Positions 1 to 64,000 of a DNA stretch of 64,000 nt are shown one piece after another. Location of the stretch: contig OZ076414.1 of NCBI GenBank assembly GCA_964187785.1, positions 24,490,001 to 24,554,000 of the forward strand, given 5' to 3'. The translations under genes and the position numbers were made by a program. Numbering within the stretch: the stretch's first letter is position 1; each line of letters starts with the position of its first letter. The notes under the pieces are model-generated. The model saw only the letters and a list, made by a program, of their open reading frames with translations. It searched no databases and was not told the DNA's origin. Source of the stretch: Amphiscolops sp. MND2022. Lineage: Eukaryota.

Positions 1-3000
1 GAAAAACTCACACTTGATGGACTCATCGACACAGGAGCCCTGACTAGTGCCATTTCTGAACAAGACCTTAACAAAATCAAATTGCTTGCCAATGAAGCTA
101 TAAAAGATACTGGCGCACCGCCAAATTTCCAAATTATGGTGGCCAACGGTCAATTAGAAGTACCAATCGGCACAGTACTACTTGAATTTGAAGTGGCTGA
201 TTTCATGTTACGAGAAAACTTCATCATCATGAAACACCTCCCAAACCCACTCATTGGTCTCTGCTTCCTCCGCAGAAACAATGCAGTTTTCGATGTCACA
301 CAAGGCATCTTAACTTTTCCATACCTTTCAATGCAATTAAAACCAGACATGCAAGTACCATTGCGAAAAGCGACGCCTTTGTTTGCTGAAAATACATGCA
401 CACTACAACCAGGCGAAACTCTCGCCATAGCAAGCAGAATGCCCCACCTGTTAGACCATGATGCAACAGGAAGAGTCACACCTTCACCACAATTTGAGAA
501 CCATGATAGCATTTTCATCACATCGTCACTAAGCACGGTCAACAATAATGCTATCGGGTACCAAATAATCAACTTTTCAGAACTTCCATGTACAATAACC
601 TGTGATACCTATTTGGCCGATTTCAAAATTCTGACACCAGAACAAATCAAACATATACAACCTGTAGACCCAGCAATAGTATCATTCATGATACAACATG
701 AAGACACAACGGAGATCTACATAAACGAACTCCTGAAAGTTCCATCACAGAACCCTGAACAAGAATCCTATTGGTTCCCAACACCGGAAGAACCAGGGGA
801 TCCTACAACATATACTCCAATACAACAACGAATCTACAATGAACTCCTTGAACTGAGAGAGCGCGAACAATTCAACCCTCAAGATACCGAAGAATCAAGG
901 AAATCATTCCTTTCAAATTTCGACTGGACCGACACAAACCTCAACGCTGATGAGCGGAAACAAATCGAAGAAATTCTCATTGAATTTCACGACATTTTTG
1001 CCAGACACCGATTCGACATTGGCACCAATCGTGAATTCAAGGTCAAACTTACACCAAACGATGACCGACCAGCCTATAGCCAAAGTTTGCCAATACCAAT
1101 CAATCTTAAGGATGACATCACAGTCGAACTGGCACTTCTACATAAATATGGAATCATAACAACATTACCTTTCGCGAAATACGCTAGCCCAATTTTTGCG
1201 CAACGCAAGCCAAACGGACGACTCAGTCTTTTGGTGGACCTCAAGAAAATTAACAACCTAATCACTGAAGACTACATCAACAAAAACCACCCGGAAAGCA
1301 CAATACCGGACGCAGCACAACATATGGCAGGCAAAAAACTTTTCTGCAAATTAGACTGCTCCCGAGCTTACAACTGCCTTCAAATGGCCGATTACCAACC
1401 CATCCAGATGCTTGCCTTCAATTTCGCAAGCCGAACCTTTGCCTACCGGCAACTTGCCCAAGGGCTTAGCAGATCTCTTTCGGCTCTTTCAAGCTAAATA
1501 AGAGAGTACCTGGACAGAGCAATCAAAGCTGACCAATGTGCACAATATTTCGATGACATCGGCATAGCAGCAAACGATGCAAACAGTTATGTGCCAACAT
1601 TAGGACAGTTTTCGAATGCATCAGAAATGCAGGTCTTAAACTCACAATGTCCAAATGCCACTTCGGAGTCAAACAAGTAGACTTCCTAGTCACCAGGTAG
1701 CACTTTCCCAGTTATAGTGTTCACAGACAACAGGTCAGTAACCCGCTTCTTCCAAGCAAAACTCATTCCTCCAGTACTTTGGAACGCATGTGATTATGTA
1801 TTGCAATACAATTTTGTCATTGCCCATGTAGCTGGTTCAATGAATACTGCAGCGGACTTTCTGTCCAGAACAGAAGTTAACCCAGTTGAGAAACTCGAAA
1901 TGAGCATACGTAACGACATTCAAACAAGAGCCATCGAAGTCAACATACAATCATCAGGTATAGTAGAAGAAGAACAGATCTACATCCTCCCCGATGATGA
2001 ATTTGACGAAAACAAGCTTTGGGAAGTAAAGCAAAACATTAGAAAAGAGGCTCAAACTGAGACCCACAATGAACCAGAAAACAATGTCACGGAACTCCAA
2101 CATTTCCACAAACCAACATCAGGTCTGAACACCTGTTCTGGAGGACATTTCCGAGAGAATGCACGGATTAGACTTGAACAAAATACTGACATTGTCCTCA
2201 GGAACCTGAGAGCCAAAATAGAAGGTAATCCCTTCGACGAAAACAACTTGGCATCCGACTACAGATACCAACATTACCTCCAAAACATAACCACAATTGA
2301 AATCAAGCAAGAGGTTCTAACGAGAAAATACTACACAGACACAGAAACCACTTCACATTATCAGATTTTGCTACCAACACGACTCCTAGAAGAACTACTT
2401 CAAGCCTTACATGGTCGCAACTCGAACCATCCAGGTGTCACAAAGATGATACAAGAGGTGAGGCAGAAATACTACTACCCGTGTATTGCAAAATACATTA
2501 AAAAATGGGTGAGTAATTGCCAAACCTGCAAACAAACCAAAAGAATCAACAATGACCTCCTCAGGACCGAATTACTCAATTGCCCCGAATGGGACCTCGG
2601 CCCTGAAGATATCCTTCAAATGGATATCCTACCAAACCTTCCACCAAGTGATGGATACGACCATATAATAACCGCAATCGATGTTTTCTCTCGATATCTG
2701 TTTGCATACCCAGTAGCTCGCATCACTGCAACGTCAGTAGCTCGAGTCATGATGGACATCCTATGCAAACATACCTACCGTCCGACAACAATCATCACAG
2801 ATCTTGGCACACAATTTAATGCCCAAGTAACCCATGAAGTTAGAGCTGCCTTAGGTGTTGAGCCTAAACATGCAACAATGAAGCATGCTCAAACAATTGG
2901 ACTCCTGGAAAGAACCCATGCTTCAGTAAAAACGCAACTCAAAGCAGCAACTGGAGAATTCCGAGATAATTGGCATAAATTCCTCCCGTTAGCAGTATTA

Positions 3001-3924
3001 AATCACAATACAACCTATCATGCATCACTTGGTTGCGAGCCCTCTCGAGTTTTTCACGGCCGCATACCACACAACACACTAGATTACAAGTTCGGGTATA
3101 ATCCTAACCCGAAGTATCAACCACAAACCGATGTTGCAGAAGAGATACAAAAAAGAATGAAAATACTATTAGACCAGACCAAAAAGAACATAATGCAATC
3201 TTATCTCAAATACAAAGCATATTACGATAGGGTAGCAAAAGCATCACCGCTAGAAACAACAGTTTACTGTTACATCTTAAAATCGAAGGCTGACACACAA
3301 GCAACGAAAATCCCATTTCGAGAATATAGATGGCAGGGTCCTTACAAAGTTGAGAAAGTTCTTCCTAATAATAACCTATATAGTTAGGAGACCGGGAACA
3401 AACAAAGCACAACTCCTACATAGAATTCGATTGAGAAAGTTCACACCGCAAGCACCTTTAGCCGTTATTTTCGTCCGAGAATCCGATTGGCAGAAAGATT
3501 ATCAAATGACAGTAGCCCATGATGATTTATATGCACAATCATGGAACACAAACTTTGGACCTAACCCATTCGAGGATGGTCCCCCAGATTACACGCAAAA
3601 CAATGATAATGTCCAATACGTACCTATTGAAGTACCTGAAAATTACCACCTTCCCTCCCTCAAATTTCCAGAAAAAGGCGGGGAGAGCTCAGTGGTGCAG
3701 CCCACTGAAAGCGAAGAAGAAAATCATGAGGAAATACCACAAGAAATTTGTGATGATGAGGTAGAAGTATCTCAAAAAACCCCAAAAGAAAAGACACCAG
3801 ATTTACAAACCAAAAAAACAAAACCAAAAAAACCCCATTGCAAGAAAAACCCTTAAATACTCGTGGTGAAAAATGCAACTTACGACCTAATCCCAACCCA
3901 AACTACTCTGACTCTTACAGATAA
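1..3924 (+). pseudogene. pol: Gypsy pol polyprotein, disrupted (protease, dUTPase-like spacer, RT, partial RNase H, integrase)
   Basis: Frame 1 gives LIDTGA at ~25-42 (aspartic protease). RT blocks ASPIFAQRKPNG, KLDCSRAY, LAQGLSRS and YFDD (~1547). Stop at 1495, frameshifts near 1585 and 3380, ~0.5-kb deletion at ~1690. Integrase HHCC (HGRNSNH..CQTC), D..D..E core, WQGPY and a terminal CNLRPNPNPNYSDSYR. Confidence 0.95.
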
Positions 3925-4109
3925 TAATAAAAACACTCAGACTGGCAACAATTTCTGTCCATCCAGTCTTTTTTCACTGATTGAAACTGTTTTTATTCTG
4001 CGCAACTTCCATTACAAATAATAATACCGATCGAACAATAAATACAAAGACACAGAGTTGTAAGCAAATTAATAATTGAAATCAACTTAAAAGCTCACAT
4101 GAAAGTGAA

Positions 4110-7100
4110 CTAGTTCTTTTTGTTTTTCGCTCCCTTATCTTTCGATTTTTGAGCTTGAGGCTCAACATTGGAACAGCGCGCCAATGAAATAGTTGCCTTT
4201 CCTAAGGCTGAACGCGGAGATGGTGAACTGTTGCTCGTGCCAGAATCATTACCACAGGTAACATCACCATCGTCAGGGAGACATAAACTAGGAGGAGTGA
4301 TAACGACCTTCTTGTAAGAAGCTTCAAACAAATTTTGCAAAGTACCCCGTCTAGCACTGCCCCTTTCAGGAAATTCCAGACTAAGAACTTGCGGTCCTGA
4401 AGTAAATCCTTCCCCTACCCAATAGTTGGAAAACACGGAAAATGGATCGCGGATCTTGATACAGGCTTGACACGTTAGGTACAGTGGTAAATGAAACCTG
4501 CACACTGCTCACACAAGAACGAAAGACATCCTCATCTGTTCCTAATTTGGGAACGGAATGACAAATGGTTCAGGAATTCGTACCAAAGGGGGTAAGCATA
4601 AACTGGCAAATTTGAATAGCTGATACAACTCGGATCGGCACTGCAACTCGTAGTGCGAAACTAAAAACTGAAACCAGTCGTCTGGCTGAGAAACTCCACA
4701 GTCTCTAAGTTTCGTAACAAATGAGCGATACTGGCTGACAGCTTTAGCTTTCTCACTCGCAGTAATCCAACCAGTACCCACAAAATGTCCAATAAGATTT
4801 TCGACTGCAGCGGTATACTGCTCTTCAGTACCATGCAAAATAACAGCAGAATCGAAGCAGGCTAAACCACGTACCAAACTGGACTTATCAATCTCGTGCG
4901 ACAAAATAATCCCGCAGAGGGATTTGCAGAAAGTTATAGTCTGATCAACAAACTTGCTGGGTCGCGGAAGCTTGCTAGTCGTAACAAGTCGGTGATAAGC
5001 TTCGTTAACAATAAACTCATCGGCAGTTTTAAACGGCAAATCCGTTTGAGTCAAATCAAGGCTCAGATATCGTTCCCAGTCAGAGATATTGCCAAGGACA
5101 CTATCAAGTAAAATATTCTGGAGTTGGCTATAGACAAAAACAGCATACTGGTTGTACAGCCTGAATCCAGAACCGAATTGATTGCGGGTCTCGGAGAACG
5201 CAGAATTGTCTGAAACACAAAAAATTAATTGGATCAATGTAGTTCAAGCCAAATATCATCAAAGTCAAAGACAAAATGTATTCCTACATCAATAGTAAAT
5301 TAGCAGAACGTCATTATACAGTTTTAAAACGACGCCTATACATTACTATACGGCTATCAGTAGGCGGTTATACGCCACTATACGGTCTCAAAATAATGAA
5401 TATACGTCACTGTGCGGATTCCAGCTTATGACCATACGCCACCATGCAGATTCCAATATGTGAACATGCGTCACTATGCGGATTTCAGTTTGTGACTACA
5501 CGTCACTATGCGGAATTTGGCCGGTGACTATGCGTCACTATGCGGAATCAGCCAATGAAAGTACAAGCGGACACTGATCCTGCTGATGAATTTACTGTAG
5601 TGTGCGGAATACAAGAAATGAACTTCCGTCACTATGCGCATAATGAAAGCCAATCATGCGGTATCATGCAGAAATTGTGGTTCCACATATTCGGCGTCCT
5701 ACGAGTTTTGGAGAATAATCGCAGAATTAAAAGTCAGTAAAAACAACCACACCTATGAGCTAGTACATTTTACGTAAATCATTAAGCCAAAGTGAAAACG
5801 CAAGCAACACGGAATACGAATCTGAAGAAATCCTTTGTTAAACGAAAGTAACGAGCACGTGTTGAATTATGGTTAGAAGAGCGATCAAAAGAAACCTCGG
5901 ACAATAGAACATGAGATAAAACCCAGGATATTAGTAAAATTCATACTAAAAATGGTCGAGGACGCAGCGGATTATAAATAATCTGGCCAAGTAAGCCGTA
6001 TCAAGGCAAAACCACTCGTCAAGGGTGTTGGGCTATAACAAAAAATGGAGATTTAGATCAAAGAAAACGGGTATAATATCATGAAAAGATACAATACAAA
6101 CCTCTCGCATGTGGAACCGATAGGAAGGGAGTCTGGAAACTCGGTTCCGATGGTAGAACTTTATCCTAGTGGACTGACAGGGTTTCAATCAAGATTGAGG
6201 CCTCAGTTGGGGAATATGAAAGGTCAATCACGCACTACAAAACAAATGATTTTCAAAACAAGGAACATAACAACCACACAAATTATGCGAAACGAATTGT
6301 ACCTTGTGAAGAGTCGGCAGCGACTGGAGCCAATCTCTATCCAGCGCAGTTTGCAGCTTCATCAGAATGAAATCCAAGATAGTGCGGTAATCGTGTCTCT
6401 CTAGAATTCGGGAAGTAGGAAGGGAGAGACAACGTTCCAACTCGTTAGGACCAAAGCCATTCACAGACGAAGGCCGCAATCGACCAGGTGGAGAAGATTT
6501 GAGGCAGGAATTGAGTCTGTCTGGACAATCGGTGAGACAGATGCATGACGGATGTTTATCAAAAAGACTCATAAAGGAGGCTGTAAGCCCCATCATTTTC
6601 TTCGGGACCAAAGTCCCTCGAGGACCAGTTCCAAGACAAACTTGGTAGAAAACTGTACCAGCCCAGAAATTTAGAAAGATGTGGGTTTCCAATTGGTCAC
6701 TTTGAAAAGACAAAGAACACGTTTCATTGCCAGAAATTGAAGTGACACAATGCTGCAGCAACTCGCGAAACATGTAAGTGATGATGCCCTGCAATTCAAA
6801 CCACGATTTACTTAGGAACGGACCTGACTAAACGATAAAAAAATAGAGATATACTAACAAATAAACGCTCCCGGTTCCAACTGAATGTAGACTCCTGACT
6901 GTTGCCCGGAAATAGCCGAACCATCTCATTCCACATCCCAGATAGGGAGTTGATGTTACCACCATGACGGAGGCCGTATTCGAGAATGGCAATCTGTGAG
7001 ATGACATTCTCACTCGGATTTGAAGTGGTGGAAAAATCGGGGAGCCGGTCCTGTCCAACCAAAAGACGACAAGCATCCAGTTGAGACGCTATGCGGTGGT

Positions 7101-8639
7101 CTCTTTGGCCACCTTTTTGGCTTCTTGTAAGGCACTCCCGGTGAGAGCTTTTTCGGAACGATCAAAAAAAGGCACCCCAGGTGTTTCTAGTCTTATCCGA
7201 TGCTCTTTCACCAAATGTGAGTCAGTTCTGAAGTGAGAAAGCAGTTCTAGGACGCCTCTACTCATGAGTGATAGCTCCACCCGGCATACTCGACACCACC
7301 ACTTGTATGGTGTCTTCTGGCGGTCTATTGGTCCTGTGGCAAAGAATTTAAGCACCGGGTGTTTGAGTTTGCGTATCATGTGGGTCCTCAGAGAGTACTT
7401 GGCCCTGCGCCGCTTACCACTGGAGACAGGCGCATCCTCACAACTTGATTGAGTCGTTGGCTCGTCCACTTCACGATCATCAATCCTGGCTGACGATTCC
7501 TTTGTGGTCCCTTTGCTGGGTGAAATTGGTGGATCTTCAATCACGCTGGAAGTGAAATTGCTAGTAGAGGCAGGATCTGGATCATTTAAGACGGTTTGAG
7601 GGATCCTCCCCAAGATGTTTGTAATGGCCAGTACTTCCCGTCTGGTGATGACCATTTTTGGTGGTTCAACGCTGCTCGGCCCTGGGTTCTCAGCAGTGGG
7701 CGGAAACTCTCTGGACGAGTTCTCCAGCGTTGTCTCATTGAGTGGAGTTTCAAGACCAATCATTTGAGGAGCTTCTGTAGCAAGCTCTGTTTCCTCTGTC
7801 CGGTGTAGAAAAGATGAAAATCGAGGCGATGGAGTTTGGCAGCTGTTCAAAGCTTCAGCGGCCTCAGTAACCTCTTCCATGAAAGCGTCATCAACAGCCA
7901 TTGACGACAAGTTAGGTAATAGTGGACTTACACTACAATCAGGCCTCTGCGGCGAATCTCCTTTGTTTGCCTCTGTGGCCTCTTGGATAACAAGTACTTT
8001 TGGAGACAAAGAAGTATCTAAAACATCCGCGACTATTTGTTCGATCCCGTCATCATTTTGGGTTACAGACTCCTCAATTGGCCGATCAGGTTCAGGAGGA
8101 TTTGCAACAGTTTCTGGGTTTGGAGTAGAAATGTTCCCAGAAGTAGATTGTATTAGCTGGGGGGATTCTCTGATTCAACAGCAGCAACTTCGAGTGGAAT
8201 GTATACTTTTGTAGGGGACCTAGCCGGCGATTTCCGGGTGGATCCAAAGTCAACTAAAACAGATCGATTTAATGTCGATTTGAATAAAGTTTATAATGAG
8301 CAAAACTAGTCCTGTGGAACAACTGAATCATGACGCGGAGAAAGGAAGTTTCAAAAACAGGCCGAATTAACTCAAAACCAAACCGGATGTAGAAATACTC
8401 CTGAAGAAATTCGAAAATTGATTTTCATCAAGATTAAATCAATTTTCACTGTTTAGCCTGGCCAGCTACTCAGACTAAAATTTGATTCTGATCAGAAAAA
8501 CGCAAACCTTAAATTCCAACTTAAAACAGTAATCGGATCTTACCAGGAGAAGTAGACGTTGGCGACTTGTACCCCAGTAAGCAAGTTCTTTCCGAGGAGT
8601 CTGCTGCCCTCTCGATTTTCTGCGGTTCGTGGGATCCAT
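4110..8639 (-). pseudogene. Antisense 6-exon cargo gene of element A: BED-type zinc finger plus hAT-transposase-like protein, multiply disrupted
   Basis: Exons ~8639-8544, 8253-6859, 6788-6303, 6234-6102, 6032-5951, 5209-4110 with GT..AG borders (exon 5 donor mutated to TT). WWCRVCRVELSLMSRGVLELLSHFRTDSH finger. Colinear with the B cargo; several frameshifts and stops. Confidence 0.85.
5371..5545. repeat. Phased array 1 of element A: six 15-bp cores (YRCGYCACYRTRCGG) every 32 bp, inside cargo intron 5
   Basis: Cores start at 5371, 5403, 5435, 5467, 5499 and 5531; spacers are divergent. Confidence 0.9.
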
Positions 8640-8879
8640 TTCCACAGATAAGGAGGAAAACAAGTGGATAATGAATTAAAATGAATGTGCGAAGTAGTTA
8701 ATGATAGTCGAAAAAATGTGGAATAAGACTGGATCGGAATTGAAATGGCTGAATAACTTTGACTTGAACTGATGTTAAACACAAGGAAAACTACAATTAC
8801 CACTGAAAGATTTAAACAATTTTCATTAACATTAAAGGCGTGTCGTAGAAAACGAAAGGCAAAGAGCAAATGAGTGCAA

Positions 8880-9984
8880 GAATTTGCGCACTAACGCAGA
8901 AAATACTCTAATCTGATTGGTCAATTAATTACCATCCATTACTGCCAGAATGGACGATTACGTAATTATCAAAAAAAGCGACCGGTCAACGATGCAGATT
9001 TCATGAATGGCCCTCATGCGGCACGTAGAGGAATTTCACCACTGCCTATGCGGCAGTATACGAAAACGACTTTATCTGTAATGCGACAGTTTGGGGAAAC
9101 TTACGACCGCTTATGCAGCAGTATACGGAAAGTCACCACTACACATACGGCAAAATGCGGAAAACTGCAACAGGATATGCGTCATAGTGTAGATAACCAA
9201 TCCCACGCTGAAAGCTATGTTCATATTTTTTAAAGGACATACACAGTTTAACTTTGATTTCTTATGTTGCTGTGGTGCTCAGTAGTCAATACTAGCTATT
9301 GAATATGCGAAAAAGATGGTCTATCAACAGAATACATTTTTATGCATTGGTGGGCCAATACAGATGTACCAAATGAAGATAAACGATAAACGAGACCTGT
9401 TGCTCTTTTTATTTTTCGAGATATAACGCACTTTTCAAGTGCGGGAGTTGAAACAAAACTTTGATGAACTGTGGATAAACGTGGCATTTCGGAAAAAGTT
9501 TTAAACTTTTAGTCCTGAAAACTTCTTTCATAAATGTAAATCTCAGTCATGTAGATCTAGATACGTATATCAATTTTCACTTCATTTCTTTATCAATGAA
9601 GTTATTAGTCATGAAATCCTTTGAAGCTAGTTTAGTTATGATTTTGTTTATATCTCAACACCAACAAGAAGTCAGAGTGAAGATGAAATTCTCCCTAATA
9701 GATGATGAAACGCCAAAGATGGAAGATTGTTTACGTTAAATTGAAGGAGAACTCGACATTTTTCGCGGCTTGGGTGATGTTTGTCACAGAAAGAGACCTT
9801 ATAGGGAAACCGGGAACACCGAAAACATGACACTCAACTTTTTCGCGGGGTTTTGTAATAAACGAAAAGAAAGAGAAAAATAATCACCATTTGGTCTTTC
9901 AACTCGCCTGAAACAGTAGCTTCATCTGAACGAACCCTACTTTCAAACTCTGCCAAGCGTCAACTATATCAATAAAACAAAAAT
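8880..9984. promoter_or_regulatory. Putative divergent internal promoter region between the antisense cargo gene and ORFX (element A)
   Basis: Head-to-head ATGs at 8639 (-) and 9985 (+). CCAAT-type GATTGG at ~8917, TTTCGCGG at 9761 and 9841. Equivalent motifs in B at 54976-56378. Confidence 0.45.
9015..9192. repeat. Phased array 2 of element A (between cargo start and ORFX)
   Basis: Units such as TATGCGGCAGTATACG start at 9015, 9047, 9080, 9112, 9144 and 9176 (32-33 bp period). Confidence 0.8.
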
Positions 9985-11042
9985 ATGCACAATCTGCAAT
10001 TCAATCTTGAAGACAGCTCTCTGCTGTCAATCCAATCGCCCAGTATCATCGATGTATCGAGCGACTCTGAAGAAGAGTTTGTTGTACAACCAAGTAGTCT
10101 GCCGAACATAGAAGAAAGATTTAGAGTCGATGGACCGAGATCGAATATGATGACAGCGTTTGTGGGCGCAACTTCTGCAACTCTGTTCGCATCGGAACCT
10201 GAAGATCCTGTAGTAACTGAAATAATCGACACTGCTGGCACCCAGATCGAGCGTCAAATGATGGATTTCATTGAAGAACACCATTTTAGTAGGGAATCAT
10301 CGCCAACTTCCTTCATAGATACAAAACTAGAAGACTGACCAATGTCCCCTTGGGATACGACCGAGCCAATGGGAATCTCAATAAATAGTTACGGAAGGCC
10401 AACAGCTGCAACTCTTCCTACACCCAGGAATACAAATCAGGCGCCGCCAGCAGTTAACAGACCTATACCTACGTTTACAACTATTTTTACAACCAACAAT
10501 CTCGATTTCCAAGCTCAACAACTAGTCGACCACGGACATCAACATACACATAGAATTTTGAATGGCATCAATACGAACGGGGTAAATCTGAATAGTGCCT
10601 TCACCCCCATTCCTAACAACTTGCCAATGTACAACAATGCTCCACTAATGATACAAATACCGCCCCATGAAGGTAGCCTTCACATCCCTCGGTTGAATGG
10701 GGACCCAACCTTGTGCCGACCCACCACTTCCCATTTCATGTAGGGCACAGCACAAACCTGCTGCTTTTGCCTCTTCAAGAGAGACAAATGTACAGACTCC
10801 TACCCACTGTCATGCCTAACGTCGCTGGTTTCTGCGATTGGTGTGGAAAATGCTACGACTTGATTGCATTGGAGACTCTGGGGGAATACCTCGTCGCTAC
10901 CGCCTACGATGGGGAGACAGTCAGGGACAGGGGTGTGAGGTCCCGCGCCTTCATAGATGGGTTCGAGGCTGCACTGTTCTCTTTTAAAGGTGCAGGACTG
11001 TCGCAGCCTCATGGGTGCTCGGGGCCTGTTGTGCAAGAATGA
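9985..11042 (+). pseudogene. ORFX of element A (unknown accessory protein), one in-frame stop and one frameshift
   Basis: ORFs 9985-10338, 10342-10743 and 10713-11042 join into a homolog of the intact 352-aa ORF at 53917-54975. Confidence 0.88.
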
Positions 11043-11400
11043 AAAAGAGAACAACTGATGTAGCCCAAAGAGACAAAACATGCTTTGATTAAACTTTACA
11101 AACTGTTTAAACCCCCCCTTTTGTGTCTTAATATTTGTTCTAGGCTGTCAATTTATGTCATGTAAATATTTGATTTTGTATTTTCTCTTCTGGATGTGCA
11201 AAAGGTACATTTATCATAAGTGCTTTCTTGATTCTTTGCCTTAATTATAACTCAAACTGATGACTCATTTTGGTAAATTGGAATTGCTTTTATGGATGAA
11301 AATTGGTATTGGGTTAACCTTTTTGATTATTAAATATGCGTCACCGTGCGAAATTGTTGAAATGAATATGCTCCATTGTGCTGTTTCTAAAAATTCATTA

Positions 11401-11665
11401 TACGCTAACATGCGGAAATTTCTTGACGCATATGCTGCATTATGCGGATTCTCACAACCGCTTATGCGGTATCATGCGAAAACATGTAATTTGTTTTGTA
11501 CGATGATATAATAATAGTTACACGTCATTGTGCGGAAAATCGCCGGCGCTTATGCGTCAACATGCGGTTTTCCGTGTTTCCAATCACACGGCGCTATACT
11601 ATTATTGCATAGTAATTACACGTTAATATGCGGAAAAATGAGTCCGCATATACGTCGCTATACAG
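11401..11665. repeat. Phased array 3 of element A (between ORFX and 3' LTR)
   Basis: TATGCGG-type ends at 11415, 11447, 11479, 11535, 11567, 11633 and 11665 (mostly 32-33 bp steps or multiples). Confidence 0.75.
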
Positions 11666-11804
11666 TTTTCCAGGGTTTTGCTGTAGTTATAGAACACTTG
11701 TTTTGCTTGTCATGTAATGTATATTTGGAACTATAAATAGGATGACGGCATATGTCGTAATTCTTTTTATATATTTTGGGGACCATGACACCCATAATTA
11801 TGGG

Positions 11805-12590
11805 TGTAACCCTTGTCATTTTTATCGAGGATTAAAGGTTTAAAACTCAATCATTCCTTGGAATAACCACCGTCAGAAGCAGTTGCTCGATGATATACAT
11901 CAAATTTTGTAAAACAGTTCTTGCAATCAACCTTCGTTCTATCTTCTCAACTTGTTTCCTCAAAGCCTTTGAATAAATTCAAATTCTTCCCCAGCAAACC
12001 CAACACATTTTTTTCACTTGAGAACAATGGGAAATAAGAGAAACAGAAGATCTAGAAGACATGAAACACCATCTCCTGACCGAAAATTGAGTGAGACACA
12101 AGTAGAAACACCAATGCAAGGTAATGAAACTTTAACTAATGTTAGTACTGTTATTCAGGAACCTTTAGGTGAAAACGAAAACAGATCTAGTCTGATAGAA
12201 CCTAGTCGGATCAGTAACAAAATCCAAGTTTGGACAGAAAACTTTGAACAAAGAACAATGACAGGATAATGAAAATTAGCGAAGAGATGGAAAACAAGTT
12301 TGACGCAATTTTGAAAGAAATAAGGACAAACAAAACAACGTCTACAAATCCTAGATCTGAAATTGACGGAATGCAAAACTCTCAACCTTCGGGATCCAAA
12401 AGTAATAGGTCTAATGGAGTTCACGCATCAAACATAGAGAACTCTGATACAAAAGATGAAGATGATCATCCCCTAAGGGCCTCACAAATGCATGAACTTA
12501 GGAATCCTGCTAGACCAATTCATCAAAACATACAAAACATAAATGAAACAATCGTTTCGATTGAGGACTCCGAGGAGGAGGATTATCACA
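11805..12590 (+). repeat. 3' LTR of element A (5' boundary uncertain, 11755-11805)
   Basis: Homology to B (52480-53241) stops at ...GAGGAGGATTATCACA; TG start aligns with the PPT/TG junction of B. Confidence 0.7.
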
Positions 12591-12610
12591 CTAGCAATCT
12601 TCACAAATGA
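12027..12610 (+). pseudogene. gag: Gag N-terminal segment encoded inside the LTR (MGNKRNRRSRR...EEDYH), frameshifted
   Basis: Basic N-terminus plus coiled-coil-like segment, homologous to 52673-53038. By analogy with element C this frame would run through the PBS into gag in a 5' LTR. Confidence 0.6.
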
Positions 12611-13079
12611 CAACCAGCCTTTGTGGGGAAACTTCAGCTTTGTCAACCCGATCACAAAAGTATTCAAAGCTATTCTAACCAAGAGAATCGCAAATTTGAA
12701 AAGGAACAACGTTAAAGCAAAACAATGAAATCAAGAGTGTCTTGTTATTTTCAAGGAAAAACCTCGGCTTTGATCATAAAGTTTCGATGTGAAATGAAGT
12801 TATGACTTGAGAGGCCTATTTATCCATATATTTCAAAAGTGTTGCACAAATCGATGGCACTACCTCGGCAAAATTGTGTGTTGCAATTGGAATACCTTCA
12901 AAATATCAAGCTCATCTCGATTCTATACTCGTTTTCTTCATTTATTTCAGTGATTGGTTAAACCAGAGCCATCAGAGCAAACTAGTTATTTAAGCCGAGG
13001 ACTCATCAGTCAAAAATGGCTGGAGAAGATTTTGACAAAGACCTGTAATACTAGTCAGTGCATAAGTTTGAAAATCTGT

Positions 13080-16000
13080 TTCCATGGAAATCTGTCATTC
13101 CATTTTCATGGAATAAAGATTTTCAAAACATTTATTGAACGTTGTAGATCGATTCCAGATGGATGTAACAAACGTTGTCTTTTATTGTTCAACTTGGTGT
13201 TTTCTTGGTTTTTTGTTTCGTAAGTGCCTCCCAGTCTAATTGCTCGCTTCATCAGTTCCGCATCCATTTCGGCAATAACTTCTCTGCTCCTCTTGTTCGA
13301 GCGTGATGGATCAAATACCATCCGTTGTGTTTGCGGATGCTCGCGGCGTCTCAGTGTCTGGGGCCGGGTTATTGCGTTCCTCTGCTCGATAAGTCTTTGC
13401 GTCTCTGGTCTGTAGTTTCGCCTCCTAATAATCTCCATTAGCCCCCAAAAGTAGAAATTTTATCAGTTGAATTTTATGTGGCAATTTTCTATGAAGAAGG
13501 ACAGAATTTTGGCGTGCTAATATCGGGTCACTCGGGTGTAGTTCTTATATGGTAGGGTGTAGTCCCTAACAGATTTCTGCTGGGATAATTCGTGAATTTC
13601 AAATTGCTGCCTGTGTTATGCTGTATTGCAATATCAAAGTGAGTTGAGCGATTTACCTACCTGGTTAGTTTTGCGCTATATTGCTCGTTAATCGGCTTTT
13701 TGATCAATGGTTCCAATGGTTGGTGGTCCGTATAGAGATAATGTTTCTTTCCGTGGTAGTGAAATCGGAATTTCGCTAGTTTCACACAATCGCCAATAGT
13801 TCCAATTCACCGATAGAATATTTCATCTCGGTCTCCTTTAGTTATCTACCTCCCTATGCTTTTGGTTTTGTGTACTCGTCATTTTGTTTCAGCCATAGCT
13901 TTATGCCTGATGTTGGCATCAGTTGTTACTATGTTGTCATTGCCGTCTGCGTAATGAATTAGAGATGTACCTCCGATCAACAATTGTTTCATTTTCCTGG
14001 TGTATTTGTCTTGTTCACCTTTTAATTGTTTGGTTCACTTTTTCAACAAACTCCGGGGTCTTTATGTTTTTTCCTAAAGTTTCGGTAAATGTTCAGCCAA
14101 AAATTGTATGGCTACAAAAAATGATTTTAGGTCTTTTATGTTTTTTGGTGATTTTAATTTACATAGCTTGCGACGCTTTCTTCATTGGGTTTTATTCAGT
14201 TCTCACGCAGTCCGTGACCTCACCATTTAGTTTAGTTCATGAAGAATTCAGATTTTTTTCTGCTTGCACAGTAATTGGTTCTTCGAAGTTGCTTTCGGAC
14301 GTCAAAGAGTTTCTTTTCATGTTCTTATTTGTCCCGCGGGTCACGACAATTATTTCGTCTGGCCCAATTGGTGTGCAATATACGAGAATTCGCTAAATTT
14401 TTCTTCAAATAACTTTGGTAATTCGGCAAGTCCGGAAAATCTTTTTTGAATCTAAAGCAATCCCCGATAATTTTCCTTCAGGATAATACAAATGCGCTTT
14501 GTCGTTTTTTCCTGGTATACATTTTTTTGCCAGTAGGCGTAAATCTGATCTACTTTTGAGAAGATTAGTTGTGTTGTTGTTCGGTATCCAGTTATTTCCA
14601 CCGAACTTTGGTTTGGTAATTTTTCCATGTTCAGCACGTGGGGTCTCATTTTGAAGCAACTGTCCTTGAGTTGTCTGGAGTCGAGTGCAAATCTCACCAA
14701 TGTATCACTTTTTACCATGATTCCTACACTTGACACAACCTTGTCGACACCTTTGTTTTCTCCAGGCTTCCGGTTTTAATTAGCTTCTTTAGTTCTCACC
14801 CGTAATGTCTTGAGAAATATTTATGGTATCATCTGGGGTTTTTGTTTAACTGGATGGTTTAACTCTCCGGGATATGAATGGATCTTTACTTCGGTGTCTT
14901 TCATTGTTTCGTTGTTTTTAAGTAGGTCTGGAAATCCCTTATGGATCTCCTCTTTTTCTGCTGAGTTTTTCTCGGCCAATTGTATTCTTCCGATTGTTAT
15001 CTTGATAATTTTCATCCAGTCCATTCAAAGTAATGGTGTTATGTGGGTTCTTTCGGTGATTAGTGATTTGTATTCCACGTTTGCCGGAATCGTTCCCCGA
15101 ATCTTTGCTTCAGTTTTGTTTTTGTCATGGTTTCTATTTGTTATTCTTTGTATTCAAGTTGATTTCAGTGTGTCATTGTCTTGTGGCAGTATTGGTATTG
15201 GTGATCCGGTGTCTATCATGAATTTTTTCTTTATTCTATTCATATTCACTTTTGTGGCGAATGTTTACTTCGTCGATTGTGTTTACTTCGTCTATGTGGA
15301 GTATACACTTCTCATTCGCTTGATCTACGGTTGTTGAAGTTCTTCTTTGGTTAGTATGTTCACTGTTCAGTTGTTTTCGAATCCTTGTCTGCGAGTTTTC
15401 ACGAAATGACCTATCTTTCCTCGTTTGGTATAACTTGCGTCTACTGTGGGGCGTGAGTGTATCGGTTACCAGTTTGGGGCATTGCAAAATCAACATGCCT
15501 GGTTTGCAAATGTTTTTTATTTGGGCGTGTCCCGATTGTTTCCATTCCTTGTATCCGTTCTTGCTTTTTTCCGTTTTACTTTCGTTTTCACTGAATGAGT
15601 GGTTCGTATATTGTAATCGTCTTGTTTTTTCCTCATATGTTTTCCGTTTGATCGATTCAATTGTTTTCTTTAACTCTAACGTCTTAACTTTCATCAGTTT
15701 GTCTTGTACTTTTTTGTCGGTTTTCGCGGTCATTCATTTGATATCAGTTTTTTATACTGTCCGGGGTTCCATTTTCTATTAGGATCGGGTTTGTTGATAG
15801 AGTGTTTCCGGCCTCACTCCCCGAATAAAGTCTCACGTTTTTTGTTCCTTTCCGGTGCAGCTGGATGCTCTAATGTCTTTTCGTTTCAGTAGTGGTGTGA
15901 TATCAATTTCATGTTCCCGTTTTGTAAATTGTCGAAATTTTCTAGCCACTGTCTCGTCGTGAATACCGGGTTTCCCTCCGAAGCCTTCGCTCCTAAATTC

Positions 16001-16200
16001 GGTACCGTGTTTTTCTCTGCTGTAAGATTACAATTTGTTTAAAACTTGGCCGACTTTCCCATTTTTCTACAAATCTAAAGGCTGAGCAAAAAGATCGGTG
16101 TAAAATGAAGTTTCTGTTTCTAGTCTTGTAACGTTTCCGTATCATATTCTGGTGTAGTTTCTATATGTTTTTGAGTTTGTTTGTAAACAATCCCTGGTCT
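13080..16200 (-). mobile_element. Degenerate Gypsy element D (gag, RT, RNase H remnants), different family from A/B/C
   Basis: Minus-strand remnants: gag-like FRQFTKREHEIDI (~15900), RT VKSDTLVRFALDSRQL (~14700), DEIIVVTRG (~14350), RNase H end AKLTR.VNRSTHFDIAIQHNTGSNLKFTNY (~13650). Many stops and frameshifts. Confidence 0.8.
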
Positions 16201-16550
16201 TCTAGACGATGTATAAACCGAAACTCGGTAGAGGCCAGGAACCGAGAGGAACCGAATATAACATATCTTTCGTCCTAAAGTTAGGTGGTTTCTTCAGTGC
16301 CCAGCACGCTGTATCAGACTTGTTTCGAAGAGCGGCGTTTCTTCTATGCGACTTTCTAATTCGCTTTTGTTCTTGATTGTTTTTAGAAACGAAACGTTTT
16401 GCGAACATAGAGGACTCCTTAGGGTTTTTGTTACTGTGACTCACCGGAGACAGACTTTTTTTCACTGTAAAAATGAAATTCAAAACAGTGTTCTTTTGCG
16501 AATTTGAAAAACTTTACTCCTTTGTGCTTGTGTCGTTCACCGCATTCGTT

Positions 16551-16629
16551 CAAGTATGAGGTTTATTTCGTTGACTTAAGTCCTTCATATACAACTACAA
16601 TGTGCTCAACGAAATAAACCCCATACTTG
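16551..16629. repeat. Short inverted repeat / hairpin (24-bp arms, 1 mismatch, 31-nt loop)
   Basis: CAAGTATGAGGTTTATTTCGTTGA at 16551-16574 pairs with TCAACGAAATAAACCCCATACTTG at 16606-16629. Confidence 0.85.
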
Positions 16630-16847
16630 CTTGTCTTGTCTACGAATTAACAAGCCGGGAACGACCTAAGTTCAAAGGAGTAAAGTTTTTCAAAGAAACA
16701 AAAGGACAATTTAATTAAATTTCAAATTTACAATGCCAAAAACACCGGAACGGAAATGCATAAGGCTCAAAAAACACTTTTTCCCTAACTGGAAACAGCA
16801 AAAAACCCATCTTGCTTAACCGAAATTTTCAATTTTAAAAAAATTGC

Positions 16848-18623
16848 TGCCATAAGCATCGTCTTTGGGGTCGTCATTAAAACGGTTAAGGAATAGCTCA
16901 CTTTTCGAATTTTTTCTGGCCTTTTCATTCCGCAGAACTTCGGTTTTTATTTCCGCTGTCTCAGCTGGAACGTTCCATCCTTTCTGTGTCACATGTCCTG
17001 ATCAGGTCATGATGGCATTTTGGATGTGGGGCAATACCTGACTATTGATGACATCATTAATTGCCCTCTGACTCTGAACACTGAGACTATTCATCATCTC
17101 GTCCATCTCCCTAGATATTTCTGAAGTTTATTTCAATTGATAATTTGATGATCTCAACACTAGAGTCAGCACTTGTAGAATTTTGGCCGAGACAGGCGTT
17201 GTTACTAGATCCGGTCTCTGTAGGATTCAAGTATGAATTTTCTTCATTGTTTTCAAAAAATTGCTGTTAGAACTTTCAGGTCTTCTAGCAAGATTGCTAC
17301 TCACACCTTCCTCTCTTTCCGTGCGTCCCTCACCTAGCATTATGTTTAAGTTCTCTATATCTGAGAACATTTCTAGTCCTCTCGATTTCTAGCCTTTTTG
17401 TGATTTCTAGTAGTAGGCATTGAAGAGAACCCGAGCGAGAACTTTTATATTAATCCCGTTCGAAAACTCAAATGAGAGTAATAAACTGAACAGTTTTAGG
17501 TATCACACTAAGTCGAAGCAAGGAAAATTGGATTGTGTCCTTCTCAGGCAAAACAGGGGTATATAAACTCCTGAGAAGGTGACAGTCACATTTATACATT
17601 ACTGAGTTAGTAAAATGGCATTCCAATTGCATTTCATCAGCTTGAACCACATATTTTCCAAACAACAAATTCCCCAAAAAGCACATGACCAAAGTGGTTG
17701 ACCAACATTAACACAACTCTTTAATAGCAGCGTCAGCGCCATCAAAGCACCTTTAAGAATTTGGCCTGATCGGGAAAAAACCTAGGGAAAACATCATCTA
17801 AATATTGACATCAACAAATTCCAACACCTCTACTATCACAATGGTATTAAAAATAGGTATCAACAATTTTAACTCTATTTTCAAACGTAAAACAAGTGCA
17901 TGCTCGGTTAAATACTACACAAATTTTCATGTTTCAAGTTTCTGACTTTAATCTGGGAGAAGCTGAGTCTAAAATGAATGTATCTTTCACCACCATTGAT
18001 CTAAAGATTTATACACCAAAGCTAGCACCTCTAAGTAATAAATCATCGCTAAGTAGCTTTTATTTACTGTAACAAACAAAAGAAACGTTCCGGGTGTTAC
18101 AATGACTAATCAATTAATATAGTAGCACATTTTGAGCGATCACAAATAATTGGCCGTAACCGGCTACTTGACTAGAAAGCTACTATTTACTGCTTTTATC
18201 TAGTCAATTGGCTGTATTCGGCCCATACTAATAACACTTCAAAATAATACTAATTGTACTGCTCTGTGATTGGCTAGAATGTAGCTGGCAAGTAACGCTG
18301 CCGAGAAAGTTTCCGCACTCGAACACGTTTCCTTTCTACTGCTTAGCTTGTTACTCTAACTTGCCTTTACCAGTTTGTAAATCTTTAGATTCCTGTCTAT
18401 TATTCAACAACGGTTAACAGACTAAAGGACTGAACCAATTAAAATAGCAACGTTTCTAAAGTAGAATAACAGGTAAAATTGTTTGATTAGGAGAGTTTTA
18501 GTTTATATTTCAATAGATAGGAGGAAGAGTTCCGGGTGCTATTTCCGAAATATGGTCATTTGAAGTCCAGGTCATTTGATGTAGTAGACACTCTTGTGCC
18601 ATCACAGGCGGCAGCCTGCGACA
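16848..18623 (-). mobile_element. Solo LTR (1776 bp) with 5-bp target-site duplication
   Basis: Minus-strand termini TGTCGC...ATGGCA; ATTGC flanks both sides (16843-16847 and 18624-18628). Contains a degenerate basic/coiled ORF starting MPTTRNHKKAR (~17385) that runs toward the LTR end. Confidence 0.75.
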
Positions 18624-19201
18624 ATTGCCTCTAAAATGAAGACTTGCTTATCTTTTCTACTTATTTTCAATTCAAGGATTCTGAACTCCCTATTTTTCGG
18701 TTTCAAACGGCAATAGTGTCATAAAACAGTAATGCTCGTTTTCACATCTGATTTTTTTCTTGAAATTTCGTATAGTAGTTGTATATCTGCTTGAATCAAC
18801 TTGAAGCTTCATGCTCAGAAATCAAATTGCACACCATGAAACTTGACATTGAAGTATTTCGGTACCTTTTCTGAAACTTGATAAAACCGTAGCTTAAGTG
18901 AACACCAAGACAAAGCATCGAAAAGCTATTGAATTGGTGGAAAACTTATTGTTAAAAAGTTTGTTTTATTAAAGTTGTACTTCCTAAATAAAATTTGACT
19001 TCAGTCAGCAAAGTGAATGGCAATATTTAAAATTACAAAAGATTCATAAAACGGCGATTCAAAAAACAGAAATAAAACACGAAGTTCCCAGACTATCATA
19101 GTTCTCTAATGAAAACAAACTGCAACTTGCTAAGATTTCGCTCCAAGTGGGAATCCTGCTGACAAAGGACCGCCAAAAGACACGAACTGGAAAAAACCAT
19201 G

Positions 19202-19640
19202 TCAAAGATCTACGCTGGGTTGTGCGCATGACTTCAGAGCATTGCAGGGGCTGAGGGGCCGCGACGCCCGTTGAGATAGAAAAACATCATCGTCCCCCAT
19301 GCTGAGAACAGGAGCCCATCTTGATGTCAACAGGACCATCGACAACTGCGGGTTGTTCACCAAATATAGGGTCGAGAAAACTTTCATGGCCTGAAGTTTT
19401 TTCAGGCTGAGATTGTGGGATAAAAAGCAGTATGATTTATTCTGAACTCTGATCACTTCGTAATCTATCTTCTCGTTGTTTGTCATCTTGGGAACTGCCT
19501 CTTTGATTTTAGAGATGAGTTTTTTGTTGCTTGTGAACTTGCTCGGCTTCTTTCGACACAACGGACACGTTATAGTCTTCGCAAAGCACTTCCATTTGAC
19601 AAAATATGCAAAAAAATGTAAAAAGCTTTCAACTGTAAAA
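19202..19640 (-). pseudogene. Gene fragment with a RING-finger-like C-terminal half (KWKCFAKTITCPLCRKK)
   Basis: In-frame extension upstream of ORF 19202-19561 gives H..F..VKW.......TCPLCR; possible acceptor TTTTACAG near 19635. Confidence 0.4.
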
Positions 19641-19871
19641 GTGGGAGTTTTGTTATTGGCTCGTTAGTATTGGGTAATGGAATTATTCGGCTCTTCAAAA
19701 ACATACAATTTTCTATGAAATTTCTAGGGCTCACTTACTGATACTTGTATTCAACTACTTGTACTCAAACACACTTCGAAGTTTCACATTCCAAATTTAT
19801 AGCTCTATGAAACAACAGCTGGACCTGAAAGCTATTGAATTTGACAAATTTCGATCTCCTGACCAGTCTTT

Positions 19872-20297
19872 TTTAGTCGGCGCTTCATGAAGTGAAACGC
19901 GACTATACTAGTGACTTTTCCCAGTTTTTCAGCATTATGAGTCTTTTCGAATTTTTTTCACCGAAGTGCCCCCTTCATTTTTTTGATGTTTTGCGACAGA
20001 ATGGATGATGAAAAATCCCAAAGGGTCCCCCTTTCAGTTTTTTACGGCATTGTGAGACTTTTTTTCGATAAATTTTGAATGTCTTCAAAGGGCCCCCTTC
20101 GTTTTATTTGATGTTTTGCGACAGAAATGAAAAATCCGAAAGAGTTCCCCTTTTCAGCTCCAATTCGGTCCAACTTTTGGGTTTTTCGGGTACCGTAAAA
20201 GAAAATACTTGACACTTTTGTGTCACACTTTTGTGATACAGAAATCTTTTTGCTGTTTCTGAACCTTCGATACGGCTTATGCCGTTCCCGGCTTGTT
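19872..20297 (-). mobile_element. Non-autonomous Helentron (HINE)-like element
   Basis: TTTAGTCGGCGC..GCGACTA hairpin end at 19872 and AACAAGCCGGGAACG end at 20297; internal AAAGGGTCCCCC repeats shared with other copies. Confidence 0.65.
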
Positions 20298-20379
20298 GCA
20301 TGTCCTTTCAAGTGATCAATCAATATCAAGCAACAGATCAGATGAAGGAACAGTTAAAAAGGGAAGGGGGTGTGCAAAA

Positions 20380-20552
20380 GTGGAAGTGGGGTGGGAGGGT
20401 GCCTTGATGAGCCAGGTGGAGATACACTGGTTGCAGAAGGTGTGGCCACACGGGTGCAGAGTGTAGGGATCCATGAGCAAGAGGCGACACACAGAGCACA
20501 GCAGTTCTTCTTCCACCGACTGCAACAACGCCGAATGACGCGTACTGGGACC
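20380..20552 (-). pseudogene. RING-HC (C3HC4) zinc-finger exon, lacking the final CxxC
   Basis: EEELLCSVCRLLLMDPYTLHPCGHTFCNQCISTWL after the acceptor TTATGTAG; no terminal CxxC and no clear donor. Confidence 0.65.
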
Positions 20553-20820
20553 TACATAATTAAACACACACTAAACTTTCGTTAAATTAATCTGGAAACT
20601 GGAAAGGTATCAGGATTTGATATTCTTTTTTTTCAAAAAATTTCCAACAATTCTTTTTCAGCATCAATATTTTGTACATTACTTTTTGTACTGCAACCCA
20701 TTAGTTTTTTTAACGTTTCAAATGTTGCTAAAATTCTTCCAAGGTTGTTTTTTACTGAGAAAACATCAGTCAATATTTGTAGAGTACCGAAAAATGTACC
20801 ATGAATGTCGCGAGAATTGA

Positions 20821-21350
20821 CTAGTATAATATCAGAGCCGCATACGCGGTAACCGAGTCGCCTAAGGTGTCGTTCCTTCCGACTCGCTCCAATCCCAGTT
20901 ATACGAATTTATTTAAATTGCACATATGGGACTCTAATATGGTGTATAAAATGACTGTAGAAAATTTCGTTCGAATCGCATGGACAGTTTTTGAGAAAAT
21001 TGAAAAAAGTCAAAAAATGGCTGTTTTTGGGCTAATTTTGGCCATTTTTGGGCAATTTTGGCTATGTTTCTCACATTCCAGTCATACGATTTTGATGCCT
21101 TTGAGCACGCAGGGGCTCCTTCTGGTGTAGAATGACTGTGCAAAATTTTATGAAAATCGTATGGACAGTTTGAGAAATTTGAAATTTTCATTAAAAGGTT
21201 GGGAGAAAAAAACGACACGATTGCATAAGTCGAAAATTTTTTCCGACTCCTAAAAATTTGAAATAACTTGTCATGAACAGTCGAAAATGAGCAAAAGAGG
21301 CCGACGTCTAAACGTTTTTGAGAATTAATATCGATACGCAACCTTCATTC
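20821..21350 (-). mobile_element. Probable non-autonomous Helitron (3' end at 20821; 5' end not defined)
   Basis: Minus strand: CCGC-GTAT-GCGG hairpin, 13 nt, terminal CTAG followed by T; internal CGAATCGCATGGACAG/CGTATGGACAG duplication. Confidence 0.45.
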
Positions 21351-21358
21351 AAAAATTT

Positions 21359-21582
21359 GGTACTCCTGACTAAGTGTGGTCCCAAGCGATTTCTCCTAAG
21401 TGTGGTCCCTATTTTATAAGTGTGGTCCCTGCATTGTTTGTCGGAATTTTTATTATTACGTGGTCAGCTATGTTCACATGCCCCTAGTGCCCTAAATGCA
21501 GGAGCGAAGCGAAGCGGAGTGACCGTGCCATATGGCCATGCCTCAATGTTGCTAACCTCTTCCACACTTAGTCAGGAGTACC
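21359..21582. mobile_element. MITE, 224 bp, with 21-bp TIRs and 8-bp TSD (Merlin-like signature)
   Basis: TIR GGTACTCCTGACTAAGTGTGG / CCACACTTAGTCAGGAGTACC; AAAAATTT on both sides; three internal TAAGTGTGGTCCC copies. A related internal fragment lies at ~51970-52055. Confidence 0.88.
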
Positions 21583-23066
21583 AAAAATTTTTTACCTCTG
21601 CGATTCATGACCAGAGCCAAAAGAAGCTGGGATCGAAACGAAGAAAAAGATGCTGCGAACAAAGGCCCCGACAGACGTGTTTCCAATATTGAAAGCCTTA
21701 AAATAAACTATAAGGTGAACCAAAAAATGGAACGCATAAAAGTTTGCGTCTTTGATACCGCATCATTTGTAAACAAAACACCAAAATTCATTCAATTTTT
21801 CTGTCAATCAATTGAAAGGAGCTCTTAGTACGTAATCGCATCTTCAACTAAGGATGGCTCGAACAATCTGAAAAAGTCTAGACATCGCTACCCGTCATTT
21901 TTGATGTTTGAAAAGTTTTCTGCACAAAAGAAAAAGTTTCCAATTTGAATAATTGACAGCAGCGTTCATAAGTGTTGAGAAACGTTTGTTGACAAATATT
22001 TGAAACTTTGTGAGGTCTGAAAATTTTATGCATTCCCGTTTTTTTTGGTTCACCTAGTAGTTGTCCCAAGAAAAGGAACAAAAGCACTTGTTGACAAATA
22101 ATGCTCTTTTCAGGTCGCAAAAAAATGAGCGTCCCGTTTTTGAGTCACCTAGTATTCGTATTAATGCACACATCATATTTTCCGATCAAATCAAATACCA
22201 AACATGAGTAAACGAAACATCAAAATGTGTATCTCTCAAAACGAAGTGTCAGATAGAATTTAGCGGGCCATCAAAAAATGCATACACGTTCTCAAATTGC
22301 CTGTGATTGAAAAAAAGGTTTTGATGACGAATACTTTAGGTACGTTCAGAGTCCGCGCCTGTCACTTTTGTCAGCTTTTGACCTACAAACTGTTGACGAA
22401 AAAGAAATGAAACTAAGACTCTTTGACAACTTTTTCACCAATATTTTGTGACAAATTTGCGAGAATATTATTGTTTGCTACTTTTCAAATCAATTAAAAT
22501 CTAGAACTGATCAGAAAATACTTGTCTGATAAGGTTGTTAGAATAATCTCATGATCATGAATTCGCAAGATTCGATTGATGCTGGAGGTTTTCATTCGAA
22601 AAGTTTCAAAAAAAATTGTGTGACAACGTTTTGCACCGAAAGTTATTTTCCGCCTCTAATTCGATATTAGACGGGAATATTTCAGAGCCGCGCTTCTCTT
22701 CAAAATTTGCCTTGTTCTTTGCCTAAAGTATTACCCAAATAAAAAGGTTCACCTGACAATCATAGTTTCGTATGATTTGTGACTTTTTGTGACTTTTGAA
22801 TTTGAGATTTTTGGACTTTTTGTTCGTTACCAAAATGACGCCAAAAACGCCAAAGATTTCCAAAATTTTCCAATTTTCAAGTTTTCTTTGCAATTTTTTT
22901 GCAGTCGGCGTTATTTCTTGTTCGGCGAGCTACAATATTCAATACACTTCAGGACCAAAAAGAAACGGCAACACAAAGTTTTTTCGAAGTGGGATCCGAA
23001 GAATAATGATTGAAGGACCTTAAATTGACACGAAAAAAGTTTCAGAAAATGGCATTTTGAACCGTT

Positions 23067-23340
23067 TTTGGTCGGCGCATTTTAGAGAAAAGAGCGCGAT
23101 TGTTCCAGTGGCTAAGTTTGTTTTTCGTCAGATAACAGAATGCATGCGTAGTGGACACTTTTTACAAAAACTACTAAACTACTGAACCAGCCAGCGGAAA
23201 CGCATATAAGTTAGTGCAAAGAGGCCCCTCTTTCATTTATTCCATTTTTAACATAACATACTAAACCGAACGAGACTAAAGGGTTCCCCTTTCAATTTTT
23301 TTGGCGCTGTGAGACATTTCGAGGTTTGAGGGTTCGAAAA
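23067..23340 (-). mobile_element. Helentron-like element, partial
   Basis: TTTGGTCGGCGCATTTTAGAGAAAAGAGCGCGA hairpin end and AAAGGGTTCCCC internal motif. Confidence 0.5.
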
Positions 23341-23353
23341 GATTGCCCTACAA

Positions 23354-26300
23354 CAAAGTATTTTCTGAGAATTGTAGAGGTAAATGATCAATGTTTACTG
23401 CAGATCAAAACTTTACGTTATACTATCAAGCTTCTTCATGTAAACTAACTAGTTGTTTATACATAAACTAAAAACGGCAACGAACTGTTTATCAACAGTG
23501 TTCAAATGGAACCGCTGTTGCTCTTCATTCCCTCTTCTGCGATTGGAGGAGGGTGCCCTGTTGCTGTCTGCTTTGGTGTTCTGGTCGGTGGACCGTCCAC
23601 GTCCTGGTGGTGTTGGGTCGGGAAGTCCGTGATCAGCATTGCGAGTCTCCATTGATTAGTTAGTCCAATGTTGTGAACGGTTTATTAGCCTTCCTCGTTG
23701 TCACGGTCCGGTATTTTTTCTGTTGTCTCCAGTAGTGGCGACAAGTTGAGTCTTTTTGAAGTGTTTCCTGGAATCATTTTGGTTAACTGGATTGTTTAAT
23801 CTAACAATTGGGTTAGTTTTCGTTAGCATTTTGACCGGAGTTAGCTAAAATCTTCTGTTTTTTAGTCGGCGCTTTTCTTAAGAAAAGAGCCCGACTATTA
23901 CAGTCACTCGTTTTTTTTCTTTTTTTTATTTAAGACAGACTCGAAGCGACGAACGTTAAAATTAACGTTCAACTACTAAATATGTACTAAACTACTGGAC
24001 CGCTAAAGGCAAACGGGGAGCGCATTCATTTACTTTTTCAACGTTACATACAAGCCCGGACGGGACTAAAGTTTCGTAGCCCCCCCCCCCCTTTCGATTT
24101 TTTTTCGGCGCGGTGAGATTTTTTTTCGAATTTTTTTTAATGTCCCCAAAGGGTCCCCCCTTTGAGTTTTTTGTTATTTTGCTACAGAATGCGTGTTTAT
24201 AAATCAAAAAGGGTCCCCCCTTTTACATTTTTCGGTACTATGCGACATTTTCCGAAAGAAATTTTTTTTTCGAAAATTTCAAGTTTTTTTCCAAAAAAAA
24301 ATGTTTTGCGCTTTTTGAGCCTTAGATATAGCGCCGACTTGAGGCGTTCTCGTCTTGTTTCTGATGCTTCTTCATTTTCAGTGCATGGGTTGCTTGCTAG
24401 CTCTAAATATGTTGGTCGAGCTTAGTTTCTTCTCCCTTCTCATCAGTTTTAAAGGTTACATTACCATTTTTGTCTCTGATGTGAAGTTCACGTCCTGATA
24501 CTGTGCATCGCTAATTGCCAGATCTATGTCGGAATCCGACATTTGGCCTGTGTTTACTGTTAGCGGTCAAAGTTGTCTGCTCCTATTTATTCTTCAGCTT
24601 CTTTTCTCTGGTGACGTTGATGTCGTACGGGTTTTGACTAGCTGCGGCTTCCATCTGCCGATGGTTCCCAATTTTTTATGTACCGGTGATTATGGGCCAT
24701 ATTCTAGTCTCTCGTCTTGTAATAGATATCTTTCGGGACTAGCTGGCGCCTTGTCTTCCATTCTCGCAAATCTCCCGTCGGGTCCTCTTGGTCCGGTGCT
24801 TCTGTTGGTTGGTTCCTGTTCAAAGCTTTCAACTGGTTTACTGATCAATTTATGATTAAATATTTTATTGTTCGATGCGGTTACGGTATGTTCTGTTCGC
24901 GTAACAGCCGCTTGAAATTGTTCTGAAAAGGGAGTTTCATTTTTTCGTTTGTTGGTTTTTGTTCAAAGTATTTGATCGAGTAATTACTTACCATTATTGC
25001 TTCTGTCTTTTGTTTCATTGGCAGATGGTCGGAGCTACCGCCATCTCCAAAGTGTTTAGCTGCAAGGTTTCTGGTTTGGCTGAAAAGGAATGGTTTTCGT
25101 TAGCTGTTCTATTTTATCACTTTTTAACATTTTTCTCAATTCTGTGTTTGGTTCTCTTTCAAAACGTAGTCCAAATGCTGTTTTCTTTATCTGGTATGTG
25201 GGGTAATTCGAATTACCCCCAAAACTAGGTCGAGTGCTTTTCCGCAGGAATCGCCTTGTTTAATGTTGTTAGCAGAGTTTGTAATAAAATTCTTACTCCG
25301 CGCTCTACTAAATCGTTGGGAGTGTCAAAATAGGGTATTCCGTTAATTTTTAGATGAACACTTTTTTCACAGAATATCTAAAGTCGTGGCTTGTGAAAAC
25401 CAATTCTTTGTCGTTTCTTATAGTTTTAGGTACCGCGTTCAATTGAATGTATTGTTGTAAAACGTTTACTGCCGTTTTATGTTTGTCGATTTGCACAGAC
25501 TGTCGACCGGCTATTTACTATACTCGTTCATGGAGGGTTAAATGTAAATTCTACGTTTCTCTTTCGTTATTGGTCCGATGAAAATTAAATGGAGTTCTTC
25601 ATTTGATGCGCCTAAAGGAGGTAGACAATTTTGTTCCGACTTGGGTATGTTAGGTTTTAGGTTCTTACTGGAGAGTTTACACGGTATGCAGCTGACTCGT
25701 TTTCTTTTGATGGCTCCTGTAAGTTTTGGTCACCAGAATTGTTTTGCCGCCAGTGTAACCAATGATGTCTGTGATGCGTTTATGTAGTAGGGTTATGACA
25801 GTGGTAATTTTGCTGCACGGGATGATAACCTTGTTTTCGAAGAACGCTAATTGGACCCTTGTTGTCAATTTTCTTTTGTACTGGTTGTATTCTTCGGAAT
25901 GTTATCGTATTGCTCTCGTCCAGACATACGAGGGTTTTTAGTAAATTCGGGTAGTTACTGGCCTCCATCTTCAATAATTGGAGATCCGTTGATAATTCTT
26001 TTTTGGTTTCCCAGGCGTTTTTGTGCGGTCCCAACTGTTTAATTCATTTGCTTGTACCCTCTCACCCATTTTTATGTACTGCACGCCTTTCACACCATTA
26101 TATATGGTCCAGTCAATAGTTGGTACCTCCAATACCAATGGTGCTAGCTCCGAGTCACTAGAGATTTCTCCTTTTTCCATGGATATTTCATCCGACGTGT
26201 TTTCTGTTGCTGGCAGCGTTCTTGATGGGCCCTGTTGGTTGTCTCCTTGTCTGTCTTCCTGTGCTGGTTCCTGTAAATAAGTTCCTCTTGAAGCTTCGTA

Positions 26301-29300
26301 GTGAAGTGAATTGCCATTGCCAGTCTGGGAAATATTCGTTTCGTTGTTGATTGCATTGTTGTTGGTTTGTCCGGTTCCAAATTTTCTTGGCCGGGCTTCC
26401 CTATCTACGGATAATTTCCGGAAACCTTTGTTCTAATGAGTTTCTCGCGCCGCGGAGAAGTTTAGGTTTGTGGTATTTCTTCCATCTGCCGTTTGAGAAT
26501 CGGTAATTTCCCGGCTTCACGATGTTTCGCCATCGTTCTGTTTGTCGGCCGTTTCTTGGGACGAGTCTAGTGTTCCGAGATTATCAATGGTTCTGGCGTC
26601 CATTGATTTCTGTTGATGTGAGAGTTCGTTACTTTTGAACATTGCGTTACTGTTCGTGTTGCGTTCAAGGCTGCAATGGCGGTTTGGTCTCGCGTATTGT
26701 CCGATGACCGCAGTTTGTTTCGTCTCGCCGCGTTTCTTGGTCTGTTCTCGGTTTGTGTTTGGTTAAAATGGTTGCGAAGGCTACCGAAATTTGAAACAAA
26801 GCTATAATGCGGTACTATGCTATTAATTCCGTACTCATCTTTTCCTGCCGGTGCGTAGGGATTTCAGCTCAAACAATCCGTGAGCGCTATATGTTTTCCT
26901 GCGATATGGTTAACAGTTCTTCTGAAATGCCCTATTCTGATCAACCAGCGCGTTAGGCGTGCGCTGTACGTTTTGAATGTGCGATTTCCTGTAGTTCTAG
27001 TGCTTGGTGATGCGTCAGCAACTTCATGGGTTTTCCGTAGATGAACAAACGGAAACGTTCTAATCCCCATGGCACCGCTGGAAATTGTAATTCATTATTG
27101 GCATATTTTTTTTCGGTATCCGATAGAAATCTGCTTGCGAATGCCATCGGTTTAAGGTCTCCGTTTTCTTATTTTTGCCAGAGTGTTGCACCCGGGCTTT
27201 TTGTACTGGCATCCGTTGTTATTGCTTTCCGTCGACTGGAGCTAAAGTGTGCCAAACACGGTATTTCCGTGATTTTGTGTTTCAATTGTGTAAACGCTTC
27301 GGGAAGTTCCGTTGTCCAGTTCCAGTCATTTTTCGTTTTTAAATATTGTATTTAAACGTCTGTTGGTGCTGAGAGTTTTTCGAAGTACTTTGACAAGTAC
27401 TGAATTGCCCCAAAGAAGATCAGGGTTCCTTTCCGTTTTTTTGGTTCTTTTAACTCTTCTATTGATTTCACCTTGTCTTGTACAGTTCTATCACAGTTTT
27501 GAATGATTTGGTGCCAAACTCACTGTAACTCAGGTTTTGTTTTCGCTCAGTGTATGTTTTGCATTTTCTAGTTTTGTGAACACCTCTAACAACTCACGTT
27601 CATGCCGTAGTTTGTCCCTTTTCTGATTACCAATAGGTCGTCTAGCCACACCGGGTGTTTTTTTCCAGTATTTGGTCGATCAATTCTTAGAATATGGCCG
27701 AAAAGTCCGTCACGCCCAACAACACGTTCAAACATCCGTAGTAAGTGTAAAATTACCACCTGTTATTGCTAAAATGCGTGAGATCATTGCGTTTTCTGAC
27801 AATTGTAGTTAGCCGTATGCATATTTCATAACAAATTTGGATATCCAGATTTCGTCAGCTGATCCATCGACATTGTTTCTGGTATTTGTGATACTAGCTC
27901 CACGATACCATATTCGATTCCACGATATGTTTTGTTGAGCCTCCGTGAATCGAGGGCAATTTTTACTGTTTTGTCCTTTTTACGGTTCTTACAGCTGGGC
28001 TGTCATCAAATTTGATGCCTTTTCTCTGTTGCGTGGTTTTTTCAGCCTTTCTATTTCTTTACCGACCACTGGTTGTAAGTTTATTGGTATTGGCTTTTTT
28101 GCTGTACCAATTGATGTCAGGTTTCAGTTTAACGTTCTTCTACTTTATCATATTTCTATTCGTTTTACTGTTTTCTTTTTTTTTGCAAGAATGTTTCCGA
28201 TGTTTTTCTCATATTCACTGATATCCGATCATCCAGGATTATTTTGGATTACTCTTTTTGTTGTTATCAGGACCTCCAATTTCATCTTTTCTTCGTTGGT
28301 TCCCACATTTACTCTTGTTTTGCCATCAAACTTGATTTTAATGCTATTTACGTACCCATATTCTGTTTGCAATAGACATTTCGGCGTGATTCCGTTACAC
28401 CTTTGTTTGGGTTTTAATATGACCAGCGTTCCGCTGTCAATTATGAATTTGATTGGACGGTGTTTTTAACCAATACCGTTGTAGTAAAGAATGGTTGACC
28501 GTCTTTGGATGGTTTTGATGTGGAACGGACCGTTCTTGTTATCAGATGCGTTTTGTTTGGAGACCTGTCGTCTTCTGCACTGCTTTCCTCGGACTTCGGT
28601 TAAATGTTTTTCAATTTCAGGTCTGTTCTCTGTTTTGATTGGCATAATTTTGCATAGTACCTGAATTTTACACATTTTAGGCACTTTTTGCTTTGGATAG
28701 GCAGTCATGTTCATTCCAGTTGGGTCTACCGCATCTGATGCAATCAATTTTTCTGAAAGTTCGTTTTTCTTTTCCAGGTTTTGGATAGGTTGCTTTTTTT
28801 ATCCACATTTTTGATTTTCGTTTCTTAGGAGTCTTTGGACTCATTCGTTTTCTCGTGTATAAACTCGTGAATGTATCTAACGACGTGCCAGTGAATGTTT
28901 CTAACGACGTGGGTCTTCTTCATCAGGTCGTTGTCTCCTGTAGTTTTCCCGGTTACGAGAGGAATTTCGATGCAAATAAATCAGCTGCCGTCTTTTCTGC
29001 AATTTAACTGTTCTTTTCATTCTTTTTCGAAGATCCGTTTCTAGGTTTCTGCCTCTGTTTCTTCACGTCCCCTTTTTAGGTTGAAGAAATCTGCTCTTCT
29101 GTGATATTTTTTCCGTTCGAAAAAAAGTAGAGTCTTAATATTGCGTTAAGTCGGTTTAAGCTAATTGAACTTGGTTCTTTTCATTTCATCGTCGTTTTCA
29201 TTTCCGTGAGCGCTGATTGCCCAATTGTTCTAATGAAGACGTCTTTTACTCCTTCCTCCAATTGGTCCCTTTAATGTTGAAGTGGATTTGGTCATTTTTG

Positions 29301-29692
29301 AAAAATCTGTTTCACGGGTCATTTTGACATGCTGGATGAATTTTCTCCAAAAAAATTTGCCACTGTTGTGATCGTTCTTTTCAGAGATCGGAATGGGCAA
29401 CTTTTATGTGGATGTACGTTCTACCGATGCCGTTCCTCTAGTCTTCCATTTTCTGCACAGTTTCGCTTTTTGAGCTTGTTAAGGTTTAAACTACTGATTG
29501 AGCCATAAAGTTTTCCCTGAGTATAAATTGTTAAAGGAAAAGCTGTAAAAAGCCAATGTTTACTCTAGATCAAACTTGTACGTTATGTTGCCACGCTTCT
29601 TTATGTAGAGTAAACAAAGGTTGGTACTCAAACTAAAATTAGCAGCGGATTATTTAACAACAGTGTTCAAATTGAATCGCTGTTGCTCTTCA
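23354..29692 (-). mobile_element. Old full-structure Gypsy element E with short (~180 bp) LTRs, heavily decayed
   Basis: LTRs 29506-29692 and 23354-23527 both start TGAAGAGCAACAGCG; PPT AGAAGAGGGAA at 23528-23538. gag-like FWRKFIQHVKMTR (~29350), RT PVWLDDLLVI (~27640), RNase H FASRFLSDTEKKYA..E (~27130), integrase remnants at 25200-25600. Confidence 0.85.
23861..24360 (-). mobile_element. Complete Helentron (HINE)-like element nested in element E
   Basis: Subterminal inverted AGTCGGCGC / GCGCCGACT, terminal hairpin AGTCGGCGC-ttttcttaagaaaaga-GCCCGACT, inserted in a T run; E sequence continues on both sides. Confidence 0.75.
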
Positions 29693-30349
29693 ATAACCAT
29701 GTTCTGACGTTATATGCGGAGTAAATTGCGCTTTACTAAGGAAGAACCCGATGTTCAAAACACTTCCACGTAGCCAGCAAGCTATTTCCAAATTGTTGAC
29801 GTTATATCCGTAGTAAATGAAGTGCATTCCACTGAAGAAAAAGTTGAAAGTGCACCATATCTAAAACATTGCGCTACATCCGAATACACGTTATTTCGGT
29901 AGAATGGGACTTTTTTAAATTTATGTTTGTGCGACTAATTGGTTTTCATTGAATCTCCTTCTCCGCTTTTTACTAAAAACAAATTATTTTGCAAGCATAG
30001 AGGTGCCCTTGGAATTTTCAGCACTATGCGATTTACCGGAGACATTGTTTGGAAAACAATTTTTCAATTTTTCATTTTTTGAAATGTGTTCGGTTGAACA
30101 AAATCGTTTTTCCAATTTTAGGGGAACCTGAATATTTTCGAGTCCTGTGGGACTTATGAGAGCTCTCCCAATAATTGTGCTAAAACGTAGTTTTTAAACA
30201 GTGAAATTTTCTCGAAACTGTTCTCTTTCGGTAAAATAGTACTCCTTCACTTTTGAAACAAATTTTGGCTTGAAAAAAAAGCGTTTTGCGAGTTAGTGCG
30301 TCCCTCCTGGGTTCTTCGGTAGTATGAGACTTTATCCAATTTTTCCGGA

Positions 30350-30539
30350 AAGAAATGGGTTGTTGTTGTTTCCCATTGGTGAAAAGTGGTCTTCGATCGA
30401 GTCTTGTGTCCTTCGGATATTTTTCGGCATCGTAAAAATGAGTATATTTATACATTTTACCGCGCCATGAGCAAAAGATTAAAACTTTGCGCTTTTTGAG
30501 CCTTGGGTGTAGCACCGACTTGAGACGTTCCGTCTTGTT
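30350..30539 (-). mobile_element. Helentron-like element end fragment
   Basis: GCACCGACTTGAGACGTTCCGTCTTGTT matches the terminus at 24331-24359. Confidence 0.55.
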
Positions 30540-30661
30540 GAATGTTTTTGTCAAGAACTGAAAAACCAGCAATAAAGACCTAGTATTACAATTTTTTTGA
30601 TGAAAGTTTTCCTTAAAAACCTAGAGAGTCCTTTTGATTACTTGGGCAAATTTACCAACGA

Positions 30662-31816
30662 TGTTCATGACAAACTCAACAACAACGTTGCCTACCATAC
30701 TACATCACACCGACCAGGACGCTACCAAGAAATGGGAATACCGGAGATTTAACTGCAACGCCGTCAAGTAAACTGCATAACATAAGATGGGTGGCTGATA
30801 CAGAGTAGAATTGACAGCAATGTTGGCAGTCAAACAGCATCGCAAAGACAATCGTAAAGATGCACCTAAAATTTTAAACTTAAACCCACCAAATAACACA
30901 CATAGTTGAATGAAATAATCTATACAAGATCCTTCAATATTCATGAATTACTTCTGAGTGATGACGGGCCTATCCCATTATCATTACCATATCCAAACAA
31001 GGTGTCAGTTTGTGAAATTAGCATCGTTTACACTATTACGTTCATCAAATACCATCTAAGAGTGCTTTGAACTTGTTTAGCTTGTCATTAGGAATTCAAA
31101 CATATTTCACGTAACGACGGTGATACACCATCGTCGTATAACCGCTTCACTCATTTAAATTACGCTGTAACACCAGTTGATGACTCATGTAACTATAGCA
31201 ACATACTAGCATAATATTACTCAACGAATCGCGCAATTACCAGTATGATGCGCCAATTAACATCTTCCCAAGGGTGCCGTGCTATTGGTCATTTCAGTCA
31301 CGTGACGTTGTCACGTGACCAGCTTTGGTCAAGTTGGTAGCAGGTGTTGAAATACAGCCATCACATTTTCGCTACACTGTAACGTAACGTTGCTTACTAC
31401 ATCAGTATTATACTGCGAGTCACACATTTTTCGAAAACATAACAATACTTGTTTTTCAAACTTAATTCAAATCTTAAAACCATCAGTTGTACTTATGGTA
31501 AAAACTAGATCCCAGATTACAAGAAGTGAAACCACCGATACTGCTAGAGTGGAAAGATACAGTGACAACGGAAGCAAAAATAGAATGCCAGATGTTCTCT
31601 CTAGAGGCCAAATAAATGATTTCGATAACGGAGATCAACTCGGTCGCAGAACCAACTACGGATAAAATATGGTTGACCAAAGGTTCTCCGGAATGAATGA
31701 ACAGATCTGTGATCTAACTAGCCTAGTGCTAGCGTTGACAGAAAAGATATCCTCTACCAATAGAGAAGGGAACATACTACTAACTGCATCTAATGCACAC
31801 GCGACCCGCTCTGACA
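30662..31816 (+). repeat. 5' LTR of element C (probably 5'-truncated)
   Basis: Aligns with ~42765-43917; ends CGCTCTGACA immediately before the PBS. Confidence 0.85.
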
Positions 31817-32982
31817 TGGTGACAGGAGTCTCCACAAGCAGCAACCAGACGAACCCATCCCGCCCAACCACATCACAATGCAATCAGTCATCCAGCAGCA
31901 ATTTGACGACATAATGACTGAAATACACCATCTGCGGAATTCAATGTCGGAATCTGTCAGTCACACAAAAAATCCCCCAGACTCAAGTTCCACTTTTCCG
32001 AGACATAGGAAAAGTTCAACGGATTCGATCATCTTCTGCTCAACCACCTCAGACCTCACTAACACAAATTGGCCAAAAGGCAGAAGTAAGCCTACTTCCC
32101 AAGCCTGTTGCGTGACGATGCTACCGAATTCTGACAGTCACTGAAAATCACTATCAGACAACGCTTGCTCAAGTCTTGCCATACTTCAAGAAGGAGTACG
32201 CAAAAGAAGATCTGAAGGAACTAGCCAAGCACAAGTTTGATCAAATACGTTACGATCCTTCAGTCGAGACATTCGACTACTTCCTAAATAAGTGCAAGAA
32301 AGTTGCAAAACAGGCATTCAGGGACAGATCAGAGGACATCTTTGGGATATTCCTGTTTGCAAAGCTCCCCGTACAAATGCAGAATGAACTGGCAATGGCG
32401 GCCGAGCACAATGATACAATGGAGGAAATACCAACATTTGTACAAAGGAGATGCCAGTACGCCCAATTACAACCCGCTACATCAAATGCTCATTCTTTCA
32501 ACCGGATCAACCAACCTCAACCACCGACTCTGGCGCCACAAAACAGCAATACCCAAACACAACCAAACAGAGAGGTCAAAAGGAAATTTGACAGGCAATG
32601 CAGTCACTGTGGCATCCATGGTCACAAATGGGCGGAATGCAGGATTCCCCTCCAGGAAGAATCCCGAGCAATACCTGCAAACCAAAATCCGCAACACACA
32701 GCTCAGCCAAACCAAACACAGGAAAACAAACCAAAATACAACTCCAAACTTGTAAGTAAAATCTGTTGCAAAGTAGGACATTCAGCCCGAGACTGTTACC
32801 ACAGGAATACAACCCAATCAGCCTACAGGAACGTTTCGTATCCTAAACAATCAACGGATGAGAACAAACAATTCAGAAGAGATTTCCGCCAGGCCAACAA
32901 TAGGACCTACAAGACAAACGAAGCTGAAGACTCCGATGAGATAGAGCGACATGATGACGTGAAAGATAGAAAAAACTTCTAA
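31495..32982 (+). pseudogene. gag: gag of element C, starting within the LTR; stops and frameshifts
   Basis: MVKTRSQ.. then RSD|MVTG across the LTR/PBS junction; zinc knuckles CSHCGIHGHKWAEC and (K)ICCKVGHSARDC. Confidence 0.85.
31817..31830 (+). promoter_or_regulatory. Primer-binding site TGGTGACAGGAGTC (tRNA-Leu-like)
   Basis: TGG directly after the LTR-terminal CA. 12 of the first 13 nt match TGGTGTCAGGAGT, the complement of the metazoan tRNA-Leu(CAG) 3' end as I recall it. Confidence 0.7.
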
Positions 32983-33029
32983 AGCCACGTCATCCTCCTC
33001 AATCACACAAAAGTGAACCCACTTACACA

Positions 33030-35828
33030 AAACAAAACTACGAACTTTGTCATTACCAGACACTCGACTGAGAAGTACACCTCATGGCCACCCACCCGAA
33101 CAACCTCTCGGAAACGACACGCTCAAACTACCAAAGCAAAGCAAACGTTCGAAGGCACAGAGTTGCGAAATCCATCAGTTGAGCGCCACCCTACTATTCA
33201 ACAAAAATGTGGTATGTACCACTTCAATTTCATGCCTGCGAAAACTTTGGCCTCCTCGATACGGGTGCAATTCAAAATGCACTCTCTCGAACTGCGATGC
33301 ATCCTATCAGCCCACTCAGCGGCACTCGTTCACAAACTTTCTGCCTCAGAGTTCAAAGTACAAATTGCCAAAGGCAATATCGTACCAGTTTGAAAACAAG
33401 TGCAGTTACGCTTCTTCATCGGTGGCAAGGTTTTTGAAGAAACCTTCATGGTCCTGCCGACGATGGGCAACGTCCTCATAGGAATGTCCTTCTTCACGAA
33501 GTATTCCGTAACCCTCGACGTAGCCAACAACATTGTCAAGTTCCCAGGCATCACCCGCGAACTTCGCTCTGACAACGGGAAATACAAACACGAACTGCTA
33601 GAATTGAAGACCACCCAGAAGATAATCATTCAACCCAACCAGCAAGTGTTTGTTCCAAGAGTGATCGAACGAGACCTTGGTAACATCAGCGGTACAGTGG
33701 AAAGTCTACCAGCATTCGAAAAACGATCACATTTACTCGTGTCACCAGCTCTCAGCGTATCCCAGGAAGGTTGTACTCATGTCCAAGTCACGAATCCACT
33801 GGACTACCATATAACTATCAACGTAGGTACGGCAATAGCATCATTTAAAACCATGACACCGAAACAGGCGAACAATGCCCAACCAATGACGAGTCACCAA
33901 TTTGCTCTGATTTCACAATACCCAGATGACGCAGAACCCGCGCTGAACCAAATCTGTCAGGATCCAGCAACCAAATCAGAGAGGAGATGGTACCCAACCC
34001 CTGAGACATGCGATGAACCGACGAATCTCAACAAAATAGAGAAACGCATCTATGACGAGATCATCAAAGTCAGGGCCGAGGAGAAACTGGGTCCCTCTGC
34101 AAACGAAGATCAACGAAAACAATTTTTGCAAATTTTCAGTGGGAACAAGAGACACAGACAGTAGAGGCCCTGTTGGTCAAAAACCATGACATCTTTGCCA
34201 GACATAGACTGGATATAGAGAACAACACCGAAATTAAGATAATTTTGACTCCTAAGCATGACGAATCAGTCTATGCTCAAAGCCTACCCACACCGACGAA
34301 CCTGAATGACGATCTCTTAGTCGAGCTGGCGTTGACACAGGAGTACGGTATAATCAGCACGTTACCTTACAGCAAGTACCCGTCACCCATCTTCGCCCAG
34401 CGGAAACCGAACTGTAAGCTGAGGATCCTTGTAGACCTCAGGAGGATCAACCTGTTGAAAAACGACTACAATCAGCACAACCATCCAGTGACGACGATGA
34501 ATGGCTGATGCAGCACAACACATGGCAGGAAAACGCTACTTTTGCAAACTGGACTGCTCGCAAGCGTACCACTACCTGCAAATGGCAGACGAACAATCAG
34601 TCCAGTCGCTCGCTTTCAACTTCGGAAGTAGAACCTATGCATATCTCAGGCTAGCCCAAGGACTGAATTAATCTCCGTCAGCCTTCAACAGGACTGTTCG
34701 ATAGTACTTGGACCACTCGGTCAAGGCAGACAAATGCGCCCAAGATGCTGATGATATTGCAGCCAACACTGTCGAAGAACTTGTCGGCAATAATGAGGCG
34801 GTCTTTTTTAAAATCAGCTACGCAAACCTACGCAAACCTTGCTGTAATAGCACACAACCCAACATACTACCAAAACCTAAAATGTTCACCGACTGAAACA
34901 TTCCTTGGATGCGTACCGCACAACGCAATGGATCTCAAATTTGGCAACCTACTGAGCCAACCACCGAGGAACGCCACTGACGTACAGTCACTAGTGGACA
35001 ACCTGAACGCTAAACTCAACGAAACATACACCAACATAAACCGAGCATTCCACAAATACAAAGCATACTAGGACCGGAAGGCAGAAGCTTCACCACTGAA
35101 AGTAAACGACTTTGCCCTTTCATTGACTCCCAAATGTAGCACACATTCGGAAAAAATCCCTTTCAACTCTTGAAGTGGGAGTGACCCTACAAAGTAGTTA
35201 AGATACTGTCACGCTCAAACTACATCGTCCGAAAAATCGGGACCTTCAAAACACAGTGCGTACATAGAATGCGGCTTCGCCCATTTCTACCACACGACCA
35301 CATTGAAGACGTAGATGACGAAAAAATCGACACTATAGCATTCCTGACGCTTTGGACGACCAAACATTATTCAACAAAAGTTTGCCTGAAACTGAAGAAT
35401 CACCGCCGGCTGAAAACACACCAGCAATTGACACAAACGGTTGTAATGGTCGACACTGAACACGTAATCATTTACTATGAACAGGAACGCGTTTATGAGG
35501 TTCCACCAACATTAAACCACCAAGCCCCTCACCGGGGTCTGTTCACCGTGGGCAGATCAAACACACATCCCGAATCTGAAAACCAACCTTAACTGATAAC
35601 TCAATCACCACCGAATTTTGAGTCTGAACCCCATACCCCAATAAGGGACGATGCAACGTCAACGACGTCACCATCAAGAACACTCCATCGATCACGCGCG
35701 ATAATACCACTCGGTACAGTCTGAGAGACGCTCAAGTACCGAGAACATTCGATAATTTCTTTGTTCATGAACTGCAAGCAAAACTCGCTCTCTTAGAATT
35801 CATGCAACGAAAATCCGCTAACCAGTAG
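33030..35828 (+). pseudogene. pol: pol of element C with ~1.85-kb internal deletion (RT thumb, RNase H, most of integrase)
   Basis: LLDTGAIQNAL protease, dUTPase-like spacer, RT PIFAQRKPN..ILVDLRRIN and KLDCSQAY. Jumps at ~34820 to the IN block YANLAVIAHNPTY; tail TRYSLRDAQVP. Confidence 0.9.
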
Positions 35829-37342
35829 ATATTACATGCAATCACTTCGACGTAGTATACTTCACCACATGTATCACACATCTAACCATTCAACCTACCA
35901 AACTATAGTTACAGGAACATCACGAAAGAAAAAATGAAAACTTTTCATTGATGACTGATACTCACTTAAACTACAACTACTACTCTACTCATACAACTAC
36001 AGAACTACAGAACTACAGAATTACCGGCAGAGAAACATTTTACTTTCTACCGAGACAGCTGAGCGGAAAGTAAATACATGTAACGCTGCCGCGACCACTA
36101 CATCACTACAACCGAGTATTATAAGTTCATGCAATCAACATGAAAATCAACCACTAATTTATGCAATTCACGTGAAACACTAGCCAAGTTCAATAAAAGG
36201 GATTGCTTCGCAATTCTGACAGAGACAAGCAGGGGTCTTCCAAACAATCCTTAGAAACAAACACTCCGCATCATGAAATATAAATTATCGAGCGGCTTCG
36301 CTAAGGTTATAATGTATACACCTAAACCACACCCACAGGCTAAAACTTCATAGTGTTGGCTGTGTGGGTGCGTCGTCAAAAGCGTATCTGTGTGGTTGGA
36401 TGAAGCTTGCTGCGTGAAAAACAGCGGCACGTTGAGTCTAAGTTAGTTTTGTGAAGGTTTTGTGACAATAAATTTTTTCACCAGTAACCGTAACTTAAAA
36501 CAAAAAAGAAAGGACAGTAAAAAGCAGTCGTCACCCCTGTTTGACCTGTAAATCATGAACTCTTTGTCTTACTTACAATTCGTAGGCTTCGCGACAGAAA
36601 GTGTAAGAAAGGAAAGGACACGTCTACAGTTGAACCACCTCCAAGAACTAAATACTGAATGGATGACATGCACCAACCCTTGATAAAGTAACAATACACA
36701 CCAATGGACATGAGGATACTCATCTCCATTAGCTACCACCTAATCGTGACATACATTACGAATGATGACGTCGTGAGACTCACATCAACGAAAATGAAGT
36801 CACTACCCGAATGAACAACATGAACTGCGGGACCTGTACTACATTCCGACTCTGACAAGGAATAACTGGGCAACTACAACAGTACACAGTCAAATGTAAA
36901 CAAACACCGAAATGAAAGACCAACTTGGACACGACTTTGTTGAGCTAACACGCTGAAGAAAAACAAAAAGATTGAGATATCTAGGTTTTTTTTTCCTGCA
37001 GTCTAGTATTTCTCACAAACAGAACCGTCCGAACAAGAACGATATAAACAAGAAAAAATCTGCAAAAACGGATACAATGAATAAGACACCGCATACAATA
37101 TTGCACTTCAGAGCATGTAAAATGTATCAAAGAGAAATCCAAACATTTAAACAAGGAAAAATGCAACGGAAAAAGCTCCAGTTCAAATTCGTAAATCAAA
37201 ACACAAAAATGACCACAAATACAAAGTTCAGTACATCGGACGAACTAGTGGCGAAATTTCCTCGACGACTCCCAGACGTCGTCGGCTCATCATCATCACC
37301 TGAATTCTTCACATCAGCCAGACATAAACTCTTTGGGCGACT

Positions 37343-40300
37343 TTATCTCCCTCCCGTCTTTTTGCTTCTTCTATTGCGCCCAGAGCCTTTAACACTTTGT
37401 GCTTGTTTTGACACTGTAGTGCTGGCTCGGCCTCTATTTTTGGCTGTGATAGAGACATGTCGACGTCCGATTGCAAACACAGCCCCTTTCTTGCTTTCTT
37501 TATTCCTGCTTGACTGATCTTTGGACTGATCAAAGTCCGGTTTATGGCCCTCACGGGACTTGTCGCTACCGCCTCGAGCATGTCCAGTTGCTCCAGAACG
37601 GTACTCATCAATGATAGGCGTAGTAGGCTCTACCACATCGGAGCTAACGTCTCAGTCAGTCCGTATTTCAGCAACTGGTCTCAGGGTTCGGACTGCACCT
37701 CATCTGTTGGTTTTGAAACTTGCATATCAGTGCCTTCGCAAACTTACGAAGCAAACCCCTCAACGACTGCCGGGTATGACCGTAGAATTGTTCACGTACC
37801 CAGCTTCTCACAAAATGCACACTTGAGTGTAGGACATACCGCTCATTGCGGTGACACCGACGTCCACAAAGTTAGCATCGTAGGTGCTCACAAGGCAAAT
37901 ACCACACACTAGTTCCAACACTTCACGTATTTCCGCACACCGATCCCAGCAGGGATACGACAGCCAAAGCGAAATGACGTCCTCTACTCCAGAGCCTGTC
38001 TCCCTGGTTCCTGCCCATCGCTTCCTGAAGAACTGAGTTACCTCCCTGTGCTGCCGTTGAATGACTCCGCCGTTGTTGTTCGCAATAATGCCGTATGTTG
38101 TTAACACGGCACAGGTAGCAACCAATGAGTCGACTCGTAGGTCGTCGGACCCACTCTGAATCTGGACAGGGTCAAACAGTGTAAAGCTCTTGTGAGGTAT
38201 CCAATTGTGGTGAAATTGCGTCACAACCTCTCGGCAAACGCTCGTCAGCAAATTGTGGACAGCACGATAAAAGTACGGCAAATTGCCACTTACATCGAAT
38301 CGAAAATACTGCCCGAATTTTAGCTGGTACTGATCTTGGTTGACTGCCACTATCTCACAGGTAATCAGTTGCAACAAGGTAGGGATGTCAAAACTCGCCG
38401 GTACTGAATTGGCAGGATACAAAGATTCTGCCATCGAACGGATAAGCAGTGCCAACTCTCGCTCGACACACAGTTGTTGGTCACGCCGCATTCCACACAA
38501 ACGAGGACAAGCTTCGACTACTGAAACACAAGCAACATCAACGTTAGTTCAGGACGGTAATGAACGAAAGCCGCACATGTAACAGCGTTCAAACGCTAGA
38601 TCCAACGATCCTTCAACAGCTAATCCAAAGCCAATTTTTTTTGCCCCCCCCTTAGAAAATACACAACTAAAACGTCAAAACTACTTACCACGATCAAGAA
38701 TGAAAGGCAGGACGGCAAAGCGGGGACCGACTAGGGCATCATCGAACACTTGCGTCTCAATCTGTGCAACCACGCGCAACTCATATGTAACCGTTGAACG
38801 ATTGCTCCCAAAGTAGACAGATAGGTCGCCCCAGTGTTCAACCACTTCAGCACACAAAGTAGCCAGATGCTGCACGTGTGATTCTCCGTACTGCACATAC
38901 TGAAACGACAAGAACTCACACACGTTATTATTGAACAATAACTTTAGCTAAAATCATCGAGACATATTCCCCACACTACACAAACTCAAAAAAGCTCTAA
39001 ACCCTCCTTCCAAAAAGAACAAACAACAAGCCGAGAATGGCCAAAGTCGGCGTAATATCTAATTCTCAAAAAATAAAAGGGGGACCCTTCGGGCTTTGTG
39101 AAACTCCAGCTGGTTGCAAAACAATTTTAAAAATTGAAAGGGTGACCCTTTGGAGACATGAAAAATTTTCCAAAAAAAATTTTTAAATGAGATTTTTGAA
39201 CAGTGTCACAGTGCCAAAAAATGTAAAAGGGGGGACCCTTTGCAAATTTTTGACATCCATTGTGTTGCAAAATATCGAAACACATGAAGGGGGACTCTCT
39301 GGTGCAATCCAAAAAACTTCAAAAAAAAGTCGCATAGTGCCGAAAAAAAATGGGGCTAAGGTGGGATCTTTAGTGTGCTTTCGAGGTTGTGGACGTCTGT
39401 TTTGTTTTTCTTTTCGTTTTGGACGCGCTTCTGAGGTTGGAGTTGTTGAGGTTTGAAGTTGTTGAGGTTTGAGATTGTTGAACAAATGAACAAAAAAGTG
39501 GACCTTACATGTCTAAAAAAACTACCCACTGTAATAGTCGGGCACATTTTCTACTAAAATGCGCCGACTAAAGAACACGGCCAATGGTAGGACATCATGG
39601 ATGCTATATGGTCTATACTAACACAGTTAAGGCAGATAAGGCAAACGATCGAGAGCGGGGTCCCGAATCACGAACCGAAGCCGGTACCGCAAGTATTCGA
39701 GAATCCCAAATGGCTCGAGTCCTGCAACACTGCTCAGGAATTCTTTCTTCAGACAGTCCAGGATCGTCTCACATGTGAAAACACCCAACACAACATGACT
39801 ACGAGGGGATGCAGCGATGGCCACGGCATGGCCCACGCGACTCGCACCTTCCACTGCAACTGCCCCTAAACGGCTCACTTCCTGCCGGCAAAGAAGAACA
39901 GGAATCAGTGTCTGAATGAGAGCGTTCTCCAACTTGCTTTCCCCGTCCACGACTGCTAAAACTGTCGACCTGACCACTTTGTCACTGATGAGGTTGCTCT
40001 CACAGTGCCACTGATAGCCAGTCCGACAAACAATCACGTAGAAAGCCCTGCAAGATCTGATGGCATCATCCAGCTGTTCAACGACAAATGATTACAAACC
40101 ATAGAGTACCAGGACCTGAAAAAAGACACAACAATGCCACCTATGCAAAAGCCACACTAGCAAAGACAACTCCACCCAACACCCAATGACGCTACACCTA
40201 TCCCAGCTAACAGGCAAATCCGTAAACAGAAAAACAATGGCAAAAAACAATAATCAACCCCCACTAAAATGACATTACATAACACTGGGCATACGTCAAA

Positions 40301-42019
40301 GTTCGAGACTCCAACTGCATCTCGGACCGCAAGCAGTTACTCCAGGAATCCAAACTGCGGATTACTCCTTCAAAGTCTGCCTGATTGAAGTAACATACGA
40401 TGATGTCACAAAGCCACAGGAACTGTGACCCAGCGATTGACAGTTGAGGACGGAGATCACTCGCCATCTCCTCTTCCTCTATCGGAATCCTCATTTCCAC
40501 CGAAAGGCACAGCGTCTATTCTAAACACACGGGAGGCTCAGACATACTCTCCTTGCGGATCCTGCGATCTTCGGCGGCACTCACAAGGCGACAAAATTTG
40601 TCGAGCAGACGTCGTTGTATTATGCTCCTATATTTCTGCTCGATCCAGGTGTACCCTGTTCTCTTCCAATGATCCCACAGGGACGATAGACTACGACCAG
40701 CGATACTCAAGTGGACGCGGCACAACAAGCACCGCGCAAATCCATCTACTACGCGCTTGTGACGCGGGAAACCGACAAATGTTCAGACAATGCCGGAGAC
40801 GAAGTGGGACGGCTTCAAAATTTATGCCTTTCGACATCGTTCTATAACACAAACACAACAACTAGTATGATAAGCTCACGACAAGGAGTACACATAACAA
40901 TACTAGACACTACAATGATCAGTGATGCAACCAACCGTCAGGGACACAGTTCGTTAAAACCACCAAAAAAATTCGAAAAAACCTTACGTAGGTTTATTAC
41001 CCACCGACTATAGTGAAAACGTAGCCCCAGCTAGGCCTAACTTAGTTTAAACCGTACCACTAAAACCCCTTACATGGTCTAATGAGTTCTTACCAGGTCT
41101 TGACGAACCACCACCACCAACTGCAACAGACGCTGTAGACCCGCCCAGAGTCCCGAGCCGATCCAGACGAGCGTCAACAGTAGCATTCACCAGGCCAGAC
41201 ATTTCGTTAGACAAATGAGTGACGACAGCTTCCAAATTTTCCACAGTTGCTAGTCGATCACGCGACACTCTCATACAGAAACCACACATTACCCCAACCG
41301 GGACTCAGCCTATCTACACGGGATTGGCAACAACGACGCTGCTGCCTCCACAGCATGCGTCCAAATACAGAACGCCCCACGACTGTCGAAGATACTCAAA
41401 TACAGTAACTACTATATACCTGTTTGCCTTATTAGAAAGGCCTCCAACTGCTCTCTCAATTTTGGTACAGCGGCTGACGACGTTCCTGACACATCATCAG
41501 TCCGACCGACCAACCGTCGCAGTGCGGCCACAACGTCTTCTCAGTTCAAATTTTCTGCAACACAACACCAAGAAATATACTTATGGCAGATTACTCCAAA
41601 CGAGCATGTGTTTTCCCGGAAAGTACATCAGATTAGAACGACACCGAACCGCATCCGTCTTAAACAACTAAGAAATTATGTGCAACGCTCGACAAATTAA
41701 AATGAGGAAGACTCACAGAGAAAAACACTACAGAAGTAAGGCAAAAGAAAATGAGAAGTCATAATGGATACTACTTACGGAACTCATCAGTCAGTACCAA
41801 TTCCAGGAAGGTGTTGAACGTTTCTGAACGGACCGAAGGAAACAGTCCTGCAAAACGACAACACGTAGGAACCACGGCTACATCAGTCGACCCAGCTTCT
41901 ACCTCGCCAGTAAGGTCCGCTTCCTCTGAAGATAACACCCCAACTTCCTCAACTGGATCCCCTACGATTGACAAAACAATGGCGACGATCTCTTCGTCTG
42001 AAGGATTGATTGCAGACAT
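37343..42019 (-). pseudogene. Antisense multi-exon cargo gene of element C, distant homolog of the A/B cargo
   Basis: Finger CLLCRVHLSIAGRSLSSLWDHWKRTGY (~40730-40650). ILEYLRYRLR..LDRLPYL matches ILDFLLMKLR..LQNLPIL. FDP and DVISLWL..EIREVLELVCGICL match the last exon. GT..AG introns at equivalent positions and phases. Confidence 0.72.
39022..39572 (+). mobile_element. Helentron-like element inserted in an intron of the C cargo gene
   Basis: Starts AACAAGCCGAGAATGGCCAAAGTCGGCG, ends TAGTCGGGCACATTTTCTACTAAAATGCGCCGACTAAA; GGGGGACCCTT internal repeats. Confidence 0.75.
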
Positions 42020-42597
42020 CAATAAACAAAGACACAAAACTCTGAAATTAATAGTAAAATAATAACTGTGTTGAAGTGTACAATTGCAATATACCAAGAT
42101 TCAACGCCCCTTACAATGATCTCGTGGACTGATCAGCCTCCTTATCTACGATAAAGGGGCATCTACCCGTTACAAAAACTGTCAAAGTTCTGAGAACTTC
42201 ACTCATTCAGCTACCCCAATTCCAAACAACGCCCGCGTTCAAAGTGTATTCATATCTAATGCTCTACTTCGAATAATCCGAACAACAAACATTCGTTGCC
42301 ACGAAGCTTTATTTCCGGTTCATTCAACCTTACTGCAAACTCTCTTTCTACTAACTCAGCGCACGATTGGATGGCGTGGCTATTGACGTCACGATGACAG
42401 AATAAATACTTCAACTGACTCAAATCAGAAAGTAAAGCAATGCCTCCGCGCATCACTCTCATTGATAACTACACCATTCGTATTAGCGCATTCACGCCTT
42501 CTGCTAACTACGAAAACCACATACTTGACGTTTCCGCCTCAACAACTTGTTTCTCCAGCTAATACCTCACATACCCCTATGCTCCACTCTTTCCTTC

Positions 42598-42609
42598 AAG
42601 GACGGGAGG
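42598..42609 (+). promoter_or_regulatory. Polypurine tract of element C
   Basis: AAGGACGGGAGG immediately before TGTCATG at 42610. Confidence 0.6.
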
Positions 42610-43917
42610 TGTCATGCCAGAAGCATGATTAGTATAATGGAAATACACTGATGTTGGCGAAAAGACAACACCAATCAGCATTACCTGCGGAAAATGCAAC
42701 TAAATGGGAAAAAGACACAGTTGATCACCCCCCACCACATGGACAACACTTCATCAGAAGTAGTTACTAACAAGCTTAACAACAACGTTGTCTACCGTAC
42801 TACATCACGCCGACCACGACGCTACCAAGAAATTGGAATACCGGAGATTTAATTGCAACACTGTCAATTATACTACATCAAATATGATGGATGGCTAATA
42901 CAGAGTAGAATTGACAGCAATGCTGGCAGTCAAATTGCATGTCAAAGCAATCGAGAAGATGCACCTAAACATTTTGAACTTAAACCCACCAAATAACACA
43001 CATAGTTAAATGCAATAATCTATACAAGATCATTCAATATTTATGAACTACTACTGCGTGAGGACGGGCCTATCCCATCATTACCATTATCCAAAGTGGA
43101 GTCATTTTGTAAAATAAGTATCGTTCATACCAAAACGTTCATCATATACCATGGAAGAGTGCTTAAAACACACTTAGCTTGTCATTAGTGATTCAAATTT
43201 ATTCCACGTAATGACGTTCATACACCATCATCGTAATACCATTTCACTTATTCAAATTACGCTGTAACAGCAGTTGATGGTTCATGTAACTATAGCAACA
43301 TACTAGCTTTTTATTACACAACGAACACTCAATTGCGCAATTACTTGTATGACGCGCCAATTAACACCTACCCAAGAGTGCAGTGCTATTGGTCATCTCA
43401 GTCACGTGACGTTTTCACGTGACCAGCTTTGGTGAAGTTGGTAGGTGTTGAAATACAGCCATTACATTTTTGGTATACTCTAACGTAACGTTGCTTACTA
43501 CATCAGTATTATACTGCGAGATACACATTTTTCGAAAACATTACAATACTTATATTTCAAACTTAATTCAAATCTTAAAACGATCAGTTGTACTTATTGT
43601 AAAAACTTGATCCCAGAATACAAGAATTGAAACTACCGATACTGCTAGAATGGAAGGATACGGTGACAACGAAAGCGAAAGTAGCTTTCCAGAGGTACTT
43701 TCTAGAGACCAAATAAATGATTTCGCTAGAGGTGATTTACGCGGTCGCAGAACCGACTCCGGACAAAATATGGTTGACCAAAGGTTCTCAGAAATGAATA
43801 AACAGATCCGTGATCTAACTAGCCTAGTGCTAGTGTTGACAGAAAAGTTATCCTCTACCAAAAGAGAAGGGAACGGACTACTAACTGCATCTAATGCACA
43901 TGAGACCCGTTCAGACA
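42610..43917 (+). repeat. 3' LTR of element C
   Basis: TG..CA termini (TGTCATG...TCAGACA); homologous to 30662-31816, including the gag N-terminal ORF remnant. Confidence 0.8.
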
Positions 43918-44389
43918 GAAACTTCGATGGAAGTTTCATCCATTTTCTGAATTTCCTGGTGGGTGTTGCATTACACAATTCATAATTGAATTCATTTTCA
44001 ACATTTAAGACAAAATCTAGGTTCAAAATTTAAACCTCTAAACGTACTTTTAAAGCAGAAATCAAACTTTTGGCAATTTTGACACAGATGTTTAACATTC
44101 AATCACTGCCAGCTCAAGTTTATTGGTGTATGATAGAGAAAAGTATTCGTTGCTTTTGATTTTGTGCTCAATTGTCTGACTAAAGTTTTGTTTCTGCTAG
44201 TACACGCTTCTCTTCCACATACAAACCATAGCTTGGATCGAATCACAAGCAGTACAAAAAATTTTTCTTGGTTCTATTGGAAACCCAAAGGTACTGATGT
44301 AAACCTCTGGGCTAGTGCATATATCCAATATTAACGCATGTGCATCAACCAAAACACTTTTGTTTAGCATCTCACCTCATCAGATTCCT

Positions 44390-44535
44390 AAAACTTTTTT
44401 TCCGAGCGCGAAAGGCACCCTTTGGGTGTTTCGACACTTGAGAGTTTAATAAAAAAATAAAAAACTGCAGAGTTTAAAATCATTTTTTTATTAGAGCCTC
44501 AATTGGGGCGCCGACTGAGACGTTCCTGTCTTGTT
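44390..44535 (-). mobile_element. Helentron-like element end fragment
   Basis: GCGCCGACTGAGACGTTCCTGTCTTGTT terminus, as at 24331-24359. Confidence 0.5.
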
Positions 44536-44875
44536 TCTCATGGGCCCAATACTGGTTGAAAGTCACGAATGATAAACCCTTGTGCTATTGTTTCAACCCA
44601 AACGGTATTTCAATCAACCTGAACTAAGTGCAATTGCTACCTCAGAGCTGCAAAAAATGACTCGACTTAAATTTTGCAAGAAAGTTGTTTTACTTTTTCA
44701 CTGACCAGAAAACAATAGTTACAGACTCTGAGTAAAAGACTGGTTGGTTCAAAGTTCATGCAACCCTCCAAAAAAGTGCCTTATATATCTTCAAGTTGCC
44801 TCGATTACTAAGGAAAGGATTTCAGGTTCAATCATTAAATTATTGCAGCCAGTGCAATTTATATATTCAACAGTT

Positions 44876-47800
44876 CTACATTAGGACAGCCTTGTTGCAG
44901 ATTTGGGGCACTTCGTCAGAGCCATCGGGACAATGTTTGACGTGGTCACAAAGTGCAGTTGTGGGCAGGCAGCGGGTTCCATCCACACACCAGAACTCGC
45001 CCACTCGACAAGGGTTCTCAGGCACGTCCAGCTCTCGGTTGCAGATGAGCTCGTCCGAGAAATCCCCGCAGTCTCGCACCCCGTCACAGCAGGCAGAGAT
45101 AGTGACGCATTGGTACGAGTGGGTGCACATGAACTGTTGGGCGGGGCATGTGGTCTCAATCTGCGGGGGAGGCAGTTCGCAGTTGAACTCGTCGCTGCCG
45201 TCGAAGCAATTTTTGTGCCCGTCGCACACTTGGCTCCAGCGCAGACAGCGAGAGTCGTCAGGACACATGAAGCCCTTGCACTGGTCGATCACAGTGCAGA
45301 AGCGGCCCTCGTCAGCTCCATCGGCACAATCGAACCTGTCGTCGCACAACTGGTACAGTTTCACACAAGACCCATCAGTGCACATGAATTCGTCAGTGTC
45401 ACAACTCGGCGCAGCGGGAACTTTCTTGGGCTTGCAGAAGTCGGCTTCGTCTTCTCCCTTTCGGCAGTTCCATACTCCGTCGCACACGAAGCGGTAGTTG
45501 ATGCATTTGCCGTTGTCGCACATGAACTCGTTCCTGTCGCATCTGGGTGCTTTGGGGCGGGGTCCTTCGGTTGGGCAGAAAGATCCTTCGTCCTCACCGT
45601 GTCTGCAGTTTTTGTAGCCATCGCAAACTTCCTTTTCGGGAATGCAAGACCCATCTGCACACGTGAATTCACCAAGAAGGCAATCGGGTTTAGGCTCAGG
45701 TGGAGGAGGAATCGGCTCACAGAAGTCACCCTCGTCGTTACCTAAAATAGTGAATTGAATCGAATTGCGTACGAATTGAAAAGCAATTTGTGCATGATCC
45801 AATAATAACGAAATTTATACGCTAACCATCTTTGCATTGCCAGACACCATCGCACACAAAAACTTTGGGAATGCAAGATCCGTCGGTGCACACGAACTGA
45901 TCAGCCGCACAGATTCTAGGGGGAGGAACAGGGGCGTAGGTTGGGCAGAAGTCACCTTCGTCTTCTCCCTCTATGCAGTTAGCTTTTCCGTCGCACACCT
46001 TAGCATGGGAGATGCAACTTCCATCGATGCAAGTGAATTCGTCGGCAGTACATCTGGGTTTCGGGGGCTTTCTGGTAGCCATGGGTTCACAGAACGATTC
46101 CTCGTCTTCCCCGTTTTGGCAATCCCATCTTCCGTTGCACACGTGGGTGTTGGGAATACAGCTTCCGTCGTTGCACAAGAAATGATCCACATCGCACAGA
46201 GGAGCAGGGATGGGAGAAGGGGCTGTGGGACAGTAGGATCCCTCGTCTTCACCCATTTCGCAATGCCATCGTCCGTCACACACGAAGATCTGTTGGATGC
46301 AGCTTCCATCAGAGCATGTGAACTCGTTGTTCCGACAAGGCAGAGGGGCGGCTGGAGCGGGAGGAGTTCGGCAGAAGCTGGCTTCGTCCTCTCCCTTCTT
46401 GCAGTTCCACTTGCCGTCGCACAACCAGGTCTGGGGAATACAGGCTCCATCAGAAACGCACATGAATTCGTTGGTAGCACAAGTAGGGGGTCCAGGAATG
46501 GGTGCTGGAGTGGGACAGAACTCGCCTTCGTCCTCGCCGTTGCGGCAATCGTGGTTTCCGTCACAGACCAGGTTCAGTGAGATACAGGACATGTCAGCAC
46601 AAACGAACTCGTCGGCTCCACACTTGGGTCCTGGAGGGGGTGGGGGAGGTTCGGTGACGCAAAAGTCAGCTTCGTCCTCGCCGTTGGAGCAGTGCTTGAT
46701 TCCGTCACACACCAAAGTCACAGGGATGCAGGATGAGTCCGAACACCGGAAGTCGTTTGCTCCGCAGATGGGCGCTGGAGGAGCGACCATCTCAGTGGGG
46801 CAGAAAGCACCTTCGTCCTCGCCACCAGCGCAGTTGTGCTCACCGTTGCAAAGGTTTTTCAGGAGGATGCACTTGCCGTCGTTGCACCTGAATTCATCCG
46901 TGTTGCACTTTTTGGGAGGTTCCGGTTTGGGAGGGGTACAGAAAGCAGCCTCGTCCTCGCCATAGATGCAGTTCCATTTTCCATCGCATACGCAAGAAAC
47001 TGGTACGCATTTTCCGTCAGTACAGGTGAATTCATCGGTGGTATCGCATTGGTGGGCGGGCAGAGGCGGCAGGGGCTCTGGACAGAAGATACCTTCATCC
47101 TCGCCGTTTTTGCAGTTCCATTTTCCATCGCAGACCTTCTCGGTGTCCAGGCAAAGACCGTCGACGCAAATGAATTCGTCGTGCATGCATTTGGGTTTCG
47201 TAACATGGATAGGCTCGGGCACATCGCAGAAACTTCCTTCGTCCTCGCCTCTGGGACACTGCTCCATTCCATCGCAAATGCAGTGTTCGGGGATGCAAGT
47301 TCCGTCATTGCAGTGGAAGTCGGTCAGAGAACAGTCTTCAGGCAGCCGCAGAGGGGGGTTGATGGGGCAGAAGGTGCCCTCATCTTCACCTCGGGTGCAA
47401 TCAGATCTAAAACGCATTCAGTGTAGTTAATAAACACATTCAGTGTAGCTAATGATAAAGTTAAGCTGAGGTAACTTTTCAGAGCCATTTTCTGCATCGG
47501 CAACTGGTTCAAAAGTTCAAACCCAGTAATGAAAGAACTTACTTATGGTCACAAACAAGTTTGATGTCGATGCATGTGGTATCCCCACAGTTGAATTCAC
47601 CAGGCTGGCATTTGGGAACTTCCACGGGAGCCTTGGTAGCACAGAAGTATCCCTCATCTTCGCCATTAGCGCAATCATGTCTTCCGTTGCATACAAAAAA
47701 CGCGTCCAAGCATGTTCCGTCGTTGCACGAGAACTGGTTGTAGGCACAGGGCGCATCAGTCACGGGCCCAGGGGTTGTGGGACATCCGAGTTCATCAGAT

Positions 47801-48365
47801 CCATCTGAGCAGTCCTGGGCGTTGTCACAGACCCTCCAATCGGCAATGCAGGTGTCGTCGTGGGTGCACTTGAACCCGTCACAAGGGGGAGGCGTCTGAA
47901 CTGGACAGTCGGCTTCGTCACTTCCGTCCGCACATTGTTTCACTCCGTCGCAACCGGTTCCAGCAACGCATTGACCTAAACCAAAGTTTACCATGTTATA
48001 CATTCCATGTTGAATGTCGACAATTGCGCTCAAGGTTACCAACCGTTGGCGCAGATGAAGTCATTGGGTCCACAGATGTCGGCGGGCACTTCTGGCTGTC
48101 CGCACGTGTCTTCGTCGCTCGAGTCTTGGCAGTCGACAATCTTGTCACACTCGAAGCGAGCAGGAATGCAACCCCCGTCGCGGCAAGTGAATTGGTGCTT
48201 CCCACATTGTCTACTGCACTCAATGCCTGAAAGATGAAAGACGGTTCAGTTTTTGCAACTTCGTGAACTAAATGACATCCTATTCAGTTGATGAATGATG
48301 AACTTACCAATGATGACACTTATAAGCAGAAGCAACAACTTCGGATCTATCCGAATGTTTCTCAT
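44876..48365 (-). CDS. Secreted protein of ~1039 aa composed of 22 LDL-receptor class A (LDLa) repeats with Pro-rich linkers; 5 exons
   Basis: Exons 48365-48308, 48226-48044, 47975-47543, 47406-45827 and 45741-44876 (3120 nt, phases 1,1,2,1, all GT..AG, no stops). Signal-peptide-like MRNIRIDPKLLLLLISVIIGIEC; six-Cys repeats ending D/E-x-D-E; no TM, EGF or YWTD segments. Confidence 0.92.
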
Positions 48366-49773
48366 TTTCGGAAGAAAACTACAATTCAACGATGATGGTT
48401 TAACGATTCAATCCACACTCCAAGCTGTTTTAGGATTGAAATGAATTTCGAAATTGATCGCAGCGTAAGATAATTTCAGTTCATTGTTATAAACATCTAG
48501 CAAAAAATTAAGGTCAAAGTTGCTCTTTTTCTGAGTATATCAATCAGCTGCTAGTTGCTTTTCGTTTACTTCTTTTGTCTAAAAACTACTACATGAACAA
48601 AAAAACGGAACGCACAGAAATTTCATATTTCTAAATTTCAGTGTTTGTACACAAAGAACTGAGAATTGATTCAATTTTCCTTCAATCATTTGAAACAGAG
48701 TTTTCAGGACGTTATCAAACTTTCAGTTAAGGACGGTGTGAATCTTCAAAAAACGCCTTGACATCTCTACAATGTCAATTCGTTCTCATTTTTGATGTGT
48801 AAATTGTTTTTGCTTCAACGAAAAGTTTATTGGTTGATTGATTGATCGATTCATTGATTGACAAATAAAATTGCCGTGTTCAAAGCTGCGTTTGTTTACA
48901 AATATTTGAAAGTTTGAGAGCTAGGACTTTTATGCGTTCCGTTTTGTTAGGTTCACATAGTAGTTATTGGTGTATTGGTGACCCGTAAGGAACAGCGGGT
49001 TCCCAAAGCTTCGAATTCTGAAAGCATCGAAATATTGCAAGTTATTCATTCAGCCGCTGGTTTTGACGAAGGCCGACCTGGAGTGACCTCGAGTGGTCAT
49101 ACAACCACTATGAAAAAATCCCCGATAGGGAATTCTTTCGACGCTTTGAATAGCTTAAATTTTTTCAAAGTTGTTGTGAAACTTTTGTTGACAAATATTT
49201 GAAGCTTTCACAGATGAAATATTCCGTCTTGTTTTGGTTCAACTAGTAAAAAGCCGACTGAGAGGTGGCTACGCGCCACCAATGCAAAGTTTAGAGGTTT
49301 GTCTTATGGGAGTAGTGCGACGCTTTCGTTTGCAACGACGGTGAAGTATCAATTTCCATGGTGGCATTGACTCTCTATTAAAACAACATCCAAGTAGCAC
49401 AGTCCACATTGGATTCTCCACCTGCAGATTGTTCCCAGCTGATAACCACTCAAAAAGGAACTTAACCTTATCTTCAAGTAAAAAGTTCATTGGCGTCCTA
49501 ATAATGAACCTAGAAATCCCAGAAACTTGTTGAAACGTCGAAAGCAATCATGTACGTTTCGTTCAGTTTAGCTCTCATTAGGAACAGAATAATTTGGTCT
49601 TTGAGTTAAATGCGTACTCAATACTAAGGGCATTGAATTAAAAACTCGAACAGCACGAGACAATTACAAATACAGTAAAAGAAGATAATCTTTCATAAGA
49701 TCTTCCGAGTCTACATCTCTTCCAAACGAAAGACTAATTCATTTTCTTAGAAGCTCGTTGAGGCAAGGTGTAA

Positions 49774-49970
49774 GGAAGCATGGTGTAGTGGTTAGAGCAT
49801 TGGGCCTGTACTGGTTCGAGAATCAGGTTCGAATCTCTCAACTGACAATTGTTGGCCGTAGCGCAAGTCTATCATTCCTAGCTTAGTTAAATGGTCGATG
49901 ACAAAAAAACCGTACTTGGTAGAAAACGGCGAGCAGGAAGACCTTTGTGACCTTGAGCAAGTCACGTTGA
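49774..49970 (+). mobile_element. tRNA-derived SINE with CORE/V-SINE-like motif
   Basis: A box TGGTGTAGTGG (49781) and B box GGTTCGAATC (49826), no full cloverleaf; GTGACCTTGAGCAAGTCAC at 49947-49965. Confidence 0.6.
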
Positions 49971-50388
49971 AATCAGGGCAAAGATGGTACCATTGCGAAC
50001 CAAGTATCCGAAGGGGCGCCGACTCAGAAAACCAGAACTGTTTATTCGGTAATTGGGGATATAAACGTTTGTACAGCCTCTCTAGTGACAACATTGGACC
50101 GTGGTACATGGAATCTTTCTGTCAACACATTTGAATTTTACGCCAATACGTAACTCATTTGTTGGTGATTTTCATGGCATTTCAGAAATTAGTAAGAAAG
50201 GTACTCCAAAATGAAGAAAACAGATGAAAGGTATTTTAAAACGTCAAAAGCCAATGGGATGTTCCATCCATTCCGATACTTTCCGATTTTTTCATTGGAA
50301 GAGCTGTACAGGATATCTAGGTAAATTAGGACTTGCAAGAGAATGCTACTGACTTTCATTATTCCATGCTGTGATAGAGAAACTTGAG

Positions 50389-50725
50389 CACTAACTAAAG
50401 GATAAATATACCTGAGCAAATTTTGTTCGAAATCAAGAGACAACTTACACTAATTTCTAATTGGTTTGTAGTTGTGAGTCGATGTAATAGATCCATTTTT
50501 GTGAAGAGAAATGATGAAGTGGGGCAAGATTAGAAGCACAATATTGGCAAACTAATGCCGAAGTATGGTCAAACACAGCTGAAACATTATAGTCACAAAG
50601 AGACACACCAACAAAGGATTCTGAAAGAATGACATTGGAACTTTTTAGCTGAAAAAATCAACGTTTGAGTAATTGGCCCAAAAACAAAACAGAAACAGTT
50701 GGTAAAAACATTTAACTTTATCAAC
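50389..50725 (+). repeat. ~335-bp direct duplication, copy 1 (copy 2 at 52146-52479)
   Basis: CACTAACTAAAGGATAAATATACCTGAGC...CTTTATCAAC present twice with scattered mismatches. Confidence 0.9.
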
Positions 50726-52145
50726 ATTTGATTGATGTTGTGATTCAACATTTTGTGATAACTAGTTTTTATTTTTAGTGATTCATAGATGAATTTTAAT
50801 TGTTAATTTTCACTCATCGGATATCCCTTGTTTTTTTATGGTTCCAGGCTGATCATAGACTGGATCATATATGTCCAGAGTATGGTCAGCCTGGAACCAT
50901 AAACCTGTATGGTCCAAAGTATGATCAGCCTGGAATCATACTTTGAGTATGATGGCAGGCAGAGTATGATTGACCTGCTTTTGTATGGGAGAGAAACACG
51001 GGAAATCAAAATATAGTTTGATTGACTTGTTTGTAGAAGTTGAAGCAACGCAGTAAAAATAACGTAAAAGAGAAAGAGGAAACTAATTCCTCAGGTAAAT
51101 GTTTTTTCCGGAACTGTCCTATCTCTGTTACCCGGCTTCGTTTTTCAATACTTTTACATAAAAAATGAATTTTATATAATAGCAGTCGGTTTACTGCTCT
51201 GCGCCTTTTTAACCTCAGTCAGTGTTTACGGGCAGTTTTTGGTTATTCATCACATGGTCTGGGTCACTCCTTCCTCAACTGCTACGACATGAAAGCACCT
51301 ACCAAGCGAGGTCCCAACCAATTGAGCAGTGTTGCCGATCTATTCCCGCTGAGAAGGAAAGACCGAAGAGCCCTTCATTGAAATAGTTTCAACTATTATA
51401 AAGTGATTTGATGTATAAAACGCGACACTGATATGTCCCCATTTTTTGGGAGCTGGTCTTCGCGAGAGTGAGGGCAAGCTTTCGTACACCGCATTTGCCC
51501 CACACTAAGTGAAGAAAGTATTTGGAGGCAACTATTACCAGCTCCTGGTATATGAAGTACGGTAATCGATAGGACCATCTACACATGTGTTACTTATTGT
51601 TTGTGTGCATAAACAACAGTGTGTAGGTAGTAACTAGGAAGGTTATAAGTCACTTGCTTTAATACCGATTGACCTAAGTTCATTTTCGAGTCATTAGGAT
51701 TGATATTTATAAGTCAAATGACTTAAAAAATAGTGTTGTGAATTATTGTACAGCTTATTGGTGACTATTCATACAGCCAACTTTACAAAAGAGGTCTCAA
51801 ACAGCAGACGAGGTTTGAAATTATTTGAAGAGGGCGGAAACATGTTTGTTGTAAGGCACGGTCGCTTCGCTTGTCAAAGTTTTTAGTAAATGGTCACTTA
51901 TTATCGTATGGCTGAAAATCATTAGGTTGAAAACGCGTGACCGATTCTGTCGAACTTATCATTCTAACGTAGTCAGCTATGTTTCCATACCTCTAGTGCA
52001 CTTAATGCAGGATCCAAGCCAAGCGGAGGGACGTGCCATTTCGCCATGCCTCAAAGTTTTAATTTAAAGGGATTGTCTTGGGTTGAGCCTTCTGGTAATC
52101 GTGACAGATGGAGTATAGATTACCATCACCGGCGGACGCCTGGGA

Positions 52146-52479
52146 CACTAACTAAAGGATAAATATACCTGAGCAAATTTTGCTCGAAATCAAGAGACAA
52201 CTTACACTTATTTCTAATTTGTTTGTAGTTGTGAGTCGATGTAATAGATCCATTTTTGTGAAGAGAAAAGGTGAAGTGGGGCAAGATTAGAAGCACAATA
52301 TTGGCAAACTAATGCCAAAATATGGTCAAACACAGCTGAAACATTATGGTCACAAAGAGACACAGCAACAAAGGATTCTGAACGATTGACATTGGGATTT
52401 TCTAGCTGAAAAAATCAACGTTTGAGTAATTGGCCCAAAACAACAGAAACAGTTGGTAAAAAGATTTGGCTTTATCAAC
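52146..52479 (+). repeat. ~335-bp direct duplication, copy 2, ending at the insertion point of element B
   Basis: Homology to 50389-50725 stops exactly where the B LTR terminus begins. Confidence 0.9.
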
Positions 52480-53241
52480 TGTGATATTCCTCCTCCTCAG
52501 AGTCTTCATTTGAAACTATTGTTTCATTTAGTTCGAATCTATTTTGACAAAATGGTTTTGCAGGGTTCCTTAGTTCGTGCATATTTGATGCTCTGATAGG
52601 GTGACTATCTTCGTTTTCAGAGTCTGAGTTGTCATTTACTGATGCGTGAACTCCTATAGACCTATCTCTGGATCACGAGGGCTGGGTGTTTTGCGTTTCA
52701 TTTGATTCAGACCTCGGATTTGTGATTGTAGATGCGTTTTTGCTAGTTTTGATTTCTTTTAAGATCGCTTCAAACTTGCTATCGATTTCTTCTCTCATTT
52801 GCCCTATTCTGTCATTGTTTCTTTTCTCCATTTCTTGTGTCCAAACTTGAATCTCATTACTGATTAGACTGGGTTCAGCCAATTGATTTTCCAAGGTGTT
52901 GGGACCTAAATTTTTTTGATCAACCAAGTTAGAATTAGTTAAAGTCATATTACCTGGGTTTGGGGTCTCTACATTCTCTTCTCTGCTTGGAGAAGGAGTT
53001 TCCAACCTTCTAGACCTTCTACTTCTCTTGTTTCCCATTTTGCTCAAGTGAAAATGTATTTCGGTTGCTGGGAAGAATTTCAATTATCTTTTGGTATCCC
53101 AAATCCAAAGAAGGATCAATATAGTCAAAAGAAAAGTTTCACAAAGGACGGAAAGGTTTACAGCAACTGTTTTACATAAGGTAGAATTGATGAATGAATG
53201 ATTTCCAACACTAGATACTCCAGAAAATTAAAAGCATGACA
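52480..53241 (-). repeat. 3' LTR of element B (alternative start ~53300), containing the gag N-terminal ORF MGNKRSRRSRR
   Basis: PPT AAAAAGGGG (53250-53242) then TGTCATG; ends GAGGAGGAATATCACA at 52480. Confidence 0.75.
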
Positions 53242-53489
53242 CCCCTTTTTATCGCAATCATCATCAGAAAAATATAAAAATAGAATTTCATCATCATGAC
53301 ATCAGGTTATATATATCTCGGCTACATGACTTTCAGGAGAATAAGCAGGACCCTAGAAGGCCTGGAAACAGCACAAAATGACGTATGAAGTTGTATTAGT
53401 GGTTGGAATTCTCAATACATTAGAATGATACAATGAATGGACAATTAAAGCGAAAAACGTACAGTAACGAGTATACGCTACTTCTCGAA

Positions 53490-53628
53490 CCGCGTAATGC
53501 CGCATAGTAAAAAGTGCATAGTGACGAGTATACATTATGCTTTAATCCGTAGGATGCCGCATAATTCAATTACGAAAAACGCATACTTGCGAGTAGTCAA
53601 CATATCTCAAACCGCATAATGACGTATA
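53490..53628. repeat. Phased array 3 of element B
   Basis: CCGCGTAATGCCGCATA (53490), CCGTAGGATGCCGCATA (53547), ACGCATACTTGCG (53579), CCGCATAATGACGTATA (53612). Confidence 0.7.
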
Positions 53629-53916
53629 GTCATTAGCACATATGATCATTTGATGATGTCATATCTCAAAAGCGATATCAAATAGAAGCCAATTAGTCAT
53701 TCAATGTGATTTTTGGGTATAAATGTCTAAGTTTTGGCTACGTATGACTTTCCTATTGCTCGCAAACAACTTCATTTATGAAAAGCATCATTAAAAAAAT
53801 TTGCATGACTATGGTAAACTAACAAATAAAGTTTTGAAAGGTGTTTGTTCAAGTTCTTCAAAGTCTATTTGCCATGATTTCTGGGTGTTGATATTGTCGC
53901 TGCTCACATTCATCTC

Positions 53917-54975
53917 TCATTGCTGCACTACGGGTCCAGTACAGCTGTATGGCTGGAACAGTCCCGCTCTTTTAAAGATGAATAGGCCAGCTTCAAAACC
54001 ATCTATAAACGCTCTAGAGCGGACTCCACGGTCCCTAACAGTTTCACCATCGTAAGCTGTAGCTGCAAGATAGTCTCCAAGGGTCTCCAACGCTATCTGG
54101 TCGTAAGTTTTGTTGCAGTACTCGCAGATGCCGGCCACATTAGGCATGACTGTTGGGAACAGCCTACAGTTGTCTCTTTCATTGATTGGCATGTATAGCA
54201 CGTTAGTACTGTGTGCTACAGTAAAAGGAAATCCAACTTGTACCATTGGGTGTATTGGGATTGGTACCCTAGGTAGTATGTCCGGAACTCCTCGTGGAGG
54301 AAGTTGAACCACTAAGGGGGTTGTGTTTGACACAGGTGCCCTCTGGATCTCATTGTAATTGGGTAGGATTAGCACACTCGCTTGCCCCTCATCTTGGCCT
54401 GCATTTTGTGTGACGTTTTGCCCATTGTTTACACTCCTGTCCCAGGGGTGGAAATCTGAGGAATTGGGATGGTGGTTTGGCGGGTAAGTTGGGATTATTT
54501 GACTCGCGGCGTCAGACTGGTGTTCGGCATTTCTTGGGGTAGGTAGGATTGCTGCAGCCGGGCGACCATAGCTATTCAACCTGATATTAATATCAGGGTT
54601 CGGATCACTTGAGGGTTCGTTTTCCAGCTCCAATTCGCTATCAATAAATGAAGGGAGCGAAGACGGAGTGGGCGGCAGATCCTCTTCAACTAAGTCCATT
54701 AGTTCCCTTTCAATTCTCGTTCCTCGGACGTCTATTGTATCTTGAGTAGGCATTTCGTTTTCTCCCATGGGGAACAATAATGCTGTGGTAGCCCCCTTAA
54801 ATGCAGTCATAGGATCTTCTCCTGTCGTATTTACCCTGAACCTGTCCAGCAATTGAGGTACATTTCCAGGCTCGACGATGAATTCGTTATCTGAATTGCT
54901 TGAGATATCGATAACGTCGGGTGACAGAGGCGAGTACAGGGTATCTTCTTCCATGGCAAATTGCAAGTTGTTCAT
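53917..54975 (-). CDS. ORFX, 352-aa accessory protein of unknown function (SIM-like N-terminus, disordered middle, conserved CxxC C-terminal domain)
   Basis: Intact ATG ORF homologous to 9985-11042, with many synonymous differences in the C-terminal domain. Confidence 0.88.
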   Translation of the reverse strand: MNNLQFAMEEDTLYSPLSPDVIDISSNSDNEFIVEPGNVPQLLDRFRVNTTGEDPMTAFKGATTALLFPMGENEMPTQDTIDVRGTRIERELMDLVEEDLPPTPSSLPSFIDSELELENEPSSDPNPDINIRLNSYGRPAAAILPTPRNAEHQSDAASQIIPTYPPNHHPNSSDFHPWDRSVNNGQNVTQNAGQDEGQASVLILPNYNEIQRAPVSNTTPLVVQLPPRGVPDILPRVPIPIHPMVQVGFPFTVAHSTNVLYMPINERDNCRLFPTVMPNVAGICEYCNKTYDQIALETLGDYLAATAYDGETVRDRGVRSRAFIDGFEAGLFIFKRAGLFQPYSCTGPVVQQ

Positions 54976-55844
54976 CTTGTGAATTCTTGAGAAATTTCAA
55001 TTTGGAATATTATTTTGCAAGTTTGAAAATCTGTGTTTTCAGGCGACTAGTTTGTGAGTTTGTGAAGACCAAATGGTGTTGGTTATTTCGCTTTCTTCCT
55101 TCCAAGGCAAGGAAAACCCGCGAAAAAATTGCTTGTCATGGTCTGATCTCCCAAATCCCCTTATAAGGGTTTCTTTCAGGCTTCTGATCATGAGACACGT
55201 GGATGATATCTCGTAAACAAATTCCTTTTTAGGTGTTCCACTTTTCTACATCACCTTATTTCCTCTCATCAGCGTCCTTCACACCGTTTCATCGGAGTTT
55301 TAAATGATACATAAACAAATTTAACCTAACATCAAAGTAGAAAGAACGAAAATGTGATTTACAAGATGTGCCAAGTTTCTGAAACTAAAATATATTTATC
55401 CGAAATTGCATGACTGGAAGCAAAGAAAATATAAATCATTAAAAAGGGGTTCATATTAGTCAAATCATGTTCTAAAAGAGCTTTAACTGCAAGAAGCGTT
55501 TTGTTTTGTTTTAGTCCCGCACTTGAAAAGTGCGTATGGTTCTGCTTTTCCATATGATTTCAATGGAACAAGTGAAATTTAGGATGAAATTACTTAAAAA
55601 GAGTTTCTTCCTGAGATATCATATTAATTTCCCAATGACACATTAAACCTCGTTCGAAAAGAGCAATAAATGCATACATTCTATGCATATTCAATAACAT
55701 CAGGAATTCATTTGTGATAATTAACGCGTAGTTTCTTCAGTTTGTTACATAATAATGATTCATTCACACAATATTAACATTGGTTCATCTCTGTGGACAC
55801 ATACAGCGAGAACCGCAGGATGGCGAGTATACGTCATTACTCAA

Positions 55845-55965
55845 TCCGTATAATGCCGCATAGTCTTCAGCTGGCAATTCCGCGTACTGCCGCATACTCA
55901 TCACTGCAATTCCGCATACTGCCGTATACTCGTCGCCAGTCGATCCGCATACTGCCGCATGCTCT
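55845..55965. repeat. Phased array 2 of element B
   Basis: TCCGYRTAMTGCCGYAT units at 55845, 55879, 55911 and 55944. Confidence 0.82.
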
Positions 55966-56378
55966 CGCTTACTAAATCATTCCAATCAGCATAGAAACGA
56001 TGAGAATGAATACACACTGCTTTTAGATGTCCTAATGAGTCAATCAATCACGCTGGCAGACGTAATTGACGTTTGGACAGCCAATCAAATTACAGCATTC
56101 TCTACGCATCTTTGCGCTTAATCATTCCATTTGCCTTTTTGCCTTCTTTGGTTACATTAACGCCACGCCTTTGTTGTATCAAATTGATTGATCATACAAA
56201 CTTTATTTTAATTTTCAAGTCACATTTATTGCTTAACGCTCTAGTCATAGTTAACAGTCCAGTTTTAGTTGTTCTTTTCCTCTCCATCCCTATCCCTTTC
56301 CAAGGAAGATTACTATTCGTCTTGCTTGTCCTACTTTAGTTGTTGGTTTAGTCTCCTTCTTTTCCTTTTTGGAAGAAA

Positions 56379-59300
56379 ATGGATCCATGTCAAGGTGAAA
56401 GCCCCGGGGAGAAACAAAGATCAAGAAAAGATCAAGCTCCGCATTTTCGTGGAGGAAGAGACTACAATCCGACGTTCTGGGCTGAGCCTGGTAAGTTCAA
56501 CAAATTCAAATTTAGATTTATTTCGATTCATTTTATTAATTGAGTTTTGCAAAGCTGGCCAGGCAGTGCAAAATGAAAATGATCTAGATGCTTATAGAAC
56601 ATTTTCCAAATTTTTTCGAAACGTTTCCGTTTCTAATTTCTAAGCAGCTTCCGTTTCTTCACTCATTTCTTAGTTCCGCGTCCGGAACTAAACAAGAATG
56701 AAACGACTTCCGCTTGAGGTATCCGTTTCCTTTAAATTTTGGTAACAGATTATTGTTTTAGTTGAACTCAGATCAAATCCAGTTACGCCGACTCGATCAC
56801 CATTAAACACTTATGCTTCACTTAAAGCAGCCCCAACAGGTTCTACTAATCCTCTTTCCAACAACGAATCCCCAGTTACTCACCCGCTTCAGATTGACGA
56901 AGGAATAAAGGTTGTGAGTGCACCTCTAAGTCCCAGTCCAGGAGTGACCATATCTGTTACTACGGATGGGGAAAAACTAGAGAGAGATCAACCTAGCTCG
57001 TCTAAGCCAATCAGTTCGGAAACTATATCAACACCGGAGAAAACTATGAATGAACCGCAGTCCAGTTTCGCAAGAGAAATGCTTGAGGAGTTTATTACCC
57101 CTACGACATCTCAAAACCCTCCACCTTGTTACAGTGGACAATTGATGGCGCCTGACCCGACCATACCAGGCATTGGAGCTTCTACCCTTATTCACCAGGT
57201 GGAAGAATCGTTTGACGCGACCCCCATGGAATTTCAGGAAGTAAGCCGAGGAATCACGATCGACCCTTGACTCACTGATGTGGGTCACCCCAACCTGAGC
57301 ATCACAAAGCAGGAGGTTTTGGCCCTAACTAACGTTTTAAGCCGAATACCACATTGTTTCCTCACAGGGGAAGAGCCTAACCCAAACCAGGCGTTGTCCG
57401 TAACAGTAGTGGACGATCTCGCCCAACCCCCTGTACTTACCACTTCCAGTCAGGAAGAGACTGCAATGCCATCTACTTCCGGGGGTATATCTCGACAAAT
57501 ATTAGCGTCGGGACCGTCGTTCCACGGGAAACGAAGGCGACCAAGATACTCTCTAACACTTGGTATGTTAAAGAAGCATCCCATACTAAAGTTCTCTGCC
57601 ACTGGCCCATTGGATGCAGAGGTCAATCCCTACAAGTGGTGGTGTAGGGTATGCAGAACTGAGCTGTCCCTAATGAGTCGGGGGAGTTTGGAGCTCTTAT
57701 CTCACTACCGTTCAGACAGTCACCTGATCAAGGAGCATCGCATCCGAATGGAGGTTCCCGGAACACCTCTATATGATAAGGAAGGTAGAGAACTCCTTGG
57801 GATTGCGCTTCAAGAAGCCAAGAAAACAGCGCGGAAGACTCACCCTATCGCGCCACCGTTAGACAGGTGCAGGCCACTTGTTGGACAAGCTACTGTTCCA
57901 GAACCCAACGCTGTAACAAGCCCTACTGAGAAGGTTCTTTTCCAAATTAGTATAATCGAACACTTGCTCAGACACGGCGGCCATATCACAAGTTTAATTG
58001 GGGTTTACGAAGGACTGTCCCAATTATCCAGCTGTAATCAATTGTCAACCCAGGATTGGTCTGACCAGAGGCTCTTTGTAAGTATCTCATACTCACTTCT
58101 TCTCAATAGGCTTCAATGGTTGAGGTTTCGTTATTATCGTATGTCTTCCATTTGTAATCAACTAAGCTTCCCATGAACAATACAGTCAACGAGGTTTTCT
58201 CATTTTGATTTGTTTTAACAGGGGATCTTGATACACATTTTCAGAGAACTGATGAATTATTGTGTCACTATGGTTACGTCTTCTGCCGTGTATTCCTTGG
58301 CATTGCAACACAAAACCACAACCTCCTACATTATTCTACTGTTTTGGTCAGGAAACGTCTTCCACCGTGTGTGTCTTGGGAGCTCGCCCCGAGGAATGTT
58401 ACTTCCACGCAAAGTTCTTAGTCTCGTTTCATCATTTCTTAGCCTGTTCGAAATTCCTCCATCTTGCCTTACGCTCATCGGAGTGGGAGAGAAATTAGAC
58501 GACTGCTTGACCTCTTCCCTACCGGGCAGTAAACGGCCTTCAATTGTTAATCCCTTTGGTCCTCGCGAGCTTGAGACCAGCCTTGCACTTCCCACTGCAC
58601 AAATAATTGAACGGCACGACTTCCGTACAATCCTAGACTTCCTCCTAATGAAGTTACGAACTGCCTTGGGTAAAGACTGGCTACAAAACTTGCCAATTCT
58701 CCACAAGGTACTTTATTTTTCATTAATTTTCATCATTGAAACACTCAATTTTCGGTATTTAATTTTAGTCTATTCTAGTGTGTACTCCGACTAGAATACT
58801 CCCTCAGTGAGGCCTCCACTATCATCGAGAACCTGTCAAACCAATGGGATCGGGTTAAAGAGCACCTGAATCAAGTTGCGCGACTACCAGCTTACCGCTT
58901 CCACATGAGAGAAGTAATCCTCATTTTATCTCATGTTATCCGTACTATACAAATTTTGGAAGTTGTATATGTATACTTGTTTCAGCCAAGTACCTTAGAC
59001 GAGTGCTTCCGTCTGGACACAGCATACCTGGCCAGACTCTTCGTCATCCGCTGTGTACTCGATCACTGTAAGTTATACAGTTGTTTAGAGCTTTTGTTAT
59101 TTTACTCCAACTCATCAGTATTCTTCTGATTTATATTCCTGAGATAACTTAGGGTAATTTGCTTTAGTGCTCATAATTTTGATATACCCGTTCAGTCTAG
59201 TTTTGCTTGGTTGTATTCAACACGTACTGGCCATTATTCTTTGCTGATTATATTTCTCAATCCTTTTGTGTTTTTGTCTCTTGTAACTAAGTTGTGTGTG

Positions 59301-60781
59301 AGCGCGTAATCGTTTCTTTCCAGTTCGTACTCGCGCATTGAACTTCCTGTGCGATTCCGCATAGTGACGCATAATCATTACGTCTCGTTCCGCACAGTGA
59401 CGTATACTCGTCACACTTCATTCCGTATAGTGACGTATAGTCTCTACACCTTGTTCCGCATAGTGACGTATAGTCGTCACACTTCATTCCGTATAGTGAC
59501 GTATAGTCCTTACACCTTGTTCCGCATAGTGACGCATAATTTCATTCCGCCATTGTGGTAGCAGTGTTCGCAGCTAACGTATATCCACACGTGTAATACT
59601 ATGCGGTCCTTTTGCAGTAAGGTTTGATGCTTTATTACCAGTTAATTAGAGTTTCTTGTTATATTTCAGATAACTCAGCATTCTCCGAAGTGCAGAAACA
59701 GGTGGAAGGTGGTTTCCGCTTATTTAATCAATATGCTGTTTTTACCTACAGCCAACTTCAAAATATCTTGCCCGACAGTGCACTGGGAGATATCTCTGAT
59801 TGGGATAATTTTTTACACTTGGACATGGATCAACCGGATTTACCGTTCAAAACTTGTGATGAGTTTGTTCTAAACGAGGATTTTCATCGTCTGGTTATGG
59901 CTAGTAGGCTGCCTCGTCCTAGCAAATTCGTGGAACAATCCATATCCTTTTGTAAAGCTTTTTGTAAGTTGTTACTTCGCCACGAAATTGCCAAATCGGA
60001 CTTGATCAGAGGTTTGTCTGCTTTTGATCCTGCTGTGGTTTTTGAGACTCCTGAAAGACATTACACTACCGTCATAGAAACGTTGTCAACACACTTTGTC
60101 ACTTCTGGATGGATTTCGGCCAGTGATAAGGTGAAGATTATCAGCCAATACCGGGCTTTCGTGACGAAAATGCGTGCCAGTGCTGTTCCAGAGTATGATG
60201 ATTGGATCCTCTATTTGTCTTCTAATTACGAGATGCAATGTCGAACCGAGTTATTTCTTCTGTTCAAATACTCATGCTTATGCCTGCCCCCGTTGGTTGG
60301 GATGCCGCCCGAAGTCATTATCCTTATTATTTCAAACTTGGAATCTGATGTTGATATGTTCCGGTCATGCCTGCGGAGCTTGCAAGCTTCCTATTTAACT
60401 GTACCCCACGTCTCGAGTTTATACCGAGATCCACGCGCTATTCCCCGAGTTTTTCGTCTCTTAGGGAGGGGAATGGACTTGCTGTCCGATAAAAAGTTCT
60501 CGGTTTGGAACTTTCTAAAGGGCAGTGGGCCAAGGAGAGCGTCTTTGTTGGGCAAATTGGAAACTGGGTATAGGAAAGCTGTTCTTCGCTCGGAGCGGCC
60601 TCCTATTTCATCCAGCAGTACTACCCCTAGTGTGAGTCGACACAGTAGCGTCAACAGCACTCCTTCTCCCGACCCTTCTCTGAGACGGGTTAATTTGGAA
60701 GTTCGCCGATGTGGCACAAGCAGTTCGGAGGATGTTTCGAAAAAGTCAAAGGCTCCAACTGGGAAAGAAAAGAAAAACTAG
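56379..60781 (+). pseudogene. Antisense 6-exon cargo gene of element B (~1080 aa; BED-type finger plus hAT-like body); one in-frame TGA at 57268
   Basis: Exons 56379-56490, 56762-58077, 58222-58707, 58779-58913, 58986-59067 and 59670-60781; phases 1,0,0,0,1 join in frame (3243 nt). NLS-like KRRRPRY; finger WWCRVCRTELSLMSRGSLELLSHYRSDSH. Confidence 0.85.
59357..59536. repeat. Phased array 1 of element B: six CCGYAYAGTGACGYA cores every 33 bp in cargo intron 5
   Basis: Cores at 59357, 59390, 59423, 59456, 59489 and 59522; spacers alternate in a 66-bp higher-order pattern. Confidence 0.92.
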
Positions 60782-60996
60782 AGGATCATCTTCATTTATA
60801 GTTTTGTTTATGTGTATTTCCTTTTTATTTTGTCTCTTTGTTGTATATTCTGTCACGTATTCACTCATTTGACAGATGGGTCATCATAAAGGCCTCCTTT
60901 ACTCCCTGGTATGTATTAAAGAGAAGGGAGGAAAAAAAGATTTTTCGTCTGAGTTTGTTTTGTTGTGTATATAAGTCAGAGTTTGAAGGTTATTCT

Positions 60997-63900
60997 TTAG
61001 TATCTATATGAGTCAGAGTAGTTTGGGTTAGGATTAGGACGTAAGTTGTATTTTTCACCACGGGTATTTATGGGTTCTTCTTGCAATGGGGTATTTTGGG
61101 AATTTTCTGGGGTTTTCTGAATATCATTGTCTGTTGAAGTATTTGTATCTTTTTGGGTTTTTTGGGTATTATTATCATTTTCTTCATTTACTTGTTGTGG
61201 AGTTTCGTCATCATGATTTTCGTGGTTTTGATCTTGTTCAGTGGTCTGTTCCACTGGGCTCCCCCCACTATTTTTTGAAATTTCGAGGGAGGGAGGGTGG
61301 TTATTTTCGGGTGATGTAATGGGTAGGTATTCAATATCTTCGGTATTTTGTGAGTACTCTGGAGAGTTGTCCTCAAACGGATTAGGGCCGAAATTTGTAT
61401 TCCAAGATTGAGCATATAGATCATCTTGCGTTATCGGCAGTTGGTCATCTTTCTGCCAATCAGTTTCTCGTACGAAAATGTTTGCGAGAGGGGCTTGGGG
61501 GGTAAACTTCCTCAAGCGAATTCGATGCAGAAGTTGCGTCTTGTTAGTTCCTAAGCGTCTAACTATGTAGTTATTGTTAGGAAGGACTTTCTCAACTTTA
61601 CATGGGCCTTGCCATCTAAATTCTCGAAAAGGTATCTTTGTTGCCTGGGTATCCGCCTTCGGGTTTAGGACGTAACAATAATCCGTTGTTTCAAGTGGTG
61701 ATGCCTTTGCTTTCCTATCATAATATGCTTTGTATTTGAGATAGGATTGCATTATGTTCTTTTTGGTTTGGTCAAGCAGTATTTTCATTCTTCTTTGTAC
61801 TTCCTCTGCTACATCTGTATGTGGTAGGTATTTTGGGTTGTATCCAAGCTTGTAATCGAGTATGTTATGGGGTATTCGCCCACGAAATACTCGTGAAGGC
61901 TCACAACCCAGTGTTGCATGGTAAGTAGTGTTGTGGTTTAAGACTGCTAGCGGGAGAAACCTATGCCAATTGTTTCGAAATTCCTCGGTGGCAGCTTTAA
62001 GATGCGTTTTCACTGATGCATGAGTTCTCTCTAGGATTCCATTGGTTTGAGCGTGTTTCATCGTTGCATGCTTGAGCTCAATTCCTAGAACTGCGGCTAC
62101 TTCATGTGTGACTTGGGCATTGAATTGTGTGCCCAAATCCGTAATTATTGTAGTTGGTAGATATGTGTGTTTGCAGAGGATATCCATTATTACTCGGGCT
62201 ACAGCAGAAGCTGTAATGCGTGTTACTGGGTATGCAAACAAATACCTTGAAAAAACGTCTATCGCTGTGATTATGTGATCATAGCTTCCACTTGGAGGGA
62301 GATTGGGTAGGATGTCCATTTGAAGAATGTCTTCTGGACCAAGGTCCCATTCTGGACAGTTGAGAAGTTCCGTTCTGAGAAGATCATTGTTGATCCGTTT
62401 GGTTTGTATGCAAATTTGGCAATTGGTGACCCATTTTTTGACGTATTTAGCAATACATGGGTAATAGTAATTTTGTCGGGCTTCTTGAATCATCTTCGTA
62501 ATACCTGGATGGTTTGAGTTGTGACCATGTAGGGATTGAAGAAATTCTTCTAGAAGTTGAGCCGGAAGTAGTATCTGGTAATGGGAAGTGGTTCCCGTGT
62601 CTGTATAGTACCTGCGGGTGAGAACTTCTTGTTTGATTTCAATTCTAGCGATATTTTGAAGATAATGGTGGTATCTATAGTCAGATGCCAACTCGTGTTC
62701 ATCAAAAGGATGTCCTTCTATTTTTGCTCGTAAATTTCTGAGTACAATATCGTTGTTTTGTTCTAAACGAATCTTCGCATTGTCTCGGAAGTGACCTTCC
62801 GAACAAGTCTTTAAACCAGAAGTAGGTTTATGGAATTGTTGGAGTTCGGTTATGTTATTTTCTGGTTCATTGTGTGTCTCGTTTTGAGCTTGGTCTCGGA
62901 TGTTCTGCTTCTCTTGCCATAATTGGTTTTCATCTAGTTCATCATCGGGGAGGATGTAAATCTGCTCTTCTTCTACGATCCCTGATGATTGTATGTTGAC
63001 TTCAATTGCTTTGGTGTGTATGTCATTTCGAATGGTCAGTTCAAGTTTTTCAACTGGATTGACTTCGGTGCGTGAGAGGAAGTCAGCTGCAGTGTTCATT
63101 GATCCCGCAACGTGGGCGATTACAAAATTATATTGTAAAACATAATCGCATGCATTCCAAAGTGCCGGTGGGATAAGTTTTGCTTGAAAAAATCGGAATA
63201 CTGATCTATTATCGGTGAACACAATTACAGGGAATGTGCTTCCCCACATGAGGTGTCCAAATTCAACAAAGGCAAAATATATGGAAAGGAATTCCTTGGC
63301 ATATATAGACATTTTTGTTTGTGTCGGGTTGAAAGTTTTGGAACCAAATGCTATGGGAGCGTATGTTTTGCGTTTTGATTGCAATTTTTGGTTCGGGTCG
63401 TCTTCTATCATAATGGCATATCCCGCAGCAGTAAAGCTGGCATCAGAAATGATTATGAGCTGTTTGTCTTTGAGGGGTTGTTTCAATGCTAATTGGCATG
63501 AATTTTCGAGGAGTTTATTGAGGTTGGTGAAATCCTCTACTAAGTTTGTTGGCACATAGAATTTGGATGTTTCCTTGAGAAGTTTAAAGAACGGAGACAG
63601 CCGTTCTGAGAGTCGTGGAATGTAGTTGCGATAGTAGTTTAGGAAACCTATATATCGCTGGAGGGCTTTTTTGGATTTAGGAAATCTAAGTTTAGACAGA
63701 AAGTTTTTGACTTTTTCTGCTTGCGGGGCGACTCCTTCAGGTGTGATTGTGCGTCCCAAGAAGTCAACTTGTTTGACGCCAAAGTGGCATTTGGACATCG
63801 TAAGTTTAAGGCCAGCATTTCTGATGCATCCGAACACTGTTCTGATGTTGGCGCATAGTTGCTGGGCATTATTTGCAGCGATGCCAATGTCATCCACGTA

Positions 63901-64000
63901 TTGGGCGCACTGGTCTGCTTTGATTGCTTTATCTAGGTACTCTCTCATGAAACTAGAAAATGCTGAGAGAGATCGGCTTAGGCCTTGCGCTAGTCGTCTA
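60997..64000 (-). CDS. pol: Gypsy pol, open from RT palm through RNase H and integrase (N-terminus outside window)
   Basis: Uninterrupted ~1000 codons: LAQGLSRS, QYVDD, RNase H SDASF..KEF..FTDN, HHCC, D-D-E core, WQGPC and terminal KYNLRPNPNPNYSDSYRY. Confidence 0.97.
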   Translation of the reverse strand, partial: RRLAQGLSRSLSAFSSFMREYLDKAIKADQCAQYVDDIGIAANNAQQLCANIRTVFGCIRNAGLKLTMSKCHFGVKQVDFLGRTITPEGVAPQAEKVKNFLSKLRFPKSKKALQRYIGFLNYYRNYIPRLSERLSPFFKLLKETSKFYVPTNLVEDFTNLNKLLENSCQLALKQPLKDKQLIIISDASFTAAGYAIMIEDDPNQKLQSKRKTYAPIAFGSKTFNPTQTKMSIYAKEFLSIYFAFVEFGHLMWGSTFPVIVFTDNRSVFRFFQAKLIPPALWNACDYVLQYNFVIAHVAGSMNTAADFLSRTEVNPVEKLELTIRNDIHTKAIEVNIQSSGIVEEEQIYILPDDELDENQLWQEKQNIRDQAQNETHNEPENNITELQQFHKPTSGLKTCSEGHFRDNAKIRLEQNNDIVLRNLRAKIEGHPFDEHELASDYRYHHYLQNIARIEIKQEVLTRRYYTDTGTTSHYQILLPAQLLEEFLQSLHGHNSNHPGITKMIQEARQNYYYPCIAKYVKKWVTNCQICIQTKRINNDLLRTELLNCPEWDLGPEDILQMDILPNLPPSGSYDHIITAIDVFSRYLFAYPVTRITASAVARVIMDILCKHTYLPTTIITDLGTQFNAQVTHEVAAVLGIELKHATMKHAQTNGILERTHASVKTHLKAATEEFRNNWHRFLPLAVLNHNTTYHATLGCEPSRVFRGRIPHNILDYKLGYNPKYLPHTDVAEEVQRRMKILLDQTKKNIMQSYLKYKAYYDRKAKASPLETTDYCYVLNPKADTQATKIPFREFRWQGPCKVEKVLPNNNYIVRRLGTNKTQLLHRIRLRKFTPQAPLANIFVRETDWQKDDQLPITQDDLYAQSWNTNFGPNPFEDNSPEYSQNTEDIEYLPITSPENNHPPSLEISKNSGGSPVEQTTEQDQNHENHDDETPQQVNEENDNNTQKTQKDTNTSTDNDIQKTPENSQNTPLQEEPINTRGEKYNLRPNPNPNYSDSYRY

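What the first reader, a model, noticed from the sequence alone, without database searches (positions are those of the whole stretch)
37343..42019. A third, far more divergent cargo copy in a different Gypsy family (element C)
Seen: C has a different LTR and gag but the same antisense gene in the same place. It shares the finger spacing (CLLC..LS..GR...L..H), the ILE/DY/FL..LR....L..LP.L block, the FDP block, and intron positions and phases (after exon 1, after the finger exon, before the last exon). The intron equivalent to A/B intron 4 appears absent, and extra N-terminal exons exist. No ORFX homolog or CCGCATA array was recognisable in C. Inference: the cargo predates the split of these families and has been maintained vertically; a diverged finger may recognise a different motif.
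Basis: partly seen in the sequence, partly recalled or inferred. Interest (0 to 1): 0.72.

Follow-up and report, generated by a model that had tools for sequence, protein, structure and literature searches.

The report
Retrotransposon carrying a disarmed transposase gene
A copy-and-paste jumping gene carries, written backwards and still split by introns, what looks like a cut-and-paste transposase that has lost its cutting site, suggesting one kind of mobile element tamed another and kept it as an accessory gene.

Summary
Element C is a decayed Gypsy copy (about 600 aa of pol deleted) with a broken, spliced antisense gene between pol and the 3' LTR. That gene is homologous to the A/B cargo. 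Last-exon profiles align over 224 columns (HHalign 95%, E 3e-8; shuffles at most 10%). The finger spacing is identical, the middle exon fits without gaps, and two intron positions match, probably three. C has no ORFX and no CCGYATA array.

New here is what the cargo appears to be. Two separately folded B-family exons each rank Hermes (hAT) transposase first of 48,161 PDB chains, in colinear order (Z 6.5 and 5.4, each weak alone). The finger's named look-alikes are all hAT-derived. The catalytic Asp and Glu are not conserved, the gene is under purifying selection (A vs B), and it has at least 154 related clusters.

Best reading: an intron-bearing hAT-like transposase landed antisense in an ancestral Gypsy, lost catalysis and was kept as an accessory DNA-binding gene. 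Single capture is likely (about 0.7) but untested, with no outgroup and no genomic context for homologs. A TnpA/VANC-like regulatory role is inferred (about 0.4). No such case turned up in ten literature searches.

The parts
30670..31816 (+). 5' LTR remnant of C (first ~150 bp missing); its last ~320 nt encode the start of gag (ATG at 31495)
31817..31829 (+). PBS-like site directly after the LTR end, inside the gag frame; likeness to a tRNA-Leu primer site is recalled, not tested
31495..35600 (+). Decayed gag-pol of C: zinc knuckles, protease region, RT start, then ~600 aa of RT-RNaseH-integrase deleted, integrase C-terminus (PF22938, E 3e-6)
41779..42019 (-). Predicted cargo exon 1 of C (open, phase-1 GT donor); no homolog found
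41420..41539 (-). Predicted exon 2 (open, AG/GT ends, phase 1/1); no homolog found
41094..41304 (-). Predicted exon 3 (donor clear; acceptor unresolved, the one tested at 41264 was not AG); no homolog found
40279..40841 (-). Finger exon: C-x2-C-x16-H-x5-(Tyr) at about 40731-40660 plus following helical region; three in-frame stops
   Evidence: (0 of 500 shuffles reach the B-vs-C score)
39624..40115 (-). Middle exon, homologous to A/B exon 3 (486 nt; RNase H-like in the B-family model, Hermes 153-266); two stops; donor unresolved
   Evidence: weak in 68, 85
39020..39577 (.). Foreign short repeat inserted in the intron; pieces match 19.9-20.2 kb and 23.9-24.3 kb; ends approximate
38689..38899 (-). 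Exon equal to A/B exons 4+5 (their intron 4 absent); Trp at codon 23 as in B
37343..38520 (-). Last exon (B-family model matches Hermes 368-609); open for 236 codons, then two frame changes and stops; homology to intact relative P0172 runs to 37444
42598..42609 (+). Polypurine tract
42610..43917 (+). 3' LTR of C, ending ~320 nt into a copy of the gag start
4110..8639 (-). Cargo gene of element A (6 exons; broken: frame changes, a stop, one non-GT donor)
56379..60781 (+). Cargo gene of element B (6 exons, all five introns GT-AG; one stop in exon 2), antisense to B's gag-pol
59355..59538 (+). 33-bp tandem array of CCGYATA-containing units in B's last intron; a 32-bp array lies at 5402-5546 in A's last intron and another at 55845-55964; none in C

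Best explanation
C is a dead copy of a divergent family within a Gypsy clade that carries, antisense between pol and the 3' LTR, a domesticated and catalytically disarmed hAT-like DDE transposase gene.

Shown: C's gene is homologous to the A/B cargo along finger, middle, penultimate and last exons; the A/B gene is under purifying selection and highly diversified.
Supported but weak in each single test: the protein keeps the hAT domain order (BED/SPIN-type finger, RNase H core, large helical insertion, C-terminal part) without a conserved catalytic triad.
Inferred origin: an intron-bearing hAT element inserted once, in reverse, into an ancestral Gypsy. Reverse orientation keeps its introns from being spliced out of the sense genomic RNA, so they survive retrotransposition; occasional intron loss (A/B intron 4 in C) would come from recombination with its own spliced message. 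The C and A/B families then diverged with their pol.
Inferred function (about 0.4 on its own): a dimeric nuclear DNA-binding protein that binds same-strand motif arrays in its own family's non-coding DNA (CCGYATA in A/B) and promotes the element's transcription or shields it from silencing, as TnpA and VANC do for plant DNA transposons. The C copy itself makes no product.
For: Homology: HHalign C family (9 seqs) vs A/B family (81 seqs) prob 95.1, E 3.3e-8, 224 colinear columns; the window's own C protein alone 90.4, E 1.4e-6; reversed 0.1; 30 column and 30 block shuffles at most 10.0. An HMM of 99 A/B-family sequences ranks C's last exon first among non-A/B window peptides, E 0.0095 (2,077 peptides). 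Bridges: P0145 hits A, B (E 7e-13, 1e-14) and C's last exon (E 1e-4); P0120 hits A, B and C's penultimate exon (pairwise E 2e-7). Middle exon, ungapped at offset +1: 0 of 2000 shuffles, and best non-A/B of 127,072 window stretches.
hAT origin: middle-exon model (pLDDT 73.5) rank 1 Hermes 8edg, Z 6.5, rmsd 3.4, 103 aligned, Hermes 153-266; Foldseek Hermes 4d1q rank 5, E 0.009, prob 1.00; last-exon model (pLDDT 77.3) rank 1 Hermes, Z 5.4, rmsd 10.1, 168 aligned, Hermes 368-609. All four named Atlas rows for the finger region are GTF2IRD2, SPIN-DOC, FAM200 or ZBED5 types (0.88-0.91; that these derive from hAT is my knowledge). I wrote the hAT guess down, before any fold search.
Catalytic loss: expected first Asp column Q82/E11/D3 of 113, and no column from 24 to 32 has Asp in more than 7 rows; second site G55/D34/N23/E2 of 119; no conserved Glu in last-exon columns 205-221.
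Selection: A vs B cargo dN 0.10-0.56 with dS at or near saturation; 154 clusters for the middle exon, 227 representatives for the last exon.
Motif arrays: 27 of 32 CCGYATA sites lie in the post-pol regions of A and B, 25 of those 27 on one strand.
Against: Both Z-scores are below the tool's typical chance best (7-8). The RNase H hit is tied with a glucokinase (6.4) and close to integrases and ISCth4, and the last-exon rmsd is 10 A. Foldseek finds nothing for the last exon. No Pfam hAT or BED model hits any of 26, 81, 10 or 119 proteins scanned, and no PDB sequence is hit. The Atlas hAT rows share only 139-150 features, recognition 2237 is under the 2300 guide, and the last exon returned exocyst-type helical proteins at 0.85. 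Only B-family exons were folded; C is hAT-like by homology only. Catalytic columns were placed from range ends and recalled motifs, not from a residue-level superposition.
C's middle exon is not found by hmmsearch at E<=5 or HHalign; the gapped test gives 2 of 120, and 49 of 120 for its first 130 residues; the ungapped test was chosen after seeing the offsets.
No DNA context for any homolog, so linkage to Gypsy is seen in 3 elements only. C has the gene but no array. CpG depletion is slight (o/e 0.80-0.92), so a demethylation role has little footing.
Confidence: 0.62

Rival explanations
1. Independent captures: C and A/B each picked up a related hAT element at the same permissive site; shared introns come from the donor transposon family, and catalysis was lost twice.
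For: C-family cargo is extremely distant (stem of about 2.8-3.3 changes per site, longest branch; 18-19% identity). N-terminal exons differ entirely. C lacks ORFX and arrays. C has a Glu near the second catalytic site where A/B mostly have Gly (read). The pol-3'LTR gap is the usual home of extra ORFs (PMC7264820, passages).
Against: C-family aligns with A/B family at E 3e-8 while neither family hits Pfam hAT models or Hermes by sequence. Both share the remodelled C-terminal part to column ~244. Pol and cargo distance ratios overlap. Intermediate proteins exist.
Confidence: 0.2
2. The gene descends from another DDE superfamily with a helical insertion (Mutator, P, Kolobok, Dada) or from a host gene already domesticated from hAT (ZBED/FAM200/GTF2IRD2-like), captured as a host gene.
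For: ISCth4 (Mutator-like) scores Z 5.2-6.3 against the middle exon. Few eukaryotic transposases are in the PDB (my knowledge). The Atlas rows are named after domesticated genes. Many introns suit a host gene.
Against: Hermes is first for both exons. No named host protein turned up among 40 cluster members listed or 120 clusters listed. A host-gene route changes the path, not the hAT ancestry.
Confidence: 0.12
3. Function rival: the dead transposase acts at the DNA-insertion step (binds the arrays on the cDNA and tethers or targets the integration complex, or aids nuclear import), or acts as a repressor or decoy of host hAT elements, and is not a transcriptional anti-silencer.
For: It keeps a transposase-like scaffold and a basic C-terminal tail. 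Arrays also lie just upstream of the 3' LTR. CpG depletion is slight. Nuclear-import roles are proposed for antisense ORFs (PMC7264820, passages).
Against: Arrays sit mostly in an intron and upstream of the cargo and ORFX, same-strand and tandem, the layout reported for VANC targets (PMC5735166, passages). No test here separates these roles.
Confidence: 0.3
4. Not cargo: ordinary nested hAT insertions that decayed in place.
For: All three window copies are broken, and the window is full of nested repeats.
Against: Same site and strand in 3 of 3 elements; amino-acid conservation with saturated synonymous sites between A and B; about 600 member sequences in the 120 clusters listed (my sum), with 107 of 119 aligned rows covering at least 145 of 162 columns; no conserved triad; no convincing TIR pair shared by A, B and C among the 25 longest pairs shown per region.
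Confidence: 0.04

Closest known systems
[quoted passage not shown]
   Same: Position, antisense orientation, family-wide conservation, nearby tandem arrays (about half of Retand clusters), suspected DNA binding.
   Different: Here the gene has 5-6 introns, no TRP28 or other Pfam domain, and a traceable origin in a near full-length hAT-like transposase. PMC7264820 names insertion of another TE as a possible origin of such ORFs but says similarity evidence was lacking. The host here is probably an animal (inferred).
Hermes and other hAT transposases (PDB 8edg, 4d1q); domesticated hAT genes (ZBED, FAM200, GTF2IRD2, DAYSLEEPER)
   Same: Finger, RNase H core, helical insertion and C-terminal part in the same order (B-family models).
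   Different: D180/D248/E572 equivalents not conserved; no hAT Pfam hit; no TIRs found; domesticated by a retrotransposon, not by the host, and present in hundreds of copies.
Spm TnpA and VANDAL VANC, TE-encoded sequence-specific regulators (bioRxiv 10.64898/2026.08.24.746577, abstract and two sections; PMC5735166, abstract and passages)
   Same: TE-borne accessory protein. TnpA derives from a transposase. VANC targets are same-orientation motifs in tandem repeats in introns and intergenic DNA and differ between families.
   Different: Those act within DNA transposons of plants; TnpA keeps only the DNA-binding part. Here a class I element holds a whole class II scaffold. Binding and anti-silencing are untested here, and C has no array.
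Ty1-type LTR layout (recalled, not looked up)
   Same: gag starts inside the LTR and the primer site lies within gag.
   Different: Ty1 is a Copia-type element and its overlap is short; here it is ~320 nt in C and ~570 nt in A/B.

Membership tests
Ty3/Gypsy LTR retrotransposon | Two direct LTRs with PBS and PPT | tested here: met
   5' LTR truncated; tRNA identity of the PBS recalled only
Ty3/Gypsy LTR retrotransposon | pol order PR-RT-RNaseH-INT | tested here: met
   Pfam on A and B pol; C colinear with them by tblastn but with ~600 aa deleted
Ty3/Gypsy LTR retrotransposon | Target-site duplication around C | tested here: inconclusive
   5' end of the 5' LTR is lost; no adjacent match
Ty3/Gypsy LTR retrotransposon | Named clade by RT tree | not tested
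   no reference RT set was fetched
hAT transposase | [quoted passage not shown] | tested here: inconclusive
   Atlas rows zf-C2H2_12, zf-BED, FAM200/ZBED5 at 0.88-0.91; no Pfam BED hit; C lacks the fourth ligand
hAT transposase | RNase H-like catalytic fold | tested here: met
   B-family middle exon: alpha-beta3-alpha-beta-alpha, top hits Hermes, integrases and other RNase H folds; C by homology only
hAT transposase | Large alpha-helical insertion between second Asp and Glu | tested here: inconclusive
   rank 1 Hermes 368-609 but Z 5.4, rmsd 10.1; no Foldseek match
hAT transposase | Conserved D, D, E (Hermes D180, D248, E572; PMC6027215 passage) | tested here: not met
   column counts; columns placed from alignment ranges and recalled motifs
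hAT transposase | C-terminal hAT dimerisation domain (Pfam) | tested here: not met
   0 of 81 last-exon proteins at E<=1; 0 of 10
hAT transposon (element) | TIRs and 8-bp target duplication around the gene | tested here: inconclusive
   25 longest of 211, 169 and 207 inverted pairs seen; a 17-nt 88% pair flanks A's gene and a 20-nt 70% pair flanks C's, neither shared between elements; old TIRs could have decayed
Retand/Grande/Boty antisense aORF | Antisense ORF between pol and 3' LTR, conserved across copies | tested here: met
   3 of 3 elements
Retand antisense aORF | TRP28 domain (PF04195) | tested here: not met
   no hit
Retand/Grande/Boty antisense aORF | Antisense transcription | not testable with these tools
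   no sequencing run could be listed
VANC/TnpA-like regulator | Family-specific same-strand motif arrays in non-coding DNA | tested here: inconclusive
   met in A and B, absent in C
VANC/TnpA-like regulator | Sequence-specific binding and derepression of cognate copies | not testable with these tools
   needs EMSA, ChIP and expression data

The most novel reading that the evidence does not exclude
An old, diversified clade of animal Gypsy retrotransposons domesticated a whole hAT transposase once, kept its introns by holding it antisense, removed its catalytic triad, and uses it as a family-specific DNA-binding regulator whose finger co-evolves with motif arrays in the element. This would be a class I element running a class II-derived anti-silencing or activator system, with C as the deepest known branch.
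Probability: 0.3. Interest if true: 0.88.

Novelty: new variant of a known kind. Interest (0 to 1): 0.72.

Why it matters
The origin and role of antisense extra genes in Gypsy elements are stated as unknown in the reviews read (PMC7264820, PMC11963269), and nested-TE origin was proposed there without similarity evidence. This family offers a traceable case: a transposase domesticated by another transposon. It would extend the 'transposase to regulator by loss of catalysis' route (bioRxiv 10.64898/2026.08.24.746577) from hosts and DNA transposons to retrotransposons. It gives a concrete protein-motif pair (A/B finger and CCGYATA arrays) to test, and hundreds of subfamilies for co-evolution analysis. 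C matters because it dates the capture before a deep family split and shows that the cargo outlasts ORFX and the arrays, which suggests it is the core accessory part.

Tried and rejected
No whole genome is held. No sequencing run was listed; that is no evidence on expression. Scans for loci found nothing: metagenome contigs with C's last exon and with a 5-sequence A/B alignment, viral contigs. A search for longer forms of B's last exon (647-2000 aa) gave 0 of 2,962 candidates (weak evidence). Pfam scans were blank for all cargo pieces. PDB sequence searches with three profiles gave nothing under E 0.39. Foldseek of the last exon against PDB and viral models gave no match at E<=0.001. The Atlas pointed the last exon to exocyst/COG helical proteins at 0.85 or less; rejected as a generic helical-bundle likeness. 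De novo k-mer search in C's non-coding DNA showed nothing above 30 shuffles; two 6-mers in the whole C region reached 16 against a shuffle maximum of 14, but that region includes coding DNA, so I did not treat them as a motif. The PWM scan is circular for A/B because it was built from their sites. The tree (37 of the available last-exon proteins, chosen for length; quick method, careful search unfinished; no outgroup) cannot order events. Two small RT pieces (25 and 28 columns) are too short to weigh. Earlier-scan look-ups by sequence and place were empty. The host was not identified. No complex prediction was run. No spliced full-length protein was folded, so the domain order rests on separately folded exons.
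Full report
Setting. The window is eukaryotic, probably animal (GT-AG introns, an LDLa-repeat gene; host not identified). It holds three LTR elements: A (1-12.6 kb, +), C (30670-43917, +) and B (52480-64000, -). A and B pol carry protease, RT, RNase H and integrase in Gypsy order and are 87% identical. C has its own LTR (two copies, 12.3% mismatch over 1,139 columns; no blastn match to A/B LTRs), a PBS-like site at 31817 and a PPT at 42598-42609. Its pol matches A at 50-69% in RT pieces and 39-40% in the integrase tail, with about 600 aa deleted between. C is therefore a dead copy of a different but related family. All three share an odd layout: the LTR runs on into the start of gag.

The observation. 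C has an antisense gene of seven predicted exons at 42019-37343. Single-sequence tblastn links it to A/B only through the finger (35 aa ungapped, E 0.006 and 0.04). I therefore gathered homologs. B's last exon has 227 representatives at E<=0.001, of which 150 were listed. The A/B middle exon has 154 clusters, of which 120 were listed. C's last exon has one sister cluster of 7 members, one of them an open 453-aa ORF, plus a second near-copy of C itself. All are unnamed ENA, MGnify or JGI records, and no DNA context could be fetched.

Last exon. An HMM from B plus the 98 hits of 150 aa or more ranks C's exon as the best non-A/B peptide of 2,077 (E 0.0095). HHalign of the C family (9 rows) against 81 A/B-family rows gives 95.1%, E 3.3e-8, 224 colinear columns. 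The window's own protein alone gives 90.4%; reversed and 60 shuffled profiles give at most 10%. P0145, found with B, hits C by plain tblastn at E 1e-4, although HHalign of the C family against P0145 alone is weak (5.9%).

Other exons. Penultimate exon: it matches the N-terminus of P0120, another B hit (E 2e-7), has Trp at codon 23 as B exon 4 does, and scores above all but 27 of 2,000 shuffles against a 7-row exon-4 profile. At 211 nt it equals B exons 4+5 (217 nt), so A/B intron 4 is absent. Middle exon: local methods miss it or see only the last 25 columns, and a gapped global test gives 2 of 120. Ungapped at a one-codon offset it beats 2,000 of 2,000 shuffles and is the best non-A/B stretch of 127,072 in the window; its first 130 columns alone give 6 of 2,000 (test chosen after seeing offsets). 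Finger exon: global B-vs-C score is reached by 0 of 500 shuffles; C has Tyr at the fourth ligand. The three N-terminal exons match none of 299 proteins. Two intron positions are shared, a third probably, and the first is untestable. C's gene carries stops in exons 4, 5 and 7 and two frame changes in exon 7. ORFX has no counterpart in C. CCGYATA occurs 32 times in the window (5.9 expected): 12 in A's and 15 in B's post-pol region, 1 in C, 4 elsewhere. C has no substitute motif.

What the cargo is. From recalled motifs I guessed a hAT transposase (recorded) and then tested it on B-family exons. The middle exon folds as an RNase H-like alpha-beta3-alpha-beta-alpha unit. Its top match among 48,161 chains is Hermes transposase, Z 6.5, rmsd 3.4, residues 153-266, tied with a glucokinase and near integrases and ISCth4; Foldseek ranks Hermes fifth (E 0.009). 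The all-helical last exon also ranks Hermes first, Z 5.4, rmsd 10.1, residues 368-609, with no Foldseek match. The finger region's named Atlas neighbours are GTF2IRD2, SPIN-DOC, FAM200 and ZBED5 types at 0.88-0.91. Each result is under the tools' own confidence guides, and sequence libraries are blank. What carries weight is that three separate pieces point to one superfamily in the right order. Hermes needs D180, D248 and E572 (PMC6027215, passage). The matching columns read Q82/E11/D3 of 113, G55/D34/N23/E2 of 119, and no conserved Glu, so the A/B family is very likely catalytically dead. C has Cys near the first site and Glu near the second, register uncertain. Between A and B the cargo shows dN 0.10-0.56 with synonymous sites at or near saturation, against dN 0.07 for pol: it was kept as a protein, evolving faster than pol. 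No TIR pair is shared by the three elements.

How it most likely works. Shown: homology, selection, absence of ORFX and arrays in C. Supported: hAT-like scaffold without triad. Inferred: an intron-bearing transposon inserted in reverse downstream of pol, where its introns are invisible to splicing of the sense genomic RNA and so persist, and it was then retained for DNA binding. A and B carry same-strand tandem motif arrays in the last intron and upstream regions (25 of 27 sites on one strand). That is the layout reported for VANC targets (PMC5735166, passages), and TnpA shows a transposase becoming a TE regulator (bioRxiv 10.64898/2026.08.24.746577, sections read). I put about 0.4 on a family-specific transcriptional or anti-silencing role and about 0.3 on integration tethering, import or decoy roles; C's lack of arrays and the slight CpG depletion count against the first.

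Vertical descent. d(AB,C)/d(A,B) is 7.0, 4.0 and 11.1 for three cargo exons and 11.1, 3.3 and 4.7 for pol pieces (short, noisy). That is compatible with co-divergence. The last-exon tree shows graded diversity with the C family on the longest branch and no root. Single capture about 0.7; two captures of related hAT elements about 0.2.

Comparison and novelty. Antisense extra ORFs at this site are known in plant Retand, Grande and RIRE2 and in fungal Boty (PMC11963269 passages; PMC7264820 passages and section 5; PMC8365987 passages; Zhao 2011 seen only as a citation; the brtn lead came from earlier finding e1-7568423). PMC7264820 says their origin is mostly unknown and that a nested-TE origin lacked similarity evidence. 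Ten searches of the open-access library (listings only, apart from the papers named here, plus passages of PMC6431247 and PMC13547354) showed no Gypsy clade with a hAT-derived accessory gene. Subscription papers, Repbase entries and supplements were not seen and may describe one. The gene should not be filed as a hAT transposase (triad and Pfam domain not met); it looks derived from one. Verdict: observation confirmed, interpretation partly supported and extended; a new variant of a known kind; interest 0.72.

Noticed in passing
window 31495-31829, 43596-43917, 12020-12590, 53050-52480: In all three elements the LTR extends 320-570 nt into the start of gag, so the PBS-like site of C lies inside the gag frame and each 3' LTR ends in a gag fragment.
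   Followed up: partly
window 9976-11042 (+) and 54996-53917 (-): ORFX, a sense ORF of about 350 aa in A and B at the env position: no Pfam hit, conserved C-terminal part with a CxxC, dN 0.19 with saturated dS. Its identity was not pursued.
   Followed up: partly
window 44800-48100 (-): An array of at least 13 LDL-receptor class A repeats at ~141-144 nt spacing, 11 of them in one 531-aa open frame.
   Followed up: no
window 39020-39577; 19900-20200; 23380-24360; 29545-30540: A short repeat family with internal sub-repeats, inserted in a C intron and present several times upstream, where it may have truncated C's 5' LTR.
   Followed up: no
P0120, P0137, P0145, P0148: A distant subfamily whose ORFs (clearly P0120, P0137, P0145) run from the penultimate-exon region into the last exon without a break, so it seems to lack the intron that A, B and C share; it bridges A/B and C by sequence.
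   Followed up: partly
P0286: One homolog joins the finger region directly to the middle exon in one ORF, through a deletion or intron loss.
   Followed up: no
window 27477-26998 (-): Weak RT/RNase H remnant (E 3e-4 to B pol) in the 13-30 kb interval: another decayed retroelement.
   Followed up: no
window 50389-50725 and 52146-52479: A 337-bp direct repeat, 94% identical, one copy abutting B's 3' LTR end.
   Followed up: no
window 3961-3977 and 8718-8734: A 17-nt 88% inverted pair flanks A's cargo gene; no equivalent was seen in B or C, probably chance.
   Followed up: partly

Follow-up and report, generated by a model that had tools for sequence, protein, structure and literature searches.

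An antisense spliced gene, a second accessory frame and phased site arrays in a clade of animal Ty3/Gypsy retrotransposons

Two diverged retrotransposons in a 64,000-nucleotide stretch of Amphiscolops sp. MND2022 DNA (contig OZ076414.1; the whole stretch analysed, here called the window) carry genes and short repeats downstream of pol. We asked whether this block belongs to the elements, what its largest protein resembles, and whether its parts could act together as a regulatory system.

A shared accessory block in two Ty3/Gypsy elements

The window holds the 3′ halves of two diverged ~16-kb Ty3/Gypsy elements, A on the forward and B on the reverse strand. The Gypsy assignment made in an earlier sequence-only reading was borne out by Pfam matches to RT, RNase H and integrase and by the 2187-aa gag-pol of a complete relative, L007, which is flanked by a 5-bp target duplication and whose 1488-bp LTRs have TG..CA termini and are 99.5% identical. 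The pol and LTR parts are:

82–3856, forward: pol of A (protease to integrase), split over three frames
11001–12590, forward: 3′ LTR of A (LTR alignment, termini), holding array 3 and the gag-start ORF (12018 onward)
60997–63948, reverse: pol of B (end of RT, RNase H, integrase; Pfam RVT_1, RT_RNaseH, Integrase_H2C2, rve)
52480–53960, reverse: 3′ LTR of B (TGTT...CACA, termini located), 95% identical over 1355 bp to the LTR of L007

The open frame of B pol continues past the window end, and this pol is 98% identical to that of L001. Nucleotide identity between A and B is 77% in pol and 74–79% in the final ~600 bp of the LTR; the ~8 kb between pol and the LTR end gives no DNA alignment and is collinear as protein (tblastx). 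Downstream of pol, A and B have the same order: an antisense gene (here called the cargo gene), a spacer and a sense frame, ORFX, plus three site arrays. That both elements share this block, as had been proposed, is confirmed by the tblastx collinearity, the equivalent array positions and the conserved splice sites. Neither copy is intact. In A, frameshifts or stops interrupt pol and cargo exons 1 and 5, the exon-4 donor is mutated, and ORFX has one stop and one frameshift; in B, cargo exon 1 is broken by an in-frame stop (57271–57273). One LDL-receptor-repeat ORF in the window points to an animal host.

The 3′ LTR is ~1.5 kb long in A and B and starts 44 bp before the ORFX stop (at 53960 in B, ~11001 in A), so that array 3 falls inside the LTR U3. 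The initial placement of the block between pol and the 3′ LTR, with ORFX upstream of the LTR, therefore holds for the cargo gene, arrays 1 and 2 and most of ORFX, but not for array 3 or the last 44 bp of ORFX. The "MGNKR" ORF (53083–52673 in B) is the gag start carried by the LTR, and in L007 the gag-pol ORF begins within the 5′ LTR.

The same order and orientation were found in A, B, L001/L007, L002, L003, L010 and L013, in part in L004, and, for pol and cargo gene, in L008 and L009. Every related element fetched carries the accessory module, including lineages from other samples with 47–57% pol identity. All cargo and ORFX homologues with readable surroundings adjoin Gypsy pol in the same place and orientation. 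Cargo gene, ORFX and arrays co-occur among copies, in support of the sequence-only reading; in L013 clear internal arrays are absent. A and B belong to an old and extensive clade of animal Ty3/Gypsy retrotransposons, and the view that the elements inherit the block as one of their own parts, and not as a single captured host locus, is supported.

We considered that the block might be a passive passenger, either the relic of a hAT DNA transposon or of a host gene that had inserted into a Gypsy element, or a set of chance ORFs and repeats. The transposase-like fold described below, the short repeats, which recall hAT subterminal repeats (PMC10368747), and the disabling mutations in both window copies would fit this origin. 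It is nevertheless very improbable given that the module is retained across 47–98% pol identity in at least four samples, and that L001, L003 and L010 have unbroken long frames and intact splice sites. Between subfamilies dN (0.12–0.46 for the cargo gene, 0.30–0.43 for ORFX) is far below the saturated dS, and subfamilies have swapped the cargo cassette as a single unit. Moreover, terminal inverted repeats were not seen flanking the cargo gene, and one array is in the LTR.

The antisense gene and its predicted fold

The cargo gene runs antisense to the element and is divided by conserved GT-AG introns into at least five coding exons, the splice sites being kept in A, B and three related copies. 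Its introns survive retrotransposition because, in antisense orientation, they cannot be spliced from the sense genomic RNA. The antisense spliced zinc-finger gene had been recognised correctly, but with too few exons, two small conserved ones between exon 2 and the last having been missed. In the product of ~1000 aa, a disordered N-terminus and a basic patch precede a CCHH finger, which is followed by an RNase H-like domain and, C-terminally, by an all-alpha domain. The gene is laid out as follows:

56746–58077, forward: B exon 1 (alignment of 25 homologues; conserved donor RLF/GTAAGT), encoding the disordered region, the patch KRRRPRY, a CX2CX16HX5H zinc finger (57643 onward) and a helical region
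58222–58707, forward: B exon 2 (121 homologous clusters), N-terminal half of the RNase H-like fold, b1-b2-b3-a1-b4-a2
58779–58913, forward: B exon 3 (45 aa), from third-codon-position variation and AG/GT borders conserved in five copies
58986–59067, forward: B exon 4 (82 nt, phase 1 end), from the same evidence in five copies
59068–59669, forward: B last intron, housing array 1
59670–60781, forward: B exon 5 (226 representative homologues), all-alpha domain, then a Ser-rich basic tail
4110–8253, reverse: cargo gene of A (tblastx and splice-site comparison)
8253–6859, 6788–6303 and 6234–6102, reverse: A exons 1–3, exon 1 frameshifted
6032–5951 and 5209–4110, reverse: A exons 4 and 5, the exon-4 donor reading TT and exon 5 frameshifted

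In B, the 5′ acceptor of exon 1 and the upstream ATG exon were not located. The exon 4–exon 5 junction reads ..DH-Y-NSAFSE in A as in B, and B exon 5 ends with a stop at 60779–60781, followed by an ATTAAA poly(A) signal at 60915.

Structure prediction for the finger and exon-2 region gave a model of moderate quality (mean pLDDT 59), with a beta-beta-alpha finger (pLDDT ~75–80) and an exon-2 part of RNase H-like topology (pLDDT 72–83). In a Foldseek search against the PDB the Hermes hAT transposase was the top match (E 2.9e-4), and its entries 8edg, 4d1q, 8sjd, 2bw3 and 6dww filled 7 of the top 12 places; among the 50 best matches listed, Hermes appeared with these five entries and nine chains. 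The TM-scores of the Hermes matches were near 0.2, and other RNase H-like folds ranked close behind. The Pfam zf-BED and hAT-dimerisation models did not match the cargo protein, and all PDB sequence or profile searches with exon-level pieces, as well as Pfam, gave no match. The exon-5 domain was predicted by AlphaFold2 with pLDDT >90 over roughly residues 15–205, and no fold match for it was found in the PDB or BFVD. The label "hAT-derived" in the sequence-only reading is thus supported at the level of fold, with Hermes as top match to a moderate model, but not at the level of sequence or profile links to BED or hAT.

Might the protein still be a nuclease or recombinase in some lineages, providing a second, DNA-level mobility or resolving tandem or nested copies? 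In L008 strand b1 ends in the acidic residues E-D, and in some members of the family D occupies both presumed catalytic positions. Among 28 sequences of the window family, however, both positions vary and are mostly not acidic, with Q at the end of b1 in 20 and, after b4, D in 12, G in 10 and N in 5. In this alignment the acidic residues expected for catalysis are not conserved. Furthermore, hAT-type ends or 8-bp duplications were not seen, and the 5-bp duplication bounding L007 is of integrase type. We regard a nuclease or recombinase role as highly improbable.

Site arrays, ORFX and a possible regulatory circuit

The arrays repeat one bipartite site with a period of 32–33 bp. The site pairs two CGYATA half-sites at a spacing of 10 bp, and its consensus on the element sense strand reads GAnTATRCGkCAnTATGCGGA (~20 bp). 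The site recurs every three helical turns in the LTR U3, in the cargo–ORFX spacer and in the last cargo intron, and half-site spacings alternate between 10 and 22–24 bp. The three arrays claimed at equivalent positions in A and B were confirmed by TRF, motif matches and spacing (no strand assigned):

59355–59538: B array 1, last cargo intron, 5.6 units of 33 bp (TRF score 221–286; spacings 10/23 bp)
55845–55964: B array 2, spacer between the divergent cargo gene and ORFX (TRF period 32, 3.6 copies; spacings 10/22–24 bp)
53491–53628: B array 3, LTR U3, about 330–470 bp into the LTR (motif matches, spacing)
5337–5546: A array 1, last cargo intron (motif matches, spacing)
9047–9176: A array 2, spacer, partly decayed (spacing)
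11335–11665: A array 3, inside the 3′ LTR (spacing)

The motif CCGCATAGTGACGTATA, with at most 3 mismatches, has 18 matches in the window against 0.06 expected, all within A or B. Across 52 units, taken at three locations in five copies, the flanks outside the search pattern carry 0.8–1.9 bits and the linkers near 0.1–0.5 bits; the site motif is constrained and the linkers drift. Arrays in the same intron also occur in L001, L003, L010, L008 and L009, and spacer arrays equivalent to array 2 in A, L001, L003 and L010. In L008 and L009, two of the distant lineages, the homologous-intron arrays have other motifs, GTGCC/GGCAC and GTGTCC/GGACAC, respectively, and the fingers differ as well. Finger sequence and motif may be linked, in three lineages only, and the link is weakened because the L008 and L009 fingers are fairly similar to each other while their motifs differ.

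ORFX bears a SIM-like motif at its N-terminus (VIDISS-x-S-x-x-EF); its middle is variable, and its C-terminal domain of ~95 aa is conserved and contains CxxC. The alignment of homologues upholds the SIM ascribed to it earlier, since the SIM-like motif is conserved. Between B and L001, ORFX has a dN/dS of 0.12, and no transmembrane segment was predicted in B ORFX. The corresponding features are:

53917–54975, reverse: B ORFX, intact 352-aa frame (91 homologous clusters; homologue alignment)
9985–11045, forward: A ORFX, with an in-frame stop at 10339–10341 and a frameshift near 10713–10743
55075–55205, reverse: conserved non-coding blocks 100–230 bp upstream of the B ORFX ATG (MAFFT, six copies)

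These blocks (TTGTTTAC, CC(A/T)TATA(A/T)GG, CATGAC, TTTTYCGCGGG and CACCATnTGGTCT), outside which the six copies barely align, are a candidate internal promoter.

Our preferred but tentative reading, to which we give a probability of about 0.45, is that the cargo protein is a regulator that would bind the arrays and through them control both the LTR and the candidate internal promoter. The arrays would be bound cooperatively by the transposase-like protein as a multimer, in the manner of hAT transposases, which contact their subterminal repeats via several BED domains; the bound protein would regulate the element's own LTR promoter and this internal promoter in a sequence-specific way, with ORFX as a cofactor tying the complex to SUMO-dependent chromatin machinery. 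Such a circuit is likened to foamy-virus Tas, or to VANC and TnpA of plant DNA transposons. In Hermes, subterminal repeats are bound via multiple BED domains (PMC10368747), VANC targets are tandem repeats that vary between related transposable elements (PMC5735166), and transposases are able to serve as sequence-specific transcriptional regulators (preprint 10.64898/2026.08.24.746577).

Alternatively, the arrays could be enhancer modules for host transcription factors, the cargo protein having another role such as cDNA tethering or import, or steering of integration. Tandem enhancer repeats in U3 are common among LTR elements, and the array-1 units of A and B hold a CRE-like TGACG half-site, so host bZIP factors could bind there. 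The combination of cargo gene and ORFX without obvious arrays in L013, and the similar fingers with different motifs in L008 and L009, point the same way. On the other hand, TGACG is not conserved in L001, and the core common to the array units is TATGCGG, which to our knowledge is not a recognised host factor site. In addition, one element-specific motif occupies three places, including a cargo intron, and between lineages it is replaced wholesale while array position is unchanged. We therefore consider host-factor enhancers unlikely, though they deserve weight.

The direction of regulation by the cargo protein is a guess. A protein that binds the arrays as a repressor, limiting copy number or quieting the element, would rest on the same evidence as the regulator proposed above; transposase-derived repressors exist, for example the P-element KP protein, and the SIM-bearing ORFX partner could recruit SUMO-dependent silencing. 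We hold this to be distinctly unlikely. The family is abundant (hundreds of homologous clusters) and includes one very young copy (99.5% LTR identity), which a pro-replicative factor fits more easily, although neither point is decisive. For a regulator of the element's own promoters, activation or protection from silencing would be likelier than repression. A methylation-centred, VANC-like mechanism has little support: CpG observed/expected is 0.89 in the whole window and 1.02 in the non-element stretch 13000–30000, and this near-absence of depletion weakens a methylation-based anti-silencing role.

Comparison with known systems

The closest known analogues are the antisense ORFs of plant Retand elements and VANC. 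In the region from pol to the 3′ LTR, Retand Gypsy elements carry family-specific tandem arrays together with antisense, putatively DNA-binding TRP28-domain ORFs (Vicient 2025, PMC11963269), and the earlier remark, made for animal LTR elements, that no description of such a module was known is too strong. Both systems have a long region between pol and the 3′ LTR, an antisense ORF predicted to bind DNA and family-specific arrays, and in both a regulatory role is proposed only. The present element differs in its apparently animal host, in its at least five coding exons and transposase-like fold, in one motif at three defined places including the LTR U3, and in a second, sense accessory gene.

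VANC of Arabidopsis VANDAL, a Mutator-like element (Hosaka 2017, PMC5735166), likewise pairs an accessory protein with motifs in the element's own non-coding DNA, which are tandem repeats that differ between related elements. VANC, however, resides in a DNA transposon and removes DNA methylation, whereas here the host element is a retrotransposon, binding is predicted and CpG depletion is weak; no sequence relationship between the cargo protein and VANC was found. With hAT transposases (Hermes; PDB 8edg, 4d1q, 2bw3) the cargo protein shares its layout, an N-terminal CCHH finger, then an RNase H-like domain, then a large helical part, but it gave no Pfam zf-BED or hAT-dimerisation match, its presumed catalytic residues are not conserved, terminal inverted repeats were not seen, and its gene lies inside a retroelement.

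Foamy-virus Tas (Bel1) is a retroelement-encoded regulator with targets in the LTR U3 and in an internal promoter driving accessory genes. Both systems would thus have a regulator with sites in U3 and at an internal promoter, the function here being putative; the two proteins are not homologous, and Tas is encoded on the sense strand without introns of its own. Antisense coding within a retroelement is seen in deltaretroviruses (for example HBZ), and PMC11963269 likewise takes up antisense genes of retroviruses. Among invertebrate LTR elements, those of bdelloid rotifers have extra ORFs (ORF3) downstream of pol (PMC5408684) and Oikopleura Tor elements an internal env promoter (PMC4402516). Genes captured downstream of pol, exchange of modules and internal promoters are common to these and the present elements. 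The ORF3 and env genes, in contrast, lie on the sense strand and encode enzymes (GDSL esterase, DEDDy exonuclease) or env-like proteins, and in this comparison only the present element combines a spliced antisense transposase-like gene with site arrays.

Structure of the elements and their surroundings

Self-comparison of the window revealed two related elements in opposite orientation, copy A running from position 1 on the forward strand and copy B from position 64000 on the reverse strand, both of them damaged. Their pol regions share 77% nucleotide identity (1699-3927 vs 63240-60997) and their distal ~600 bp share 74-79% (11976-12590 vs 53085-52480); the ~8 kb in between give no alignment at the DNA level and are collinear as protein (tblastx). 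Pfam identified reverse transcriptase, RNase H and integrase in pol of B, and found no match in any of the non-pol frames of the two elements.

The family was assigned with the help of L007, a complete element (16,029 bp) on the same contig as the related locus L001, on which its pol was measured as 98% identical to that of B. The L007 gag-pol frame (2187 aa) contains, according to Pfam, Ty3_capsid, zf-CCHC, gag-asp_proteas, RVT_1, RT_RNaseH, Integrase_H2C2 and rve, so that pol of B and gag-pol of L007 together follow the Gypsy order of gag (capsid, CCHC), protease, RT, RNase H and integrase. The two LTRs of L007 are 1488 bp each, 99.46% identical, and end in TGTT..CACA; the pentamer GAGGG flanks the element on both sides as a target-site duplication, the primer-binding site TGGTGACAGG (TGG...) follows the 5' LTR, and the purine tract AAAAGAGCGGGA precedes the 3' LTR. 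By domain order and by these LTR, target-site, primer-binding and purine-tract features, the family of A and B is a Ty3/Gypsy (Metaviridae) LTR retrotransposon. The window holds 3' LTRs only, with the same ends as those of L007. Mapping of the L007 LTR showed that the sense accessory frame ORFX terminates 44 bp inside the LTR.

LTRs and LTR-borne gag starts
A ~11001-12590 (+), 3' LTR
B 53960-52480 (-), 3' LTR
A 12018-12610 (+), 'MGNKR...' frame, gag start
B 52673-53083 (-), 'MGNKR...' frame, gag start
L007 3206-3770 (reverse-complement coordinates), 'MGNKR...' frame, gag start

The gag-pol frame of L007 begins inside the 5' LTR, which explains the 'MGNKR' frames of the window: each is the start of gag as copied in an LTR, and we rejected the alternatives of a gene in its own right and of a neighbouring element that begins there. 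Gag-pol starts ~1 kb into the LTR, each LTR thereby encoding roughly the first 188 Gag residues (MGNKR...). With such a start the primer-binding site would fall within coding sequence, and a coding start within the LTR is uncommon among LTR elements.

Several observations concern the surroundings of these copies. L007 is inserted in a satellite with 40-bp units (1684-2282 and 18313-21122, reverse-complement coordinates), and L013, a complete relative of a distant lineage, is surrounded by 10-bp repeats of the CAGCGCTG type (2554-3076 and 19590-20119). The latter repeats were rejected as part of the element since they lie outside the LTRs and are thus flanking satellite. That two complete relatives sit within short-period satellites could reflect chance, assembly context or target preference. 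In the window, a 344-bp direct repeat with 93.6% identity (50389-50732 and 52146-52485) abuts with its second copy the outer end of the B LTR, overlapping it by ~6 bp; another repeat may have been the insertion site of B. The window also holds a further, older LTR element at 30670-43917 (+), with 1.15-kb LTRs that are 86.5% identical (30670-31816, 42770-43917) and weak pol similarity to A (34507-34640 vs 1309-1442). It has no CCGCATA arrays, and its tested ORFs gave no Pfam match. A GC-rich stretch (53%) at 45822-47417 (-) holds a single ATG-initiated ORF of 531 aa in which Pfam recognises 11 repeats of LDL-receptor class A (E 3.8e-88). This ORF, which may be a host exon or belong to another repeat, is the one indication in the window of an animal host.

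The antisense cargo gene and the predicted fold of its product

Downstream of pol, the opposite strand carries long frames split by canonical splice sites that are conserved in A, B and the related loci L001, L002 and L003. In this gene, which we call the cargo, exon 1 ends in ...RLF followed by GTAAGT, and exon 2 is preceded by a pyrimidine tract and CAG and ends in ...LHK followed by GT. Alignment of the presumed single long intron uncovered two extra small exons (45 aa and 82 nt) in which variation falls at third codon positions and the AG and GT borders are conserved; the last exon is joined in phase 1, with the junction ..DH-Y-NSAFSE in both A and B. Because of these two further exons and the phase-1 junction, we rejected a model in which exon 2 is spliced straight to the last exon. 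An acceptor upstream of exon 1 is conserved as well, which implies at least one further 5' exon, presumably the one bearing the start codon. Between the stop codon and the end of pol there is a short gap, and a poly(A) signal lies in it. By the established rules of splicing, introns of an antisense gene are not spliceable in sense genomic RNA, and those of the cargo are therefore heritable through reverse transcription. In L008, which represents a distant lineage, exons 1 and 2 are fused and intron 1 is absent. Taken as a whole, what the sequence-only reading had observed holds, with the element boundaries and the gene model corrected.

The product of exon 1 comprises a variable Pro/Ser-rich N-terminus, a basic patch, KRRRP(K/R)Y, and a strongly conserved segment, HPVLKFSATGP...YKWWCRVC-x16-H-x5-H. 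At permissive thresholds Pfam gave no match for the cargo across all exons of A and B, 25 exon-1 homologues and the distant lineages, and phmmer and profile searches of PDB sequences found none. A phmmer search against 1.84 billion representatives returned only unnamed ORF fragments of up to 420 aa.

Predicted structure says more. The finger was modelled together with exon 2 on residues 298-690 of P0260 (alignment A6), a database protein whose reading frame continues across intron 1. The model, of mean pLDDT 59, contains a beta-beta-alpha finger (pLDDT ~75-80) and an RNase H-like unit of topology b1-b2-b3-a1-b4-a2 (pLDDT 72-83). Its top Foldseek match in the PDB was the Hermes transposase, 8edg_A (E 2.9e-4, probability 0.87, 422 columns), with TM-scores of ~0.2 at this mean pLDDT; chains of 4d1q, 8sjd, 2bw3 and 6dww were also among the top 12, and generic RNase H-like folds ranked after them. 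The last exon was modelled as a confident all-alpha structure (pLDDT above 90 over roughly residues 15-205), for which no PDB match with E below 1 and no BFVD match was found.

The earlier designation of the gene as hAT-derived agrees tentatively, at the level of fold, with Hermes as the best match of a model of moderate quality, and is not matched by the family's sequence signatures. About 35 cargo family members gave no Pfam zf-BED match at E up to 1-10; the CX2CX16HX5H arrangement with ..RG-x-x-E-L-x-x-H.. and the modelled beta-beta-alpha fold would suit a BED finger and are not diagnostic of one. The DDE catalytic residues are not conserved among 28 sequences, at positions taken from the model topology and not from superposition: the residue ending b1 is Q in 20 of the 28, and the one after b4 is D in 12, G in 10 and N in 5. 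Pfam found no C-terminal hAT dimerisation domain in the cargo, and an exon-5 profile found nothing in PDB sequences. With moderate confidence, the modelled fold suggests a transposase-like cargo product, a putative member of the hAT family, that would bind DNA and is no longer catalytic.

ORFX and the inheritance of the module

In B, ORFX is an intact frame of 352 aa; the public collection contains 91 clusters of homologous proteins, and the DNA around several of these provided related loci. When 24 homologues, the remotest at 34% identity, were aligned, four regions emerged: an N-terminal ...SPDVIDISS-x-S-x-x-EF... block with the pattern of a SUMO-interacting motif (SIM), another acidic block (FIDSEFEE), a middle that evolves fast, and a conserved C-terminal domain of ~95 aa that includes CxxC. 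The SIM-like VIDISS-x-S-x-x-EF spans residues 21-32 of B ORFX, and S25 and S28 are invariant in the 24 sequences; the proposed SIM is a match to the pattern, a short core of hydrophobic residues (V/I-x-V/I-V/I type) with Ser and acidic residues on its flanks. In L013, a copy with stops, the sense ORF contains the SIM-like stretches IYLSSDKSD and LISDDEDDD and a domain that matches the C-terminal one of ORFX (hhalign probability 98.7%). No transmembrane segment is predicted in ORFX (maximal 19-residue Kyte-Doolittle mean 1.02) and no relatives were found in Pfam or the PDB, and for these two reasons we rejected ORFX as a retroviral or errantiviral env gene, which is what a third ORF usually is.

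Upstream of the ORFX ATG, at 100-230 bp, five short blocks are conserved in six copies whose spacers are otherwise barely alignable; among them are a CArG/TATA-like and an E2F-like sequence. We infer from this conservation that the blocks form a candidate internal promoter.

Conserved blocks upstream of ORFX
B 55075-55205 and A ~9785-9915, including CC(A/T)TATA(A/T)GG (CArG/TATA-like) and TTTTYCGCGGG (E2F-like)

The order pol, antisense cargo, spacer, ORFX and LTR was found in A, B, L001/L007, L002, L003 and L010, that is, in every locus with enough flank, and the cargo gene is flanked by pol and spacer in every copy; no terminal inverted repeats or 8-bp target duplications of the hAT kind were noticed around it. 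Distant lineages were reached from the remotest last-exon homologues (23-28% identity) in other samples. Their pol is 57-69% (L008), 49% (L009) and 47-51% (L013) identical to that of B, and in all three the cargo is antisense and directly follows the integrase; L013 is a complete element of 16.3 kb with LTRs of 2299 bp that are 98.4% identical. If the block were a host locus captured once, it should occur mostly outside LTR elements, and none was found outside among about a dozen readable contexts.

Nonsynonymous divergence between subfamilies is listed below; dS is saturated in pol, cargo and ORFX alike, so that dN/dS cannot be calculated at this distance. These dN values at saturated dS indicate that both accessory genes are under purifying selection and change several-fold faster than pol. 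For the close pair B and L001, dN of ORFX is 0.020 and dS 0.173, a ratio of 0.12.

Nonsynonymous divergence (dN) between subfamilies
pol, 0.06-0.08
cargo, 0.12-0.46
ORFX, 0.30-0.43

Between B and L001, identity is 98% in pol and 95-96% in ORFX plus LTR, and drops to ~59% in the protein encoded by the cargo; the breakpoints (B 60973 and 56181) fall at the stop of pol and within the spacer. The pattern points to a clean exchange of the cargo cassette, including the site array in its last intron, between subfamilies. In L006, a contig from a short-read metagenome, an LTR and then a full gag (63% identical over 529 aa) come after ORFX (588-4132), probably because the assembly path passed through the shared LTR, or because two elements lie in tandem.

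Phased site arrays, proposed function and known systems

The repeated motif reported for these elements is real: the 17-mer of the sequence-only reading, at up to 3 mismatches, has 18 matches in the window, all of them in A and B, where shuffled sequences lead one to expect 0.06. Three arrays were said to lie at equivalent positions between pol and the 3' LTR. Their positions are indeed equivalent, and array 3 lies not before the LTR but in its U3, ~330-670 bp into the LTR; array 1 is in the last cargo intron.

Site arrays at equivalent places in A and B
Array 1, last cargo intron: A 5337-5546; B 59355-59538
Array 2, spacer between cargo and ORFX: A ~9047-9176; B 55845-55964
Array 3, LTR U3: A 11335-11665; B 53491-53628

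Tandem Repeats Finder gave array units of 32-33 bp, within which the spacing of CGYATA half-sites alternates between 10 and 22-24 bp; the half-site pairs are thus one helical turn apart, and pairs repeat every three turns. We compared 52 units, drawn from five copies, covering three locations and anchored on the paired half-sites. Positions outside the search pattern are conserved (0.8-1.9 bits), namely G-A before the first half-site, C-A between the two and G-A after the second, giving the sense-strand composite site GAnTATRCGkCAnTATGCGGA, and the ~12-bp linkers between site pairs reach 0.1-0.5 bits. By this conservation pattern the arrays behave like putative binding sites. A structured RNA was rejected as an alternative, since the folding z of array 1 is -0.7 and -0.9 (either strand) and no Rfam match was found in the window. 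In the decayed copy L002 an array is eroded yet recognisable, with several CG-to-CA changes.

Across lineages the array motif changes and the array position does not. The motif common to the window family is replaced in L008 by 55-56-bp units of GTGCC..GTGCC..GGCAC..GGCAC and in L009 by 61-72-bp units of TTGTCC..GTGTCCCAGGACAC..GGACAA, each with one array in the intron preceding the last cargo exon and another elsewhere in the locus; L013 has no clear internal arrays. The cargo finger sequences also vary among the L008, L009 and L013 lineages. The second GTGCC/GGCAC array of L008, an 11.7-kb contig, lies between a gag-like ORF and RT, where the protease would be expected (2468-2864, reverse-complement coordinates).

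The interpretation offered earlier, a sequence-specific anti-silencing or autoregulatory system, is supported in part, by an architecture inherited with pol, selection on both genes, a constrained phased site and motif turnover; its hAT link is a tentative fold match of moderate confidence. In the mechanism that we propose, the cargo protein would bind the arrays as a multimer, by analogy with Hermes at its subterminal repeats, and when bound might regulate the LTR promoter and the internal promoter, with ORFX as a possible SUMO-linked cofactor. Activation or anti-silencing is weakly favoured over repression because the family is abundant and one copy has near-identical LTRs. The observed/expected ratio of CpG is 0.89 across the window, 1.02 in a non-element stretch (13000-30000) and 0.67-0.99 in element parts, so that the elements are only mildly depleted relative to their surroundings; with CpG hardly depleted, the sequence does not favour a methylation-based mechanism of the VANC type. 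Our boldest reading, to which we give a probability of about 35%, is that an animal Gypsy clade may have domesticated a hAT-type transposase as a sequence-specific regulator: a catalytically dead protein and its phased arrays at three places (the LTR U3, a bidirectional internal promoter and the protein's own intron) would co-evolve in each lineage and, with a SUMO-interacting partner, activate the element or shield it from silencing. If so, a retrotransposon would have taken over the DNA recognition of a cut-and-paste transposase to serve as its private transcription factor. Since the motifs differ between lineages, they are natural 'swap' variants that make protein-site co-evolution directly testable.

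The architecture is also of practical note, combining a multi-exon antisense gene kept through reverse transcription, a gag start in the LTR and cassette exchange. Gene finders would otherwise take such exons for genes of the host or for orphan ORFs; public protein collections illustrate this with hundreds of unnamed ORF fragments.

Among described elements, the plant Retand Gypsy elements are nearest in architecture, and an antisense ORF and tandem arrays downstream of pol are likewise present here (PMC11963269). The function of the Retand antisense ORFs, which carry a TRP28 domain, is unknown (PMC11963269), and Pfam gave no match for the cargo. Extra ORFs known from animal LTR elements are sense-strand and encode env-like proteins or enzymes (PMC5408684), whereas the cargo is spliced, antisense and transposase-like; within the incomplete part of the literature covered, no spliced antisense transposase-like gene with cognate arrays is described in an animal LTR element. 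Hermes binds subterminal repeats as a multimer through several BED domains (PMC10368747), and a 2026 preprint argues that transposases by nature regulate transcription in a sequence-specific way and that catalytically dead derivatives recur (10.64898/2026.08.24.746577). The VANC proteins of Arabidopsis VANDAL transposons target tandem-repeat motifs that vary between related elements (PMC5735166), and the elements studied here resemble them in having tandem motifs in their own non-coding DNA, three arrays per element, that differ between related elements. Countering or tuning of host silencing by transposable elements is well documented in plants (VANC, TnpA) and poorly in animals; if our boldest reading is true, these elements would provide an animal retroelement counterpart of VANC, TnpA and the foamy-virus Tas circuit.

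Follow-up and report, generated by a model that had tools for sequence, protein, structure and literature searches.

The window analyzed here comprises 64,000 nucleotides of DNA from Amphiscolops sp. MND2022 and contains ORFX, an open frame encoding a 352-residue protein (53917..54975, minus strand) that is conserved family-wide under purifying selection and is an accessory gene of element B, a Ty3/gypsy LTR retrotransposon of ~16 kb. The assignment of the carrier is based on its TG...CA LTR ends, a 5-bp target duplication, a gag gene and the PR-RT-RH-IN order, with domains identified by Pfam. Its 5′ LTR, read in locus L031, and its 3′ LTR (52480..53960, minus strand) are 98.3% identical. The end of the reverse transcriptase, RNase H and integrase are encoded at 60997..64000 (minus strand; Pfam); in L031, protease and gag follow outside the window. 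Pol is followed by an antisense multi-exon gene on the plus strand, then by a spacer, ORFX and finally the 3′ LTR.

The 3′ LTR begins within ORFX codon 339, directly after the purine tract, and in the 17 loci compared this junction falls on the corresponding G-[LV]-[SF] codons. Since the last 14 ORFX codons lie inside the LTR, part of the conservation of the protein tail is at the DNA level, and G338-L339-S/F340 are partly constrained by the purine tract and the LTR end. The LTR of element B is coding at both ends, with the ORFX tail at its start and the head of gag at its end: the gag frame opens within the LTR and runs on across the primer-binding site (window 52480-53038, minus strand; L031:1895-3613). 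A weak match to the tail of the ORFX domain at 52062-52151 (minus strand) probably marks where a further LTR begins next to element B.

A second copy of ORFX, in element A (9985..11042, plus strand), is broken by one stop at 10336 and one frameshift near 10690, and the 3′ LTR of that element starts near 10998. A third gypsy element at 30670-43917 is decayed, with LTRs 86.5% identical; its long gap between pol and LTR holds different frames (e.g. 37808-38548, minus strand, no Pfam match), and a search of this element with ORFX returned no match. Exons at 44876-48060 (minus strand), probably of a host gene, encode many tandem Cys-rich repeats separated by proline-rich linkers, which we take to resemble LDL-receptor class A units.

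A conserved accessory gene and its neighbors

To place ORFX beyond the two copies in the window, its own genome was searched. Of 4,884 candidates, a figure not to be read as a copy number, 115 were scored and gave 116 matches at ~50-100% identity. Divergent queries reached a second deep clade, whose integrase is ~62% identical to that of element B. The order integrase, antisense zinc-finger gene, ORFX was found in 38 of 40 ten-kb loci; of the two exceptions, one had been cut on the wrong side (L086) and the other lacked an integrase within range (L107). Open frames of at least 280 codons were present in 95 of 106 fetched loci with an ORFX match and absent from 11, a ratio that is no measure of decay because many loci were picked for being open. 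The resulting set comprises 77 distinct frames in 27 subfamilies at 80% identity, with 27 representatives (19 from clade 1, eight from clade 2). In a 50% protein library, ORFX had 192 matches, and the ENA or JGI records of those homologues that were looked up held no annotated name. Three of them (P0129, P0127 and P0094) had no close copy among the scored own-genome candidates and are probably from other organisms. ORFX thus belongs to a Ty3/gypsy LTR family as a resident accessory gene and is more than a peculiarity of two copies.

The earlier note had proposed strong purifying selection from a 23-residue block, located outside the LTR, that is the same protein in copy B (53989-54057) and copy A (10902-10970) even though 16 of the 23 codons differ, all synonymously and at 19 nucleotides. 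This comparison held, and pN/pS across copies (our own Nei-Gojobori counts) confirmed the selection: among 20 B-family copies the ratio for the whole frame was 0.21, falling to 0.07 in the part of the C-terminal domain outside the LTR and to 0.03 in the 23-residue block. When subfamilies are compared, synonymous sites of codons 1-338 prove saturated, yet the protein is conserved. Synonymous divergence drops in the LTR-overlapping codons (pS 0.46 vs 0.80), placing the last 14 codons, including a third conserved cysteine, under double constraint.

The antisense gene (56746..60781, plus strand; exons inferred from open frames, with a stop near 57270 in the B copy) encodes a C2H2/BED-like zinc finger. 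Its C2H2/BED matches are weak, an Atlas feature lead of 0.90 points to zf-C2H2_12/FAM200-ZBED5 clusters (hAT-derived proteins), and its last exon had no match. The gene sits in an exchangeable cassette at about 56180-60990. Among element B and 22 further B-family copies (L089, L090 and L121-L140), 21 carry a full antisense zone, which occurs in five types with sharp boundaries; in comparisons with B, nucleotide identity is ~65-69% inside the cassette and 92-98% in the pol flank. Exchange occurs in clade 2 as well, where L084 and L088 are 99% identical in the integrase and 95% in ORFX, compared with 25% in the finger exon. As the antisense type swaps while the pol flank stays constant, ORFX travels with pol and the LTR and is not tied to any one antisense allele, an observation that speaks against tight co-evolution of the two genes. 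The idea that the cassette is a nested DNA transposon was not supported, as its ends have neither terminal inverted nor direct repeats. Short tandem repeats lie between the open frames of the antisense gene in both elements (59354-59544 and 5369-5548), probably in an intron.

The spacer holds a putative internal core promoter of ORFX (55110..55170, minus strand), with a TATA-type box at −190 followed by CATGAC and a T-run-CGCGG block. A TATA-type box 176-210 bases upstream of ORFX is present in 13 of 19 clade-1 representatives (2.2 expected, with the interval set after seeing the data), and CATGAC and the T-run-CGCGG block follow it in most of them. Clade 2 has no TATA at that position; other short motifs, read by eye, are common to its members. 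ATGCGG-type repeats, identified by repeat count, cluster in the spacer between ORFX and the antisense gene (55820..55970) and in the U3 part of the 3′ LTR (53480..53630). Across 25 clade-1 loci their density was 2.8/kb in the spacer and 4.1/kb in U3, compared with 0.8-0.9/kb elsewhere; the repeats are absent from clade 2. A generic test of 8-mers shared by spacer and U3 was no better than the control, so that only the specific ATGCGG count, in clade 1 only, stood out. From the antisense gene between pol and ORFX, the clade-1 TATA-type block and the ATGCGG repeats, we infer an internal promoter from which ORFX would be transcribed on its own. Spliced-leader trans-splicing, reported for a related acoel (PMC9911081), may offer an alternative route to ORFX expression. 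A search for RNA records carrying ORFX listed none, which is no evidence for or against its expression.

Motif, lysine desert and C-terminal domain

A SUMO-interacting motif (SIM) consists of a hydrophobic ψ-ψ-x-ψ core with adjacent serine or acidic residues. ORFX fits this pattern at residues 21-32 (54880..54915, minus strand), where a hydrophobic core is followed by Ser-Ser and an acidic tail with S-x-x-D/E sites. The earlier note had read the motif in two copies and made its proposal depend on conservation in more of them. The ψ-ψ-x-ψ-S-[SG] core is in fact kept in 74 of 77 open frames, the misses being two point changes and one truncated frame. Core plus at least two following acids was found in 26 of 27 representatives, compared with 0.22 expected from shuffles; representatives were chosen with a preference for motif-bearing members, a choice that affected the B cluster alone. 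All 27 have both serines unchanged and carry S-x-x-D/E. Control disordered regions of the same elements lacked the motif (0/24 antisense regions, 0/31 pol tails).

Within the N-terminal part, this motif is the one clearly common to the two deep clades, whose flanks can scarcely be aligned; weak alignment is also seen for a short helix near residue 89. Between subfamilies, pN of the SIM region (0.21/0.20) is as low as that of the folded domain (0.15/0.22) and far below that of the clade-1 middle (0.53), and conservation thus exceeds that of the flanks at this depth. Among the 20 B-family copies the motif region has a pN/pS of 0.33, a noisy value from 13 codons that is not below its neighbors at such depth. 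Database proteins of at least 255 residues with the full domain carry the motif in 45 of 59 cases; inspected by eye, nine of the 14 misses start at an internal Met, three have a changed core and two have unrelated N-termini. Divergent homologues retain it (P0162, P0241, P0023 and P0280), and a third clade has the variant PIYLSSDE, read by eye because the search pattern excluded Pro. P0129 and P0127, apparently near full length, are without the motif. The full-length model places it in predicted disorder (pLDDT <50 over residues 2-25 and 30-33). ORFX of element B has one strict SIM match only; a second acidic-hydrophobic patch appears, with a loose pattern, in six of eight clade-2 proteins, and a clade-1 FxDSEFEE patch presumably resembles TFIIH-binding acidic motifs.

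The disordered part of ORFX is in addition a lysine desert, a feature beyond the earlier note. Residues 61-288 of the element B protein (228 residues; 54112..54795, minus strand) are lysine-free and predicted to be mostly disordered, with pLDDT mostly <50. Upstream of the CxxC motif described below, the 19 clade-1 proteins hold 18 Lys in 5,312 residues (0.34%), compared with 240 expected from base composition and 4.5% in off-frames, whereas Arg is retained at 4.4%; in control disordered regions from these elements, Lys accounts for 2.5% and 4.3%. In the non-acidic middle of clade 1, 3 Lys stand against 169 Arg, so the desert cannot be put down to charge or to a shunning of A-rich triplets. Lysine-free runs span 155-333 residues in 19/19 clade-1 proteins and 204-315 residues in P0162, P0129, P0241 and P0023. 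The clade-2 deficit is weaker (28 vs 64 expected; 22 Lys and 60 Arg in the middle), with shorter runs of 73-123 residues. A long, conserved, lysine-free disordered stretch with Arg retained was accordingly found in the family, in weaker form in clade 2. By composition the N-terminus is acidic, and short proline-rich motifs are conserved in clade 1 (YGRP-type, 19/19).

Disordered proteins of the ubiquitin system commonly have conserved lysine deserts that keep Arg, and these prevent the proteins from being ubiquitylated; such deserts also occur in viral proteins and in cases outside that system (PMC10169902). The SUMO-targeted ubiquitin ligase (STUbL) subunit Slx5 has a desert of 398 residues, for which avoidance of other lysine modifications is flagged as unexplored (PMC13696103). 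The desert is an independent pointer to the ubiquitin/SUMO system.

CEYC/CDWC, VIDISSNSDNEF and IIDVSSDSEEEF are present as the earlier note gave them, and the CxxC and the N-terminal motif read as it stated. Its claim of C-terminal conservation with a CxxC stood, and its length of ~100 residues did not, as the domain common to both deep clades spans ~70 (residues 284-352; 53920..54126, minus strand). By comparison and modeling, this domain comprises the CxxC, a helical hairpin and a third Cys at 345; the domain model (pLDDT 80) predicts a CxxC loop with two helices (291-306 and 313-336), including an Arg-rich helix. CxxC-x(56-58)-C occurs in 71 of 77 frames and the third Cys in 100 of 108 database proteins. 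The three conserved Cys suggest metal binding, with a fourth ligand not evident. In P0129 and P0114 the third Cys is missing, but their CxxC contains one Cys more (CxCC), and this residue may compensate as a metal ligand. In the full-length model the rest of the protein is predicted to be disordered except for short helices, chiefly 87-97.

ORFX had been described as an unknown retroelement protein, in agreement with what we found. Pfam gave no match for the single protein or for 34 members, the best hit of a PDB profile search had E 0.075 and identified no known family, Foldseek of the C-terminal domain against PDB and BFVD gave none at E 0.001, and ESM Atlas gave no match for ORFX. A wider structure comparison of the domain reached Z 5.5 at best (rmsd 3.1, 55 aligned), the top match being a generic hairpin. 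These blank searches do not prove a new fold. Among the 27 representatives, neither the C3HC4 pattern of a RING nor a BC-box was found (0/27 each), the former being in keeping with only three conserved Cys and a hairpin model; LxCxE, PxDLS and PxVxL patterns are not conserved, nor are PY motifs (PPxY in 4/19 clade-1 and 0/8 clade-2 proteins; LPxY in 6/19 and 1/8). A basic nuclear signal is present in only three and consensus SUMO acceptor sites in only four of the 27.

Proposed function and its alternatives

Taken together, the SIM-type motif, the lysine desert and the small Cys domain resemble proteins working at SUMO/ubiquitin ligases. We therefore propose, at roughly even odds (about 0.5), that ORFX is a putative SUMO-binding counter-silencing adaptor or competitor that acts beside ubiquitin/SUMO ligases to relieve silencing. 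An internal spacer promoter would make ORFX separately from the rest of the element, and its N-terminal SIM, probably phosphorylated by CK2, would dock on SUMOylated host proteins, the likeliest target being SUMO-coated silencing complexes on the element's own chromatin. The long lysine-free linker could keep ORFX beside ubiquitin/SUMO ligases without being tagged, while the putative metal-binding helical domain, alone or oligomeric, may recruit a host ligase or another effector, or ORFX might merely compete for SUMO sites. Silencing factors would be removed or displaced, and transcription of the element would continue.

The host has the components for such an interaction, as its genome contains SUMO and Piwi-domain genes. 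A Rad60-SLD search of the genome returned mostly ubiquitin/NEDD8-like genes and one SUMO locus (L117). The exon of this locus shares 83% identity with the SUMO named from Convolutriloba and 80% with that named from Symsagittifera, which makes a convolutid acoel the most likely host; a PINIT (PIAS) search had no match and was uninformative. Long frames at L113:955-2487 and on C11 near 57.75 Mb fuse tandem ubiquitin-like domains to a further C-terminal domain. In flies, piRNA targeting is coupled to silencing through SUMO and Su(var)2-10 (10.1101/533091), and SUMO-SIM contacts carry piRNA silencing, with an isolated SIM-flanked fragment of Sov de-repressing transposons (10.1101/2021.07.27.453956). 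SUMO-dependent silencing in acoels would be an extrapolation from these studies. Several observations weigh against the adaptor reading: there is no ligase module (RING 0/27, BC-box 0/27, PPxY 4/19), B has one clear SIM, a nuclear signal is found in 3/27, the lysine deficit of clade 2 is weaker, P0129 and P0127 are without the motif, and lysine deserts are also reported outside the ubiquitin system (PMC10169902). A SIM alone, moreover, gives no direction of effect on silencing. The suggestion in the earlier note that ORFX may engage or antagonize SUMO-dependent silencing complexes is, overall, partly supported.

The opposite direction and a direct transcriptional role were considered as alternatives. 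ORFX might be a transactivator like foamy-virus Tas or HCMV IE2, in which acidic disorder serves as activation domain, the SIM contacts a co-factor and the Cys-helical domain binds LTR or promoter repeats in a positive feedback. The enrichment of ATGCGG repeats in spacer and U3 of clade-1 loci, the internal TATA block, the acidic N-terminus, the Arg-rich helix and a 3′-LTR-proximal position as known for Tas are consistent with this model, but clade 2 keeps the domain without the repeats, the antisense zinc-finger protein is a more evident candidate for binding DNA, no DNA-binding fold was matched, and Lys is most depleted in the non-acidic middle, which retains its Arg; we consider it somewhat unlikely. 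A self-limiting repressor, whose SIM would recruit SUMO-dependent repressors to element or particles and thereby control copy number or timing, strikes us as improbable. The family is very abundant, and a lysine desert and SUMO acceptor sites in only 4/27 are unexpected for a co-repressor, such proteins often being SUMOylated themselves. In its favor, SIMs of host silencing factors such as Sov recruit repression (10.1101/2021.07.27.453956), and regulatory roles have been proposed for extra ORFs (PMC7264820).

An equally improbable role is post-transcriptional, with ORFX escorting the pre-integration complex to SUMO-rich nuclear sites or shielding particles from a host restriction factor. The lack of a conserved nuclear signal, the conserved clade-1 proline-rich motifs and the retention of ORFX with pol and LTR while the antisense gene exchanges would all agree with it, whereas no sequence link to gag or integrase was seen and expression from an own promoter would rather fit an early regulator. 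Finally, ORFX occupies the position of env, and its last 14 codons, with their reduced pS, overlap the LTR, which leaves room for an env-like protein or for neutral cargo held open by DNA or RNA constraints near the LTR. This explanation, highly improbable in our estimate, is largely refuted by the pN/pS pattern and by hydropathy: codons 1-338 are synonymously saturated and yet encode a conserved protein, most of the model is disordered, and the highest 19-residue hydropathy in the 27 representatives is 0.78-1.44, below the usual transmembrane level of ~1.6. The earlier note's statement that ORFX is not env is thereby borne out, the signal peptide being judged by hydropathy alone.

Relation to known systems and significance

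Foamy virus Tas/Bet, HIV Nef and the HTLV antisense gene lie near the 3′ LTR, and ORFX shares with retroviral accessory genes a position at or overlapping U3, a putative internal promoter and an antisense partner gene; unlike them, it comes without env and had no sequence or fold match in BFVD or PDB. STUbLs usually carry several SIMs. HSV-1 ICP0, KSHV K-Rta and yeast Slx5-Slx8 are like ORFX in combining a SIM beside serines and acids, a long disordered body and a small Cys domain, whereas ORFX has one clear SIM, no RING and no homology to them, so that any ligase activity would be borrowed from the host. ORFX may act like a STUbL adaptor but, because it has no RING, is not a member of the STUbL family. 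By means of a SIM that lies next to phosphoserines, ICP0 eliminates SUMO conjugates, and it counters intrinsic silencing (PMC3174244). The phospho-SIMs of PML and Daxx likewise have a hydrophobic core followed by Ser and acids, and CK2 phosphorylation near the PML SIM raises SUMO affinity (PMC4276917); the likeness is confined to this short motif. An antisense promoter is known in HTLV (PMC7264820).

Extra ORFs in the gap from pol to the 3′ LTR are known from plants (PMC7264820, PMC11963269), rotifers (PMC5408684) and planarians, where those of Burro include ubiquitin-related domains (PMC6431247). Plant Retand/Grande/RIRE2, rotifer ORF3s and planarian Burro resemble the ORFX family in having family-wide extra genes at this position, and the group also offers parallels for an antisense gene, repeats, an own promoter (Grande gene23) and proposed regulatory roles (PMC7264820, PMC11963269, PMC5408684, PMC6431247). 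The acoel elements differ in being an animal family with a divergent pair, an antisense zinc-finger gene and a sense ORFX overlapping the LTR, and in the conserved SIM-type motif and lysine desert, which the available parts of those papers do not report. The missing Pfam match also means none to TRP28, DEDDy, GDSL or env models. Within the literature searched, which covered titles and abstract starts and excluded most subscription journals, there was no description of the ORFX family, of a SIM-bearing retrotransposon accessory protein or of an animal LTR retrotransposon protein engaging the SUMO arm of silencing. The main text of a metazoan errantivirus survey does not mention acoels (PMC13524379), and 'anti-silencing' was not found in a 2026 review (PMC13269885). 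These elements may be present, without annotation, in the repeat libraries that supplement acoel genome papers. ORFX is a real, selected and uncharacterized accessory protein, while extra ORFs between pol and LTR as such are already known.

In a related acoel, roughly half of the genome consists of LTR elements (PMC9911081). A bolder version of our proposal, which we regard as rather unlikely, is that an animal LTR family, in the manner of a complex virus, encodes a counter-silencing module of its own, in which a RING-less SUMO-targeted degradation adaptor strips SUMO-coated Piwi or heterochromatin factors and the antisense zinc finger serves as an exchangeable specificity cassette tethering ORFX to the element; together these would explain the dominance of LTR elements in acoel genomes. 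ORFX itself offers a small, dissectable candidate with three separable features, namely the motif, the lysine desert and a new Cys-helical domain. If the adaptor reading is true, ORFX would be a transposon-encoded analogue of ICP0 with a new ligase-recruiting fold, and would give a handle on the conflict between transposon and host in a regenerating animal.

Follow-up and report, generated by a model that had tools for sequence, protein, structure and literature searches.

Extra antisense ORFs are known from LTR elements, and their origin is mostly unexplained. Retroviruses carry accessory genes such as Tas, Tax, and HBZ, involving an internal promoter plus LTR elements, and hAT transposases domesticated by hosts (DAYSLEEPER and the ZBED/ZNF862-type proteins) keep a scaffold under purifying selection, with catalysis being dispensable. 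The plant Gypsy elements Retand, Grande, and RIRE2 harbor an antisense gene (TRP28, gene23) between pol and the 3' LTR, with its own promoter, nearby tandem repeats, and a proposed role as a DNA-binding regulator (PMC11963269; PMC7264820), and the ORF3s of bdelloid LTR elements encode env, a GDSL esterase, or a DEDDy exonuclease (PMC5408684). Among plant DNA transposons, whose regulators TnpA and VANC act via DNA demethylation, Spm TnpA is described as transposase derived (bioRxiv 10.64898/2026.08.24.746577) and VANDAL VANC as binding intronic and upstream repeats (PMC5735166).

Here we analyzed a window of 64,000 nucleotides from Amphiscolops sp. MND2022 (GCA_964187785.1, contig OZ076414.1, positions 24,490,001 to 24,554,000), in which a Ty3/Gypsy element (element B) carries an antisense gene, here called the cargo gene, that very probably descends from a hAT transposase and has lost its catalytic function (Table 1). 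The cargo gene resembles the Retand-type ORFs in its placement, its putative promoter, and its nearby repeats. However, Pfam searches of its exons and alignment members returned no row for PF04195 (TRP28) at E ≤ 1, it contains introns whereas the word “intron” is absent from the Retand paper, and a donor superfamily appears identifiable, whereas a 2020 review describes the plant antisense ORFs as lacking similarity to other transposons. Like the bdelloid ORF3s it is a captured or accessory gene in an animal retroelement, but none of those, as described, is transposase derived (PMC5408684). Like host-domesticated hATs it keeps a transposase scaffold under purifying selection, but its new owner is another transposon with many copies rather than a single host locus. 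Like TnpA and VANC it is an element-encoded accessory protein with family-specific tandem motifs in noncoding regions and introns, whereas it sits in an LTR retrotransposon of an animal, one that shows no CpG methylation signature. If the ancestry is correct, hAT would be a named donor for an antisense LTR-element gene, and the route from transposase to transcription factor, known from hosts and DNA transposons, may extend to a retrotransposon owner.

Table 1. Features of the window (positions are those of the window)
Feature	Position	Strand	Remarks
Cargo gene of element A	4110..8639	-	45-66% identical to B by exon; frameshifts and a stop
Possible cargo homolog, third Gypsy element	37886..40752	-	Decayed, very distant; antisense to own pol
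3' LTR, element B	52480..53960	-	1,482 bp; TG...CA ends; encloses gag start
Repeat array 1	53438..53630	.	Inside LTR; CCGYAYA / TGACGYA motifs
Accessory ORF X	53917..54996	- (sense)	359 aa; stop within LTR
Repeat array 2	55794..55966	.	Upstream of putative cargo promoter
Putative cargo Pol II promoter	56081..56169	+	CCAAT box 56081, CCACGCC GC box 56163
Cargo exon 1	56379..56490	+	Predicted ATG; GT donor and phase-consistent acceptor
Cargo exon 2	56762..58077	+	Variable S/P/T-rich region, basic patch, BED-like CCHH finger, helical segment
Cargo exon 3	58222..58707	+	Strands 1-5 of the RNase H-like core; beginning of helical insertion
Cargo exon 4	58779..58913	+	Helix with NQWD
Cargo exon 5	58986..59067	+	27 codons, best-conserved part
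Repeat array 3	59355..59576	.	33-bp period; intron 5
Cargo exon 6	59670..60781	+	Remaining helical insertion, predicted hAT C-terminal region without ERxFS, basic tail
Gypsy pol (RT, RNase H, integrase)	60997..64000	-	Pfam; protease and gag further on in L031

A spliced antisense gene of a Ty3/Gypsy clade

The carrier is a full-length Ty3/Gypsy LTR retrotransposon. Its LTRs (~1.48 kb; 5' LTR at L031:4013-5494) are 98.6% identical, the 5-bp target site duplication (TSD) TCAAC lies on both flanks of the element, and its gag CCHC knuckle and PR-RT-RH-IN order are those of Ty3/Gypsy elements. This is the only TSD found, whereas hAT transposons typically have terminal inverted repeats and an 8-bp TSD; a search for inverted repeats of at least 40 nt bracketing the cargo gene found none. 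The element also encodes ORF X, which is present in 39 of 40 copies, has a SIM-like acidic motif near its N terminus, and gave no match in a Pfam search.

The cargo gene has six exons and ~1,080 codons between integrase and the 3' LTR. The first-pass annotation had placed it at 57560..60400, a range that misses the upstream start, the gene running from a predicted ATG at 56379 to 60781. Because the gene is spliced, the motifs named in that annotation occupy different reading frames, and all were recovered: the C-x2-C...H...H finger in ORF 57271-58176, YSLALQHKTTTSYIILLFW in ORF 58219-58794, NLSNQWDRVKEHL in ORF 58779-59129, and FDP and ELFLLFKYSCLCLPP in ORF 59621-60781 (all on the + strand), with CSLSFQSDQLETHIFLNFW of the element A copy in 6228-6827(-). 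For the four introns scored in 40 copies (introns 2 to 5), GT donors occur in 39, 40, 38, and 39 copies and AG acceptors in 39, 39, 40, and 38; intron lengths vary among these copies and spread over all three frames. The ATG and exon 1 donor of copy A resemble those of element B. The element B copy itself has a premature in-frame TGA at 57268-57270, within exon 2. Between copies, per-exon medians of pS are 0.78 to 0.84, with synonymous sites saturated, versus 0.07 to 0.28 for pN (exon 5, 0.07 against a pS of 0.84), and of 231 pairs just 2 had mid-range pS, with dN/dS values of 0.045 and 0.073. The cargo gene is thus under purifying selection, in a constant position and with conserved splice signals.

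A genome search with exon 6 gave 6,574 first-look candidates, and the family is not a chance assembly, since all 134 that were scored had E < 1e-124. The cargo gene is antisense to pol in 40/40 copies of the window lineage, and a sister lineage has the same gene behind pol, antisense in 16/16 loci, at ~19% identity. The gene is old, and it is found spliced and under selection in lineages that share just 52 to 61% identity in their integrase cores. In a decayed third Gypsy element, a 7-kb search placed the finger, RNase H, and exon 6 parts in order (iE 0.011, 0.0044, and 1.6e-5; best iE of a reversed-sequence control, 0.54), which weakly suggests a further cargo gene. The earlier proposal of domestication by a retroelement is borne out, in that an active Gypsy clade has the cargo as a standing gene rather than as a single nested insertion. 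Lineage-wide synteny and selection on the cargo led us to reject a recent nested hAT insertion.

Resident hATs are plentiful (PF05699 gave 150 scored matches of 2,215 candidates in the genome), and a cargo protein could conceivably serve the host or oppose other transposons, for example as a dominant-negative hAT partner. Alternatively, the antisense RNA could matter more than the protein, as roles of this kind have been proposed for plant elements (PMC7264820). We consider these options extremely unlikely: selection on the amino acids is strong, no stand-alone copy was present among 56 sampled loci, and the resident hATs lack sequence-level similarity to the cargo. Long relatives sought by word index numbered 0, 5, and 1 proteins in the separate searches, each an unnamed member of the family.

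Ancestry from structure rather than sequence

Sequence searches failed to recover the hAT ancestry: the Pfam check proposed in the first-pass annotation gave no hAT, zf-BED, or DUF4371 match for the cargo exons and alignment members and no PF05699 match in 48 members. PDB sequence searches gave nothing relevant, hmmsearch with four cargo profiles on 67 ORFs taken from this genome's hAT loci gave no signal, and neither did hhalign against an alignment of nine of its hAT sequences. In the ESM Atlas, exon 6 had no usable match; the RNase H exon matched only VirB4/TraG rows from bacteria, which were all below 0.8 and were rejected.

Predicted structures point to Hermes instead. The N-terminal half and exon 6 were folded separately because a whole-length alignment had misplaced exon 6. 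With the N-terminal half, Foldseek ranks 1 to 10 are all Hermes (best E, 5.7e-4; Hermes residues 23 to 344). The match to 8edg_A begins at Hermes residue 23 and covers 243 residues from finger to insertion, compared with 61 to 122 in the other rows listed, although its Z score of 6.7 ties with generic RNase H-like folds and the rmsd is 12.6 Å. With exon 6, Hermes 368-609 is rank 1 of 48,161 in the VIA search (Z 5.5, rmsd 8.9 Å) and aligns over 180 residues, compared with at most 98 in the other 49 rows listed; Foldseek gave no match for this exon, and a second VIA look there reached Z 3.0 at best. The Hermes ranges of the two independently predicted halves are collinear. Both Z scores are middling.

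The model has the five-strand RNase H-like topology (pLDDT 78 to 96 over residues 211 to 320), and in 17 rows that represent the two lineages the finger C-x2-C...H...H is either invariant or conserved to at least 90%. The exon 6 match to a helical insertion after strand 5 and a C-terminal hAT region is supportive, though not decisive by itself. In order, the cargo parallels Hermes (PDB 8EDG, 4D1Q, 2BW3), with a BED-type finger, a helical segment, and an RNase H core, followed by a predicted large insertion and predicted C-terminal helices; it differs in its ~300 additional low-complexity N-terminal residues, in its ~10% identity, and in moving as retroelement cargo. The first-pass annotation had assigned dimerization to the C-terminal block. 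Hermes dimers form via an intertwined domain beside the BED finger, not via the C-terminal Pfam “dimerisation” block (PMC10368747); the corresponding cargo segment is predicted to be helical with modest confidence.

The missing profile-level similarity to Pfam hAT models and to the same-genome hAT ORFs would fit a finger and RNase H-like fold taken from a Mutator-type transposase, a host gene, or another source, and the MULE-like ISCth4 transposase aligns too (Z 6.7, 126 residues). Given the Hermes-only top ranks, the much longer Hermes alignment, and the independent, collinear exon 6 match, we regard such an origin as very improbable and a dead hAT derivative as highly probable.

The catalytic triad

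With Hermes motifs as a guide, catalytic sites were placed by motif, a register uncertain by one residue, and in this placement no position of the D-D-E triad is conserved across cargo copies, in line with the earlier reading of a dead enzyme. Among window-lineage copies, site 1 is Q in 22/30 and D in 1/30, so that the Gln proposed for this position is common but not fixed. Site 2 (strand 4) is D in 15/30, G in 11/30, and N in 4/30, and site 3 is E in 8/26 (2/26 in the alternative register). ER.[FW]S occurs in 0/74 cargo sequences, as had been noted for ERxFS. Placed by eye against Hermes, neither CxxH nor RW was seen at matching places in the exon listings; the W of NQWD, earlier equated with the RW tryptophan, is by its register, again judged by eye, probably a later aromatic of the same helix. 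Compared with Hermes, the cargo lacks conserved equivalents of D180, D248, and E572 as well as CxxH, RW, and ERxFS.

Residual nicking or processing of DNA through a degenerate acidic site, by the protein or by one sub-branch, would draw on the strand 4 aspartates and on the sister sub-branch L129-L132, where D follows strand 1 and E follows strand 4 in 4/4 copies and E or D lies near the third site in the 3/3 copies matched by pattern. Yet no acidic position is invariant, strand 4 carries Q, H, V, or S in other sub-branches, whose third site is A, S, T, P, or V, and in the exon 6 model this third site comes after a proline, within a nonhelical, low-confidence loop. Together with the missing ER.[FW]S and with Hermes E572 mutants, which perform no reaction step (PMC2533014), this makes residual nuclease activity very improbable.

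Repeat arrays and possible function

The three arrays of element B share a TGACG core in repeats of ~32 to 33 bp. CCGYAYA occurs 17 times in the element (mean of 200 shuffles, 3.5; maximum, 10), and at least three motif hits are present both in intron 5 and upstream in 39/40 copies. In the sister lineage, clusters of TGACGTC occupy two corresponding sites, one next to each end of its sense ORF. A CCAAT/GC-box pair 65 to 90 nt apart, found in 33/40 copies, is the putative cargo promoter.

We suggest that a Gypsy-clade ancestor took up a hAT transposase gene, antisense and behind pol, whose introns would survive reverse transcription because, being antisense, they are not spliced from genomic RNA. 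Transcribed from its own putative promoter, the gene would have retained the BED-like finger, the following helical segment, the insertion, and the RNase H fold, but not the catalytic triad. Since hAT BED domains bind short subterminal repeats (PMC10368747), the protein, probably in oligomeric form, may bind the arrays of its LTR, promoter, and intron, acting as a sequence-specific trans-activator or antisilencing factor in positive feedback, possibly helped by ORF X. Whether the cargo is such a TnpA/VANC-like self-regulator of its retroelement we judge to be an even call; granted a dead hAT derivative, regulation of its own arrays is slightly favored. Such a protein-plus-array system would suggest a way for an animal retroelement to drive its own expression where the genome shows no CpG methylation signature.

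The TGACG(TCA) motif is also the CRE site of host bZIP factors. The arrays of the same dead hAT derivative could accordingly be enhancers for host CREB/ATF-type factors, with the cargo acting via contacts with proteins or with other DNA, for instance as a Tax-like coactivator, a silencing-factor decoy, or a tether for nuclear import or integration. The TGACG core is kept across lineages although the finger exon is just 21 to 26% identical, the cargo cassette has been swapped between backbones, and the cargo diverges faster than the integrase core (49 to 78% versus at least 94% identity in many pairs). Against this, the best-kept columns of the two lineages include the finger metal ligands and the adjoining downstream helix, and one array lies inside the cargo's own intron, as with VANC. 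On balance we consider host enhancers rather unlikely.

Other observations run counter to self-regulation. Backbones 93 to 99% identical carry cargo genes ~33% diverged in DNA, which is at odds with a tight one-to-one pairing of protein and array, and lineages with differing fingers have the TGACG core in common, which is at odds with a self-regulator.

More tentatively, the cargo and ORF X may form a two-gene regulatory cassette, in which the dead hAT binds the LTR and promoter arrays as a sequence-specific activator and the SIM-bearing partner opposes SUMO-dependent silencing, with the cassette being exchanged between subfamilies as a module and having aided the massive expansion of the clade. 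If true, a class II transposase would have been domesticated by a class I element, as the retroelement counterpart of TnpA/VANC.

Any marks countered by the cargo are probably not CpG methylation. On indirect evidence, CpG transitions show no clear excess across five close pairs of copies (e.g., 7/446 versus 34/1964), and VANC-type demethylation was down-weighted as unlikely because CpG hypermutation is not evident and the background CpG observed/expected ratio is 1.01. The genome has five C5-methylase matches, the best of which looks DNMT2-like by eye.

A predicted spliced gene on the antisense strand of Gypsy elements

All motifs on which the first-pass annotation had based a hAT-like protein were located on the plus strand, where they occupy more than one reading frame. 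They are flanked by a Gypsy pol and an accessory ORF (ORF X; 359 amino acids), both on the minus strand. We compared this cargo gene across 40 loci, comprising copy B, on the full-length element B, the older copy A, on element A, and 38 loci hand-picked for spread from two genome searches (134 scored of 6,574 candidates for exon 6 and 150 of 4,787 for exon 3; these figures are not copy numbers). The cargo was antisense to pol in all 40 loci, and ORF X was present in 39. Because the loci were picked through the cargo, the sample shows that the cargo always lies behind pol and does not imply that every element of the clade carries it.

For copy B, six exons totaling 1,081 codons are predicted. 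At the four scored introns, GT was found in 39, 40, 38, and 39 of the 40 copies and AG in 39, 39, 40, and 38, with lengths of 58 to 146, 63 to 84, 68 to 109, and 372 to 946 nt and all three frames represented. From these sequence features, the four appear to behave as spliceosomal introns; intron 1 was checked in copy B alone, plus copy A by eye. Lying antisense, the cargo introns would not function as introns in the genomic RNA and so would survive reverse transcription, as we infer from the known retroelement cycle. In 22 of the 40 copies, none of the five scored parts contains a stop or a frameshift. In 33 of the 40, the region upstream of the cargo has a CCAAT box spaced 65 to 90 nt from a CCACGCC box.

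The pol of element B contains RT, RNase H, H2C2, and rve domains (Pfam), and the adjoining stretch L031 holds its gag (with a CCHC knuckle) and protease-RT. Its LTRs end in TG...CA and are flanked by a 5-bp duplication (TCAAC), while those of element A, an older relative at the left end of the window, are 93.4% identical. Each 3' LTR bears a gag stub because about the first 190 gag codons lie within the LTR.

Features of the window and of related loci
Feature	Position	Strand	Remarks
Cargo, copy B	window:56379-60781	+	
Cargo, copy A	window:4110-8639	-	
TGA in copy B	window:57268-57270	+	Three near-identical copies open there
Element B 3' LTR	window:52480-53960		98.6% identical over 1,482 nt to 5' LTR in L031
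gag start inside LTR	window:52480-53083 and L031:4013-4613		
ORF X	window:53917-54996	-	Second accessory ORF; acidic, low-complexity
ORF X, copy A	window:9976-11042	+	
Third, decayed Gypsy element	window:30669-43916		LTRs ~1.15 kb, 86% identical
Weak collinear cargo matches in third element	window:37886-40752	antisense	iE 0.011, 0.0044, and 1.6e-5; very distant homolog
Tandem LDL-receptor class A repeat ORFs	window:44876-48060	-	11 and 6 Pfam stretches; period ~141-144 nt
C5 methyltransferase ORF	L145:1462-2526		Intronless; DNMT2-like in appearance; one of five genome matches

Structural relationship to hAT transposases

Sequence methods assigned the cargo to no protein family. Searching 1.84 billion proteins with a profile yielded 311 matches at an E value of ≤0.001, and none of the ten looked up had an informative name.

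The two halves of the protein were modeled separately. The N-terminal half, modeled from locus L051 with four introns in frame and three short introns read as loops, has a mean pLDDT of 64.9 (core, 78 to 96) and is predicted to contain a finger and helices along with an RNase H fold of five strands. Hermes, a hAT transposase of known structure, occupied all of Foldseek ranks 1 to 10 for this model (best E value, 5.7e-4; probability, 1.0). VIA aligned residues 8 to 430 of the model with Hermes 23 to 344 (243 residues; Z, 6.7; rmsd, 12.6), a Z score equaled by generic RNase H-like folds, which align 61 to 122 residues. The exon 6 model (pLDDT, 74.9) is all helical and had no Foldseek match; in VIA, its residues 2 to 246 aligned with Hermes 368 to 609 at rank 1 of 48,161 (Z, 5.5; rmsd, 8.9; 180 residues). 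Each score is middling alone, and the real evidence offered by the models is that two independent halves point to one protein, named beforehand, over collinear ranges. The homology first proposed by eye thus gains support at the level of predicted structure. Long ORFs for hAT transposases also occur in this genome (L101 to L105); they show the canonical D, D, CxxH, RW, and ER motifs, and the cargo had no detectable closeness to any of them.

Antisense ORFs with repeats, mostly of unknown origin (PMC7264820), are known in plant Gypsy elements (PMC7264820 and PMC11963269), as are captured ORFs in rotifer elements (PMC5408684). In the open literature searched, we saw no LTR element described as carrying a spliced gene of hAT origin; an earlier annotation may exist in Repbase, Dfam, subscription journals, or supplements.

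Catalytic sites

The D-D-E sites (D180, D248, and E572 of Hermes; PMC2533014) were placed by motif, with the Hermes sequence as reference. Among 30 copies, site 1, at the end of strand 1, has Gln in 22, Leu in 2, His in 2, and Thr, Asp, Tyr, and Met in one each, and site 2, at the end of strand 4, has Asp in 15, Gly in 11, and Asn in 4. The third site, in a proline-rich loop, has Glu in 8 of 26 copies, or in 2 of 26 in an alternative register. No ER.[FW]S was found among 74 sequences, a total that includes some twice because they stand in both alignments.

A second Gypsy lineage with a distant cargo (the sister lineage) has Asp or Glu one column past site 1 in 10 of 14 copies and Glu directly before site 2 in 6 of 14. 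Three pattern-matched copies of one sub-branch (L129 to L132) have acidic residues near all three sites; the other sub-branches do not. The acidic residues count against a flat verdict of a dead transposase. The Gln named at first pass is common at site 1 but not fixed. The cargo would work like a hAT scaffold and does not belong to the active transposases.

Divergence and the sister lineage

Between sub-families, median pS was 0.78 to 0.84 per exon, which is saturated, and pN was 0.07 to 0.28; the two of 231 pairs with intermediate pS had dN/dS values of 0.045 and 0.073. Among the three youngest pairs, the ratio was 0.6 to 0.7, as expected for the state after insertion.

The sister lineage was reached in the same genome via one distant match, and its finger, RNase H part, and exon 6 part lie antisense behind pol in 16 of 16 loci. 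Identity between the lineages is 52 to 61% in the integrase core and 15 to 23% in exon 6. Introns 2 and 4 have matching positions in both, and introns 3 and 5 are apparently absent in the sister lineage (L129 to L144). These differences amount to intron gain or loss within a retroelement-borne gene, and one such intron houses a repeat array.

ORF X had no Pfam match. Its C-terminal block is conserved and contains Cys, and a motif (V/I/L-V/I/L-D-V/I/L-S-S-acidic) occurs under a strict pattern in 25 of 56 copies across both lineages and 0 times on the control strand. The motif resembles a SUMO-interacting motif; ORF X has it in common with the sense ORF of the sister lineage, although the two ORFs cannot otherwise be aligned.

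Repeat arrays and candidate function

Arrays of CCGYAYA and TGACGYA with a period of 32 to 33 bp lie in the LTR, upstream of the putative cargo promoter, and in intron 5, and 39 of 40 copies have at least three motif matches at both of the latter places. CCGYAYA occurs 17 times in element B, whereas 200 shuffles gave it 3.5 times on average and at most 10 times; 17 kb of flanking DNA contains it 4 times. In the sister lineage, TGACGTC clusters at two matching places, adjoining each end of the sense ORF. Host bZIP factors might use the arrays while the cargo acts in another way, the main rival explanation and one that we consider less likely than the favored reading. We favor, at about an even chance, a cargo that is a self-regulating DNA-binding activator, because of three precedents. 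Hermes binds short subterminal repeats through its BED domains and dimerizes via an intertwined domain (PMC10368747); TnpA, of transposase origin, activates its cognate elements (bioRxiv 10.64898/2026.08.24.746577, whose text lacks the whole words "retrotransposon" and "Gypsy"); and the tandem motifs to which VANC binds lie in introns and upstream regions (PMC5735166).

Two loci, L043 and L044, are 90 to 100% identical to element B DNA up to ~56,100 and from 61,000, and 66 to 80% identical between. The drop is confined to the cargo, which has therefore been exchanged as a cassette; this swap of the whole cargo between sub-families is clean. With crude site classes, CpG transitions between close copies were not clearly raised, and the background CpG observed/expected ratio was 1.01.
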